A stretch of 63,394 bases of DNA, counting the filler, from Craspedostauros australis (taxonomy: Eukaryota), in NCBI GenBank assembly GCA_030167865.1. It is 8 parts of 8 records of this genome, joined end to end, with 100 filler letters (N's around TTAATTAATTAA, not from the genome) between each part and the next. Parts side by side here need not be neighbours in the genome. Positions count along the whole stretch, not along the records: positions 1 to 28,731 come from JALAGF010006435.1; 7 more parts are not named here. The stretch is one strand, 5' to 3'. Both the position numbers and the translations under genes were made by a program. The stretch's first letter is position 1; every line of letters begins with the position of its first letter. Below are positions 1 through 63,394 of the stretch, in pieces. The notes under the pieces are model-generated. The model was given only the letters and a program-made list of their open reading frames with translations. It was not told where the DNA came from and made no database searches.

Positions 1-499
1 ATAGTCGGGAGACTCCGAGACAGAATCGGAATAGCAACGTAATGAAATAGCAAGCAGAATTGTAACCACCACCACCACCAACACCACTGTATGCAATCAC
101 AAGAATACCCATGAGCAGAACTTGCCAACAGAGATCATGGATATGCAAGGAGGAGTTTGGACGAGATATTGGCAACTACACGCAGAGNNNNNNNNNNNNN
201 NNNNTACACGCAGAGTAGTGGGTCAGTAGAAGATGAGCGGACTGACTACGTATCGAATACGGAGTACATATCGAGTACGGAATATCGCATAGTCCCAACA
301 TGCAAGAGAGAGAGAGAGAGAATGCAAGAAACAGCGAGAGAGCATCTCGCGTGCCAACTCATAGTTGGGAGACACCAAGAGCATTGGGAGACTCCGAGAG
401 GCATCGGAGCAACATACTGAAATAGCAAACAGAATCGTAACTACCACCACCACCACCACCATCGTCAGCAGTCGCAAGAGTATCCGTGAACAGAACTTG

Positions 500-3159
500 C
501 CAACAGCCTGTATCCCAAGTTCCAGGCTTGTGCCCTTGCACATGCGGTGTATGTCAAGAATAGGCTTTGGCACTCCATCATTGACACCACTCTGTACCAG
601 CTTCCTCATGGCATAAAGCCCAACCTGAGCCACCCGCAAGTCTTGGTTCCAGAGTGGTTGTGTGCAAGCCCAGCCATCCTGCCACAAAGCTGGACATCCA
701 TACCTGCGACAGCATCTTCGTGGGTCATACTGCCACACCCATGCTCCATAAATATTTTGACTTGGATTCGGGGTGTATCAAGACCGCTGGCAACCTGATC
801 TTTGATGAGGCCCACTTCTCTGCCCATAAACGTTCGCCAGGACCATGACTTCTGTTCGACCTCAGGTTTCAACTGCCTCACGATGGCAATGGCATACATG
901 GCTCAGGTGCTGAGAAAGCCAAGACGGACAGTCATACGCCTTTCTATCAAGTGCGCCAACTACATTTTGCATGATAGTGACATGCTCCATGAAGCTGCAG
1001 CAGCATACTCTGTTGACGGTGTTGACAGTGTTGACAGTGCCTACATCGTGCGCATGACTGGGGATCCCTACGAAAGGGCATTCCAACAGCGCATCCGCCT
1101 CTCCAGAAACAATTCAACTGCAGGGTTGGAATTTGTGCCTGATGAGCTCTGAGGACGTCTGCGTCTCACATGATGCAAACCAGGTTCAGCTGCAGCACGC
1201 ATTCTGCAGTGGAGATCCTGGCTCAAGGGTGCCTACTTGTTGGCCATCAGCGACCATGACATCCGCTCGCTGCTGGATCTCACCCAGGCTGTACTGGATG
1301 CGTGCGACGCGGTCTTTGCGTTCGGTGATGTTCAAAACTCCCTCACACAGCACAGTATTCCACATATGTATTTTTGACCAACTTGGGCATATCGGCTCCA
1401 TCCTCCATCACATCTCACCAACTGCATGTCAAGTGGAGGCTGCTCCGAAGCTCACCTGGCGCAAACTGCTCCAGCGCGATGGCTGGGATGAGTGACAACA
1501 AGCCAAATTCAAGAAAATGGAGCAATGCTATCACCAAGGCATGTTCTGCGAGCTCATCGAGGAACCACCAGGCGCAACGGTCTTCAACTGGGTTTGGTTC
1601 TACGTCGTATAGACGCAAGAGAGCAACCGCAAAAAGGCTTGTGCCATTTCTGATGGGTCCACCTGGGGAGGCAATGTGCACATCTTTGGTCACACATACG
1701 CTGCTACTCCCGACCTCATGGAGTTCCGCATCTTGGTGGCCATTGTTGAAGTGCAAGGACTGCTCATGTACGGAGCTGACATCGCGAATGCAGTCNNNNN
1801 NNNNNNNNNNNNNNNNNNNNNNNNNNNNNNNNNNNNNNNNNNNNNATCTCACCAACTGCATGTCAAGTGGAGGCTGCTCCGAAGCTCACCTGGCGCAAAC
1901 TGCTCCAGCGCGATGGCTGGGATGAGTGACAACAAGCCAAATTCAAGAAAATGGAGCAATGCTATCACCAAGGCATGTTCNGCGAGCTCATCGAGGAACC
2001 ACCAGGCGCAACGGTCTTCAACTGGGTTTGGTTCTACGTCGTATAGACGCAAGAGAGCAACCGCAAAAAGGCTTGTGCNATTTCTGATGGGTCCACCTGG
2101 GGAGGCAATGTGCACATCTTTGGTCACACATACGCTGCTACTCCNGACCTCATGGAGTTCCGCATCTTGGTGGCCATTGTTGAAGTGCAAGGACTGCTCA
2201 TGTACGGAGCTGACATCGCGAATGCAGTCACCAAAGCGCCTGCCAGCGCACAACGTCACTACATGCAAATCGATGATCAGTTCCACAGCTGGTGGAAGCA
2301 CAACCATGACGTTGTTCTGGGTCAACACATGGTTGTGCTTTTCTCAAGAATCTACAGAGCATCCTGAAGCACCGCTACAGCAGAGTCCACATACCAATTG
2401 GCTACTCAAGGACATGGGGTTCACTGCAACAACTCAAGCACCATGTTTGCACATTGGAAACCTTCACACCCACAATGTGTACGTGCCCTGGCAGGTGGAC
2501 AACTTTGCAGTGGCAACCAAGGATGAGACCTTTTACAAGGAGTTCTGTGACATGCTCGATGCTTGGCTGAACTATCCCATCACTTGGCACAGTCTGTTTG
2601 CACACTACAACGGACTGGATCTCACTCAGGCCTGATGACATGTGTATGTGCACTGCTCCACATACATCGACAAGGCGCTCAAGCAACACGATTGGCATGG
2701 ATTGAAGTCTACACAACGCCTACCCATGCGCACAGACAATAGACATGTGTGGCAATTGGATCAGGCAGTCTTACCCAACATGGAAGCCAAGCATCATGGT
2801 CTGCAATCCAAGTCCTTCAGCTACCACTAAGCCATTGGCAAGCTCATCTGGGCTATGGTTTCCTGTCACCCTGACATCTTCTTCCCTGTGGTGAAGCTGA
2901 GCCAAGTCTTGATGAACCCTGCACATGTACACTACAAAGCTGTCAAATACCTCTTCAGGTATGTTGCATCCACCAGGGACTTTGAGATCACCTACTGGTG
3001 ACAGTCTCCTGTCCCGCAGCTTGCAGATGTGGCAGCACTGAAACAACTCGTGCCTGCCAACAACAAGCACTACAGCCTGGCGGACCAGGCCACCATCCAG
3101 GCGACTTTCCTCTACGTATATGTGGACGCCGATTGGGGTGCCAATACAAGGCATTGAAA
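500..3159 (+). mobile_element. Decayed Ty1/copia (diatom CoDi-like) pol relic, left part: integrase C-terminus, RT, start of RNase H
   Basis: Broken frames read AHAVYVKNRLWHS...KLDIHTCDSIFVGH...IFDEAHFS (integrase C-terminus), FGHTYAATPD...YGADIANA and WQVDNFAVA (RT; decayed RQVDD at 2489-2503), and YVDADWGA (RNase H start, ~3118-3142). Many stops and frameshifts. Confidence 0.88.
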
Positions 3160-3285
3160 CAATACCAGAACCCCAAAAAACGAAACAAACGATAACACTA
3201 GATAAAGGAAAAAAGAAACACATCAACAAAATCAGTACTCAAACTACAGCAAATTCTACGTGACACGAAAGATACCGACACGACC

Positions 3286-5736
3286 ATGAAGGCAACCAAA
3301 CATGTTAGAATCGTAGACGACAAAGCCGACGACGTTGAGATGATGGATGAGCAAGGACCAGCTGTGCAGACAGCAGCTCCCAAGCCACCTCCCAAGCCAA
3401 ATCCGAAAGCAATCGAAGAAGAGGCGATGGAGAAACGAGGGGAAATAGCGACGACGTGGAAAGATCCGAACACCGCACGCTGGAAAAAGCTCCATGACAC
3501 CATCATTCAACAAGCCAAAGCCTTCCGGCCAGACGAGATGTACGGTGAAGAGGACAGAGCCCTGCACAACCAGACGAAGAAGACCCTGGTCATGAAAGCG
3601 AGGTGGGAGAAAAGCGACACGGCAATGGTGTCGGCGTACATCCCCACCATAAGCGAAATGACGGGGTTTTTCCAGACGGTGATGGATGGGCGCACAACCA
3701 AGTTGGGAAAAACAAAAGTGACTTCGGATGATCCGGCACGAGTGGCCATCAAGCAGCTCGTCGCGGATCTATCTCTCACCAATCCCATCCGGTGTTTTGC
3801 GGATGCCCTCAAGCCCGGCAACAAGACCATGGCGGCTAATCAGATGACCATTTTATGGGCAGCAGCAACAAACTACATGGGCTGCCAATACATGGATGAG
3901 CAAGCCCCGCCGGAGGTCGACTCCGAAAACGAGAAGATGAAGGTGGACAGTGATGACGAAAGCTATGATCTGGAAGTTCTCATGACGAAGAAACCACTGA
4001 AGCAAGCCAACCTAACCGCCTACACAACAGCAACACGAATCACATCACCAGCCCCGCGAGACGCAGCAGGCAACCTCAAAGCTGCACGAGCTCCAACAGC
4101 CGAAGAGAGCCAGCCAAACGGAGAGGACGATGACGACAAAGGCGAAGGTTGGACCATCCTGCAAAAGAAATCTGCCCCACAGATGTCCAGCCCCAAGCGA
4201 AGGTACTACGAGCGGTTCGAAATGCGATTGAAGATTTCCAAAGGCTCCAAAACGCCGGTCAGAGACTTTCAAGAACGCTTTCGATCGTGGTATGAAGATG
4301 CTCTGGATATGGACAAAAGTCTGATCATCAGCCCCTGGTACAAGAAAAACAAGGCCAAAGGCTGCATCGTCACCGCTGATGATATTCCCGCAGCATGGAA
4401 AGATCTCCGGTACTTCATTGGAAGAGCTAACCCAACGTCCAAGAGCGAGGATGTCTATCTCCAAGTGCTCCTGTCATCGAACATGGACATGCAAATGTTC
4501 ACGAGCTGGAATACGGAGCTCGAGGGAGCCTATCTGGAAGGTGAATACTCATACATTCAAGATCTCAAGGATGCAGAACACACGACGGAGATTGGATTCA
4601 TGGCGTACTCAGGCAACTTCACCAAACCCAAACAGGCCCTCAAGATCATCAATCAACTTCTGGAAGGAAAGCGAGCAAAACTTAAGGTCGGAGGAAGGGT
4701 GAAATACATGGGGAAAGTGTCAGAGGAAGTGAAGGAGCAACACCTTCAGCTAGGCGGCAGCTGGTACAACGCCCCATGGATGGCTCTACATCTTCATGCA
4801 GACGTCAAAGACGCACGAAGAGCCTCCAAAATCCTGGGCAAGATCTTCAACACGAAGGAAGGTGATCGAGGCGGACTCAACTACAGATATGTTCCAAAGC
4901 CCGGGACATCAGTGATGGGGGCAAAGACAGCTGCGAAGGTGCAGGCGATGACCCGAAAGCATCAAAGCTACGTCCGCCGGCTCAAGTACGAGCAGCTCAA
5001 GGGAGACTTCGCGTTGGATATGAAGGATCCAGAGACTCAGACAATTACTCTCCGGGAATTCCTGGCCAACCAAACCATTGAAGGGTGTCCGATGATCCAC
5101 GATGTCAGCACAACACACATGTCTGACGGGAAGGAAGACGCAATCCACATTGTCGCGTTCGAAGAGCGCTATGCACAAGCGGTAGGATTGCTTCACACCA
5201 TCGGGATCAGATGCTCCTCGGAGATCAACGAGTCCACCAACAAGTGGTTCTCTGAAGACATCGTCGCCATGAGCAGCAACATGATCAAAGACACAAATGG
5301 AGAATACGTGGACGTTGAGACCGAAGAAGAGATGGACTTTCTCTTGGACGAAGGATTCGGCAACGTGGTCATCGAAGGTATCAACATCATGGAGAGGGAC
5401 AACGAAGCGCCAAAGCGCAAGAAGGCGCGATTGGAAGACGAAAGCTTCAAAACCTTTGGAACGGAGTTTGGGAAGTCGATGGCATCGTCCAGATACACGA
5501 TCCCAGAGTCACAGACAGCAATAGATGAAAGAGAGGCAATCGAAGCAGAACTGGAAGAAGCTATGCGAATGGCCAGAGAGGCTCAAGAATTGGAGGCAAG
5601 TCGTGTTCGAGTGCAGGAACAAAAGAGCACGATAGCCAGCCAGGAATCAATCATCGCGGCCTTGCGCGCCCAACTAGCGGCGTCCGAAGTCCAGCCACCC
5701 GCTCCAAGCAAAGGCGGGGGCGAGGACCAAGAATAA
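3286..5736 (+). CDS. LINE ORF1 protein (816 aa) with C-terminal coiled coil
   Basis: Uninterrupted ORF directly upstream of ORF2. Its C-terminal part aligns by eye with ORF1 of copy 2 (FEE..AQA, KWFS.D, LL.E.F, I..LRA.L). Confidence 0.88.
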   Translation: MKATKHVRIVDDKADDVEMMDEQGPAVQTAAPKPPPKPNPKAIEEEAMEKRGEIATTWKDPNTARWKKLHDTIIQQAKAFRPDEMYGEEDRALHNQTKKTLVMKARWEKSDTAMVSAYIPTISEMTGFFQTVMDGRTTKLGKTKVTSDDPARVAIKQLVADLSLTNPIRCFADALKPGNKTMAANQMTILWAAATNYMGCQYMDEQAPPEVDSENEKMKVDSDDESYDLEVLMTKKPLKQANLTAYTTATRITSPAPRDAAGNLKAARAPTAEESQPNGEDDDDKGEGWTILQKKSAPQMSSPKRRYYERFEMRLKISKGSKTPVRDFQERFRSWYEDALDMDKSLIISPWYKKNKAKGCIVTADDIPAAWKDLRYFIGRANPTSKSEDVYLQVLLSSNMDMQMFTSWNTELEGAYLEGEYSYIQDLKDAEHTTEIGFMAYSGNFTKPKQALKIINQLLEGKRAKLKVGGRVKYMGKVSEEVKEQHLQLGGSWYNAPWMALHLHADVKDARRASKILGKIFNTKEGDRGGLNYRYVPKPGTSVMGAKTAAKVQAMTRKHQSYVRRLKYEQLKGDFALDMKDPETQTITLREFLANQTIEGCPMIHDVSTTHMSDGKEDAIHIVAFEERYAQAVGLLHTIGIRCSSEINESTNKWFSEDIVAMSSNMIKDTNGEYVDVETEEEMDFLLDEGFGNVVIEGINIMERDNEAPKRKKARLEDESFKTFGTEFGKSMASSRYTIPESQTAIDEREAIEAELEEAMRMAREAQELEASRVRVQEQKSTIASQESIIAALRAQLAASEVQPPAPSKGGGEDQE

Positions 5737-5854
5737 TGACAGGCTGGGGGCAGGCGAAGCATCGTCAACCACCCCCGCAAGCCAAACAGATGCAACCCCG
5801 GAGGAAAGGCGTCGGGAAGGGCCGGACCTCCTCGACAAGCACTGGGGAGACTCT

Positions 5855-8800
5855 ATGTTCACCAAAGGCGGCACTATGATACGAATAGCCGCCTTGAACG
5901 TGGGATGTCTCCAGGCTGAGTCGAAACATTGGAAGAATGATGACCTGTGGCAATGGGTCAAGCAGCAGAAGATAGATGTTGCTCTCCTCTCAGAAATAGG
6001 AGTCAATTGGTCCAAGATTGGTCGAATGAATTCGTGGAAGTCCAGGACCAAGAAGCACGTCTACACGGAACGGCATTCACTGTCATATAACGAGAGAGAA
6101 CAGATGGGCAGCCTGAGACAATGGGGCGGCACAGCTTGTACAATGATAGGGAACATCGCAGGAAGGTACAAAAGCAGGGCCAATGATCCGCGCAAGCTCG
6201 GCAGATGGGCAAGCATGGCGATCAGAGGTAAATGCGACACAACCATCAGGTTTGTCAGCGTGTACATTCCCAACAAAGGAGGTCTCAGCGCGGGAACGGT
6301 CCACAACCAGCAAGCCTCTTGGCTAGAGTCACAGGATATTCATACACCACCCATTTCGCAGCTCATCCAAGACCTCGAGACATCGATCCAACAGTGGAAG
6401 GAAGCAGGCGAAACGGTGATAGTAGGCGGCGATGTCAATATGCCGGTGAATCGCTCTCAGATGGCCAACATGATGGCGAGGCAACACATGAAGGAGGCGA
6501 TTCTCAGCAGGCATCCGACGGGCCCAGGCATATCCACCAACGTGCGGGCGAACACAGACAGAGTCATTGACGGCTTATGGGTGCCGGCGTCGCTGCAAGT
6601 GGTGCGATCAGGATACAGCGAATTTGGCCCCTGGGATCATCGCACAGCTTGGATAGAGGTAACCCAAGACTCGGTCTTCGGCACAACCAGTCGCCCCACC
6701 CGCAAGTTTGAAGGCAGAAGAGTGCGTCTGAACAGGCCCATCACGGTCCAGCGGTATCAGGCGGAAGTCAGAAAGCAATACAGGCGAGTAAACATGCAGC
6801 GAAGGGTCGAGAGTTTACAGGTGGAGGTCGCATCGTCGCAAGCGCTCACCCCGGGCCAAGCGGAACGAATGGAGTCCATCGACCGAGACCGCACGCACAT
6901 CATGCTGGCAGCAGAGAAGAAAGCCAGGACTATACACATGGGTAAGGTCCCATTCTCCCCAGAGGTCAAAAAGAGAGCCATGGAGAAGCAGTTTTGGAAT
7001 CTTGCGTGGAAGCGGCGAGGAGGCAAGAAAGTGAGCTCCCGTTGGTATGAAAGAGCGAAAAAACAGGCCGGTATCTCAACCCGCACAGCCACTCTCAGCA
7101 AAGAGGACCTGAATAGCAAGCGAAAGCGAGCGCATGAGAAATGGAAGAAAGCAAAAAAAGACGCACAGAAACATCGGGCCACTTTCCTGCAGCAGAGAGC
7201 AGATGAGGAAGCCAAGGCGGGCAACACATCCGCGGAATCCGCTCTAGTCTCTATACAGAAACGAGAAGAGATAGTGGAAACTTTTCGCGCCATACGGCAG
7301 GTGGTGGGGGACTACGATCCCAACAGCAAAGTGACAATGGTTATCGCCAACAACGAAAATGGCGAAGAGGAGGTGTACGACAAAGAGCAGGCAGTCATTA
7401 CCCAGTGTATGAAAGCCAACGAGTCCAAATACAGACAAGCGTACGTGACTCCGCTCCAACATCCCAGCTTCGCTCGAGACGTGCGGCGCATGGGCATACC
7501 ATCAGCCCAACACAAACATTGTCGCAAGCTCGGTCAACACGACAGTCGTTTGCTCGAAGAACTTGGCAAACCTGGCGCAGTACCATGGAAGGCAGAAGAT
7601 CTCCACATCACAACGTCCAGCCATCAACAGCTGTGGTCCAAGGCAAGGGAGAAGACTACGTCGGGCCCGTCCGGTCTCCATTTCGGGCTGTGGAAGGCAA
7701 ATGCCAAGTGCGATGATCTTGCAACGGTCGATGCAGCCATGCGGGAGGTGTCTCTGCGGACAGGATACAATCTGAGGCGGTGGCTGAGATGCACCGATGT
7801 CACCCTGCTGAAGGAACCAGGAAATTTTCGAGTCTCCAGGTTCCGTACCATCAGCCTGGTGGAAGGAGATTTCAACGCGAACCTCAAGTGGATTGGCAAA
7901 GTCATGATGAAACACGCGGAGACCCACCAGATGTTGCCGGAAGAACAGTACGGCAGCCGCAAGCAGCGAAGCGCAGCAGAAGTTAGTCTCAACAACAGAA
8001 TGACGGACGACATCATCAGGATTACGGCGGCCACCAGCTGCATATGCTCCAACGACGCAAAAAGCTGTTATGACCGGATGGCGCACACTCCTCTCGAGCT
8101 CAGCATGCGACGACTGGGAGTGCCCAAAGTCGTAGGGGAAAGCGTGACATCGGCAGTTCAAACCATGCAGCACCATGTGCTGACGGGCTTTGGGCGATCC
8201 ACGCGAACATATCCTCACCGAGGACCCAAATTGCAGGGACTGCTGCAAGGCTTGGGTATATCGCCGGCAGGTTGGGTGGCAATGAGTTCTCCAATCATGA
8301 CTGCCATGACAGAAAGTGGATTCGGATTCAAGTCCGTCAGCCCAACCAAGAAAGTCTCCACGAAGCTGGTATGTTTCTCGTTTGTGGACGACACGGACCT
8401 GATTCATTCGGTGCAGTCGGACGTCAGCGATCCCGAAGGATGCGTCACGGAGATTCAGCAGGTGGTAGACGCGTGGGAAGGCATGTTGCGTGCAACCGGA
8501 GGAGCCCTCGAACCTCGGAAAAGCTACTGGTACCTAATGTCATTCAAGTGGGAAGGTACCGGATGGCGATACAAGACGATCGAAGAGCATCCAGGCGACA
8601 TCAACATCCGTCAACCCGACAGCCAAGAACGATCCACGCTGCTAAGGCTCCGAGTTGATCAAGCCCGAAAAGCGCTTGGCGTCATGGTTAGGCACGACGG
8701 AGTGCAGCAGGACAACGAGAAGTATTATATGAGCAAAGCCGAACTATGGGCCGACAAGATGAGGAGAGGGCGCATGCTCCGCACTCATGCATGGATTGCC

Positions 8801-11383
8801 ATGAAATCGACAATATGGAAAGCACTCGAATATCCATTGACCAGTGCAACGTTTTCACGGGCAGCCACCGAACGCATCATGCGGCCAGTCCTTCAAGCAG
8901 CCCTGCCGGCAGCAGGGATACAACGCAACGTGTCCCGCAAGCTGGTATTCGGGCCAAGTGAAGGTCTGGGGTTTGGCGTGGAGCATCTGTATTATGTGCA
9001 AGTCACCAAACATCTTGAAGCCGTGGCGCGTCATTGGCAGAGGTCGACGTTGACAGGGAAGCTCATGCACACGCTGGTGGAGTTGCTGACAATCCAAGTT
9101 GGAGTTCCAGATGTGTTCCAAAGGGACCCAGCAAAGTGGGGACATCTGGCTGAAGACTCGTGGATGAAATCGTTGTGGACGGAGGCAAGCGGGGTGGGCA
9201 TCAAAGTGCAGTGGGAGAGCAGGATACTGCATGCCCCCAGACAACATGACGCGCCAATCATGGTGCGCGTCAGAGCCCTGGCACTCGGTTCGCAGCAAGA
9301 AAAGATCATCAACCTGTGTCGGATCGCCAAGAAAGTGTTCTGGATGTCAGATATAGTATCCGCGAGCGGCGATCACCTCCTACCATCGGCTGATCAGCCT
9401 GGCGACGTTCCATTGAGGGCCACGTGTCTCAACTGGCCCCCAGTGGGGACGTTGAGTGCAGCAAGCTGGAAAGCATGGAAGCAGGCCATCCGGAGGGTCT
9501 TCCCCGTGTCACGAACCGGCAACGTTCAGCTGGAGCAGCACCTTGGTCCATGGCGGGGGTTCACATCGCAGCAACCGCTGGTATTTTGGGATCCGAAGAG
9601 CGATCGACTGTGGGACAAGTCACAACCCTCTAAGGTGTTCGCTCGAGTACCTCGGCGCAGTCGGAGCAGGATATATGCAGAGATCGAAGGAGAAGTCTGT
9701 CAGTCAACAATGCTCGTGGATGGCTACCGAAGCTCGGGAAGGCTGGTAGTGACGGGCTCCGGCGACGGTATCGTCACAGCGCCCGAGTGTCCAGCCTCGG
9801 TGGAGGGAGCCATTCACGCAATGTCGCACACAAGGTCCTGGTCCGTCCAGCAGTATGAAATCGCGGGGTCCTGGAACACGGTGGCCCGGTCCATACGGCA
9901 GGGAACAGCGGTGGCGTGCAGCGATGGCTCGGCAGCCAACGGCACGGGAGCTTCAGGGGCAGTCATACTTGCGGATCACGGAGGCGAAACAGCCCAGTTG
10001 ATTATCGCGAATCTTGCCCCGGCCACCAGTGGGCTAATGCAATCGCACCGAGCGGAGCTCTCAGGGCTCTACGGAGTGTTGACGATGCTGGCAGCGATCT
10101 GCGCGGTCCATGATATCACTGAAGGAGGTGTTGAGATTGGTTGCGACAACGTTGGCGCTTTGAAGGCCTTGGACATGGAGTGGCGGTTATCGCCGTCTTC
10201 CACGGACGCCGATCTAATGCGGGCGGTCCGCAACAGCTGCAGCGAGCTACCTATCACGATTCTCGGACGCCATGTAAAAGGACATCAAGACAACCAGACA
10301 GAATGGAACAGATTGGATAGATGGGCCCAGTTGAACGTGGTGGCCGACAAGGTGGCAGGCGCGATGCGAACCTCTTCGCTCAACACGGCGAGTCACAGGG
10401 GTCACATATATGGGGAGCGAGTATCGTTCGTGGCGACGTCCAAGCTGGCGAACGTGACATACAAGGCGGTGGCTGGAGAGCGCACACAGCAGGAGGCAAT
10501 CGGCGTCCTGGCCTCTCGACGGGCGGTCGACGACGCGACGCAGGTGGCATGGCCAACCATAGGTCGCGTGCTCCAACAGATCGGCCAGCCAAAGAGAGTG
10601 CTAGTCACCAAGTTGATTACCGGTGAGGCTCCTCTGGGCAAGCGCATGAAGCGCTGGGGAATGCGATTGTCAGGTCAATGTCCCGGATGCCCCGCAAGTG
10701 AAGACACCAAGCATTTCTGGGAGTGTCCCAGCGACGGCAGGCGTGGCGTGGCTCATCGTTTGCTGAAGGACATCCGCAAATGGCTGCAACGGTACCCGAC
10801 CCACCCAGCAGTGGCGACAAGCATTTCAGTTATCCTCCGCAGTCAGTACGACAACTCCGCCTATCTACAAATAGCCAGCCCGGGCAGCAAGCTCCATGAG
10901 GCCATACAGCATCAGCTCGCAGTGGGACATCAGGCGCTCCGGAAGGGGCTGCTGGTCACACACTGGGAGAGCATGCAGGAGGAATTCTTAAGGCAGCAGC
11001 AGTCACGACGGTCGGCGGCGAAGTGGGCAAGGCAACTGGTGCGGCGTATATGGCACATCGCGTGGGAGCAATGGGCGGTGCGCAACGATGAACTTTTTCA
11101 CAGTCAAGACTCGGCCGAGGCCGAAATGATCCAAGCTCTGGAAAATCGAGCGGCATCACTTCGGCTTCGCCTCGAGGCAGATCCGGCAACCAACCGACGC
11201 ATTTTGATGTCCCAGCCGAAGGAAGGAGCTACCACAGCACAGGTCGCGGTATGGGTGGAGCAAGCCGCCATGATACTGCGTGAACCGGCCGCCTCTGGCG
11301 CCCTGCTCACGTGGCTGCGTTATCGACGGCAAGCTCATCCAAACCCCGGCTATGGACCCGGAGGCTCTACGGAGAGTGGGTAG
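5855..11383 (+). CDS. LINE ORF2: AP endonuclease + reverse transcriptase + RNase H + CCHC knuckle (>=1842 aa; true start probably upstream)
   Basis: APE motifs IAALNV, LLSEIG, GGDVN, IDGLW, DHR. RT motifs QYGSR, NDAKSCYDR, QGLLQG, FVDD (8381-8392). RNase H motifs ACSDGS, RAEL, GCDN, HVKGHQD, NVVADKVA. Knuckle CPGC..EDTKHFWEC (~10679-10726). Confidence 0.95.
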   Translation: MFTKGGTMIRIAALNVGCLQAESKHWKNDDLWQWVKQQKIDVALLSEIGVNWSKIGRMNSWKSRTKKHVYTERHSLSYNEREQMGSLRQWGGTACTMIGNIAGRYKSRANDPRKLGRWASMAIRGKCDTTIRFVSVYIPNKGGLSAGTVHNQQASWLESQDIHTPPISQLIQDLETSIQQWKEAGETVIVGGDVNMPVNRSQMANMMARQHMKEAILSRHPTGPGISTNVRANTDRVIDGLWVPASLQVVRSGYSEFGPWDHRTAWIEVTQDSVFGTTSRPTRKFEGRRVRLNRPITVQRYQAEVRKQYRRVNMQRRVESLQVEVASSQALTPGQAERMESIDRDRTHIMLAAEKKARTIHMGKVPFSPEVKKRAMEKQFWNLAWKRRGGKKVSSRWYERAKKQAGISTRTATLSKEDLNSKRKRAHEKWKKAKKDAQKHRATFLQQRADEEAKAGNTSAESALVSIQKREEIVETFRAIRQVVGDYDPNSKVTMVIANNENGEEEVYDKEQAVITQCMKANESKYRQAYVTPLQHPSFARDVRRMGIPSAQHKHCRKLGQHDSRLLEELGKPGAVPWKAEDLHITTSSHQQLWSKAREKTTSGPSGLHFGLWKANAKCDDLATVDAAMREVSLRTGYNLRRWLRCTDVTLLKEPGNFRVSRFRTISLVEGDFNANLKWIGKVMMKHAETHQMLPEEQYGSRKQRSAAEVSLNNRMTDDIIRITAATSCICSNDAKSCYDRMAHTPLELSMRRLGVPKVVGESVTSAVQTMQHHVLTGFGRSTRTYPHRGPKLQGLLQGLGISPAGWVAMSSPIMTAMTESGFGFKSVSPTKKVSTKLVCFSFVDDTDLIHSVQSDVSDPEGCVTEIQQVVDAWEGMLRATGGALEPRKSYWYLMSFKWEGTGWRYKTIEEHPGDINIRQPDSQERSTLLRLRVDQARKALGVMVRHDGVQQDNEKYYMSKAELWADKMRRGRMLRTHAWIAMKSTIWKALEYPLTSATFSRAATERIMRPVLQAALPAAGIQRNVSRKLVFGPSEGLGFGVEHLYYVQVTKHLEAVARHWQRSTLTGKLMHTLVELLTIQVGVPDVFQRDPAKWGHLAEDSWMKSLWTEASGVGIKVQWESRILHAPRQHDAPIMVRVRALALGSQQEKIINLCRIAKKVFWMSDIVSASGDHLLPSADQPGDVPLRATCLNWPPVGTLSAASWKAWKQAIRRVFPVSRTGNVQLEQHLGPWRGFTSQQPLVFWDPKSDRLWDKSQPSKVFARVPRRSRSRIYAEIEGEVCQSTMLVDGYRSSGRLVVTGSGDGIVTAPECPASVEGAIHAMSHTRSWSVQQYEIAGSWNTVARSIRQGTAVACSDGSAANGTGASGAVILADHGGETAQLIIANLAPATSGLMQSHRAELSGLYGVLTMLAAICAVHDITEGGVEIGCDNVGALKALDMEWRLSPSSTDADLMRAVRNSCSELPITILGRHVKGHQDNQTEWNRLDRWAQLNVVADKVAGAMRTSSLNTASHRGHIYGERVSFVATSKLANVTYKAVAGERTQQEAIGVLASRRAVDDATQVAWPTIGRVLQQIGQPKRVLVTKLITGEAPLGKRMKRWGMRLSGQCPGCPASEDTKHFWECPSDGRRGVAHRLLKDIRKWLQRYPTHPAVATSISVILRSQYDNSAYLQIASPGSKLHEAIQHQLAVGHQALRKGLLVTHWESMQEEFLRQQQSRRSAAKWARQLVRRIWHIAWEQWAVRNDELFHSQDSAEAEMIQALENRAASLRLRLEADPATNRRILMSQPKEGATTAQVAVWVEQAAMILREPAASGALLTWLRYRRQAHPNPGYGPGGSTESG

Positions 11384-11410
11384 TGGCGACTATATTTTGC
11401 ATGAAACAAT

Positions 11411-11521
11411 ACACAGATTCCGTGCTCCCTTCGCGCCCTGCGCGAAGTTGAAAGGAGGCGGAGAAAAGCGCCACCGGCGCAGCCTCATAAGAGGGTTTAA
11501 TCCTTGTGTTATTTATTTATT
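11411..11521 (+). other. Conserved structured 3'-terminal RNA element and (ATTT)n tail of the LINE
   Basis: Hairpins at 11429-11447, 11468-11480 and 11483-11494 enclosed by ACACA/GATT...AATC/TGTGT. Homologous structures at 42101-42200, 52494-52610 and 56134-56212 (minus strand). Confidence 0.75.
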
Positions 11522-12013
11522 TACAAGGCATTGAAAATCCACCAGAGGCATGGTGTTGCTTCTTGGCAGCCCCGCTGTTTTGTGGAAAACCTGCGTCCAA
11601 CCCACCATTTCTCTCAATACCTCTAAAGCCAAGTTCATTGCCACTGGCAACAATGGCAAGATGGTGCTCTGGTTTCAGTCCATCCTGGACGAGATCAGCA
11701 TGCGCCAACAGCATGTCATACTTATCTACAAGGACCACAGAGGCGCCAGAATGATGGCAAACGCCAACCAACCGCCAAGGAACTCTAGGCATATCGATAT
11801 ACACACATTTGCGGTCTGCGATTGGGTGGGCAGATATCTCATCCTCATTGCTGATGTGTCATCCAACCCCAATGTTTCTGATCTGTGCAACAAGAAGATG
11901 CTTGTGATTATGTTCTTTGACATACGGATCTACTCATGGGATCCATTCCATCATTCTACGTTCGCCAGTGAATGCCGCCAGTGGAGTGCGGTGATCCCAG
12001 TCTTCTCTGTATG
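11522..12013 (+). mobile_element. Decayed Ty1/copia pol relic, right part (RNase H)
   Basis: Removing the LINE restores YVDADWGANTRH*KSTRGMVLLLGSPAVLWK...WFQSILDEI...SRHIDIH...NVSDL, the Ty1/copia RNase H motif series. Confidence 0.88.
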
Positions 12014-12044
12014 ACACGATGGATTGTTTCCGCTAGCTAACACA

Positions 12045-12110
12045 AGCGTGTGGGGTGTTGCATCTGTACACATGTACGATGACAGACGTCATCGACAGCA
12101 GCAACAGCTG
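12045..12110 (+). other. Possible polypurine tract and start (TGTTG at 12056) of the copia 3' LTR
   Basis: G-rich GCGTGTGGGG immediately followed by TGTTGC, ~40 bp after the pol end. The LTR end could not be identified. Confidence 0.35.
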
Positions 12111-14765
12111 ACACAACAAACATCATCACAACCCTGTAGCCACGAATCCATCATCAGCACGAAATCATACACACCACACACGCGATACTGACAAATTCAG
12201 ACAGCAATTGGACAACACCATGCATTTTGTCAGTAGAAACCAAAAAAATATGAAAATAGCACGATAATTACACGATTCGGGAAATGGATGAGTGCTGCAA
12301 TCAGTCAGAAATCGCGTTTTCAAAGCGCAACCACAACGACAACACAAAAAATGTGCTTCGAAACGTAAAAAACGGAAAAGGAAAATTCACAACACGACCA
12401 ACGTGACGTGTCGGACAAACCCTTCGGAAGCCCGAAGGCGTCATTAGTTAACAACAACAATGGCATTGCATGAACCGACCATCATGATTGGCTGGTTGGT
12501 TCGTGGCGTTATGTCAAAGTTCTTATTTGGTGGGAACGCAATGATGTCTGCGACAGGTCACGAAGATACCGATGTCCACAACACGAGGGGAGTTCTCATG
12601 TTTCCTTTCAAACAAATATCGATTACGTGCTTGTGAACACAAATAAAATGTCAAATAGAAAATCGATGTTTCGTGATTTTGTCATTGCGTCGTTCTTTGC
12701 ATGTTGCACAGTGCTCTATTTCGTCTGTGGAACTGGAGGACGGTTTGGACTTACCGAACAGAGAGTGACGTCACACCAAGAATTAACCTTCCAACCATTC
12801 GGACATGTTAAAGCACACGAACCAACTCTTGCACAGTGTTTCAATGATGGAAATGTGGAGGCACGGCGCCGGACAAGCAGTCTAAATGTGGAGATGCTGT
12901 CCTCTGTTTTTATGGTACGGTTTAAATGGTACCTACATACATTGGTACATCAACTATTGATGGTACTCCGATGGGTACCGAAGGCCAACAAGGATGCGTC
13001 AGACCAGGGTGGGAGGCGACTGGGAAATTGGTCTCCCGCAGCTCCCAAAGTCGGCCACCACGACACGGTGTCGAACCGATGATAAAATAGATAAGTGGAA
13101 ATCATTTCGGAACAGAGGAATATAATATGATAGGCTAGCCCGAGTTTTGCGTGGTACAAGCCGACTCGAGATACCAGAATCTCCGAAAGAATAGTATCGT
13201 TTCACCATGGAGTGTGCCACTCCTATTATTATACTCTCTACCATGTGAAAATGCATCCGTCAATACGAGTAATCGCCCACCATGACCTCTCTTGTGATGT
13301 TGAGTCATCCAAGAGAGAGCGAGAGAGAGAGAGGGGATCACTCATGCGTACGTCGAAGAGCTCGAGAGTCTGAATCGCCTGCGACTACGCCGTACCAGGA
13401 CTGTTAGTGATGTGAGTGTTCATCAACTTCTTTGCCATCTATTGTGTACTTCATTCATTGGCTTGTATTGAATTATATCTGCCATTGTCTGCTCCTCATG
13501 TCCGCATCGGCATGATATGGAATTGCACGTCCCAGTGTCTTCCTCAACTTCATCCTGCATCGCATGTGCAACGACCGCTGGCTCCAAAGGAAGCAATCTC
13601 TTCAGTGTTGCGAATGATCTTAGAGCCACACAATGTTGCACTTGCTTCGTGATGAATCGTTGGCGAGCACCGGCCAAAGTCATCATTGGCAGGAATCGTA
13701 TGATCAGCACAGTACGGGTGCAGACAGGACAAGACAGAACAGGAATAGCCGTATTCAGCGATAATAATCGTTTGTAGGACAGCCAGGTTTACCATGCTTA
13801 ATGCTGATGTCGAAGCTCAACTCATCTCTTTTCTTCTACATATACTATTGTATTCCAGAGAATTTCTCTCTATACAGAGAAGTTAGATTGAGGTCGGCAG
13901 TTGAGGACACGTTTTGGGGGGACGTCACCCCCTTTCAGCCGGAACGAATGAAAGTGTTCAGTTGGGACAGACTAGCTCCGGGACTGACTCGGGACCTGAC
14001 TGTCCATTCCGCGTACGCAGTATTCGGTACCCAAGACCGATACTGTGATGAAAGGCTACCACACACACGATGTGTAGTTGAACTGCAATCCATGCGTTGC
14101 TCGCCCTCCAGCTCATGCACCCCTGCCACCTGTCCATCTCGTCACTCTGTTGAACATGCATCTATCTTGAAGCATATCCATGTGAATGGATCAGCTGCTG
14201 CTCTATGCGTGACGATACTGGAAGACTGTATGTGTGCAGGATCACCACGGCATGCTGCTGCGCAACAAAGAACGGCTACAGTACGACAGCACGAACCCCA
14301 CCTTTTTACTCGATCGTCCTATCAATAGTAAGCTTAACACATAAATCAAGCAATCAGAAACAATCTTCACAGCTTACTTCCGAGTCCACTACAGTTACAT
14401 CATCGTCTGATACAGCTTTGTCCTCAACATCAAACGGCGTCAAAACCGGTTGAAGGACAGACTATCCTCCTGACAACGTGCGAAAGACACGGAGTACCAA
14501 CTCGTTCGTTTCCACGAATCATGCCGAAAAAGGCGAAGATCTTTGCGTTTCCTTGTTCACCATGAAGAACCATCGCGAACAAAATCCAGGAACAACACAA
14601 CAACACAAGCACAAACACACAATCGAGGAAGGCGAAACCCAACGGCGGCTCGCGATACCCAAGAGAGAACGACAGAGAGAGAGACTTCATTCTTCAACGA
14701 GGCCTCCGCTTTCCATCACTCCCACTCCCAACATTTTCACCAACACCAACACCAACATCGTGACC

Positions 14766-15893
14766 ATGCCACCGCCCAAGAACCCCGGATACGAATCGCC
14801 CAAGGGCACCGTCGCCCTCGTCACCGGCTCGTCCGGATTCGTGGGGTCGCGGTTGGTGGAGATGCTGCTGGAGCGCGGAAGCAGCACGGTCATCGCCTTC
14901 GACATCGCCGCGCCAACGTCGACGCTGCAGCAACGCTTCGCCGATGTGCAGGCCAAGACCGGTGGCAAGATCATCGTGCTGAGCCAGTCGGAGGGCGATC
15001 TGACCAACGCCGCCGCGGTCGAGGCCGCCTTCAAGAAGGTGCCCAAGATCGACATCGTCTACCACATCGGAGCCTTGGTGGGTCCGTTCCATGACAAGGA
15101 GCTCTACTACAAGGTCAACGTTGGCGGCACGCAGACCATCATCGCCAACTGCCGCAAGTTCAAGGTGCCCAAGCTCGTCAACTCCTCCAGCCCGTCCACG
15201 AGGTTCCGCGGCGGCGACGTCGAAGGCCTGCGCGAGGATCAGATGCCCATTCCGGAAACATTCGTGGCGCTCTACGCCGAAACCAAGGCCAAGGCCGAGC
15301 AGCTCGTCCACAAGGCATGCTGCGACGAGATGCTCACCAACAGCGTCGCGCCGCATCAGGTTTACGGACCCCACGATTCCCTCTTCCTGCCCAAGCTGCT
15401 GGAGACCGCCGGGACGGGCCGTCTCCGCATCTTCGCAGAAGGCAAGAATCGCATCAGCCTCTGCTACGTCGATAACTACTGCCACGGTCTCATGTGCGGC
15501 GCCGATGCTCTCTACAAGGGATCGCCGGCCCTGGCCAAGTACTACGTCGTGCACGACGGACCGCCGCAGTACTTCTGGAAGATCCTCGACCAGGCCTTCA
15601 TCGCCATGGGCTTTGTCAGTTTGGAGTCCAAATTCCATCTGCCGGGCTGGCTGCTCTACGGCGTCGCCTACTTCTGCTCGTTCTTGACCATGCTCACGGG
15701 AAAGAAGTTCAAGCTCACGCCGTTCACCGTCAAGATGATGACCATCCATCGGTACTTCAGTTTGGAGAATTCCACGAAGGATCTGCTGTACAAACCACTC
15801 AAGACCTTCGACGAAGCATGGCCGGAGACGATAGAATGGTTCAAGATCAACTGGCTCCCCAAGTGGAAGAAGCAAGGCAGCCAGGATTTGTGA
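14766..15893 (+). CDS. 3-beta-hydroxysteroid dehydrogenase/decarboxylase family extended SDR (NSDHL/ERG26-like), 375 aa
   Basis: Rossmann motif VTGSSGFVG, catalytic YAETK, PHQVYGPHD, YVDNYCHG and a C-terminal hydrophobic stretch. Strong GC3 codon bias begins at ATG 14766. Intronless. Confidence 0.88.
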   Translation: MPPPKNPGYESPKGTVALVTGSSGFVGSRLVEMLLERGSSTVIAFDIAAPTSTLQQRFADVQAKTGGKIIVLSQSEGDLTNAAAVEAAFKKVPKIDIVYHIGALVGPFHDKELYYKVNVGGTQTIIANCRKFKVPKLVNSSSPSTRFRGGDVEGLREDQMPIPETFVALYAETKAKAEQLVHKACCDEMLTNSVAPHQVYGPHDSLFLPKLLETAGTGRLRIFAEGKNRISLCYVDNYCHGLMCGADALYKGSPALAKYYVVHDGPPQYFWKILDQAFIAMGFVSLESKFHLPGWLLYGVAYFCSFLTMLTGKKFKLTPFTVKMMTIHRYFSLENSTKDLLYKPLKTFDEAWPETIEWFKINWLPKWKKQGSQDL

Positions 15894-16302
15894 ACGGTTG
15901 CCACGAATACGTGATGCATTCAGTGAAAACGTCATCTACCTGTGCGAGTCCGAAATGAAACCTCTGCCTGCGATTGCTCTTTATCCGTGCCTCCTCGCAC
16001 CATGCGTACCTATGGTGCCATCTTTAACACAAACTGGAGCCGTGTTCTCAGGAGATTGGATGATCGACTCAACTTCAGTGCAAGTGCTGTGACGTTGTCA
16101 TGCTTCGACGTTCATTCCTACTCGCATGGCCAAGCTGCATCTTGCATCACAGTAGGATGTTGATAATTTATGTAAGCGTAGATGCTAGACTATGCAATTG
16201 TGTCTGGTGCTGCACGAGCGCACCTCTGCTGTCCTGAGTGTTGCCATTCTCGTCGTCTGAGGCTTCGAACTTCGTCACTAACGCCACCATTCGAAGCCCA
16301 AT

Positions 16303-19300
16303 TCAAACGTTGAAGAGATCGTTGGCCGTGAACAGTGTGCTCGAATCAAAGCTGTCGCGGTTGGGAAGGACGGTATCGAGTGCTTCACTCGAATCCACAC
16401 CCATCCATTCCGCGATGGCATTCCATGGGCTCTCGTATGGCAACGTGGGGATCAATCGACCGCGGCCAATGTTCTACGGTCCCTCTGCTGTGAGATCATC
16501 TGGGTATCGTCCATGAATGACACCACCCTTGATGCTGCCGCCCATCATGAAGCCGTTGCTGGCCCACCCGTGGTCGGTACCCCCGCGCGAGTTGGGGGTC
16601 AACGTGCGTCCGAAGTCAGAGCCTGTCATGATCACGACATCATTCCATGCATTCTGCCGCTTCATTTCGGCCACGAACGATTGAGGGCGTCGTTCACCTC
16701 GGCAAGCTTGGTGTTGATGTTGTTGGTAGTGGTCACGGCGTGATGATCGTATCCACCATGCTCAACAAAGATGACTTCGCGCTCGACATCTCTGTCACCA
16801 CGTGACTTGATCCATTTGGCGATTGATTTAAACGCATCATTCAATCGTCCTTCCTTGAAGCCGTCGACTTGGTAGTCGTCGTAGATATCCTTCATGAACC
16901 GCGTGTCGTTGATGCCCTTCACAAGCTCGGCAGACCAGATATCGGCGAAGAGACTGCTGCCTGGTTGGCCGACGCTGTTCATGGACCTTAGCAATCCGTC
17001 CATCTCCTCTACTTCAGGCATCCGGTTGAACGTGTCCGGGTTCGTGCGGGGTAGCTGCGTCACTGGATTGCCGTCCTTGGGCGAGCCCGTCACTGCACGG
17101 GCGTTGCCACCAATCATATTCGCCGAAGTTCTGTATCCAAGGCCCTTCAACACATCGAGCATGCGCCCACCGACGCCAGACTCGCTGAGCTCCTTTTCGA
17201 TATCAAGCCGTTGCACAGCTTTCTGTTGGATGTTATGGGCAAACAGCGTTGTTCGTGTGTTAAGCTTCCAATCCTCCTTGGTTACAGGCTCATCCAGCAC
17301 GCCGATGTTGGCGAAAAACATGGCATCGTCCCTGTTGTACAGCGTCCGTCCATATGAGAAAGCCTTGTTGATACCGAAGCGGCCGCATGGTTGGTTCTCG
17401 GTAGCGATGGGCAATAGATGTGACTTTGGAAGCGCGAGCGGGCCACGGATATTGCTGTACTGTGCATACAACTTGGTGGATCCACATTGATCTCTGGGAA
17501 CCAGCATGCTGAAGGAGTCCATTCCGCCCTGGAACATGAGGTACACGACTGCCTTGTACGTATCGGTCTTCCGAGGGATAGGTGGCCCCGAAACTCGTGG
17601 TTCTCCGGCCAGTCGCACAATGTTGGTGGAATGGAATTCTGGCGAACTGAAGATGAGTTGCTGGGCAAGCCGAACCGCCTTGTTCATGTCGTTGTCAATG
17701 AATGGGATGATCGCGTCGATAATGCGTTGGCGGTTCAAGGGTTGCAAGCGGTTTGCTGTCAACAACAGCGAGAGCTCGTTCACCAAGTCCTCGGCGGAAT
17801 TTGCCGTAGAATTGAACTGCAAGTATCCCAGAGATCTGGAAGTATCGCCAATGTTGCCAGGAGGTTGGCACCGCGACAAGCCGCCTGGCTTGGCGTCGCC
17901 AAACCCGCTGTGGCATTGTGCTGGCATCATGCCTGTAAGCGCAGTGTGATACCATAGAAATAGAAGCAAGACGACGCGACAGCGTGAGTTGGTTGCAAAG
18001 CACGAAAGAGCAGGCGGCAACAACAGCAACAGAATTGCATCCTACTCCAACGCCACATGCAGTACGTGCCACAACTTACCCCATTTTGTTGTCCCGAACA
18101 ACCCATTCAACATCCCGATCACGGTCATCGTCGAAAGAACCTGAGCCTCCGGGGAATACAACGATGCCGCAGAAATCCCTCCAGATGGCGTGAAATCCGA
18201 AAGGAAAAAGGAAAACACGCTCGGGGCTTGGTATGCCCCCTCGCCGATCTTGCCATCCATGCCTGCTAGGAAGGGCCACACCATCGGGCTATCGTTCTTG
18301 TACTCCATCGCACGCAGCACGGCAACCACCTTGAGGAGTGGTTCGCGTAGCTGACCGTAAGATGGGTCCGCGTCAAGCACAAATGACAGCGACTCTGCAT
18401 CCAGTAGAATGGCCGCGATCATGGCACCGAGGTCGCCGTACTTGCCGGACCCAAAGCCTTGGTATTTCCCGGTCTTGTAGGAACTCGCAACAGTCTTTAC
18501 AAAGCGCGGTGAAGGGTTGGAGAAACCAAACCGTTGCAGCATTCGGACTGCCAAGAAAGGTGCGTGACTTGGGTGGTGGAAGTAATGATCCAAAGTGGCG
18601 TCTGTTTCGTGGTAAGCGTCCCGGGCCTCAGGGTTAGCGAAGCTCATGAAGTGGACTGGGTTGCGGAAGGAGAAGTTGCTCATTCCAACGGTGACGGTGG
18701 ATTGGACATTCTTCAGGAACAGAGCTGCGCCGTTGCCATCAACAACGCGAAAGATTGTCTCCTCATCAAAATTAGCGCAATTGCTGGATCTCGCTCTCGT
18801 AAACACTGCAACTCCTTTTAGCAACCCTCGGCAACGCCCTCGGTGTTTGTACTCGCCTGCAGGGAAGGACCGTGGATCTGGGGCTCCGACCAAGAGATTG
18901 GTGAGAACTCCGGTTGGAGAGGCACGAGGATCGTTTGCGGAGCTGAAGAAGACCTCGTTGCTTGTGCTGGTTTCGCAGATGCACGACGATCCTATCGGCG
19001 TGCATGGATCGTTTGCTCCGTCACAATTAGACGATGCCCTCGGGAACTCCCCATCCTTCCACGATACCTTGAAGAAATTCAGAGTGTCTGGTCCAAGCCC
19101 TGGAAGGATCTTCTGATTGCCTTCCATATCGGCGTCTGAGGGGAGTGATTGCAAGGCAACCGTTGTATTGATCAGATGGCAAACACAAAAGAACGCGTTT
19201 GAAATTGAATTTGAGTGTTGTTTGGCAGGAGCAGCACAAAGTGTGAGAGCAGGAGTTGCGCGCGCCCATCATCATCAATTTCGTTTCATGTTCAACACAG

Positions 19301-22300
19301 TATGAGTATGAAACGGTGTCTTCACTGCAACTCGCAGCATTGCCAACGCGACCTCCACTGTCAGCAGCAGCAGCAGCAGTCGCAATACTAGAAGTAGGCG
19401 CGTGTTCTCGCATTTCCTCATCTTTTCGCTCACCTGGATCATGGACAATCGCAACTCTGCCTTCGCGGTCGATCTTGACTTTGATGGCGCAGCCTCCAGC
19501 TGTCCATCGGTACGACAGCGGGAGCCGGTCGCTCATAGTGCTGATGTCTTTGGCACAAATACCAGCAGTTCTTGCCTGGACGACGGCGATATCGCATTGG
19601 ACCTTCCCGGCAACAGCACACCTCTTTTGTGCTGTTGCATACTTCACTCTCTCAGCCTGGTAGGCGCAGCTCATGGTAGCCCGCGGGACTCGTCCCGAAT
19701 CTATCTCAACTTGATCACAACAGCTTGTCTGAGCAACCTCGGTCAGAGGGTTGGCACACAGCATGTTCCTTGCTCCTCCTCTGGCGTTCGAGAAGTCCAG
19801 CACGCGCTTGGCGTTGTTGTAGAATGCGTACTCAACGCAGGCTGGTCGGATGTATTCATAGTATATTGGTGTGGGTGACGAATCAACTCTGATCGTTCGA
19901 ATGGTATCGACATCGAGTTCGTCGCTGCCTTCCTGGCCAGAATAGTCCAAATTGTCCTGCAGCACCACCTTGCCTGGATAACTGCAGCCGTTGCCATCGG
20001 CTTGATCCGCGCAGAGCTTGGCATACAGTGGACTGGAACTATCCAGGCTGAGGCGGAGGACTTCTGGGTCGTTCTCCCATGATGGCAGATCCTTCTGGAG
20101 TTCGGGTGTGGCCTTCGACCCCAACAGGCGGTACACTGCGCCCTTCCGGAGGAAATGTTTGGATGGTAAGTCAGCACAAAGCGGGTACCGGTCACCAATG
20201 AAACCTGCGTACAGGTTGGACTTGGGGAAGATGTCTCGCCAGCGACTGAAGGTGGGCACAGCAAGGAAATGTATTGATGGACGAGTATGGAGGGGATAAG
20301 GTCCACGAGAGGAATTGGAAGATGGATAGTAAAGGGAAATCCGGGTGAGTTGCTTGATGCAGCGATCATCGCACAACATTCACGAACGTAAGAAACAACC
20401 CGAAAGTTGAGCTCAGCATCTTGACTTACGCGTTGATCGTCATAGGATCGACTCTATCCCCACCATTCTCGTAGTTGCCGCGCGATTGCTGGCGTCTCAT
20501 ACCTGTCCATGCTCTTGAGAACGACGTGATGTCATCATTGTCGTATGTATGGATCGGTTCACCGTGGGAATCGACTTTGACAGTCCCATCCATGTTCAAC
20601 TGGTACAACCCAATGGAAAAGAGCTGCATGATCTCGCGTGCGAAGTTCTCATCAGGATGGGAAGTTTGGTCGAAATCCTGAGCGAACTGGTAGCTTGTTG
20701 ATGCTATCGATGACAGCATCTCCCCCATTCGGTCATGGAAGGAAATCCTTTTGAGGATATCGCGGTAGTTACCAAAGGCATTGCGAACGAAGATGTCGTA
20801 GTAGTCCAGATTGTTCTCGGTGCTCTCGGTTTCGCCAAGAAGCTGAGGGCTCACCACCAAAATCTGACTCAACGCAAAGGCGACCCTTTGTCGCAGTTGA
20901 TCGAGGCTGTTCAGTGCAATTTGTGCCCAGATTGTCTGTCGTTGAAGGCGGTAGATTCCAATCGGAACTGGATTCTCAGGGAAGCGATCCTCATCGAAAG
21001 ATTCGACGAAGAATCCAGAACCCAGTGATGGGTCGTTCGCGACTTCGCCGATAGAACCGCAAACGACGACGCCGTTGCCATTTGGATTGATAGGGACGGA
21101 TCCAAACTCCTTGCGGATCTCATCGGTCTGGAGACGCTCGGGGAGCCCCGCAAATGAGACCACGTCGCCCAACCTGCCAAGAAATGGATACTTTTTGGCT
21201 TCGTTCGCAACTCTTGTGAAGAATCTGAAATTCCCTTCGTAGTGATGATTGTCGGGGAACCTGAGTTTTGCCAAGCCGTTCTCGGCCCACTTTCTGATGT
21301 TGTAGGAGCCGCCGGGGTGTGCGCCAACCCATTCCGTGAGATCGTAGACATTCAGGTGCAAGCTGTGAACATGCTGCCAGCATTGGCCGTCCAGTCCCTT
21401 GATGTAGCCAAGCGAGATCTTGTTTTCATCGGCTTCGTCGCAAGTTTGACTTTCGAATAGACTGACGTCCTTCAGAAGCGTCGGTTCCTCCAGATTGCCA
21501 TCAAATCCTGGCTGGAGCAAGGTAGCGAAAGCGGCTTCTGTTTGATCGCCGACATGACGGTAGTCATTGCTTGCGCAGAGGTTGCTTTCGACGCGCATCC
21601 AACGTGACTTTCGATTCTTGAATCTAGTGCACGGTGGGGGCTGATAGAGCACGTCGTCTCCGTTTTGGTTCTTGCGAGTTTCGTTGTTCAGGGGGAGATT
21701 ATCGATGGCGTAGACCTGAGCATGTTCATGGTGGTAATTTGTGATTTGAATACTATGATGACGACAATGATGACCGATGATGACCGATTACCAATGAGTC
21801 GGTGTCAAAATAGATGGGGATGTCGCATGCAGGTGAGGGATTGACAAACAGACGAACGCAGAGAAGGACGAGCAGCACAGTGTTTCGAGCCCATTCAGTT
21901 TGGGCGTATGGACAGAGGGGACGATGCGCGTTGTTGGTAGCCTCCGCACACACATACACACGAATGCCACTGGTCGCTTTCAGATGCAACAACTTACGTA
22001 TCGTTCTTCGATTCTGTACACGCTCGTCACGAAGTCTTCAGTGAGCTTGAGAGAAAAGACAGGCGGCTCGTCGGCTCTGCAGGCTGTCGAAGCAGTGCTC
22101 AACACGCAGTGGTCTTCGTTGATAAAGGACCGTGGGACGTTGGGGCATTTGACCTTGTTGTCAGAAGAGAATGCGACGACACCACCTCCGTCTGGAAGAG
22201 GATTCTCGACCGTGTTCTCTAGTAAGATCAGATGAGGATCAAAGAGAAGGTACTCGACCATGCCGTCTTTACTGCTCCTACCAAACACGGTTGGGGTAAT

Positions 22301-23584
22301 GGTGTTGGGGTTCATTGCGATCGTGTCACAAGCTCTATCCATGAGGTCTTCGGTGAGTCTGAACTCGTCATTGGCCCGAAAGGCCTCCCAGTACTCGCTG
22401 ACATAGGTTTCATCATTGACAGTCGTGATCCCGGCGTCTTCCACATCCAGACTTGGGAGATCGACCATGTACGCACCATCGCTACCGTCGCGACCATTGA
22501 TCAAGTGTGATTCGATGTAGACTGGTGGATTCCCATGTAGGAATTGGCGACACTTTGTATCTCCACCCTGGGCAAGCTTCACGCGAAAAGGCGCCGAGAT
22601 GCTCTCTTGATAAAACGTCGCACTTGATCCACAGATGATGTAGTCCGTGTCGAGTTCTGCATCTCTGGCTGACTCGACGTCAACAGTCGCATCGCTATCT
22701 GAGTAGGTGACCAGCTCAATCTTGAAGAGGACCAGAGTACGCGGCACATCGTCGACCTTGAGGAGGTACCCGGCACCGCCCGGGACTGTTCCGATCCTCA
22801 ATGACTTGCCGGTATCCTGGGAGGTGAAGGCGAAGTTCCTCCAGCGGGAGTCCTTGGAGCATGGGTGCGGTCCAGCCTCACCTGCGATCATGGGCTTCTC
22901 AGATCGATGATTGGCTCTCTTGCGGTAGAACTCACGGTGAGAGGTGACGGGGTGTTGCATCTGTGCTGTGATCCATTGTTTGAAGCTTGCTGTTGTGTGG
23001 GACAACGTTGGGTCCGCCAAGTCAGCTGGTGTGACACCAAATGATGCTTTCTCCAAGAAGCGTGCGATGATGGTGTTCCGACCCTCCGCAGTGCCAGCCT
23101 TCAACGGGCGATTATAAGAGGTGAGAGCATAGGTCTCCGAGTCGCCCAACGGAGGCAGGGTCATCTGGCAGGTTTGTTGGGGTTGGCCAGCGCATTCGAT
23201 GGAGAGTTGGCCGGCAGCACGGCCCGCAACAACCTCCCAGTCCTTGGAGTTGTAACTGCGAGCGATAGTCGCGAAGTAGGGATCCTCAGAATCCGTGGAG
23301 ACCGCAGTCAGCGTGCAGACTCCGCCACCAAAAATCGGCAAGCCGATGTTGGTGTCGGTGAAATGAACTGGAGGGTCATCGACGTCAGGACAACGGTACC
23401 AAATGACCTGGTTTGCTGCGATGGTGGGCAAGACAGCTGCGAGCGCCATCATCATCACCATCGTGATCAGCGCAGTCCAATGGGAGGTGCTGCGTTTGAT
23501 GGCACTACCGCTCCAGGTACCAACGATCTTGGCCTCGACGGACGCCGAAGAGGAACGTTCGGTGTGGGAGATACGGGCGAGCAT
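16303..23584 (-). CDS. Giant probably secreted DUF1800-DUF1501 fusion (~2120 aa, 5 exons: 23584-21998, 21715-20430, 20245-19434, 19135-18080, 17932-16303), with a frameshift (~16681) and an in-frame TAG (16474-16476)
   Basis: All four introns are GT(A/G)AG...CAG with matching phases. DUF1800 motifs RFLEKASFG, QLRQRVAFALSQILVVS, PDENFAREIMQLFSIGL, LREPLLKV, APSVFSFF. DUF1501 motifs VYLMFQGGMDS, LFAHN, GGYDHH, SDFGRTLTPN..GTDHGW, GRLIPT. Hydrophobic N-terminal segment. Start codon is uncertain. Confidence 0.85.
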
Positions 23585-25565
23585 GGCGACTTCGAACCTT
23601 TGTTTTGTGCTACGTTGTGTTTGTTTATGTGTTTGGGCAGCAGAGTACGTACCAGTAGGCACGAGCGTGATGGGTGAGTTCGAGCTGTGAGGCAATAGCA
23701 GCGTGTGTAGTCTGATCAGGGCCCTGTGCGCGTTGCACTGTTGCCAGATTCGTGGCATTGCTAGTGCACAAGAAAGCATATGGCATGATCGACTCGTACC
23801 GTCCATGAAGAATGACCCACCATGGCAGAGGGAATGAATGTTCTGTCCACTGATACTCATTCCTGCTCTTGTAATCATGGATATTGAAACTCGCAGGTGG
23901 TTGCGTTCATTCAACGCGCGTTTGGTTGCTGCTTACATAGGGTACTTACTGGTGAGTTGACTGGCTATTTGATCAACGGATCGATGAGCGCACTGTTTTG
24001 TTGATCGGCTTGTTGAACGGTCCTTCCTGCGATTGAAAACGTGACGATGAAGTCCACAGCAACCCAGAGATATGACAGCTGTGAGTGTTGGGAGATTGGG
24101 GAGTTGACCTTCGTCGAGGATCCAATTTTGTGAGACTTGCGATTCAGTTGTTGGTAATGTGTTTCGAATCGTCAGTTGCGCTGTGCTTTGTTGTCCTCCT
24201 CATCGAAGTAGTCTGGGAATACGAGGACGCCGAAGCTGTCATCATTGCAAGAGATAACCCACGACTTGGATCGGTCCGTAGCCGAGTCTACCGACGCTAC
24301 ATCGAACGTCACGAGTGTATCCATGTGCAATTGTGCTCATTTCCGTTGCTGACGTCGCCAACCAGAGCGACAAATAGAGCGTCTCTCGCCTATCCTGGCA
24401 TTCAGCATGTCTTCCCTCACCCTTTTGGAACATGTCGAGACGGCCACTGAGTGCGGAGCCGAATCTTGGCGCGATGAATATCAGCGAGTTTCTCGTCGAA
24501 GAGGAGGTGACGTCGGGAGTACGACAAGAGCCGGCGGGTCATCTGATCAACTGACCGGTGTTGGAATATCATGGGTTGGAGCAGAGGCGAGAACTACGGA
24601 ATTATCATTTGTGAGGCACCTGACCGGCTTGAGCCAAGGCTTGGCCCTGTGTCTTGTGCTTATCCTGACCGATCTTGTTCCCATCGCAGATGCAGATTTT
24701 GTTGGAGTTGCTCCTTTTGCTTTCCACGCAGGAACGGGCAACGCTCCAGTGGCATGTAGTCCCAGCAGGTATACAACTCGTACGTCGTCGAGGCACCGCG
24801 TCATGAAGAGGCCTCTGTCCATGAGTCGTAGAAATGACAGTGCTGTTCGCTCCTCGACTGCCTCCAGTACCTCAAGGAGCCACGAGAACCACCTCATTTG
24901 TTTTTGCCCCCTTTTCCATGTCTGCTATGCGACCCGAGAGAATCTCACGGTGCAGCAAAACGCACTGGTCATCCAAGGAAAAAAGTTGGAGGAACTTATG
25001 AGACGGCTACAAACACCAATGAACGACCCAAAGCAAGCTCAACTTTCGTGTGATTTGTGCTTCTAGTGCGAGTAATGTGCGTGTGACATAAAGATGAGCC
25101 ACGTGGATCGTGTGAGGGCCATCTCGGTGCGTTGGAATCTCACACATCTGATGCTCGGTAGGGGTCGCATCTCGTGGCGTCATCGAAGGTAGCAAGACCA
25201 CACAGCAAGATCAACCCAGACGTGTTCGAGAGCCGAAACGTGAAGGGATGAACTCGAGGCGATGTGCTGACGTGTAGATACGGTGCTTCCACCTTCGGTT
25301 GAAGCACTTGGTGTCGCTGAATGCGTCATATCACCGTCCTGATGCGGTCATCATGTCATTGCGTCCCTCCACCTTTGGCCATTACCGAAGATGATGGTGC
25401 ACAGCCCGTGAGCGGACAGTGCTCCAAGTTCTTAGCACGTAACGGAAGTTCTCAATCCGCACGATCAGAACAACAGCCGATTCGATGGATGTTTGTCGTC
25501 GCCATTTCGATACGATACCCCTGGCGGATTGTTCGGATGGGTGGTGCATTGGGGTGGTCCCACGA

Positions 25566-25615
25566 CGTTGTTTGTGTTGTTGTTTGTGTTGTTGTTGTTT
25601 GTGTTGTTGTTTTGT
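25566..25615. repeat. (GTT/TTGT)n simple repeat
   Basis: GTTGTTTGTGTTGTTGTTTGTGTTGTTGTTGTTTGTGTTGTTGTTTTG. Confidence 0.8.
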
Positions 25616-25915
25616 GAGATTTGGGGTTGTTGTCGCTGTTCTCGTTCCTCGTGCCACAGCCAACATAGTCAATGCTCCGTGGAAATGATGATTCACGGAA
25701 AAGGAGAAGCGGCAGAATATGAACAATCCATAAAAGTAAACGCGGAAACAGGAAGTCGATCCAAGTTTGGACCCAGAGAATCTACGTGGATGAATCTAGA
25801 TACAGTATTCGACTCTGCCTACCTCCGGATGGGGCGGCTCTGCACATCGTGGAGATGCAGGGTCCCATACGGGCAATGCGTGTAAATTAGCCTTACTACC
25901 CAGTAAAGTTCCTTC

Positions 25916-28731
25916 TCACGCCATGCTCCCGACCTCCAAGTCAAACTCGCCTCCCAAGCTCTGCACCATCATGTAGTACGTCACAGACGCCGTGGAGTTC
26001 CAGAGCACCTGGTGGTGTGATCCGCATGCTGTGATAGTGCTGCTCCCGTCTTCTCTCTCAGTATCCACACATTGTAGCACATTGCAGCTGAAAGCATCTT
26101 CATCGACGGCTCTCATCCGTGGATAGGGTTCATCGACGTTGGTGGTGGTGGTGGTGGCGGCGGCGGAAGTGATGATGACGGGGAAGTTTGGATCCGTGTC
26201 AATATTGTCAACAATGACAGATCCGTAGTGGTCGAAGTTGATCTCACTGATGGAAACATACGTGGGCAGCCGACCTGCAGTGTTGCACGTCGAGGCATAC
26301 ATCGGACCGCCTGTGCCTTTCACCTTGTACCACACTCCACCAGTGCCTCGAGTTTGGGGTGGGGCGTCGCATCCCCCATACTCAAGGGCACCCTCAGATG
26401 TGCCTGTGATTCGTCCCACCGCAACCGCTGACGATCCTGATGTCACCAGCTCCAACGAGATCGCTCGGCTGCAGATGTCGTTGTACGGGGAGATGCGGAA
26501 GTCCACGACGCCGTAGTCCTCGTCCAGGTCACGACCAGACACACGGATGAAGTACAGGACGTCCACCTCTGACGTCCATCGGATGGACCTGCCTCTGCCC
26601 TGCGCGATCTCGTTGAAGTCGCGATTCACACTCAAGAACACATCGCTGCAGTTCATCTCCATCCCAATCGACGGCACTGCGTCTGTGGATCCTACCGAGT
26701 CGTCGACATTGGCGGCACATGACAAGGACGTGCATTCATCGCCGCGGTACATCGTCACCTGCGTGTTGAACTGTGTGTAGATGGAGCATGTGGATGCGAT
26801 GAGGTCCATCCCGTTCCCGATGAAGGAGAACCACACATCACGTCCTTCGGCGTCTGTGTCAGATGAGGTTGTCGATGGACATGATGGATAGTCCTGAATG
26901 GTGCGATCACCTTTGACGCTGATGAAACTGCGAGTTGCGCTCCTTGTTGTGATGGTTCTGTACTTGCCATCGAGGGGCAGCGGACCGATAGCCGATCTGC
27001 ACTTGTCGTTGACGGCTGCATCCTCAACAGTGAGGGTGAAGGTGGGATGCAGTGTGGTCGTGTCGCTATCGGTATCGCTATCGGTATTCATCGTCACCTG
27101 CTGCGCGTCACTGTCAATGTCGCTACCAACAGTATCGGTACCAACACTAGCTGCACCAGCAACAGCTGCTGTGTTCTCAACTGCGAGCTTGACGACGACG
27201 AAGTACTCTTGATCGAACGTCGTCTTCCATGTGGCGGATGTGTGATTGTTGCAGGGTGTCTTGACCAAGAACTCTGGCGATGGACTTGCTGAGGTCACAT
27301 CGATGAGCTGGCGGAGGTTGTCACAGGATGCCGTGTTGCCATCGTTAGCAAAGATGAAGATCGATGTGGATGTGGATGTGGATGTAGATGTTTGCAGCAG
27401 CATGGATCCTGGATGGCATGTGGATGCTGTGAGCGGTTGGCCGGTTCCCTTGACGCTGTACCAGAAGAGGTACTCATCGTGATCGTCCGATTCTGTGACT
27501 ATGTGTGTGTCATCGGAAATGATGGGAATGGTGGGAGGCATCTCTTCCACTGTCTTGATGGTTGGATGTAGCACTCCGATGGTGGTGGTCCCATCCGTCG
27601 GGATTGCGGTTGCCGTTTGGCATGTCTGGTTTGAAGATGGATCCACTTCCCGCAGTGTGATTGTGCAATCGAATTTGTTGGGTGATCGGTCTTCTGGTGT
27701 GTGAACTATTTTGGTGAGAGGCATGTCGCGTGATACGAGTAGATGTACAGCAAGAGTCATCCAGTTCATGGAAAGCAGGTGGTTGTGAAAGGTGAGAAGA
27801 ATCGTTGACCAACGTACTTGAAGGAGATACAGGCAATCGGGACACAAGCAGTGGAATTCCGTGCACGGAATCAGAAGCAAAAGGCATCCAACTCGCAACA
27901 ATGCAAGTCTCACGTACCAATGAGCTTGTACTCCACTCCTTCATGTGCGTACCACTCCAACACGCTGCAGAATTCGTTCTCACTGTCCTCGTCGTTTTCA
28001 GCACGCAGGAACGTGGATGCATCATCATTGGCATCGATGCATTGCAGATCTCCACATGTCCCAGTGAACACGCTGATTTTGGTGTTGATCTTGGTCTTTG
28101 CGTTGCACGTTGATGCACGCAGAATGGAGCCTGTGCCAGTCGTGTTGAACCAATTTCCTCGGTAGGCATCAAAGAAACTGCCTCTGGTGTCGATGAGAAC
28201 GTCGTTTCCGCATGATACGACGGGATCAACCTCTGGAACTAGCCCCTCGAGGGTGGTGGAGACGCTCGATCCGATGGGAAGCCCGATTGGTGAGGCACAG
28301 AACACTGGATCTGGTGGTGCCTTCCTGTCTTCGTTTGCAGAACCAAATTTCGGGACCGAGAGTACAAAATCGCCAACAGTGTTGCCGGCTCCATGCACCA
28401 AGGCGAAGTAGCGACCGTCAGCGTTGGGCACGACGGAAGCGATCCCCACTCTGCCACTGATGCATTGCGATTCATCACAGCTGCCACCCTCAAACAGGGA
28501 AACTTGTGGAATGAATCCATCAGTGATAGGAGTCGCTATCACGTCAACGGCGAATCCCAAATCGATAAGAAAGGAATCGAAAGCCAGTTCGAACCACACT
28601 CCGGGCGCAGTGGAAACGGCACTGCCACAATCCCCAACTTTCGGAGGCTGGACGATTCCGCTCTTAGTTGAGGATATCACTGAGTCCGTTGATGCAGGAA
28701 CGAAGACGGCATCCTCGCACCGGGAGCTGCT
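25916..28731 (-). CDS. Cys-containing tandem-module (probable beta-sandwich) extracellular-type protein, 5'-truncated by a gap; exons 28731-27918 and 27705-25916
   Basis: Repeated module ND.C..A...(G/D)VW(Y/F)...G.G....ASTC...(F)NT...(F/Y).G.C..L.C...DD. A phase-1 intron GTACGT...ATAG joins YKLIV-HTPED in frame. Confidence 0.78.
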
Positions 28732-28775
28732 NNNNNNNNNNNNNNNNNNNNNNNNNNNNNNNNNNNNNNNNNNNN

Positions 28776-28787
28776 TTAATTAATTAA
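28776..28787. other. Artificial contig-join linker TTAATTAATTAA
   Basis: Identical six-frame-stop 12-mer centred in an N run; occurs 7 times in the window. Confidence 0.97.
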
Positions 28788-28831
28788 NNNNNNNNNNNNN
28801 NNNNNNNNNNNNNNNNNNNNNNNNNNNNNNN

Positions 28832-30476
28832 CGGCATAGCAGAGCGAAGCATCCGCACCATCGTGTCGATGGCCCGAACAATGATGATGCACCAAAGTAT
28901 TCATTGGCCTGACATATTTGATGCACAGCTATGGCCTATGGCAGTGGTACACGCAGCTTACATTTACAATTGTGTGCCCAATCCAGCAACAGGACTAACT
29001 CCATACGATGTTCTTTCTCGTGTCCGACTTCCACTCAAACAGCTCCACAATTTACATGTATGGGGCAGCCCTGTGTATGTGCTCAACAAAGCACTCGCAG
29101 ATGGACGCAAGATACCTCGATGGGAACCAAGAGGAGAGCGATACGTCAACGTGGGTCTCTCTACAAAGCATGCTTCGACAGTGCCCTTGGTGCTCTCACC
29201 ACGAACAGGATCCATCACACCTCAATTCCATGTGGTGTTCGACGATTGGTTTGCTACTATAGCAACCGATCCCAAACACTTGCCGAACTACCAATCAGAA
29301 GAGTGGACACGTATGTTTGGTGATACAACCTTTCAGTATCCATTTGATGACGACGATGTAGAGGCTATGGAACAGGAAGAAACCCTCAACTCCGACCTCA
29401 TAGACCATAATCGATTGAAGCGAAACGATGCGATCGAACCAAACNTTCCAACTTCGCCTCACATCCCCTCTCCATCCGCTGACAATCAAGGCGCAGAGGC
29501 ACCATCGCTGCCTGCTCCAAAGCAGAAACCAATGATGCAAACGGACTCAAGCTTCACTAATAATGACTTCGCCCCTCCAATGTCAACTTCAGAGGGAGTG
29601 AATCAACCACTGTCGTCGACAGAGGGAGACTTCANNNNNNNNNNNNNNNNNNNNNNNNNNNNNNNNNNNNNNNNNNNNNNNNNNNNNNNNNNNNNNNNNN
29701 NNNNNNNNNNNNNNNNNNNNNNNNNNNNNNNNNNNNNNNNNNNNNNNNNNNNNNNNNNNNNNNNNNNNNNNNNNNNNNNNNNNNNNNNNNNNNNNNNNNN
29801 NNNNNNNNNNNNNNNNNNNNNNNNNNNNNNNNNNNNNNNAACATCAAATGTACCAGAGACCACGACCTCATCACCAATTCCACCAGCGTCCACGATTACG
29901 CCCAAACGAGAACGAAGCACCAGAATTCGCAAAGAACCACAGCGGTTCACCTATGGACGCCTCGGAGGCAAGGCAGCATGGCTTGAAGACGACGATAGTG
30001 ATGAGTACCTCCTCTGTGTTGCGACGGCTGCTGAAGAAGAAATTGAATCAGACGACGCCACATCTGACATACATCCAGATTCGTATCCAATTCACGTATT
30101 CTCACGAGCTGTCATCGATTGTCTGAACACAATTGAGTTTCTGCAACGAAACGGCAGTGACCCTCGCTCTATCTACCTCCACGATTTCAAGGTCAATTCA
30201 CTATACCTACTGCGCCAACTCCGCCAACGCTACCGAACTCTCAACCCACAAGCTTCAGTCAACGACTTGCCAAGAATGGAGCCTGAGGAGTTTCAAGCGA
30301 ACATGGTCGATTGGTGGCAACCGGAACCAGCAGACATGACGGAGGACGCCCCGTTCAACGTATCAGATCTATACGAAGACTTCTTCTTGGATATGGAGCT
30401 CCACATCATGGAGGATCGCGAGTGCGAATTCCTCTTCGAGGAACAACAGAACGAAGTGACAGTCTACGCTGTGCGC
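28832..30476 (+). mobile_element. Ty1/copia (CoDi-like) pol fragment: integrase C-terminal half and linker
   Basis: GIAERSIRTIVSMARTMM..LWPMAVVHAAYIYN..KIPRWEPR..GSITPQFHVVFDDWFAT, then RSTRIRKEPQRF. Open frame across an internal gap. Confidence 0.9.
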
Positions 30477-30520
30477 NNNNNNNNNNNNNNNNNNNNNNNN
30501 NNNNNNNNNNNNNNNNNNNN

Positions 30521-30532
30521 TTAATTAATTAA
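30521..30532. other. Artificial contig-join linker
   Basis: TTAATTAATTAA within an N run. Confidence 0.97.
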
Positions 30533-30576
30533 NNNNNNNNNNNNNNNNNNNNNNNNNNNNNNNNNNNNNNNNNNNN

Positions 30577-30710
30577 ACTCTGTACCTTCACTCTGCACCT
30601 TCACTCTGCACCTTCACTCTGTACCTTCACTCTGTAGCTTCACTCTGTAGCTTCACTCTGTACCTTCACTCTGTAGCTTCACTCTGTACCTTCACTCTGT
30701 AGCTTCACTC
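30577..30710. repeat. 13-bp minisatellite ACTCTG(T/C)A(C/G)CTTC, ~10 copies, running into a gap
   Basis: Directly visible tandem units with no spacers. Confidence 0.95.
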
Positions 30711-31913
30711 TTCTACCATACATCACATCTATTCCCAACACTCTAATCTTCCATGTTGTCGCCAGGGAGGCATGGTAATCCCCATCATTGGTGCATCAGA
30801 AAAGTACTTTTTCATACAAAAACGGTGTTCTCCACCTCATTTCTTGTGTTTTTCCGCGCGATTTCCGATGCTTTAACGCGCCACATTCTCTTGGAGTCAA
30901 TATGACGCTGGTGTGTCACCATCGTGCTTCAGCTTGTTCATCGCGTGCCACTTACTGTGTTGCCACCGCGTCGCCGTGGTGTTCCATTCTTCCTCAGGTC
31001 TTCCGTTTGTCTCCGCCAGTGAGGTTGGAATGGTTGCAGGTGCCACCTCCCTTTCATTGCACGAACTGATGCCGAGACTTAATCATCATGCCGTGGTCAT
31101 TTTAGTCCAACCCACACACAGCTCCTCCTCCCCTGCATGGTCGGCGTGACTGATCAGCCACATTTTCCGTCGAACGGAGACACACGACAGGCAGCTGTGC
31201 ACACTTGTCGTTTGTTCCGCATCATCGCTCCTTCCACTGTTTCGTCTTGCCTTTCCGTTGCTCCGTCTCCGCCTTCTGACTCCCAGTGGTCGCACAATCA
31301 TTCGTCTTTGTTCCCGTCATTCCCAACCTTCCAGCGTGGGAGTCTGTTCTGGCAACCGGCGTCGTGCCCCTCATGCTTCCAACACACTTAAGCGCAACAT
31401 GGACACAACACACGCGATAGCCCAACATTGTTTGTGCTTTCTTGACTGCAGGTGTTTCCTGTTCATCGCGCCTCCCCAACAAACATTGTTATGCCCCCCA
31501 TTTCGTTCCAACACACACAACAAAGCCACTTCAGTGTATTTATTGAAGCGTGGATGTCTTTGGTATGAAGTGATGTGTACTAAGTTATCGATTTGGGATT
31601 GTGAGCTTGATGTGTTGATGTGATTTCTTTTGTTGCTCCTTTTTGTTTTCGTGCTGCTGTCTGTCACAGTCTGTTGCTGTGTTCCCGACTACTTGGACTC
31701 GGGTGGTGCCTTCGCTCCAATAGTATTGCTTGCCTGTTCGACGAAGTTTTGCCATTTGACATGACAAACAAGCGTTTGTAGAGACGGAACTTAATCGAAC
31801 AGGTTAGTACTCTCCTCTATCCCATTCGTGTGGTGCCAACTCGCAGAGACGTTCAATTATTAGACTGATACATTCCATACGACACGTGTGTTTAATTCAA
31901 TGAAATGTACAGT

Positions 31914-32928
31914 TTAGTCATGACCCATTTGCTGTCGGGCTGTGGCCAGCGCCTTGTCGGCGTCGAATGCTGGATAGCCGTTAGAGAGCTCGATTTGGGT
32001 GATGACCACCACTGCATGAAGGGCTGTGTGATGCTTGTCCACGTGGTGACGCCACTTCTGCCCCAAACAGCCCCACTGCTTCAATCTGCCGTTAATCGTT
32101 TCATGGCGAGCACAAAGAATGCCATCCGCTTTGTATGTCGGAGGAAATACTTTGTCATCTCCTCTGTAGCTGTTATCAGCAATCATGACCTTGTCTGCCC
32201 GAATTGCTTGCTTGAGGTCAGAGCGGAAGATGGACAGGTCATTCTTGTATCCACACGGAAAGGGGCCATTCACCCAAACAATGTCTCCTCTACTGATGGA
32301 AACAGCCACTTCATACCTAACACCAGCAGCTTTGAACTTGTATGAGAACCACACTCTGTTGAACGGTTTGGGGTCGTTAGTGCGAAAGTCAGTGCCGTCT
32401 ACAGTTAAGAAAGCGCTGCCATCTCTGTCTGCATCGATGAAGCGATTGTCTAGGTCGATCTGTAGGCAAACAAGATGGATACGATCAGTCACGAATGGAA
32501 ATTGTGAGTGAGTCGTGGTAGGCGAAAAAAGAGAGTTCGCATCGTTCGGGCTTCTCATGTGCTGCACTTACGATGTCATGACGCAACTCGGCAACCGCTC
32601 GGGCCATGACCCACGCCCACTTGCGGAAAGTTTTCGCGCTGGTGTTCATCATCCGCGCCACCACTGTCTCCGCCAAATACATTCGGAGGAACGCGCACAT
32701 CCAAAGGAGGTGCTTCGGCTTTGCATCGAAGGGGAGAAGACCTGTGCCAATCAGGTCTTCCCAGAGGAGGTGAGTGATCGATGGATCCGTGCCAAACATT
32801 CCACGAAACTCTCGCAGCTGTGAGTCATTCAGTTTGTTGGCATCATGACGGTCCATGTCGCGTCCCATCAACAAAAAGCCTTCCACTGCGAATTCACCTG
32901 CGTAGCTGCCCTGCGACACGACATCCAT
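31914..32928 (-). mobile_element. PIF/Harbinger (IS5-like, DDE_Tnp_4-type) transposase gene, 2 exons (32928-32572, 32459-31914), probably decaying
   Basis: HTH-like exon (PKHLLW..FLRMY..KTFRKWAW). Catalytic exon has VDGTDF, SYKF..GVRYEV, GPFPCG..ND, IADNSY, ARHETINGRLK. Phase-0 intron GTAAGT...TACAG. TIRs were not found. Confidence 0.8.
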
Positions 32929-35900
32929 GTCTGTGAGTCTTGTGTTGGCGCTGCTTCGACTACGTGGAGTACAAGTTGGTGCAGAGTTGTTCCAAGACAG
33001 CGTTTTTGTGTGATGACAGCGACAACGGCGAGTCCACTGGTCGTGGAGGGAGTGTCTGGGCTCCATCTCGTTGTCGCCAGCGTTGTACACTGTCGACTAC
33101 AACATAGTCTACAAATTAGCTCCTCCAGTTTGTGCCAACTAGTAGCATGTCGGTGTGGCATGCGCTGTACAAGTAGTGCTTCACCCTCCCATGACTTCGA
33201 TTGCATCGGATGGTGTTTCATGTCCCACTTGATGTAATCCGTCTCTACTGTGTGGCTTACATGTGGCTACAACAATGCAATTTGCAACAGCCACGGTTGT
33301 AGACATACTAGAGCAACGCGCGATGCATTGGACTGTCTGCTGTACGCATGCCAATAGAGGAATGATTGTGGCATGGTGCGACCTATACAAGCATACAAAC
33401 GTGCCTACATAGTGAAGCTACGGTTATCATTAGGGATCTGTTGTCCTCCAATGCAATGCAGGACTTATACAGTATGAAAGGTAGACTGCTTCACTCAACT
33501 TCGTTGCAGCAGTCCATGCTGTCGGCTTGCTTGTCGCGTTCGATCAACACGTGACGATCAAACGACCGCGCATTTGGGTTCCGGGCGTGCGCTGCAGCGG
33601 GGTGCGTGACTTGAGTGGGACGCGGGAACGCGAAGAGAAACGAAGAACGTGCCTTCTCGTGGTGGAGCTTTTTAGGCATGCAGCGCAGTTCGTGACCTTC
33701 ATCAGGTAGGGAATTTACATCAGTTCTACGTGGGGATGTGGAAAGATTCCCATCCAACATGGAAATACTACGAGGTCGAACAGAATTGTATTATAATTTA
33801 ATTTAAATTATAATTCCGGCCCTCTCCCCCCAGCAATTCCACCAAAAAAGGGAAAAACCTCACACTGCCGTCATGGTCACATGAAGAATACGTTGAGAAT
33901 TCCAAAATAATTTAAATTATAATTCCGGGTGGAATTACAATTTATTTCTTTGGGAAGGAGGAACAATCCCTTCAACAATGAAGTGGGATTTCATTTAACT
34001 ATTGTACAGGGAGGAGCTCTTGCTGGCACTTGCGTCGATAGTGTTGTGCGACCCGCCATCGTCTACGTGGGACACCGCTGAACAAATGCCATGTAATATG
34101 CTACATAGAGGTTGGACTTTATTAGTTCCGCTGGAAGTACAGAACGAAGCGGGAATACCATGACTATTACCACCAGTACTATCAGGCAGGCAGGCAGGCA
34201 GGCCAATACACAACTCGTTTGTTTGTACCGCAAATGAGACCGTGTGCACATCAGGATGCACCACAAGAGTGTTTGGTGGAAAGGAGACACAAAACAGAAA
34301 CATGGCTAAGCCTAAACGTTGGGTATGACCCGTGTGAGTCAATAGCGGTGCGGTCCCTCCAGGATTCTTTGATTTTGGACCTTTAATTCAGATGAAACTT
34401 GGCACAAATACACTTTAACATACTTAGATTCATAATCCGAGATTAAAGCTCCAGGAAGGTCTTACTTATAAAGTTATGAGGTGATGAAGTTGGGCAGGCT
34501 ACCTCTAATGGAGCCCACGATCTGTCGTGTTGTTTTTCTCGAGTTTGGGACTATCTCATGACATTTTGGTTTGTTCACGAGTTCGAGAATCGGTTTTTGG
34601 TGGTCGGAGGCAAAACTTGATGCCGATTGCCGCACAGACGGGCAGACGACAAAATTTGTGGGCGCTCACAACATGGTCAACTCGCGGTGTCAACGTGTGC
34701 AGTTGCCCCAACTGCTCTTCCCCTCCTCATTCTCGTTTCACTGCGTACAGGATTATGATGGTGAAGGCGGTACTTCCAATGGACAGGGGGTAATCGAGTA
34801 TAATAGCTTCTGAAAGAGCGAGGCGACGATGGAGAATGGGGTTGACATCCTCAGTCTCGTGCATCGCCGTGTTGTACTGTGGCGAATGTCCTTGTTCACA
34901 TGTGTTCGATCTCAGTCGTCCAATTCAACCCTTGTCGAAGAAATCGTCCCAAGTGTTTGAAGGAAATCATATATGAAGTATTGAAGTACATGTAGTCTTC
35001 TGGGTGGCAGTGAGTAAGCTGGAGAAGAAGCAATGGTGGAACCCCTTTAGTCACCNNNNNNNNNNNNNNNNNNNNNNNNNNNNNNNNNNNNNNNNNNNNN
35101 NNNNNGATGGTGAAGGCGGTACTTCCAATGGACAGGGGGTAATCGAGTATAATAGCTTCTGAAAGAGCGAGGCGACGATGGAGAATGGGGTTGACATCCT
35201 CAGTCTCGTGCATCGCCGTGTTGTACTGTGGCGAATGTCCTTGTTCACATGTGTTCGATCTCAGTCGTCCAATTCAACCCTTGTCGAAGAAATCGTCCCA
35301 AGTNTTTGAAGGAAATNANNTATGAAGTATTGAAGTACATGTAGTCTTCTGGGTGGCAGTGAGTAAGCTGGAGAAGAAGCAATGGTGGAACCCCTTTAGT
35401 CACCATAAATTCAAAGCGGGAGAGGCCATTTTAAATATTGGCTCGCTTAACCCTCATTAACGTTACTCGTGTTTCATGGCAACGATCTACGCAATTTCGA
35501 CTACTGAGAAATGTGAACGTTTGAAATTCAAATTTGAAAATATCCGTTGGTACTTGTATTTTATCATTGACATTTGTCAAACGTCATCAGCAGTATTCCT
35601 TGTCCAATCACTTCGTCTCATTATCATGACGTATGTATGCGGGTACACGGACAGACAGTATCTGGTTCTCGCAAAGCATTCGAACGCAACAAATTCAACG
35701 CATGGTTTGGTGGGAGGCGTTGGGTGGACCAACAGATTCGTCCCAACAACACCATCCACCACAGAAACTGAACAACAACACAATTGCATCCAGCACAGCA
35801 AGTCAACCAGGGCCGCAGGTCAACCTCACCATCAACAACGACTCCATTGTGGCTGTCGAAGATATGCTCAGTGTGTGCTGAGCAGAATGACACTGCGTAG

Positions 35901-36621
35901 TTCAGTATCGACAGCATCGTCGACGACCATGAGACACCACCATCTCATGAACACACCAGCGGAGAAATCTACCAAGCTACTCCACCAACGCCTACTGCAG
36001 CATCGTCAGCGGATGCAGCAACCATTATTAGCTCAAACTAGTATTCCTATTAGTCGTGTTAAGATTTAGTCGAGTTAGTCAAATGACCAACTGCTCAGAG
36101 TTTGAGCGGGATTGAAGTGTGACTCGATGTCGGTGGGATGGGGTCCCACCCTCGAATCGTGCTCTACTTAAGACGATGTCGCGTGTCCGCTGAATTTTGG
36201 GTTTGGGCGATCGGGCCATCCCACGCCACTTATGGGCGTGACATGACCTGTCCAGAACGGACAATCGGGTCAAACCGTTGGNTGAANCTTGTTCCCCCAA
36301 ATTGATCGGAAGAGAGTGAACAACAAACTCTCTCTCCGACNGTCACGAAATTGATGTCTCCTCTTGGAAATGGCAACATCGACACCGCGATGATTGCACG
36401 TACGGAGACTCAACGCTCCACTATACTACTACTAATAGAGATGTTGCAGATCCAACTATAATGGATGCTGCACATCACATGCTCACAATCCAATTGAAAG
36501 TCTCATTTGGATTCGTACAGCTCTAAAGACTAAGACACACTCTTGCAATCAAACTCACCAACCTACTGCACTACCACNNNNNNNNNNNNNNNNNNNNNNN
36601 NNNNNNNNNNNNNNNNNNNNN

Positions 36622-36633
36622 TTAATTAATTAA
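36622..36633. other. Artificial contig-join linker
   Basis: TTAATTAATTAA within an N run. Confidence 0.97.
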
Positions 36634-36677
36634 NNNNNNNNNNNNNNNNNNNNNNNNNNNNNNNNNNNNNNNNNNNN

Positions 36678-37814
36678 TGCTAACCCTGTGAAGCGAGTCT
36701 GCCTCTACGTTGGCAACGTGCGTGGTGCACTCAAGATTGCAGAGGGTCCACGTCCGAGCATGGATCAGGCAGCTGGTATGGATGGCAATCCATTCCAGGA
36801 TTACCACCACACCAACGGGCTCGCAGAGGTTGCGGTCGACAGGTTGGATACCCAAAAGCGTGTCCTTGGCAACNTCATGGCGAGCGTTGAAGAGATCAGG
36901 TCTACCGTCCTGGCCAACCAGGTCAAGAGCAACAGGACGGAGACGAAGCAGGACNTGATGGAGACGAAGCTGGACAGGATNGAAAANAAGCTCGACGCCC
37001 TCTTCGATCTTCTTACGAAGAACAGCAACCATCAACCTCCCATCATCGATCCGGTACCAGCAGCAACTGTGCCGATCAATGTGCCTATGCCAATCAATGT
37101 GCCTGTGCCAATCAATGCGACTGTGCCAATCAATGCGACTGTGCCAACCAATGTGCCCGTGCCAATCAATGTGCCCGTGACAACCGCAGAACCTGAACCA
37201 GCAGCACCACCCACACCACCCACAGAACCTGCACCAACCGCAACATTCGCGCCAATGGAGGTCGNNNNNNNNNNNNNNNNNNNNNNNNNNNNNNNNNNNN
37301 NNNNNNNNNNNNNNNNNNNNNNNNNNNNNNNNNNNNNNNNNNNNNNNNNNNNNNNNNNNNNNNNNNNNNNNNNNNNNNNNNNNNNNNNNNNNNNNNNNNN
37401 NNNNNNNNNNNNNNNNNNNNNNNNNNNNNNNNNGCAGTCCTCACTAGACAAATCCGCACGTTGGAGCGGCTTTGGGAGGAGTACTTCGTGGGGATGAGGG
37501 GGTTGATTCCGGCGAAGGACATGGGAAAGGCCCTCCAGGACAACATCAATAAGTCCACCTTCGGGCGTCGCAGGTACATTTGGGAGGAGTTCGACCGTCT
37601 CGCTGAGAGAGGCATCGTCGGACAACAAGACGTTTGTCTCCACATCCGCAACGAGTTCGGCAACAAGGCCACCATGGGCCAATTGAACTCCCTCATTCTT
37701 GAGAGGGAGAGAGACGTGGGAAACAAACCAACCCGACAAAGCAAAGCGAGACAAGCAATCAAAGCAACCAAAGCTGCCAACGACAGCAACAGCGTCAACA
37801 GGATGGAGCTTTGA
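36678..37814 (+). CDS. 3' part of a gene with coiled coil, (VPIN)n linker and C-terminal GCR1_C-like DNA-binding domain (Crypton/NDC10-type)
   Basis: After the gap the frame reads VLTRQIRTLERLWEEYFVGMRGLIPAKD...TFGRRRYIWEEF, resembling the GCR1_C pattern T..LW.E(W/Y)..G..G.P...F.RR..I. Tandem GTGCCAATCAAT repeats at ~37066-37180. Confidence 0.55.
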
Positions 37815-38019
37815 GAGAATGAACATCAGGATCCATGATGAACTACAGCCCGTATTGGGCGTAGAGTAGTCATGGATCATTCTAGTAAACGTACAATATA
37901 GCAATTGTGATACAGTGAATTCTGCTGTGTCTCGCGTGGTGTTTGGGTGTGCTTCTCTGTGTGTGTCGGTGCTGGTACGCAGTGATTCGAATCGTGTGTC
38001 GACTTTCGGTCCAAAACAG

Positions 38020-40040
38020 AAACGATCGGGTGTGTGATCAGAATCAAGGAGAGCGAGGATGTCCGCGACGATCGGAGAAACTTTTGTTGCGGATTGGACA
38101 TGCATTTTTGATTCCGTCATCTNNNNNNNNNNNNNNNNNNNNNNNNNNNNNNNNNNNNNNNNNNNNNNNNNNNNNNNNNNNNNNGTGATCACAAAACTTC
38201 GATGACGATTCGATTCGGAGTACTTCGCACAAACAAAAAAGCATGATGCGCACAGCCATCACAGAGCGTTTTCGCGACTGCTCACCACAACATCATCGCT
38301 ATTGTACTGATAACACTATGCTACTATACTAAGGTACTCCACCACGACGCTACTACACTNNNNNNNNNNNNNNNNNNNNNNNNNNNNNNNNNNNNNNNNN
38401 NNNNNNNNNCTATTGTACTGATAACACTATGCTACTATACTAAGGTACTCCACCACGACGCTACTACACTACTACACTACTACACTACTACACGATCGAT
38501 GTGATTTTAATGATGTCCAACTCATCCTCGTCACCACATCATCACGATGTGATGCGCAATACGATGGCATAACGAATACGAGGAGAGTGCACTTTTTATG
38601 TTATAACATATAATTCAGACAATCATAGTGTGATACCTGTGAGGAATGGTGTTTCTCTCATGGTCGTGTGCTTTCTCTGCTTTGGATTGTGTTACATGCG
38701 ACAGGAATCGGCCATGATGTCCCAGAACTGAGGAGAGTGAGGATGCGCACGGCGATTGGAGGAGTTTTGTTGTGGATCCGATCCGAGTTTTGTGTGTCGC
38801 TGTCGTCTCTTTTTTTCGTCATCGTTCGTCCATGGGTCGACTCCAGAAAATGGCGGACAAAAGCATGACGCGCACAGCCATCACAGCGTTTTCGTGACTG
38901 CTCACCACAACATCATCGCTATTGTACTGATAACACTATGCTACTATACTAAGGTACTCCACCACGACGCTACTACACTNNNNNNNNNNNNNNNNNNNNN
39001 NNNNNNNNNNNNNNNNNNNNNNNNNNNNNCTATTGTACTGATAACACTATGCTACTATACTAAGGTACTCCACCACGACGCTACTACACTACTACACTAC
39101 TACACTACTACACTACTACACTACTACACGATCGATGTGATTTTAATGATGTCCAACTCATCCTCGTCACCACATCATCGTGATGTGATGCGCAATACGA
39201 TGGCATAACGAATACGAGGAGAGTGCACTTTTTATGTTATAACATATAATTCAGACAATCATAGTATGATGCCTGTTAGGAATGACATTTCTCTCATGGT
39301 CGTGTGCTTTCTCTGCTTTGGATTGTGTTACATGCGACAGGAATCGGCCATGATGTCCCAGAACTGAGGAGAGTGAGGATGCGCACGGCGATTGGAGGAG
39401 TTTTGTTGTGGATCCGGTTCGAGTTTTGTGTGTCGCCATCGTCTCTTTTTTTCGTCATCGTTCGTCCATGGGTCGACTCCAGAAAATGGCGGACAAAAGC
39501 ATGGCGCGCACAGCCATCACAGAGCGTTTTCGCGACTGCTCACCACAACATCATCGCTATTGTACTGATAACACTATGCTACTATACTAAGGTGCTCCAC
39601 CACGACGATAATACGCTACTACGCTACTACACTACTACACTACTACGCTACTACACTACTACACTACTACACTACTACACGATCGATGTGATTTTAATGA
39701 TGTCCAACTCATCCTCGTCACCACATCATCACGATGTGATGCGCAATACGATGGCATAACGAATACGAGGAGAGTGCACTTTTATGTTATAACATATAAT
39801 TCAGACAATCATAGTGTGATACCTGTGAGGAATGACATTTCTCTCATGGTCGTGTGCTTTCTCTGCTTTGGATTGTGTTACATGCGACAGGAATCGGCCA
39901 TGATGTCCCAGAACTGAGGAGAGTGAGGATGCGCACGGCGATTGGAGGAGCTTTGTTGTGGATCCGGTTCGAGTTTTGTGTGTCTCCGTCGTCTCTTTTT
40001 TCCGTCATCTTTCGCCCATGGGTCGACTCCAGAAAATGGT
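38020..40040. repeat. ~550-bp tandem repeat (3 close copies plus 1 diverged partial) containing a (CTACACTA)n microsatellite
   Basis: CTCATGGTCGTGTGCTTTCTC recurs at ~38657, 39293 and 39843; GCACAGCCATCACAG at ~38250, 38872 and 39507. Copies differ by substitutions. Confidence 0.88.
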
Positions 40041-40469
40041 CGACTGCAGTGTGGGGAGTAGAGCAGGACGAAAAGGAGACACCAATCGAGCGGAGCACCG
40101 ATACGACCGACATATCAGCGCTGCTCCAAGCTCAATGGATTGTGTCCCACCCCATTGTACATAATTGAGCGGATCAGCTACAGTGTAGGCAGACAGATGA
40201 GACTTGACCAGAGTGGAATGAGGACGCGAACGAGCAGGGCGACCCATGTATGGGTAGTGCCATCATTGAACGTGATTGTTACTATTGATTGTTTGTGTTC
40301 GGGCTATTGGCCATTTCCAGAGGGCGCACATCATCAGGAATCCGTAGTGGGAGCAGGATGATTGATTGGTGTGGCGAATTTGAACGAATGTGGGGGCGGT
40401 CGCCAATATGCGTGTGATCGGTGGCATATGAAAGAGAGATGATCGCAGTATAGTATCGCAGGTATTCAG

Positions 40470-40810
40470 ATGGTCGATCATCGCACTGGAACGACGATGT
40501 CGACAAAATGGCGGGAGCGGAGTAGGGACGGAACGGTCCGGAGCGTGATGAGGAACTGCATGGAGATGAGTGGTCAGTGTGAATAGGGGGAGAGAAGGCT
40601 TGCGCGAGCACGAAGGATACTCTGTGGGAACACGTGCAGTGGCAGAAAACCAAGCAGTGGCAGAGCAGGACAAGCAAAATGAACTGGGAGGAGATGGCTG
40701 ACGTCGACGGTCATTCTATACGAGCGGCGATGCATGGGCTGGAGAATGGAAGGCGACAATGGGTGGTGAAGCACGCGGCGCATTTCGGACCGGTCGGCAG
40801 GAATATGCGC
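40470..40810 (+). pseudogene. Highly degenerate fragment of a LINE ORF2 (RNase H end and downstream region)
   Basis: HWNDDVDKMAGA resembles LNVVADKVAGA; VDGHSIRAAM..RRQWVVKH..FGPVGRNM resembles VAWPTIGRVL..KRVLVTKL..APLGKRM of copy 1. Confidence 0.5.
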
Positions 40811-41653
40811 CTGAATCCACATGACGCCTGTGTCGGCATCATTGCACTTGTGCACACATCTCAAAATATGAGCGGACTCAAGTCCACGACTGTTCCCAAG
40901 CTGGACTCAGACCTGGACAAAAAGAAACACCGATCGGTCAGTTCGCGCCAAAAGCATCGGGCCACATCCTCAGTGCGCCGAGAATGTGCTCATCCTCCAA
41001 CGCATGATATTTTTAGTGAATATATATTAGCATTTTGCTACACAGGAAACAAAAAGTGACGAGTCAATGGTTCAACTGGCTGTGGCGCATTTTTTTTGCC
41101 CATCTGGACTCCAACCTGTGAAGTGACGTCGCTCACTTTTTGCCACTTTGGAGGTGCGCGCCAGTCGCTGGCGATCGTTTTACTCTCCATCCTTGGGTGC
41201 ACTCGTCTCTCACCCACGGAACCGTCCTGCCAGGCGCGTGCATGGCTGTCACAAATGAAAGTTTTACAAATGCTTGGGCTCCTATCACCAACAATGGGTC
41301 GTGCGGTACTGTTTCCGTTCTGTTCCATTTCTCCATACGATTATTGGTGTTGTCATTGCTGTTTTCGTTCCGTGCTTGGTGCTCCACTTGTGCCATGGAA
41401 CTATGCAGCACATGTGCCAACTTTCTTGTAAAAGGGTGAAAGGCTGATTGATGATTACTTGACTGTCGTCTTCTGATTGCAGCGCGAGAGTGAGCGATGC
41501 CCTGCATGTACCGTGCGATGGCACGAGATGTCAGCTCTTGATTGTAGTAGAGCGGTGAACGTAACAGGATGACTGATGGCTCTGACGTTGCTGGTCTGAT
41601 GATCAAAGAAGGACAACGATGCTGCATGATGTTGTGTCATGCATGAGGATCTG

Positions 41654-42208
41654 GGAACCGATGTAGAGGGGCTTTCTGAGGCGGCAACAATCCAGAAAGT
41701 CCGTGGCGAAATGGTCTGGATAGCTCATATGTCGCATCTAGCGCATCGCGTGGGAGCAATGGGCAGCTCGAAACGAAGCACTTTTTGAAGGTCAAGACTC
41801 GGCTGAAGCCGGAATAAATCAAGCTCTTCGCAATAGATCAGAATCATNTCGTCTCCGCCGCGAGCACCATCGGCCCACTCACCACAGGATTCAACGGACG
41901 GCACCAACAGCAGACGCGCACATAGCGCAGGTCGCGATATGGGTCGAGCAAACGGCACAGATGTTGCATGAACCGACTGCCTCTGGCACCCTGTTTACGT
42001 GGCTGAAGCGCAGAAGACGCGCTCATCCAACCCCTGCCTAAAATGTAAAGCAGCCGCATACACGACAGCTCGCACATTCACTGAATGCATACAACAATCA
42101 ACAGATTCCGTGCTCCCTTCGTGTCCCGCGCGAAGTTGAAAGGAGGCGGAGAGAAGCGCCTCCAGCGCAGCCCCATAAGAGAGTTTGATCTTTGCATTGT
42201 TTATTTGC
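41654..42208 (+). mobile_element. 5'-truncated, decayed LINE copy (copy 4; same family as copy 1)
   Basis: Encodes IAWEQWA..AQVAIWVEQTAQMLHEPTASG.L.TWL..AHP and carries the conserved 3' UTR and a decayed ATTT tail. Flanked by TCATGCA(T/C)GAGGATCTG at 41637-41653 and 42209-42225. Confidence 0.9.
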
Positions 42209-42587
42209 TCATGCACGAGGATCTGAAGCTTCAAGGAACATGACAGACGACGTAGGATGATGGAGGGAGTTGCAATTTTNGGNGCGAGGTTGGTGATGGC
42301 NCCATTTGTTGATTGGTATCTTTCATCGAGTCNCCAGTCACGGATTANTGACNACTCCATCGACTCNNACAACTTTGCCGNATGCGTTCACAAAATACGA
42401 TCGGGCACTGTGCCATGCATGGACGTGGTCGATCGGGACGGCTCGTACTCGCATATGCCCGATGATAGTGCCGATACGCATCAAAGTATTGCTTGCGTTT
42501 TGTTGCTGTAGACTGGCTCAGATCAGCCTACATTGGTGCATCCNNNNNNNNNNNNNNNNNNNNNNNNNNNNNNNNNNNNNNNNNNNN

Positions 42588-42599
42588 TTAATTAATTAA
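42588..42599. other. Artificial contig-join linker
   Basis: TTAATTAATTAA within an N run. Confidence 0.97.
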
Positions 42600-42643
42600 N
42601 NNNNNNNNNNNNNNNNNNNNNNNNNNNNNNNNNNNNNNNNNNN

Positions 42644-45600
42644 TAGGGACGGGTCTGATGTGTGGTTGTGCACGTAGCACATGTATCGGAAAGCGTGGAA
42701 CCATGCTTTTGGCGGTGCCCCTGTCCGGTCAATGAGTGTTGTGACACATCGCTTCATGTACAGGATGGCGTTGTGCTCGGCCGGGTTCTGTTGCTGGTTG
42801 TGCGGTTCTGTCAGCCTTGATTTGATGTGGAGGTCCCTAAGAAGNNNNNNNNNNNNNNNNNNNNNNNNNNNNNNNNNNNNNNNNNNNNNNNNNNNNNNNN
42901 NNNNNCCCTCTGTCCTGATGAAATCCTGGAAGGCGACGAAAACTCCTTCTTTCTTCTTCAGGCCATATGCGTTGATCATGTGGGAGGATGTCCCGTAGAA
43001 TATTTGCGCCATGGAGTATCCGTCTCCAAAGGACTTGACGTTGGAGAATATGTTGTCCGTCGCCACGATTTCCCGGATTCGTTGTCGTCGCATCCACTCG
43101 AATCTGGACTTCTTGTGCCTTCGCATAGGGTAAGTGATCACTGCCCGCATGAGTTGTGTGGTTCTGGCAAGGGTCTGTTTGATCACGTGCGTGGGCAGGT
43201 ACCCGAGGTACGGTCGGATCTTGTGGAGATCGATGGACTTCCATTTGGCTCGGAAAGGGAACCCTTGGTGGCTGTACTCGGTCATAGCTTCCGCAGGGTG
43301 TCGGTCCATCGTGTCCATGGGATTGTCCTTTCCCGGATCGTCGATCCCGACGGGGTTCTCGCATTTGGTGTGCCCATGGTATTCAGGTGCGCTTCGTGGG
43401 TCTCCTCGGAGGGTGTCAGTGCGCGTTGCCTTGGTCACGCCGATTTCGTTGGGGATGCGAAATGTTTCCCGATTTCTCTGGAACGCCGGTTCAGATCCTA
43501 CCGAGTGTAAGGATGAGATGACGCTGTCTGCCTCGTCATCCGGATCTGATACCTTTGTCGATGGAACGTTGGTTGACTCGGTGTATCCCTTTTGGTCCGT
43601 TCCTACCGCGTTGGCTTCGCGATCGATGCCCAGCTCCCTGTATAGGTGGTCGATGTCTCCCGCGGAGAGATTGTCCACCATGTCGAAAAGGGTGCCTTGG
43701 ATCGAGATGGCCGTGTCGGCGGCCGATTTCGCGAACGTTACTGTGTCAATCGCATGTGTCATTCCGATGAGTTCCTCGAGGCTTAGAGTGTCAAGGAATG
43801 CGTCCACCTTGGGGTACTTCTCGTGTACACGGTTGGAATCTCTTGTGGCGTGCTCATCTGGATGATGGGCGTGGGGGTCCATGGGTTCTCGTCCTTCCAT
43901 GGGATCATCCGGGATACCTTCTCCGGCCTGGCGTGTCCTGGGTTCCGTGGGATCCTTCGATGCGTTGTGGGCGCTTGGATCCATTGCTCCAGCGTCGCGC
44001 GGTGCATCATGTTGGTCATCCCAGTCGACAACCTTGTCTCCTCCAATTGGGTCCCTGGTAAGGTAGCAACCCATGGGCACGTTGCATANGTGTCCTCCTT
44101 GGTGATCTGAAGGGTTCCATCCTTGCTTTGGGGTGATGTCATAGGTGGGCAGATCCTCATCGTCCTNCATGATGGGAAAGACGTCGAACGTCATCAGCGC
44201 GTCTCGCATCTCCAAGTTGATCGTCGTGTCTTCGTTAGGCATTAGGCATTGTCGGCCTGTGCCTGGTGTCGAGAACGATGCCCGGTGTTCCGACGAAACC
44301 GTATCGAGGACGGCTCCACTGGCCCGAATTTGGTGGTCGGAAAGCAGCGTCACCCGACTGTCGACGTTCAGAGCGGCTTCGTAGATCCGGAGGATCACTT
44401 CGTTGCCTTCTCTGGTCCTGGCCTTGNNNNNNNNNNNNNNNNNNNNNNNNNNNNNNNNNNNNNNNNNNNNNNNNNNCCTTGGCCTGACGTGTCCTGGGTT
44501 CCATGGGATCCTTCGATGCATTGTGGGCGCTTGGATCCATTGCTCCAGCGTCACGCGGTGCATCAGGTTGGTCATCCCAGTCGACAACCTTGTCTCCTCC
44601 GATTGGGTCCTTGGTAAGGTAGCAACCCATGGGCACGTTGCATACGTGTCCTCCTTGGTGATCTGAAGGGTTCCATCCTTGCTTTGGGGTGATGTCATAG
44701 GTGGGCAGATCCTCATCGTCCTCCATGATGGGAAAGACGTCGAACGTCATCAGCGCGTCTCGCATCTCCAAGTTGATCGTCGTGTCTTCNTTAGGCATTA
44801 GGCATTGTCGGCCTGTGCCTGGTGTCGAAAACGATGCCCGGTGTTCCGACGAAACCGTATCGAGGACGGCTCCACTGGCTCGGATTTGGTGGTCGGAGAG
44901 CAGCGTTACCCGACTGTCGACGTTCAGAGCGGCTTCGTAGATCCGGAGGATCACTTCGTTGCCTTCTCTGGTCCTGGCCTTGATACTTGCGNNNNNNNNN
45001 NNNNNNNNNNNNNNNNNNNNNNNNNNNNNNNNNNNNNNNNNGTCCTGGCCTTGATACTTGCGTCTACTACCGCGAGGTTGTTCTTCCTCATCGTGCTGGC
45101 CACGGCACCGACGATGTTGTACGTCTGATGCGGGTAGATGTAGTCAATCTTCCAGACCCGGTCCTTGTTCCCGATAACGCAGCATTGTGCGCCTCCGTCA
45201 CATACCGCGTATGTTTGCGGAGAGAAGGTCGCCAGGTTGATCAGCTGTTCGGGTACTGATTGGCGTTGTTTAGATTCTGGTGGATCGATAGGGCTTGGGG
45301 CGTCGGATGAGTCACTCATCGTGATCATCTTCACGAGTCGGTCGTTGCCGTTCNNNNNNNNNNNNNNNNNNNNNNNNNNNNNNNNNNNNNNNNNNNNNNN
45401 NNNNNNNNNNGATAGGTCCGATCCATTCCCGTCCTGGGAATCAGATCCCTCGGTGGATCCTGCGGTGTACCTGGCCAGGTTCGCGTGGGTGACACCACCA
45501 TACTGCTTGTGTGGCTTGGTTTCCTCCCCTTTCTCTGGGGGCTTCACGCTGGCAGGTGGTTGGGATTCTTCCTGCTCCTTCTTGCCCTCGACGCGGGTGA

Positions 45601-46048
45601 ATCCGGATCCGTTCCGGTCGTTATTGCGGCGGGCCCAGCGGAGGGAGCTGCGGAGCTTCATGATCACTCGGCGGACCTTTTCGGGCAATCCGTCGAATAC
45701 TTCTTGTGAGATGAAGGTGGGATCTTCCTGTAGTTTCTTTGAGATGGCATTGATGACCATCTCGGTGTTGGATTCACCTTGATCTTGGTTGGTTTCGGCG
45801 GTTGCCTTGAAGATCCTGCGTTTGCCGGACCTTGATCCCCGCTGGTTGTTGGCTACCGCATTGTCCCTGGCGGACTCGGAGATGAGGTACATGCAGGTGG
45901 CTCCCATCGACTGCATGTCCGGGCTTCGCTCGATGCTCCAGACCATGGTGCGAACGTTGATGTTGTCGCAACCGATGAGGTGGTTAAGGAGCGTGCGGCG
46001 TTGTTGCGCGTCGGAGACTTGTTGATCCGGATTGGTCGCCAGGAAATT
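42644..46048 (-). mobile_element. Ty1/copia (CoDi-like) gag-pol fragment: gag end, protease, integrase
   Basis: Protease AVCDGGAQCCVIG and TLLSDHQIR. Integrase LGYLP, EIVATDNIFS, AQIFYG, FQDFIR, TEPHNQQQNPAE. Gapped, with a duplicated block. Confidence 0.85.
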
Positions 46049-46092
46049 NNNNNNNNNNNNNNNNNNNNNNNNNNNNNNNNNNNNNNNNNNNN

Positions 46093-46104
46093 TTAATTAA
46101 TTAA
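46093..46104. other. Artificial contig-join linker
   Basis: TTAATTAATTAA within an N run. Confidence 0.97.
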
Positions 46105-46148
46105 NNNNNNNNNNNNNNNNNNNNNNNNNNNNNNNNNNNNNNNNNNNN

Positions 46149-46811
46149 TCACATCTCATGAGCATGAAGGATGCCGACGGGAAGCAGATCTTCCAGAGCC
46201 TGGACATGGCGAGGGCCCACGACGATCAGCTCATCGCACACGTCTTCGAGGAGAGTATGGCACAAGCGTCAGCCATCATGAGTCTGCTCCCAGCCATCGC
46301 GCGTATCGAGCTTGGAGTCAAGACGGAGAAATGGTTCAGCCCTGACGCCTGGTATGCCAACCTCAATGTCACGTACGACGCAGAGACGAAAGAGTACAAT
46401 GCTCCCGACAACAGCAAGCTGGAGCACCTCCTCGAAGAAGAGTTTCCTGCCAGTGTGGTGATCACAAATCTCCCGACGGAACTGCTCGACAAGCCAAGTT
46501 ATAGGCCCGCAGCCCTGGACTATCGAAGCCTGTTCGGCAGCGGCACCACTATCGGGTCGCACATGACAATGCATTCGGCAGTCACTGGTGTTCCGGGGTC
46601 TGGGGACGCCGAATCCATCGCCACGACAGCATCCGAGCAGCGCCGAGAAGCCACCCGGGCAGCAGCCTTGGAGCAAGAACGCCAGCGCAAGGAGTCACTC
46701 AACAACGCCAGGCTGGAGATCCAACGAGCGGAAATCGACAAATTGCGAGCGGAGTTGGAGAAGCATCAAGGCAACGCCGACCCCGGGGCCGGGGCACCTC
46801 CGCCATGTTAG
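46149..46811 (+). CDS. LINE ORF1, C-terminal part
   Basis: FEESMAQA, EKWFSPD, LLEEEF and a coiled coil IDKLRAEL match ORF1 of copy 1. Confidence 0.8.
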   Translation, partial: SHLMSMKDADGKQIFQSLDMARAHDDQLIAHVFEESMAQASAIMSLLPAIARIELGVKTEKWFSPDAWYANLNVTYDAETKEYNAPDNSKLEHLLEEEFPASVVITNLPTELLDKPSYRPAALDYRSLFGSGTTIGSHMTMHSAVTGVPGSGDAESIATTASEQRREATRAAALEQERQRKESLNNARLEIQRAEIDKLRAELEKHQGNADPGAGAPPPC

Positions 46812-49800
46812 CAAGCACCGCAAGCCGCGCGCAGACCAGCCGGCAAAGCGACAGGCACAGACTCATGGGTCGATCAGGCACGGAAGAGGTGGTCAACCAA
46901 TTCACCCCAGTTGGCGGCGACTCGCAACACAAAGCGCCAGGACACATAAGGGTGGCAGCCCTCAACCTCAGCGGTCTCCCCGTCGACGCCACAGATCCCA
47001 AGTACCAGGATCTCTGGGAGACAGTTCGCCGTCATCACGTGGACATAGCGCTCCTGACGGAGGTGGGCATCAACTGGAGCAAGGTGCCCAGGCACATGCA
47101 TCTGCACGAGCTCGTACAAAAGAACATCCCTCAGTCGCGCACAACTACGTCTCACAACAGGCTCAATGCTACTCGAGTGCGCCAGTGGGGAGGGACTGCG
47201 ATCATGATCCAAGGCAACACCAGAGGGCGCATACTGTCGTCAACGTCTGACACGCACAATTGGGGCAGATGGATCAGCATGCTGCTGCAAGGCAAGGGCA
47301 GCATCAAGGTACGCCTGGTGTCGACGTACGTGGCCAACAAGTCGACCAAGACACCAGGCACGGTATACAACCAGCTGGCGGCCAATGCAGCCGCAGAAGG
47401 CATAGACACAGACCCTATCAGTCTACACATGCAGGAACTGCAGCAGCAAGTCCACCTCTGGTGTCAAGCCGGCGAGACAGTGATACTCGGAGGGGACATC
47501 AACATGGACGTGCGTGCGTCGCAGATGAGCACTATGCTATCGGAGGAAGGGTTGCACGAAGTGTTTTCGAGTCAGCACCAGAAGCCGACGGCCACCCAAA
47601 TCCGCAACCGCAGCAACATGCAAATCGACGGAATCTGGACCTCGCAAGAAGCTACAGCCACGCAGTGAGGGGCCACGCCATACGGCTGTTGGGACCACCG
47701 CATGATATGGGCCGACTTCTCAGCCACTCATCTCCTGGGGCAGGGCAACACGCCAACGCAACCGTTCCGGGGGCGCCGACTCCAGCTACAAAGCCCGGCG
47801 ACGGTCAACAGATATCTGGAGGAATATGCCAAGGCGGCGCAACAACTCCGGCTCCTGGAGAGAGCCATGGCCCTGGAGAAGTCTATATCTGATCAGCCTC
47901 TCACTGCACATCAGTCGGCGACCATCGAAAGCATCGACGCAGACCGCACCAAGGCCATGCTCCGAGCCGAGCGGGGATGTCGAAAGGTTCGCATGGGGAA
48001 GGTCCCCTACTCGCCTTTGGTGGCACGAATACAGAAGGCCCACAAGTTCTGGACAGAGTCTATTCGGCGCAGACAGGGCCACAAAGTGAAAGGATCGACC
48101 ATCGACCGACTCAAAAAGCAAGCGCAGCTCTGCCAAGTCCGCACGAAGGGCATGAGCATTGCTGGGATGACAATGGAGCGCAACCGCGTGTGGAAACAAC
48201 TAAAGCATGAGAAGAAAATGGCCGCGCAGCATCGGGTGGATTTCCTGCAGTCCAACGCGGAGTTCGTCGAGCACAGCGGGGGCAACCCAGACAAGTACAA
48301 GCGGCAACTCGTGGAGAGGGAAGAGACACGAGCGAGGTTCCGACGCATCAAACACGCCCTGGCTGGTTCTGCCCTCGACTCTCAGGTCACGATGGTTGTC
48401 CACGACGGCCCTGGCGGAGATGGACGGGTGCTCACAGAGCCTGAGGAGGTGGCCAAGGCATGTTGCGAAACCAACATCGCGAAATATCAAGCAGCATGGT
48501 CCTCCGATCTCTGCGTGGGACGGGTCAGCCGCAGAGTCGGGAAGTACGGCACATCCCCGGCGGCGGACGCAATCATTGGGGGGCTAGTGCCTTCGCAAGT
48601 CCAAACAGGTACAGCGGAACTGTTGCACGCCTTACGCAGACCGCCCCAAGCCACCCCGTGGGCACCAATGGATACCGTCATCTCCACGGAAGACCATGTG
48701 GAGGGGTGGCGCAAGATCAAAGAGCGCACATCATCCGGACCGTCAGGCATCCACTTTGGTTGCTGGAAAGCCAACACCAAAGACCCCCAACTCGCGGCGA
48801 TCGACGCCATCATGAGGTCCATCCCATATCGCACAGGCTACAGCCTCAGCAGGTGGCAGCAGTGCACCGACGTGCAGCTGCGCAAGCAGCCGGGCAACCT
48901 TAGCGTCACCAAGACCAGAACCATTGGGCTGATGGAGGGAGACTTCAACATGAATACGAGGCAGCTGGGGCGGACCGCCCGCAGACATGCAGAAACCAAC
49001 TCAACCATTGCTGCAGAACAGTATGGCAGCCGCCAAATGCACACGGCGCAAGAAGTCCTGGTCAACGTGTGCCTGACCGACGACATCATGCGGATCTCTG
49101 GGCGCGACGCTGCGGTGTGCTCCAATGACGCCAAAGGATGCTACGACCGCATTTCCCACCCGGCGTTCGGGATGGCGTTGCGCCGGCAAGGCACACCTCG
49201 GCAACCTATTGACAGCGTTCTGTGCACCCTGCAGAACATGCGGCACAGGATCAGCATGGGGTTGGGGGTCTCCATGACAAGCTACTCCGGCATTCATCTC
49301 CCGCGGCCCATCCAAGGCTTGGTCCAAGGGTTAGGAGTGGCCCCCACAGGGTGGCTGCTAATCAGCTCGGCGCTCATAGAGCGAATGCAAGCCAAAGGGT
49401 TCGGATTCACGTACGGAGAAACAGCGGACGCAATGCAGCGTCTCGTCTGCTTTGCGTATGTGGATGACACAAACCTGGTCCACACGCTGAGGTCGCGCGA
49501 TGTTCCGTCCCAGTGCCGGGAATTCCAGTCGGTGGTTTCGCAATGGGAGTCCATGCTGACAGCCTCAGGGGGCTGCCTCGCGCCGGAGAAGAGCTTCTGG
49601 CAGCTCGTCAGGTTCAAATGGAGCAACAGTCGATGGAACTACGACAAGTCGTGGCGTCCACATGACATCCGGATGAAAGGAGCAAATGGGGAGGACCAAG
49701 TGTTGCACCATGCGCCGGTCCACCAGGCCAGCAAATACCTTGGCATGATGCAGCGGCGGGACGGGGGCCAGGCAGAACATGCGGCGTATCTCCAAGGGAA

Positions 49801-52441
49801 GGCGGAGGCGTGGGCGGCGCACATTCGGACGGCCCGCATCTCCAAGCAAGACACCGAAGTTGCGCTCAAGGCAGTTCTTTGGCCGGCACTCGAATACTCC
49901 CTGGCAACCACGACTCTCACGCAGGGCCAATGCGAAAGCATCATGAGGCCGGCGCTCATGACGGCTCTCCCGCACATGGGGATCGTCCGAACCATCGCGA
50001 GGCAGTACGTCCATGGGCCCAGGAAGCTCAACGGCCTGGCTATCCCGCACTTGTTCACAGTCCAGTGCAAGGCACACCTGGCGATGATCTGGCGTCACTT
50101 CGACGCCCAGACCACCACGGGCAGCCTGCTCCGCGCGTCGTTGCTGCAGCTCCAGCTATGGGCAGGCACGGTGGACCAGCTGCAAGCCCAACAGCACCGC
50201 TGGCAACGCTGGACCGCCCATTCTTGGTGGTCAAGCACCATCCGCATGATGACTGAGAGCGGATTGGCCGTCCATCAGGTGGCACCGACACTCGTAATGC
50301 CTCGCGAACGTGATGGGACCATCATGGAGGCCTTCTGGGAACGGGGCGCTGATGAAGGTGACCTCCGCAAGGCCAATGCAGTGCGTGTGCACCTTCGAGC
50401 TTTCTGGGTGTCAGACATCTGCGACGCGGCCGGTACCGGCATCCACCCAGTGGTTGCCCAACACCGTCGAGCTCCGCGGATCCAGGAAGACCTCGTCTGG
50501 CCAGCGGCGGTGCCTCCTTCGCGCCAGGCGTGGGCAGCCTGGGACAACATGGTCCGCACTCTCCTCGTCGATGACAGACCAGGCATGATCCTGCGCAAGC
50601 CGCTTGGCAAGTGGAAACACCTCCGGAAGTTTCGGGTGGTACAGGACGAAGACGGGTCGGTATGGTGGCGGTGCTCCGGATCTCCACTTCAACGGGTCCA
50701 GACATTGGAGTTTCGGTGTCGCCGCGTCGGTGGCAGGGCTGGCATGGATGTCGACGAATACCGGGGGTTGGCGACGGTGGTGTCTATGGGGGCGGAAGTT
50801 GCGCAGCGACGCCCACACTCCCTATACGAGCACATTGCGCAGCTTGGGGGGCTGGCAGCGGCCATGCTTAAGCAAGTACGTATCCACGGTTCGGCGCGGG
50901 CCATCGCCGACTCCATCGTGCGCGGGACGTGTGTGGCATGCTGTGACGCCTCTGCCAAGGACCAGCGTGGGTCCGCGGCCGCGGTCATACAGGACCGGCT
51001 TGTCGAGCCTACCGCGGGAATTCTCATCCAGTCGGAAGTCCCGGAAGGCTCGCGAGTGATGGACTCCAACCGTGCAGAAACGGCGGGAGTGCTCCTCACG
51101 ATGCAGTTCCTGAAAGCGTTTGCACAGTGGGCGCAGGTGCAGGGGTCCGCTACTATAGCATGCGACAGTATGCAAGCGATCAGGGCAAGCACGCGGGCAC
51201 AACTCCTCCAAGCCGACGACAACGACTACGACTTGCGCAGCGAGATCCAGCATGTTCTGCGGACGTCAGCGGTTTGCTGCGAGGTCCAGCACGTCAAAGG
51301 CCATGCCGACTCCCAACTCGGTCACCAAATCTCGGCGTGGGAGGTCCTGAACGTGGTGGCGGATCACGAGGCTGGCCAGCAGTGGCAAGCAACGGACGCC
51401 GCAGGGGCATGGGGCACGGTGCAAGGCAACCCCAAGTCCACGGGTTGGGCAGTGCGTGCTGGGGGTGACTGGCTGTCTGAAGCCAGCTACCATGCGGTAT
51501 CGGACGCGACGATGACCGCCAAACTGCGACTCAAATGGCGCCAGCGGTGGGGGTCGTTGGACAGATATTCGGTGGACTGGGCACCGCTCCAGAAGGTGAT
51601 GAGCACATGGAGAGGCGGCAAGCAACGCACCATACTCAAGCTGGCGTCGGGTAATGCGGCGACTGGCAGAAACATGTGCCGGCGCCAGCAATCTGACCGG
51701 ACGGCTTGCCCCTGCTGCGGGTGTGTTGAAACCAATCAGCATGTGATGCAGTGCAAGAGCACTGCAAGTCAAGAGCTCTGGGACGCGTGCATCCAGCGCG
51801 TACGTCACATCATACAGCCGCCCAGGGTCAAGCGAGATGCAGCTCAACTTTTGGTCAAAGCCCTACGCGTGCTGCGGCAAGGAGGCGCCCCACCCCAAGG
51901 CATCCGGCGGTCTACCACTCTGGCCATCGAAGTTGCGCAGCATGGAGTTGGATGGGACGGCCTTCTGTGGGGTGCATGGTCGGTGGAGTGGATCCGCCAT
52001 AGCCCGAACCCCCAGCCATCTTCCAACCGCCGGCGACAGGTCTTCTGGCAGGCGGAGGTCACTCACGAGCTGTGGCACATGGCGCTCCAACAGTGGGCAA
52101 GCCGCAACCACGCGCTGCACGATGCAGGCGAGCGCAGCATGATGTCGCAGCGCATGCACTCATATTGCCGTGCCTTGCTTGAATTGCCATCGGCATCTGT
52201 TCCCCGCCACCTCCGCCAGCTGGCTCAGCACCTTCCCGACGCTGAACCCCGGAAAGCCGAGTGGCTTTTGTCCATGCTACACGGCATGCCACACGTGCAG
52301 GCCACTGTTCCGCCCGAGCAGATGGCATGGCTGCGTCGTCGAGCCGCCAGCCATGACGAACCTACAACCCAGCCAGCGGCGCCCACTTTCCCCCCGCGCC
52401 GGCCCTCCAACCAGCAAGTGCGACTAGCAAGCCTGGCGTAG
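46805..52441 (+). pseudogene. LINE ORF2 (APE-RT-RNase H-CCHC) interrupted by one in-frame TGA at 47666-47668
   Basis: ORFs 46805-47668 and 47702-52441 share a frame, and GATPYGCWDHR (APE end) follows the stop. Motifs NDAKGCYDR, YVDD, CCDAS, RAE, HVKGH, CPCC..H..C. Confidence 0.9.
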
Positions 52442-52617
52442 TCGTTCCCTCGAGGTCTGGTCAGCCAGCTCAAAATCAATATGCAACACAATCACACAGC
52501 ACGGCTAGCCCTGCTGCACCAGTCCGTTCCCGCTGCATGACGCATGTAGAACAAACGAGGCGGCTCAAAAGCGCCTTCGGCGCATAGTAATAACTATAGT
52601 CCTTGTGTTACAACAAC

Positions 52618-55600
52618 GGAGACAACGAAGACGCCGACGAGAACGGCGCATACGAAGACGACGACGACATCACCAGAGACGGGGCGATTCGCGCCAAGGC
52701 GCCGCCTCCCCCAGCGATGCGGAATGAAAGAACGGGCATCTTCGACGAAGAGGACAGCGACGAAGCTGAGGACCGTCCAAGCGATACGTTCAATCCTTAT
52801 GAGCACGTCGTCTACCCAATCCGAATCCAATTCCCACCGGAACCAAATCCCAGAAGAGTCGACGACATCTCCCGACTCCAAACCTTCCCGGAACCAACGG
52901 TCACTGCAAAACGAATGCAGAAGCAACTCATCTACGACGCGGTTCTAACGGCTGCAATACCGATGTTCCCAGGGTTCGTTAACGAACCATTGCGATTCAT
53001 TTGGGTGAACATGGTAAGCACCATCCTATCCGATAACTTCAAATCGATTGAAGAGATCCTCGCAAACGCAGCCATCCTCAACCGACTACTGCAAGCAAAC
53101 GAAGAAGACGAACTCTCCGAACTGGACTTGCACTACGTGCTCGGAGGATGCATGCAGGTGCTCCTGCGCGAGCGACCACGCGTCACACCGTATGACACGG
53201 TCACAGGATCACACCGAAGCAACACGACTCCATCGGACTACGCGCAGCTATCCGATGAGACCAACGACGAACATCATGTGAATCCATGGAACGAACATGG
53301 AGTCCACATCGACGAAGAAGACGAAGACAACGTCATGACCGATACAGCTGCAGCAGCCGTGGAGCAGCTCCACAAGCTGAGCACCAAGCACAAGGACAAG
53401 GTCNNNNNNNNNNNNNNNNNNNNNNNNNNNNNNNNNNNNNNNNNNNNNNNNNNNNNNNNNNNNNNNNNNNNNNNNNNNNNNNNNNNNNNNNNNNNNNNNN
53501 NNNNNNNNNNNNNNNNNNNNNNNNNNNNNNAAATGGGATCCATTCGCTTGAAGGTCAAGCAACGAGACAACACTGGCCACGTCATCCGGCTTGATGATGT
53601 GAAGTACACACCGACAATGGCGGTGAACCTTTTCTCTACGAACAAGGCTCTGTACAACGGTTACCAGCTTGGTAACAACGGCATTCTGATGGACATCATC
53701 AANGGATCCGGAACGAAGATCGTGTTCGATCGAGTCTTCCCCACATCCAACGGATTCATCACGGGAGTGCAGATGCATCCCATCATGCCAACGGACGATG
53801 ACAAGGCTTGCACAGCCATCATCAAGAATCCATCCAAGGATATCAGTGCGGTGAACTTGCATCGAATGCTCGGCCATGCGCCACTCGAAACCATGAAGCG
53901 GACAGCCGCCCAATACGGATGGAAGATCATCGGCGAGATGCCGGTGTGTCGCGACTGCGCGGTCGCGAATGCAAGAGTGAAGAACATTCCGAAGGCAACG
54001 ATTCCAAGAGCAACTCGCCGCGGCGAACAGCTCTTCATTGACATTAGTTACACTAAACACATAATCTTCGGAGATAAACGCTACTGGACCCTGATCGTGG
54101 ACGACTGCACAGATCACTGCTGGAGTTTCTTTCTCAAGAACAAGAGTGACCAACCAGGATACATCAAACGATTCGTCCAGACGATCAAATCACAGACTGG
54201 TGATCAACAAATCATCTTCCGAGGAGACAACAGCGGAGAGAACAAATCCACGCAGGATACTCTCATCGATGCAGGACTGAATGTGAAATTCGAATTCACG
54301 GCATCGAACACGCCGCAACAGAACGGTAGAGTGGAACGCAAGTTCGCGTACCTCTACACCAAGATCCGCTCCATGCTCAACGGAGCACAACTCGACGAAG
54401 AGTATAGGCATGGCCTGTGGGCAGCAGCTGCGAGCACTGCCACCGCCATCGCCAACATCACCGTAGCGAAGAATCAGAAGGAGTCACCNNNNNNNNNNNN
54501 NNNNNNNNNNNNNNNNNNNNNNNNNNNNNNNNNNNNNNGACTGGTGATCAACAAATCATCTTCCGAGGAGACAACAGCGGAGAGAACAAATCCACGCAGG
54601 ATACTCTCATCGATGCAGGACTGAATGTGAAATTCGAATTCACGGCATCGAACACGCCGCAACAGAACGGTAGAGTGGAACGCAAGTTCGCGTACCTCTA
54701 CACCAAGATCCGCTCCATGCTCAACGGAGCACANNNNNNNNNNNNNNNNAGGCATGGCCTGTGGGCAGCAGCTGCGAGCACTGCCACCGCCATCGCCAAC
54801 ATCACCGTAGCGAAGAATCAGAAGGAGTCACCATATCGCCAATTCTTCGGCAACGATCCACCATATGCGGATGCACTCCGTACATTCGGAGAGGTGGGTG
54901 TTGTGAAGACTACCTACGGCGGGATCACCGCCAAGCTCAAGAATAGGGGAGAAGAGATGGTGTTCATCGGATATGCACACCAGCACGCATCAGGGGTCTA
55001 CAACATGTACAGACCATCGACCAAGTCACTGATCTGCTCACGCGACATCAAGTGGCTCAACCAATCATACGGACAGTTCCGTGGCTGGGCACCAGCACCG
55101 AACATATCCAACGAATCAGGAACGACGGACGCAGACGGCTTCACAACCATCGGACGGAAGGGAGCAACGCCAAGGACAGCAACGCGTCAAACATCGGAAG
55201 CGAAGAGAGTATCTTTCGCTGATAGCAACAGATACTATATCCTATCGGACAGCGACGATGAGGATGATGAGGACAATGGAGTAGTGACTCAACTAATCCA
55301 TAACGACGAGGAAGATCGGAGCGAATCTAATCATGAGGATGACGAAATCCCACCATCCGGCGACGAAGCCGAAGATGACACAGGCGTCACTCCTCCGAAC
55401 ACACCAGCGAGGTCTACACATGACACACCATCCAGACCTCCACCAAGCAAACCAAGCAAGCGTGACGTAGCTAGAAAGGAGAGAATCCGACGTCACGAAG
55501 CACGAGGCAGGAAGGGAGAAGCCAATCCCAAGTCAACCACAGGAAAGAGCATTCCCAGAGCTCTGCGTGAGCTCGCAGACTTCAACGAACGAGGTCGAAA

Positions 55601-56033
55601 GGAGGAAGGCTACGAGAGCAAGTCATCATCCAACGAAGACAGTGACGAACTGAGCGATGAGATAACTGACGAGTCCAACAACGAAACTACAGATGACGAA
55701 GAAATCGTAGACGAAGAAGAAGAGATCGAGATCACTCATCATAGCACAACAGGACTATATGGGATGAACGCAATTATCACCGAGGCACCAGCAATCGACA
55801 TCGGACTGTCGATGCAGGACGAGAACAAGGAACCAGAGAAGCACATTGAACCAACGACATTCGATGGAGCCTTCAATCACCCAGATCCCATCCATCGAAA
55901 GGGATATCGAGCAGCCATCAACAAGGAGTTCGACTCCATGGATACATGCAAGGTGTACAGCAAGATCAAACAAGACGCCATCCCACGCGGCCGCAGATGC
56001 TGCAAGTGCAAATGGGTCTTCAAGCTGAAGCGT
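52618..56033 (+). mobile_element. Ty1/copia pol fragment (protease end, HHCC, integrase, start of RT), host of LINE copy 2
   Basis: DVKYTP..NLFS, LHRMLGH..CRDC, LFIDIS, IVDD..WSFFLK.KSD, RGDNSGE, TPQQNGRVERK, KLKNRG..FIGYA, EPTTF..AINKEFDSM..CKWVFKLKR. Confidence 0.92.
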
Positions 56034-56077
56034 NNNNNNNNNNNNNNNNNNNNNNNNNNNNNNNNNNNNNNNNNNNN

Positions 56078-56089
56078 TTAATTAATTAA
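56078..56089. other. Artificial contig-join linker
   Basis: TTAATTAATTAA within an N run. Confidence 0.97.
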
Positions 56090-56133
56090 NNNNNNNNNNN
56101 NNNNNNNNNNNNNNNNNNNNNNNNNNNNNNNNN

Positions 56134-59100
56134 ATGAGGCTGCGCCGGTGGCGCTTTTCTCCGCCTCCTTTCAACCTCGCGCCTGGCGCGAGGGGAGCAC
56201 GGAATCTGTGTGTTGTGATTTTGTGTAATATGCATGTCCGGTTCGCTGGAGCTGCATCAACCTTGACCTAGGTCGGGGTGCGCTTGCCGGCGACATTGGA
56301 GCCACTTGAGCAGGGCGCCAGAGGCGGCCGGCTCGTGGATCGCTAACGCTGCTTGCTCTACCCATACCGCGATCAGAGGTATCGCCGCATCTTCACTCGG
56401 CTTCGTTTGAAGAAGGCGTTGATGAAGTATCTGGTCCTGCTCGAGGCGGAGCCGAAGTGATTGCGCCCTATCTCGCAGGGACTGAATCATTTCGGCTTCG
56501 GCCGAGGTTGGACTTTCGAATTGGGCCTCGTTTCGTGACGCCCACTGATCCCACGCTATATGCCATATACGTCGCACCAGTTGCCGTGCCCACTTTGAGG
56601 CTGATCTTCTCGACTTTTGCTGCTGCAAGAATTCTTGTTGGAGAGATATCCAGTCTTGGACTAGCAGCCCCTGCCGCAATGCGACCGGGCCGACCGATCT
56701 CTGTCTGCGTGCCGCCTCATGAAGCTGGCCGCCTTGACTTGTTGCCCAGAGATACGCCGATCCTTCGAGCTGGCTGCGTAGGATGGCCAGAATGACAGTA
56801 GTGACCCCCGGCGCTGTAGGATATCGCCTGAGCCACCTGCCAATGTCCTTCAGATGACGACGTGCGACTCCTCGGCGATCCTCTCCTGGGCATCGCCAGA
56901 AATGCTGCGCGTCCTCTCGTGCGTCGCAGCTGGGACACGCATCTGACTGCCTGAGACCCCACCGCTTCATTCGCGACCCCATTGGAGCCTCTCCTGTGAT
57001 TAGTTTGACGGTCAGCAGGCGTCAGGTGAAGCTGAGCTCCCGAAGAGCTGTCCCTACCGCGTCCCACGCCACATGTATGGCTTGATCCACCACCTTTCTG
57101 GATGCCAGCACTTGCACCGACTCCCTGAATGTTGGAGCGTGCGCCACTGTCCTGTATGCTATCCGTGTCAACTTCCTTCGGTTCGCGAACGAGACTCTTT
57201 CTCCATGTATATGGCCACCATAGACCGCCGAGGCTGGCAACGAAAGCCTCGCTGCTGTTGCCAACTTGTCCGCGATGATGTTCATGTGCGCCCATTGGTC
57301 GAGGGAGCTCCAGCTGGCTTGATCGTCCTGATGCCCCTTAACATGGCGCCCATTGACTCGGATGGGTATTTCATGGCGGAGATTTCGCACCGCCCGCAGC
57401 ATATCGGCGTCGGTTGACGCGGGTGACAGGCTCCATTCCAGGTCCAGGGCATGTAGAGCTCCGACGTTGTCGCAGCCCACCACCACTGCGCCAGCGGTGA
57501 TGCCGTAGACTTCACAGACCGTAGCCACTATCACGAGCACTCCGTACATACCCGCAAGCTCTGCGCGATGGGACTGCATGGTCCCGTCCGTAGCAGGTGC
57601 CAAGTTCGTTATCAGAAGCTGTGCCGTTTCGCCATTGCACTTTGCGAGGAGAACTGCGCCCGACGCGCCTGTACCGTTGGCCACGGACCCGTCGCTGCAC
57701 GCCATGAGCGTACCTCGCTGAGCTGCCTTGGCCACTGTGTCCCAGCTGCCTTGAATTTCGTATCTCCGAACTGACCATTTCTTCGACGATGGCAGCCTCA
57801 TCAACGCTTCGTCCATGCCTACCGAGCTCGCTCGGTCGGGCTGGATTCCTTGCGCTGTATTCGTGATGATGATCTGTGCTCCCTGCCAGTAGCCGTCGGC
57901 CACATGTGATGCCTCGTCTGAGTTCCCTTCCATGAGTTCGTAGGCCCGTCGTCTGCCCCGCTGTGGCACCCGTCGAAACTGCTGCTGTGATAGCGGTAGG
58001 CTCACTCTGTCACTGGCGGGGTCCCAGAACACCTCCGGCCGTTGCGACGAGTACTCGTTCCAGTCTCCCAGCGCTTGCCCCAACCTTGCCGACTGGGTGC
58101 GCGACGCTTGGAATAGTCCTCGGATGGCTTGACTCCACAAGCGCCAACTTGCGCTGCCAATGCTTCCCACTGGCGGCCACCGCATACAAGATTGCCGAAG
58201 AGGGATGTGACCTGGCTGCTCCGCTGCTGGGTGAAGATTGCAGCCGTCCGCCGTGACGATGTCCGACATCCAAAAGACTTGCTTGGATACCCTGCATAGA
58301 TTGACAATTCGCTCCGCTTGTTGCCCGAGCTTGAGGGCTTTGATGCGCACCATGATCGGCGCATCACGTTCTCGTGGGGCGTGCAGTATCCGGTTCTCCC
58401 ACTGCACTGTAATGCCCACCCTCTTTGTTTCCAGCCACACAGCCTTCATCCAGGATTCCGAAGCAAGATGGCTCCATGCGCTAGGCTCCATGCTCATCAC
58501 GTCCGGTACGCCGACTTGAATTGTCATCAACTCCACCAGAGTGTGCATGAGCTTTCCCGTCAGCGTGCTCCGCATCCAATGCCGCGCCAGGGCTTCGAGA
58601 TGCTTCGTTACTTGCACATAGTACAGGTGATGCACCTCCATGCCCAGCCCTTCTGACGCCCGAATATGATCTTTCTTGACATGTTACGCTGCAGACCTGC
58701 TGCTGGAAGTGACGCCAACAGGACCGGCCGCATGATTCGCTCACATGCCTCGTTCGTGAAGGTTGCGCTCATTAGCGGGTATTCCAGCGCCTTCCAGATG
58801 GTCGCCTTCATTGCTATCCAAGCATGTATTCGGAGCATGCGACTTCGCCTCATTTTGTCCGCCCACTGGTTGGCCTTCTTTGTGTAGTACTGCTCGTTAT
58901 CATCCTGAATCCCATCGTGTCGCACCATTACCCCCAGCGCCTTGCGCGCTTGATCAACGTGGAGCCTCACAAGCGTCGACCGCTGCTGGCTGTCCGGTTG
59001 TCGGATGCTGATGTCACCTGGCTGCTCGGCGACACTCTTATACTGCCACGCCTGGCCATCCCACTTGAACGCCATGAGGTACCAATAACTTTTTCTGGGC

Positions 59101-61387
59101 TCGAGTGCACCTCCTGTCGCTCGCAGCATTCCCTCCCATGAANNNNNNNNNNNNNNNNNNNNNNNNNNNNNNNNNNNNNNNNNNNNNNNNNNTCGAGTGC
59201 ACCTCCTGTCGCTCGCAGCATTCCCTCCCATGAATCAACCACTTGCTGAATTTCTGATATGCATGCTTCTGGGTCGTTTACGTCTGCTTTGATTGTGTGT
59301 ATGAGATCCGTGTCGTCCACGAAGGAAAAGCATACCAATTTGGTGCTGACCGATTGGGTGGGGCTNACCGACGCGAAGCCGTATCCTTGGGCCGACATCG
59401 CCTTCATGATCGGGGAACTCATTGCCACCCATCCAGCGGGAGATATTCCGAGCCCCTGCAGCAATCCTTGTAGCTTGGACCCGCGGTGAGGGTATGTGCG
59501 CGTAGATTTGCCAAACCCTGTGAGCACGTGATGTCGCATAGACTGTACTGCTGCCGTCACGCTGCGACCGACCACTTCTGGCACCCCTATCTGTTGCATG
59601 CTGAGCTCCAGAGGTACATGCGCCATTCTGTCGTAGCAGCTTTTCGCATCATTTGAGCAGATGCAGCTGGAGGATGCCGTCAACCGCACGATGTCGTCCG
59701 TCATTCGATTGTTCAGACTGACCTCTGCTGCGCTGCGTTGCTTCCGGCTTCCATATTGTTCGTCTGGCAGTAGGTGATGCTTTTCCGCGTGTCTCATCAT
59801 TATTTTCCCTATCCATTTCAGATTGGCATTGAAATCTCCCTCCACAAGGCTTATCGTTCGGAACCTGGAGACTCGAAAGTTGCCTGGCTCCTTTAATAAG
59901 GTGACATCGGTGCACACTAACCACCGTTGAAGGTTGTATCCAGTGCGCAGAGATATTTCCCTCATGACAGCGTCGACATGCGCGAGCTCGTCGGACCCAG
60001 CATTTGCTTTCCATAGACCAAAGTGAAGCCCTGATGGACCTGATGTGGTTCTTTCGCGCGCCTTCGACCACAACCTCTGATGACTCTCCGTCGTGACAGC
60101 TAGGTCCGACTCTTCCCATGGGATGACTTCAGTCTGGCTGAGAGCTTCCAACAGTTTGGTCGTGTGTAGGTCGAGCTTTCGTTGGTGCCGCCGACTTGCT
60201 CCTTGCGCTCCGTATTTTTGCACGTCTCGCGCGACTGCCGGTTGTTGGAGAGGAGTTACATACGCCTGCCGGTACTTGGCTTCGTTGGCTCGCATGCATT
60301 GCTCGATGACTGCGTGCTCTCGATCGTACACCTGTTCTTCTCCGTCGGGATTGGTCGCGATCACCATCGTCACTTTGCCACTCGAGTCATATTCCCCGAC
60401 CGCCGCTCGTATAGCCTTGAACGTCTCCACTGTCTCCTCTCGCTTTTGTATAGAGATCAGAGCTGCTGCTGACGTTGTGTTGCCGTCTTTGGCCATCTCC
60501 GCCGCTCTGGATTGTAGGAATGTTTGTCTGTGTTTGAGGGCGTTTTTCTTGGCAGTCTTCCAACGGGAGTGCGCTCGCTTCCGCTTATCTTCCAATTCGT
60601 CCTTGCTGAGAGTTGCTGTTCGCGTGGCAATGCCNNNNNNNNNNNNNNNNNNNNNNNNNNNNNNNGAACTGACTTTCTTGCCGTTCCTCCTCTTCCATGC
60701 CAGATTCCAAAATTGTTTCTCCATGGCTCTTCGCTTTATCTCCGGTGAAAATGGAACTCTTCCTGTGTGGATTGGACGAGCTCCTTTCTCTGCTTGGAGC
60801 ATGATTCTCGCCCTGTCTTGATTGATGGACTCCATGGTAGCCGCTTGTGCCGATGTGAGTTGATTCGATGCGCCAACTGCCTTTCGGAGCTCGTCAACGC
60901 GCCCTCGAATGTTCTTGTCACGATATTGTGCTGACACCGCCTTCTGGTACCTCCGAACTGTGATCGGTCTGTTGAGCTGAACTCTGCGTCCCTCGAACTT
61001 CTTGGTGGGCTTGCTGGTTGTGCCAAAGATGGATTCTTGGGAGACTTCAATCCATGCAGTCCTGTGGTCCCATGGACCGAAGGCGCTGAAGCCTGATCTC
61101 ACCACCTGCACCGACTCTGACACCCACAGCCCGTCGATGACTCGATTAGATCGAGCACGCACGCTGGTTGACACTCCTGGAGCGTTTGGATGTCGGCTGA
61201 GGATGGACTCCTGCATGTGCTGTCTTTGCATCATAGTCGCCACCTGGGATTGTATCACCGGCATGTTGACGTCGCCGCCAACTATTATGGTTTCGCCTGC
61301 TTGTCGCCATTCTTGAAGCGCCGCCTCCAGGTCGTGGATGAGGAGTTCGATGGGCGAGCTATCATTCCCTTGCGATTCCAGCCACGA
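56134..61387 (-). mobile_element. Non-LTR retrotransposon copy 3 (close relative of copy 1): ORF2 61387-56257 with a frameshift (~58658) and in-frame TGA (57022-57024), plus 3' UTR
   Basis: Long near-identical peptide blocks with copy 1 (GPWDHRTAW, NDAKSCYDRMAH, FSFVDDTDL, ACSDGS, HVKGHQD). Both ends are cut by gaps. Confidence 0.93.
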
Positions 61388-61431
61388 NNNNNNNNNNNNN
61401 NNNNNNNNNNNNNNNNNNNNNNNNNNNNNNN

Positions 61432-61443
61432 TTAATTAATTAA
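61432..61443. other. Artificial contig-join linker
   Basis: TTAATTAATTAA within an N run. Confidence 0.97.
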
Positions 61444-63394
61444 NNNNNNNNNNNNNNNNNNNNNNNNNNNNNNNNNNNNNNNNNNNNCGATTTCAAAAAA
61501 CGAAGTGCAAGCTGGATGCAGTATGGATACAGATCCATATCTCATCCACAGGACCCTTTCAGCCCCTCCACGTGACCCTCGTGCATTCCCACACTATCTG
61601 GCGACATGTTGATGCATCCAGACTGGGCTGGGTGTGGATGGTCCCGATAGCACACCTCCATTTGGTGATGGCCCTGTTGGTTTTGGGTGCCCCACCAAAA
61701 ATGACAGGTATGCACTCATTCGATGCCGCAGCCTCTTCCAGACCGTTGCAGCAGCTCGAACTTCGCGACGTGCATCTTCAGGCGATGACGCNCGGGTCTT
61801 GTATGGGTGACTTGGAGATTGGGCAGCTTGATGATGCTGCCCCCTCACTGCCAAAGTCACATGGCAGGTTCGCCACGATCCGCCCAACAAAACTCTTGCC
61901 CTCCACCTTTTCCTCCGCGCGGACACCTTCCCGGTCCTTCCCGAGCCTCAAACTTCGTGGGGACCTTGATGGTGACCTCCTGGATGCGTCTTGCCCATTC
62001 GCAGGTGTTGGTGTGGCCTGTGCATGGAATACACAGGCTACATCCAACGAGCCAATCTGCCGCNNNNNNNNNNNNNNNNNNNNNNNNNNNNNNNNNNNNN
62101 NNNNNNNNNNNNNACAGGTATGCACTCATTCCATGCCGCAGCCTCTTCCAGACCGTTGCAGCAGCTCGAACTTCGCGACGTGCATCTTCAGGCGATGATG
62201 CACGGGTCTTGTATGGGTGACTTGGAGATTGGGCAGCTTGATGATGCTGCCCCCTCACTGCCAAAGTCACATGGCAGGTTCGCCACGATCCGCCCAACAA
62301 AACTCTTGCCCTCCACNNNNNNNNNNNNNNNNNNNNNNNNNNNNNNNNNNNNNNNNNNNNNNNNNNNNNNNNNNNNNNNNNNNNNNNNNNNNNNNNNNNN
62401 NNNNNNNNNNGCAGGTGTTGGTGTGGCCTGTGCATGGAATACACAGGCTACATCCAACGAGCCAATCTGCCGCAATTTTGAGACGTTTGCGCGGAGGCCT
62501 GCGACGCCCCCAAACCAACCGCTCTCGCAGCCTCCGCTCGTCCACCCACCAAAGGTTGCATGGCGGTGACGTAGATGTGCTTGTATTTGTCATTGGGCCG
62601 CTGGTTGGTGCGGCGCTGACGATGCCGTTGGGTGTCCATTGTGATGTTTTTTTGGTGTTCCGCCATTGTCATCTTCTTGTGTCGAGTTTGGCGCTCTCGG
62701 CCAGTCGGGCATCCTGGGGGCTGAGGTAAATGTCAAACATTGCAACGAACGTACGAAAAATGCATGACACAAAACACTTCGGGAGTACCAACGCAACTCG
62801 ACCATTCCGTCACGACGAAACGCAGTTGATGATGATTCACATCGTGCTGTGATTGGTGGTTCATGACGCAGCAGCCAGTTTGGTGACGTAGATCACGGAT
62901 CATGCAAACACTGGATAGAGTGGATGTAAGACCCGCCTGAGCGAAAATAGTACACCTTTCTCGGGAACGTCGTTTCTGTGTTGAAAAAAACTGCGTATAT
63001 CTCTTCTCCTNNNNNNNNNNNNNNNNNNNNNNNNNNNNNNNNNNNNNNNNNNNNNNNNNNGTTCCGTCCAATCATTTTAAAGTTATGGAGGGTTGAAAAT
63101 CATGTCGAATCTACCTATTAGGTGAATAACGCACAGACGCTACAATGCTCATTGACGCTTCGATAGAGTCGCAGTGGTCATTCATCCCAAAACGTTCTTT
63201 TTTCTTCCATCGTTTGGGCTTTGTTCGCGATTCTTGAATTTCCGGAGAGTGACTCTACCTTGTGCTCGCACAGAATCGTTGGTGTGAACACAAAACTTTT
63301 GTTGCATGGAGAGTGATGTGATGTATTGTGATGCAGTGCGATGTGCCATGGGCCGTCAACCAGGATGGTAGGCATGGTCCTTGTTCCTCTTCCT

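Follow-up and report, generated by a model that had tools for sequence, protein, structure and literature searches.

What is the end of about 100 bases that several LINEs have in common here, and what could it do for them? The window (the whole stretch of 63,394 nucleotides that was analysed, to which positions refer unless another locus is named) holds four LINE copies with one common 3' module, placed in all four behind APE and RT ORFs. An earlier sequence-only reading had indeed proposed four elements with a common 3' end of about 100 nt, and the module was found in each of them. Copy 1, apparently full length, spans nt 3160–11520 (+), as delimited by its ORFs and by a target-site duplication at both ends; its stop-to-stop frames are ORF1 (nt 3202–5736, +; 844 aa), for which no Pfam or PDB match was found, and ORF2 (nt 5678–11383, +), with Pfam Exo_endo_phos and RVT_1 matches. 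ORF and domain matches also placed the ORF2 of copy 2 at nt 46505–52441 (+), with the APE part (nt 46505–47668) and the RT part (nt 47669–52441) in different frames, and that of copy 3, in several broken frames, at nt 56257–61435 (−). Copy 4 is a decayed, 5'-truncated LINE copy, with its 3' module at nt 42103–42199 (+) according to the covariance model (CM) match.

Between the convergent 3' ends of LINE copies 2 and 3 sits a Copia-type fragment (nt 52600–56081, +) with Pol_BBD, integrase core and SH3_retrovirus matches, and a further SH3_retrovirus frame was seen at nt 28788–30524. Three long frames (716, 302 and 381 aa) at nt 42596–46096 (−), on an A-rich strand, gave no Pfam match; they were rejected as a LINE ORF1, having no similarity to ORF1, and may belong to another element. 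Probable host genes are represented by a 3-beta-HSD/NAD-dependent epimerase family frame (nt 14454–15893, +) and by frames matching DUF1800, DUF1501 (weakly) and cytochrome b5 (nt 16662–21787, −). Runs of N and scattered single N are present at nt 56050–56133 and 42280–42370, and the run cutting the copy 3 module contains an isolated ttaattaattaa.

In copy 1 the module opens with a long hairpin, P2 (nt 11419–11462, +), supported by MFE folds, CM alignment and family covariation. Its base pairs UCCGU-G-CUCC with GGAG-GCGGA, and its apex is the structure that the sequence-only reading had called hairpin A (CTTCGCGC-cct-GCGCGAAG, nt 11429–11447). There follow a linker GAAAA (nt 11463–11467, +), whose last two A are 98–100% conserved among 41 distinct elements, and the short GC-rich hairpin P3 (GCGCC-acc-GGCGC, nt 11468–11480, +; the former hairpin B), which rests on the family pairing. 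The variable hairpin P4 (CCUC-auaa-GAGG, nt 11481–11498, +; the former hairpin C) is taken from the MFE fold and shows mismatches in the CM register. Column conservation then defines a single-stranded, nearly invariant end, AAUCCUUGUGUUA (nt 11499–11511, +; family form AAUCNNUGNGUUA), which runs into a tail of TTTA repeats (nt 11512–11520, +), reported by Tandem Repeats Finder with period 4 and 3.8 copies over nt 11509–11523.

Every hairpin sequence that the earlier reading quoted for copies 1, 2 and 3 stands where it had put it. The copy 2 module (nt 52519–52610, +; CM R2) comprises, in the CM layout, P2 (nt 52523–52564), the linker (nt 52565–52570), P3 (nt 52571–52583), P4 (nt 52584–52597) and the single-stranded end AGUCCUUGUGUUA (nt 52598–52610), all on the plus strand. 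Its three hairpins are CTGCATG-acg-CATGTAG (nt 52533–52549), GCGCC-ttc-GGCGC and ATAGT-aata-ACTAT, and its own MFE structure gives another register for P2. The copy 3 module (nt 56079–56207, −; CM 12.6 bits) is readable from nt 56207 down to 56134, the remainder being N: hairpin A is present as CCTCGCGC-cag-GCGCGAGG, and the N run interrupts the sequence after ...GCCTCAT. In copy 4 the module tail is TTTATTTG, and decay is visible within the module itself as stems with G-U pairs, mismatches and broken pairs. The CM scored copy 2 at 44.1 bits (E 3.6e-5; 3.7e-6 on the window alone), copy 1 at 39.8 bits and copy 4 at 19.1 bits (E 0.1); with the final model and filters off, the four copies were the top four matches in the window, the next reaching at most 11.2 bits. 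Compared with dinucleotide shuffles, fold stability corresponded to z = −4.1 for copy 1 (111 nt) and z = −2.8 for copy 2 (131 nt).

The module has been kept far better than its surroundings. Between copies 1 and 3 identity is 72% for the ORF2 protein (731 aa compared), 61–64% for the ORF2 DNA and 41% for the UTR between stop and module, whereas 74 of the 78 comparable bases of the module are identical. The four differences consist of both sides of one apical-stem pair (U-A to C-G) and two loop bases, so this 78-base comparison confirms the compensatory T:A to C:G change that had been read in hairpin A. This points to selection on the module within the window, where copies 1 and 3 preserve it far better than the ORF and the rest of the UTR. 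The decayed copy 4 still matches copy 1 at 86 of 101 bases. Copies 1 and 2, with ORF2 proteins only 32% identical, have an identical 22-nt core in the module and the same last 10 nt: the terminus CCTTGTGTTA, at nt 11502–11511 and nt 52601–52610 respectively, is common to both as had been noticed before, and the tails differ, copy 1 carrying TTTA repeats and copy 2 none.

The position of the module relative to the element boundary is given by a 15-nt exact repeat, TACAAGGCATTGAAA, found as the 5' target-site duplication copy of LINE copy 1 at nt 3145–3159 (+) and again as the 3' copy at nt 11521–11535 (+). No longer word is common to the first 3.4 kb of the window and the 65 nt across the end of copy 1 with its tail; the two bases TA after the tail are assignable either to the tail or to the duplication. 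Since the duplication directly follows the tail, copy 1 can be taken as an apparently full-length insertion of about 8.4 kb. Target-site duplications were also looked for in copies 2 and 4, and none was found.

To look beyond the window, a search with the RT region of ORF2 was performed, which retrieved 369 relatives at E ≤ 0.001 among 7,999 scored candidates, the best being 47% identical; the best 120 of the 369 are nearly all unnamed or annotated as 'hypothetical protein'. DNA loci were fetched by means of a 16-sequence ORF2 alignment, and 425 of 598 candidate metagenome stretches encode a relative. The best 80 of these 425 loci (26–49% identity; L-numbers below) were kept, a selection made through ORF2 and so covering ORF2-bearing elements; for 55 of the 80, chosen from the match table, the match extends to the ORF2 C-terminus. 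Most C-terminus loci with enough downstream DNA end in AATC(N2-3)TG(N)GTTA, as judged by eye and with a loose pattern, and these ends are preceded by one long and two small hairpins. A first covariance model, R1, was built on a hand-structured seed of six ends of equal geometry with 15 pairs (4 in the P2 base, 4 in P3 and 7 in P4) and gave 28 matches at E ≤ 1, in sense strand only. Model R2, built from the R1 matches, was run on both strands of 627,611 nt and gave 46 matches at E ≤ 1 (CM E-values are rough owing to a short calibration), all of them in sense strand and all at LINE 3' ends. They comprise 43 of the 55 C-terminus loci, both intact copies of the window and one site where contig L002 begins.

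Of the 12 matchless loci, six (L001, L007, L011, L042, L056 and L075) have at most 131 nt past the stop; relatives in the subfamily of L017 and L018 have the module some 1.35 kb after the stop, where these two contigs have already ended; L055 stops within the module and L019 seems to stop just upstream of it. L026 and L079 gave no R2 match at E ≤ 1, although each has roughly 600 nt downstream. Among the matches the distance from the ORF2 stop to the module ranges from 8 nt to about 1.36 kb, a variability indicating that the element's end, rather than the ORF, is what anchors the module.

The tails point to the same boundary. In most matches the module is followed by 1–7 copies of TTA, TTTA, TA or ATTA, with few lacking a repeat, and in copy 2 no A/T repeat lies behind GUUA. 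Near-identical elements in separate contigs (L050/L052, L043/L044, L049/L067, L033/L035, L038/L039, L008/L009/L010 and L020/L021/L022) differ in repeat number and have unrelated flanks straight behind GUUA plus repeat. Together with the duplication around copy 1, these differing flanks fix the element boundary at module plus tail.

These relatives also bear on the proposal that the common end is unselected, reflecting either chance similarity or a recent 3'-end swap between LINE families by template switching. Considering the window alone, the identical 22-nt core and last 10 nt of copies 1 and 2 could resemble a recent exchange; however, the module recurs at 43 further loci whose ORF2 is 26–49% identical to the query, with many compensatory variants, and the exact 22-nt core gave no match when three collections, of viral, genome and metagenome contigs, were scanned for it. 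The absence of the exact core from these collections indicates that relatives have the fold and short motifs in common and not a recent copy, and we find an unselected origin hardly credible.

Other features were observed in the 3' UTRs of these loci. One subfamily carries a 233-aa ORF between the ORF2 stop and the 3' module (L021:7223-7924; also in L017, L018, L020 and L022). Identity is 74–97% between close relatives and, with the more distant L069:7407-8003, 33% over 201 aa (E 2e-30); this is possibly a third ORF of these LINEs. Two to five extra GCGCC-NNN-GGCGC hairpins, with the P3 sequence type of the window copies, occur upstream of the module in L019:6319-6604, L033:6632-6665 and L035:4521-4554. 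A long A run lies right behind the ORF2 stop, far upstream of the module, in L001 (8127-8180), L027, L049 and L067.

Across the family the module, of about 100 bases, has the order P2 - UAAA - P3 - A - P4 - AAUCNNUGNGUUA - (UUA/UUUA/UA/AUUA)n. P2 is a hairpin of 35–60 nt (87 nt for L064 in the MFE fold) with the base consensus 5'-(G)UCGU-U-C...G-GCGA(C)-3', in which a U is bulged; of the inner P2 pairs, C-G is invariant (36/36), the next is U-G or U-A in 30 of 36, and the one after covaries (27/36). The upper part is free in sequence, yet it forms a hairpin in 36 of 36 folds. In the 3' part of the linker, UAAA, the A are 92–100% conserved. P3 consists of 3–5 GC-rich pairs closing a loop of 3–5 nt and is separated by a single A from P4, which has an A-U closing pair, often within UAG...CUA, and a variable top. 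The end, AAUC-NN-UG-N-GUUA, is 88–100% conserved at 10 of its 13 positions in the 41 distinct elements (AAUC 98–100%, UG and G 100%, UU 97–100%, A 88%).

The sequence-only reading had staked its case on covariation in a larger alignment, and in the 41 distinct rows covariation is present in all three helices, P2, P3 and P4, far beyond chance once the relatives are added. In an alignment that was fitted to the model structure and hence favours pairing, 92.2% of cells are paired; shuffling gives 64.2% (sd 1.4), with none of 500 shuffles reaching the observed value, and sliding the 3' partners by 1–3 columns lowers pairing to 27–37%. Fourteen of the 15 pairs vary on both sides, a count equalled by 11 of 500 shuffles, and the covariation score was 0.573 versus 0.162. 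A single position may show as many as five pair types (columns 120/186: CG 15, GC 10, AU 7, UA 3, GU 2). P3 has 97.5% of cells paired, with 4/4 modelled pairs varying on both sides, and the P4 family helix 89.8%, with 6/7. The first-round alignment gave the same picture, and in APC-corrected mutual information eight modelled pairs were within the top 10, the top three included. Held-out matches moreover brought P3 variants new to the six-sequence seed, namely GUCU/AGAC, CCC/GGG, GCCUA/UAGGC, GCGCC/GGCGC and GCACC/GGUGC.

Folding without any alignment recovered 132 of 162 P3 pairs, 167 of 226 P4 pairs and 98 of 160 P2-base pairs in the MFE folds. Stability across the family is unremarkable (mean z −1.4; z below −2 in 10 of 41), and RNAalifold on a plain MAFFT alignment of 29 ends returned no pairs, which we attribute to variable loop lengths shifting the 3' strands of the helices out of register. 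G-U pairs are common (for instance U-G in 19 of 36 cells at columns 9/59) and antisense matches are absent, both pointing to the sense-strand RNA.

On one point the data part from the sequence-only reading, which had the module enclosed by a closing helix P1, ACACA/GATT..AATC/TGTGT, and thus drawn together into a multi-way junction. In its fullest form this proposal is a closed four-way junction, maybe tRNA-like or catalytic, with ACACA/GAUU upstream of P2 paired to the terminal AAUC/UGUGU. The complementary bases are present in copies 1, 2 and 3 (upstream strand ACACAGAUU), the helix is drawn in the MFE folds of copies 1 and 2, and two relatives pair a CACA, directly 5' of P2 in L073 and 38 nt upstream in L038, with UGUG in their own MFE folds. 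However, random upstream windows pair just as well: across 32 elements the last 13 nt form a duplex with the 40 nt upstream of P2 of mean −3.9 kcal/mol, against −4.9 kcal/mol for background windows taken from the same locus, and the background windows pairing at least as well as the upstream strand amount to 73% for copy 1 and 20% for copy 2. None of the tail columns appears among the 30 best mutual-information pairs, the helix is missing in relatives, and AAUC..UG.GUUA is nearly invariant even in elements without any complementary 5' strand. P1 was therefore rejected as a family feature on the basis of duplex energies and of the lack of tail-column covariation, and with it the multi-way junction loses its support, although the window's own sub-lineage may yet form the helix.

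As for a tRNA-like or catalytic fold, ARAGORN found no gene, and hence no tRNA-like cloverleaf, in the window. Rfam covariance models at gathering score gave no match in the window and in five loci; at E ≤ 10 only unrelated families appeared, with E > 1 and far under their cut-offs. Ribozyme families in Rfam likewise stay at E = 1 or worse, and there is no sign of catalysis, which had been proposed as a possible function. The Rfam result agrees with the earlier reading, which had not recognised the structure as a described RNA family. Overall we judge the closed junction very improbable. Of the architecture first proposed, the covarying multi-hairpin RNA at the extreme 3' end stands and the closing helix with its junction falls, and the module is better described as a row of three hairpins joined by conserved single-stranded linkers than as a closed junction.

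Known systems offer several comparisons. In stringent-type LINEs retrotransposition depends on a 3' stem-loop, and such stems show compensatory changes (PMC3747384). The L2-clade members, eel UnaL2 and zebrafish ZfL2-1/2, have at the 3' extremity of their RNA, like the elements here, a conserved stem that is interrupted by a bulge or an internal loop (PMC3747384, PMC4176376, PMC1636434) and behind it a short tandem repeat thought to support slippage; for UnaL2 these are TGTAA repeats linked to template slippage, while the I element ends in TAA repeats (PMC3747384). Their stem-loop is recognised by the cognate ORF2 protein, and in zebrafish L2 it is bound by the part of ORF2 that separates the endonuclease from the RT domain (PMC4176376); for the module described here we infer such recognition. 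UnaL2/ZfL2 have a single hairpin and a TGTAA-type repeat, whereas here there are three hairpins, a 13-nt invariant strand and TTA, TTTA, TA or ATTA repeats. Moreover, compared with the L2-type hairpin, the present module is conserved across ORF2 proteins about 30% identical.

Other elements are similar in part. The 3' UTR of R2 elements conserves its secondary structure while the sequence drifts, and R2 elements have a restriction-like endonuclease, rDNA insertion and a larger 3' fold. The elements here differ from them in having an APE endonuclease and a repeat tail, and in the case of copy 1 a 15-bp duplication in non-rDNA sequence. The multi-helix fold of the R2 3' UTR is recognised by the R2 RT to start target-primed reverse transcription (ref. 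81 in PMC3747384). Monocot L1 (LINE1-1_ZM) carries a 3' hairpin of roughly 50 nt, common to LINEs and SINEs, in which the stem shows compensatory mutations and some bases of the loop and 3' flank are conserved (PMC3747384); it is a single hairpin with a poly(A) end, and both host and LINE clade differ from those considered here. The Drosophila I factor, like the present elements, ends in a short A/U trinucleotide repeat, which in I is needed for precise initiation of reverse transcription (ref. 88 in PMC3747384). The I factor repeat is (UAA)n, and the repeats here are UUA, UUUA, UA or AUUA; in the literature covered, which was partial, we found no description of a multi-hairpin 3' module for the I factor, nor any of a 3'-terminal RNA structure in diatom or stramenopile LINEs. 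The I factor has the domain order APE-RT-RNase H, which the elements here may have as well.

Pfam searches of 16 ORF2 sequences gave weak matches to RVT_1 (11/16), Exo_endo_phos (9/16) and zf-RVT (3/16). No RNase H match was found in these 16 sequences at E ≤ 0.01; one relative has a precomputed PF00075 match, and some are named 'ribonuclease HI' by their source, the other cluster names being 'hypothetical protein'. Two bacterial assignments among the ORF2 clusters were taken as mis-binned. PDB searches by sequence and by profile returned no LINE RT relative of ORF2 and hence no hint of the clade; judging from sequence, ORF2 here appears very distant from the LINE RTs in PDB. An Atlas lead makes a diatom the probable host.

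What, then, might the module do? Its place is the very 3' end of an autonomous LINE, with the tail and then the target-site duplication coming directly after; its stems are kept by compensatory changes across diverged elements; and a short tandem repeat comes next, with a copy number that varies between insertions (copy 2 has none). Because position, covariation, invariant single strand, sense-strand G-U pairs and repeat tail fit the stringent class, we read the module as a binding and initiation site for the ORF2 protein: it is probably the cis-acting 3'-terminal recognition and initiation element of a stringent-type LINE, serving target-primed reverse transcription. Among the roles suggested earlier, template recognition would fit best, given the position, the covariation, the invariant single strand and the repeat tail. 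The ORF2 protein would bind the fold and the invariant single-stranded bases, thus choosing its own RNA; its endonuclease would then nick the target, and the reverse transcriptase would begin cDNA on the terminal U/A repeat, whose number could be set by slippage or microhomology, the repeat being made or reset at initiation. ORF2p binding, a need for the module in retrotransposition and slippage are steps that we infer.

A bolder version makes the module a retrotransposition tag complete in itself, which would dictate its tail as well, with AAUCNNUGNGUUA used as a telomerase-style template. P3 and P4 would then act as the boundary holding AAUCNNUGNGUUA, and ORF2p would repeatedly copy its last 2–4 bases (UUA, UUUA or UA) onto the nicked target. 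We regard this as doubtful; if true, a stretch of about 100 nt would suffice for the mobilisation of any RNA in these protists, and there should be retrogenes and partner SINEs that carry the module.

The module might instead serve mainly RNA metabolism, namely exonuclease protection of a non-polyadenylated end, 3'-end definition, export or translation. Its place at the extreme 3' end, the lack of poly(A) behind it in most elements and the compact set of terminal hairpins all accord with such a role, and binding of a host factor fits the data as well as binding of the element's own protein. Against it, the invariant single-stranded 13-nt end and the variable repeat suit RT initiation better than a passive cap, and the terminal bases are unpaired, so that the very end has no helix to protect it. 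We consider a role mainly in RNA metabolism quite unlikely; it and RT recognition are not exclusive.

Recognition and initiation by the element's own enzyme is thus the reading we retain: as the module is common to a large LINE group in environmental DNA, it is most likely the tag by which the LINE's own reverse transcriptase picks its RNA. The kind of element is already known; this member is itself absent from Rfam and reaches well beyond the window. It leaves the general picture of stringent-type LINE function unchanged and adds to a known principle a well-supported, deeply conserved case, a candidate RNA-protein recognition module in a LINE group that is large and has been little studied. 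For experiments the module offers clear targets in the stem base with its bulged U, in the two small hairpins and in the 13 unpaired bases of the invariant end. The covariance model marks true 3' ends of these elements in protist genomes and metagenomes and might detect non-autonomous partners as well. Should the tag suffice for mobilisation, diatom genetics might gain a tool from it.
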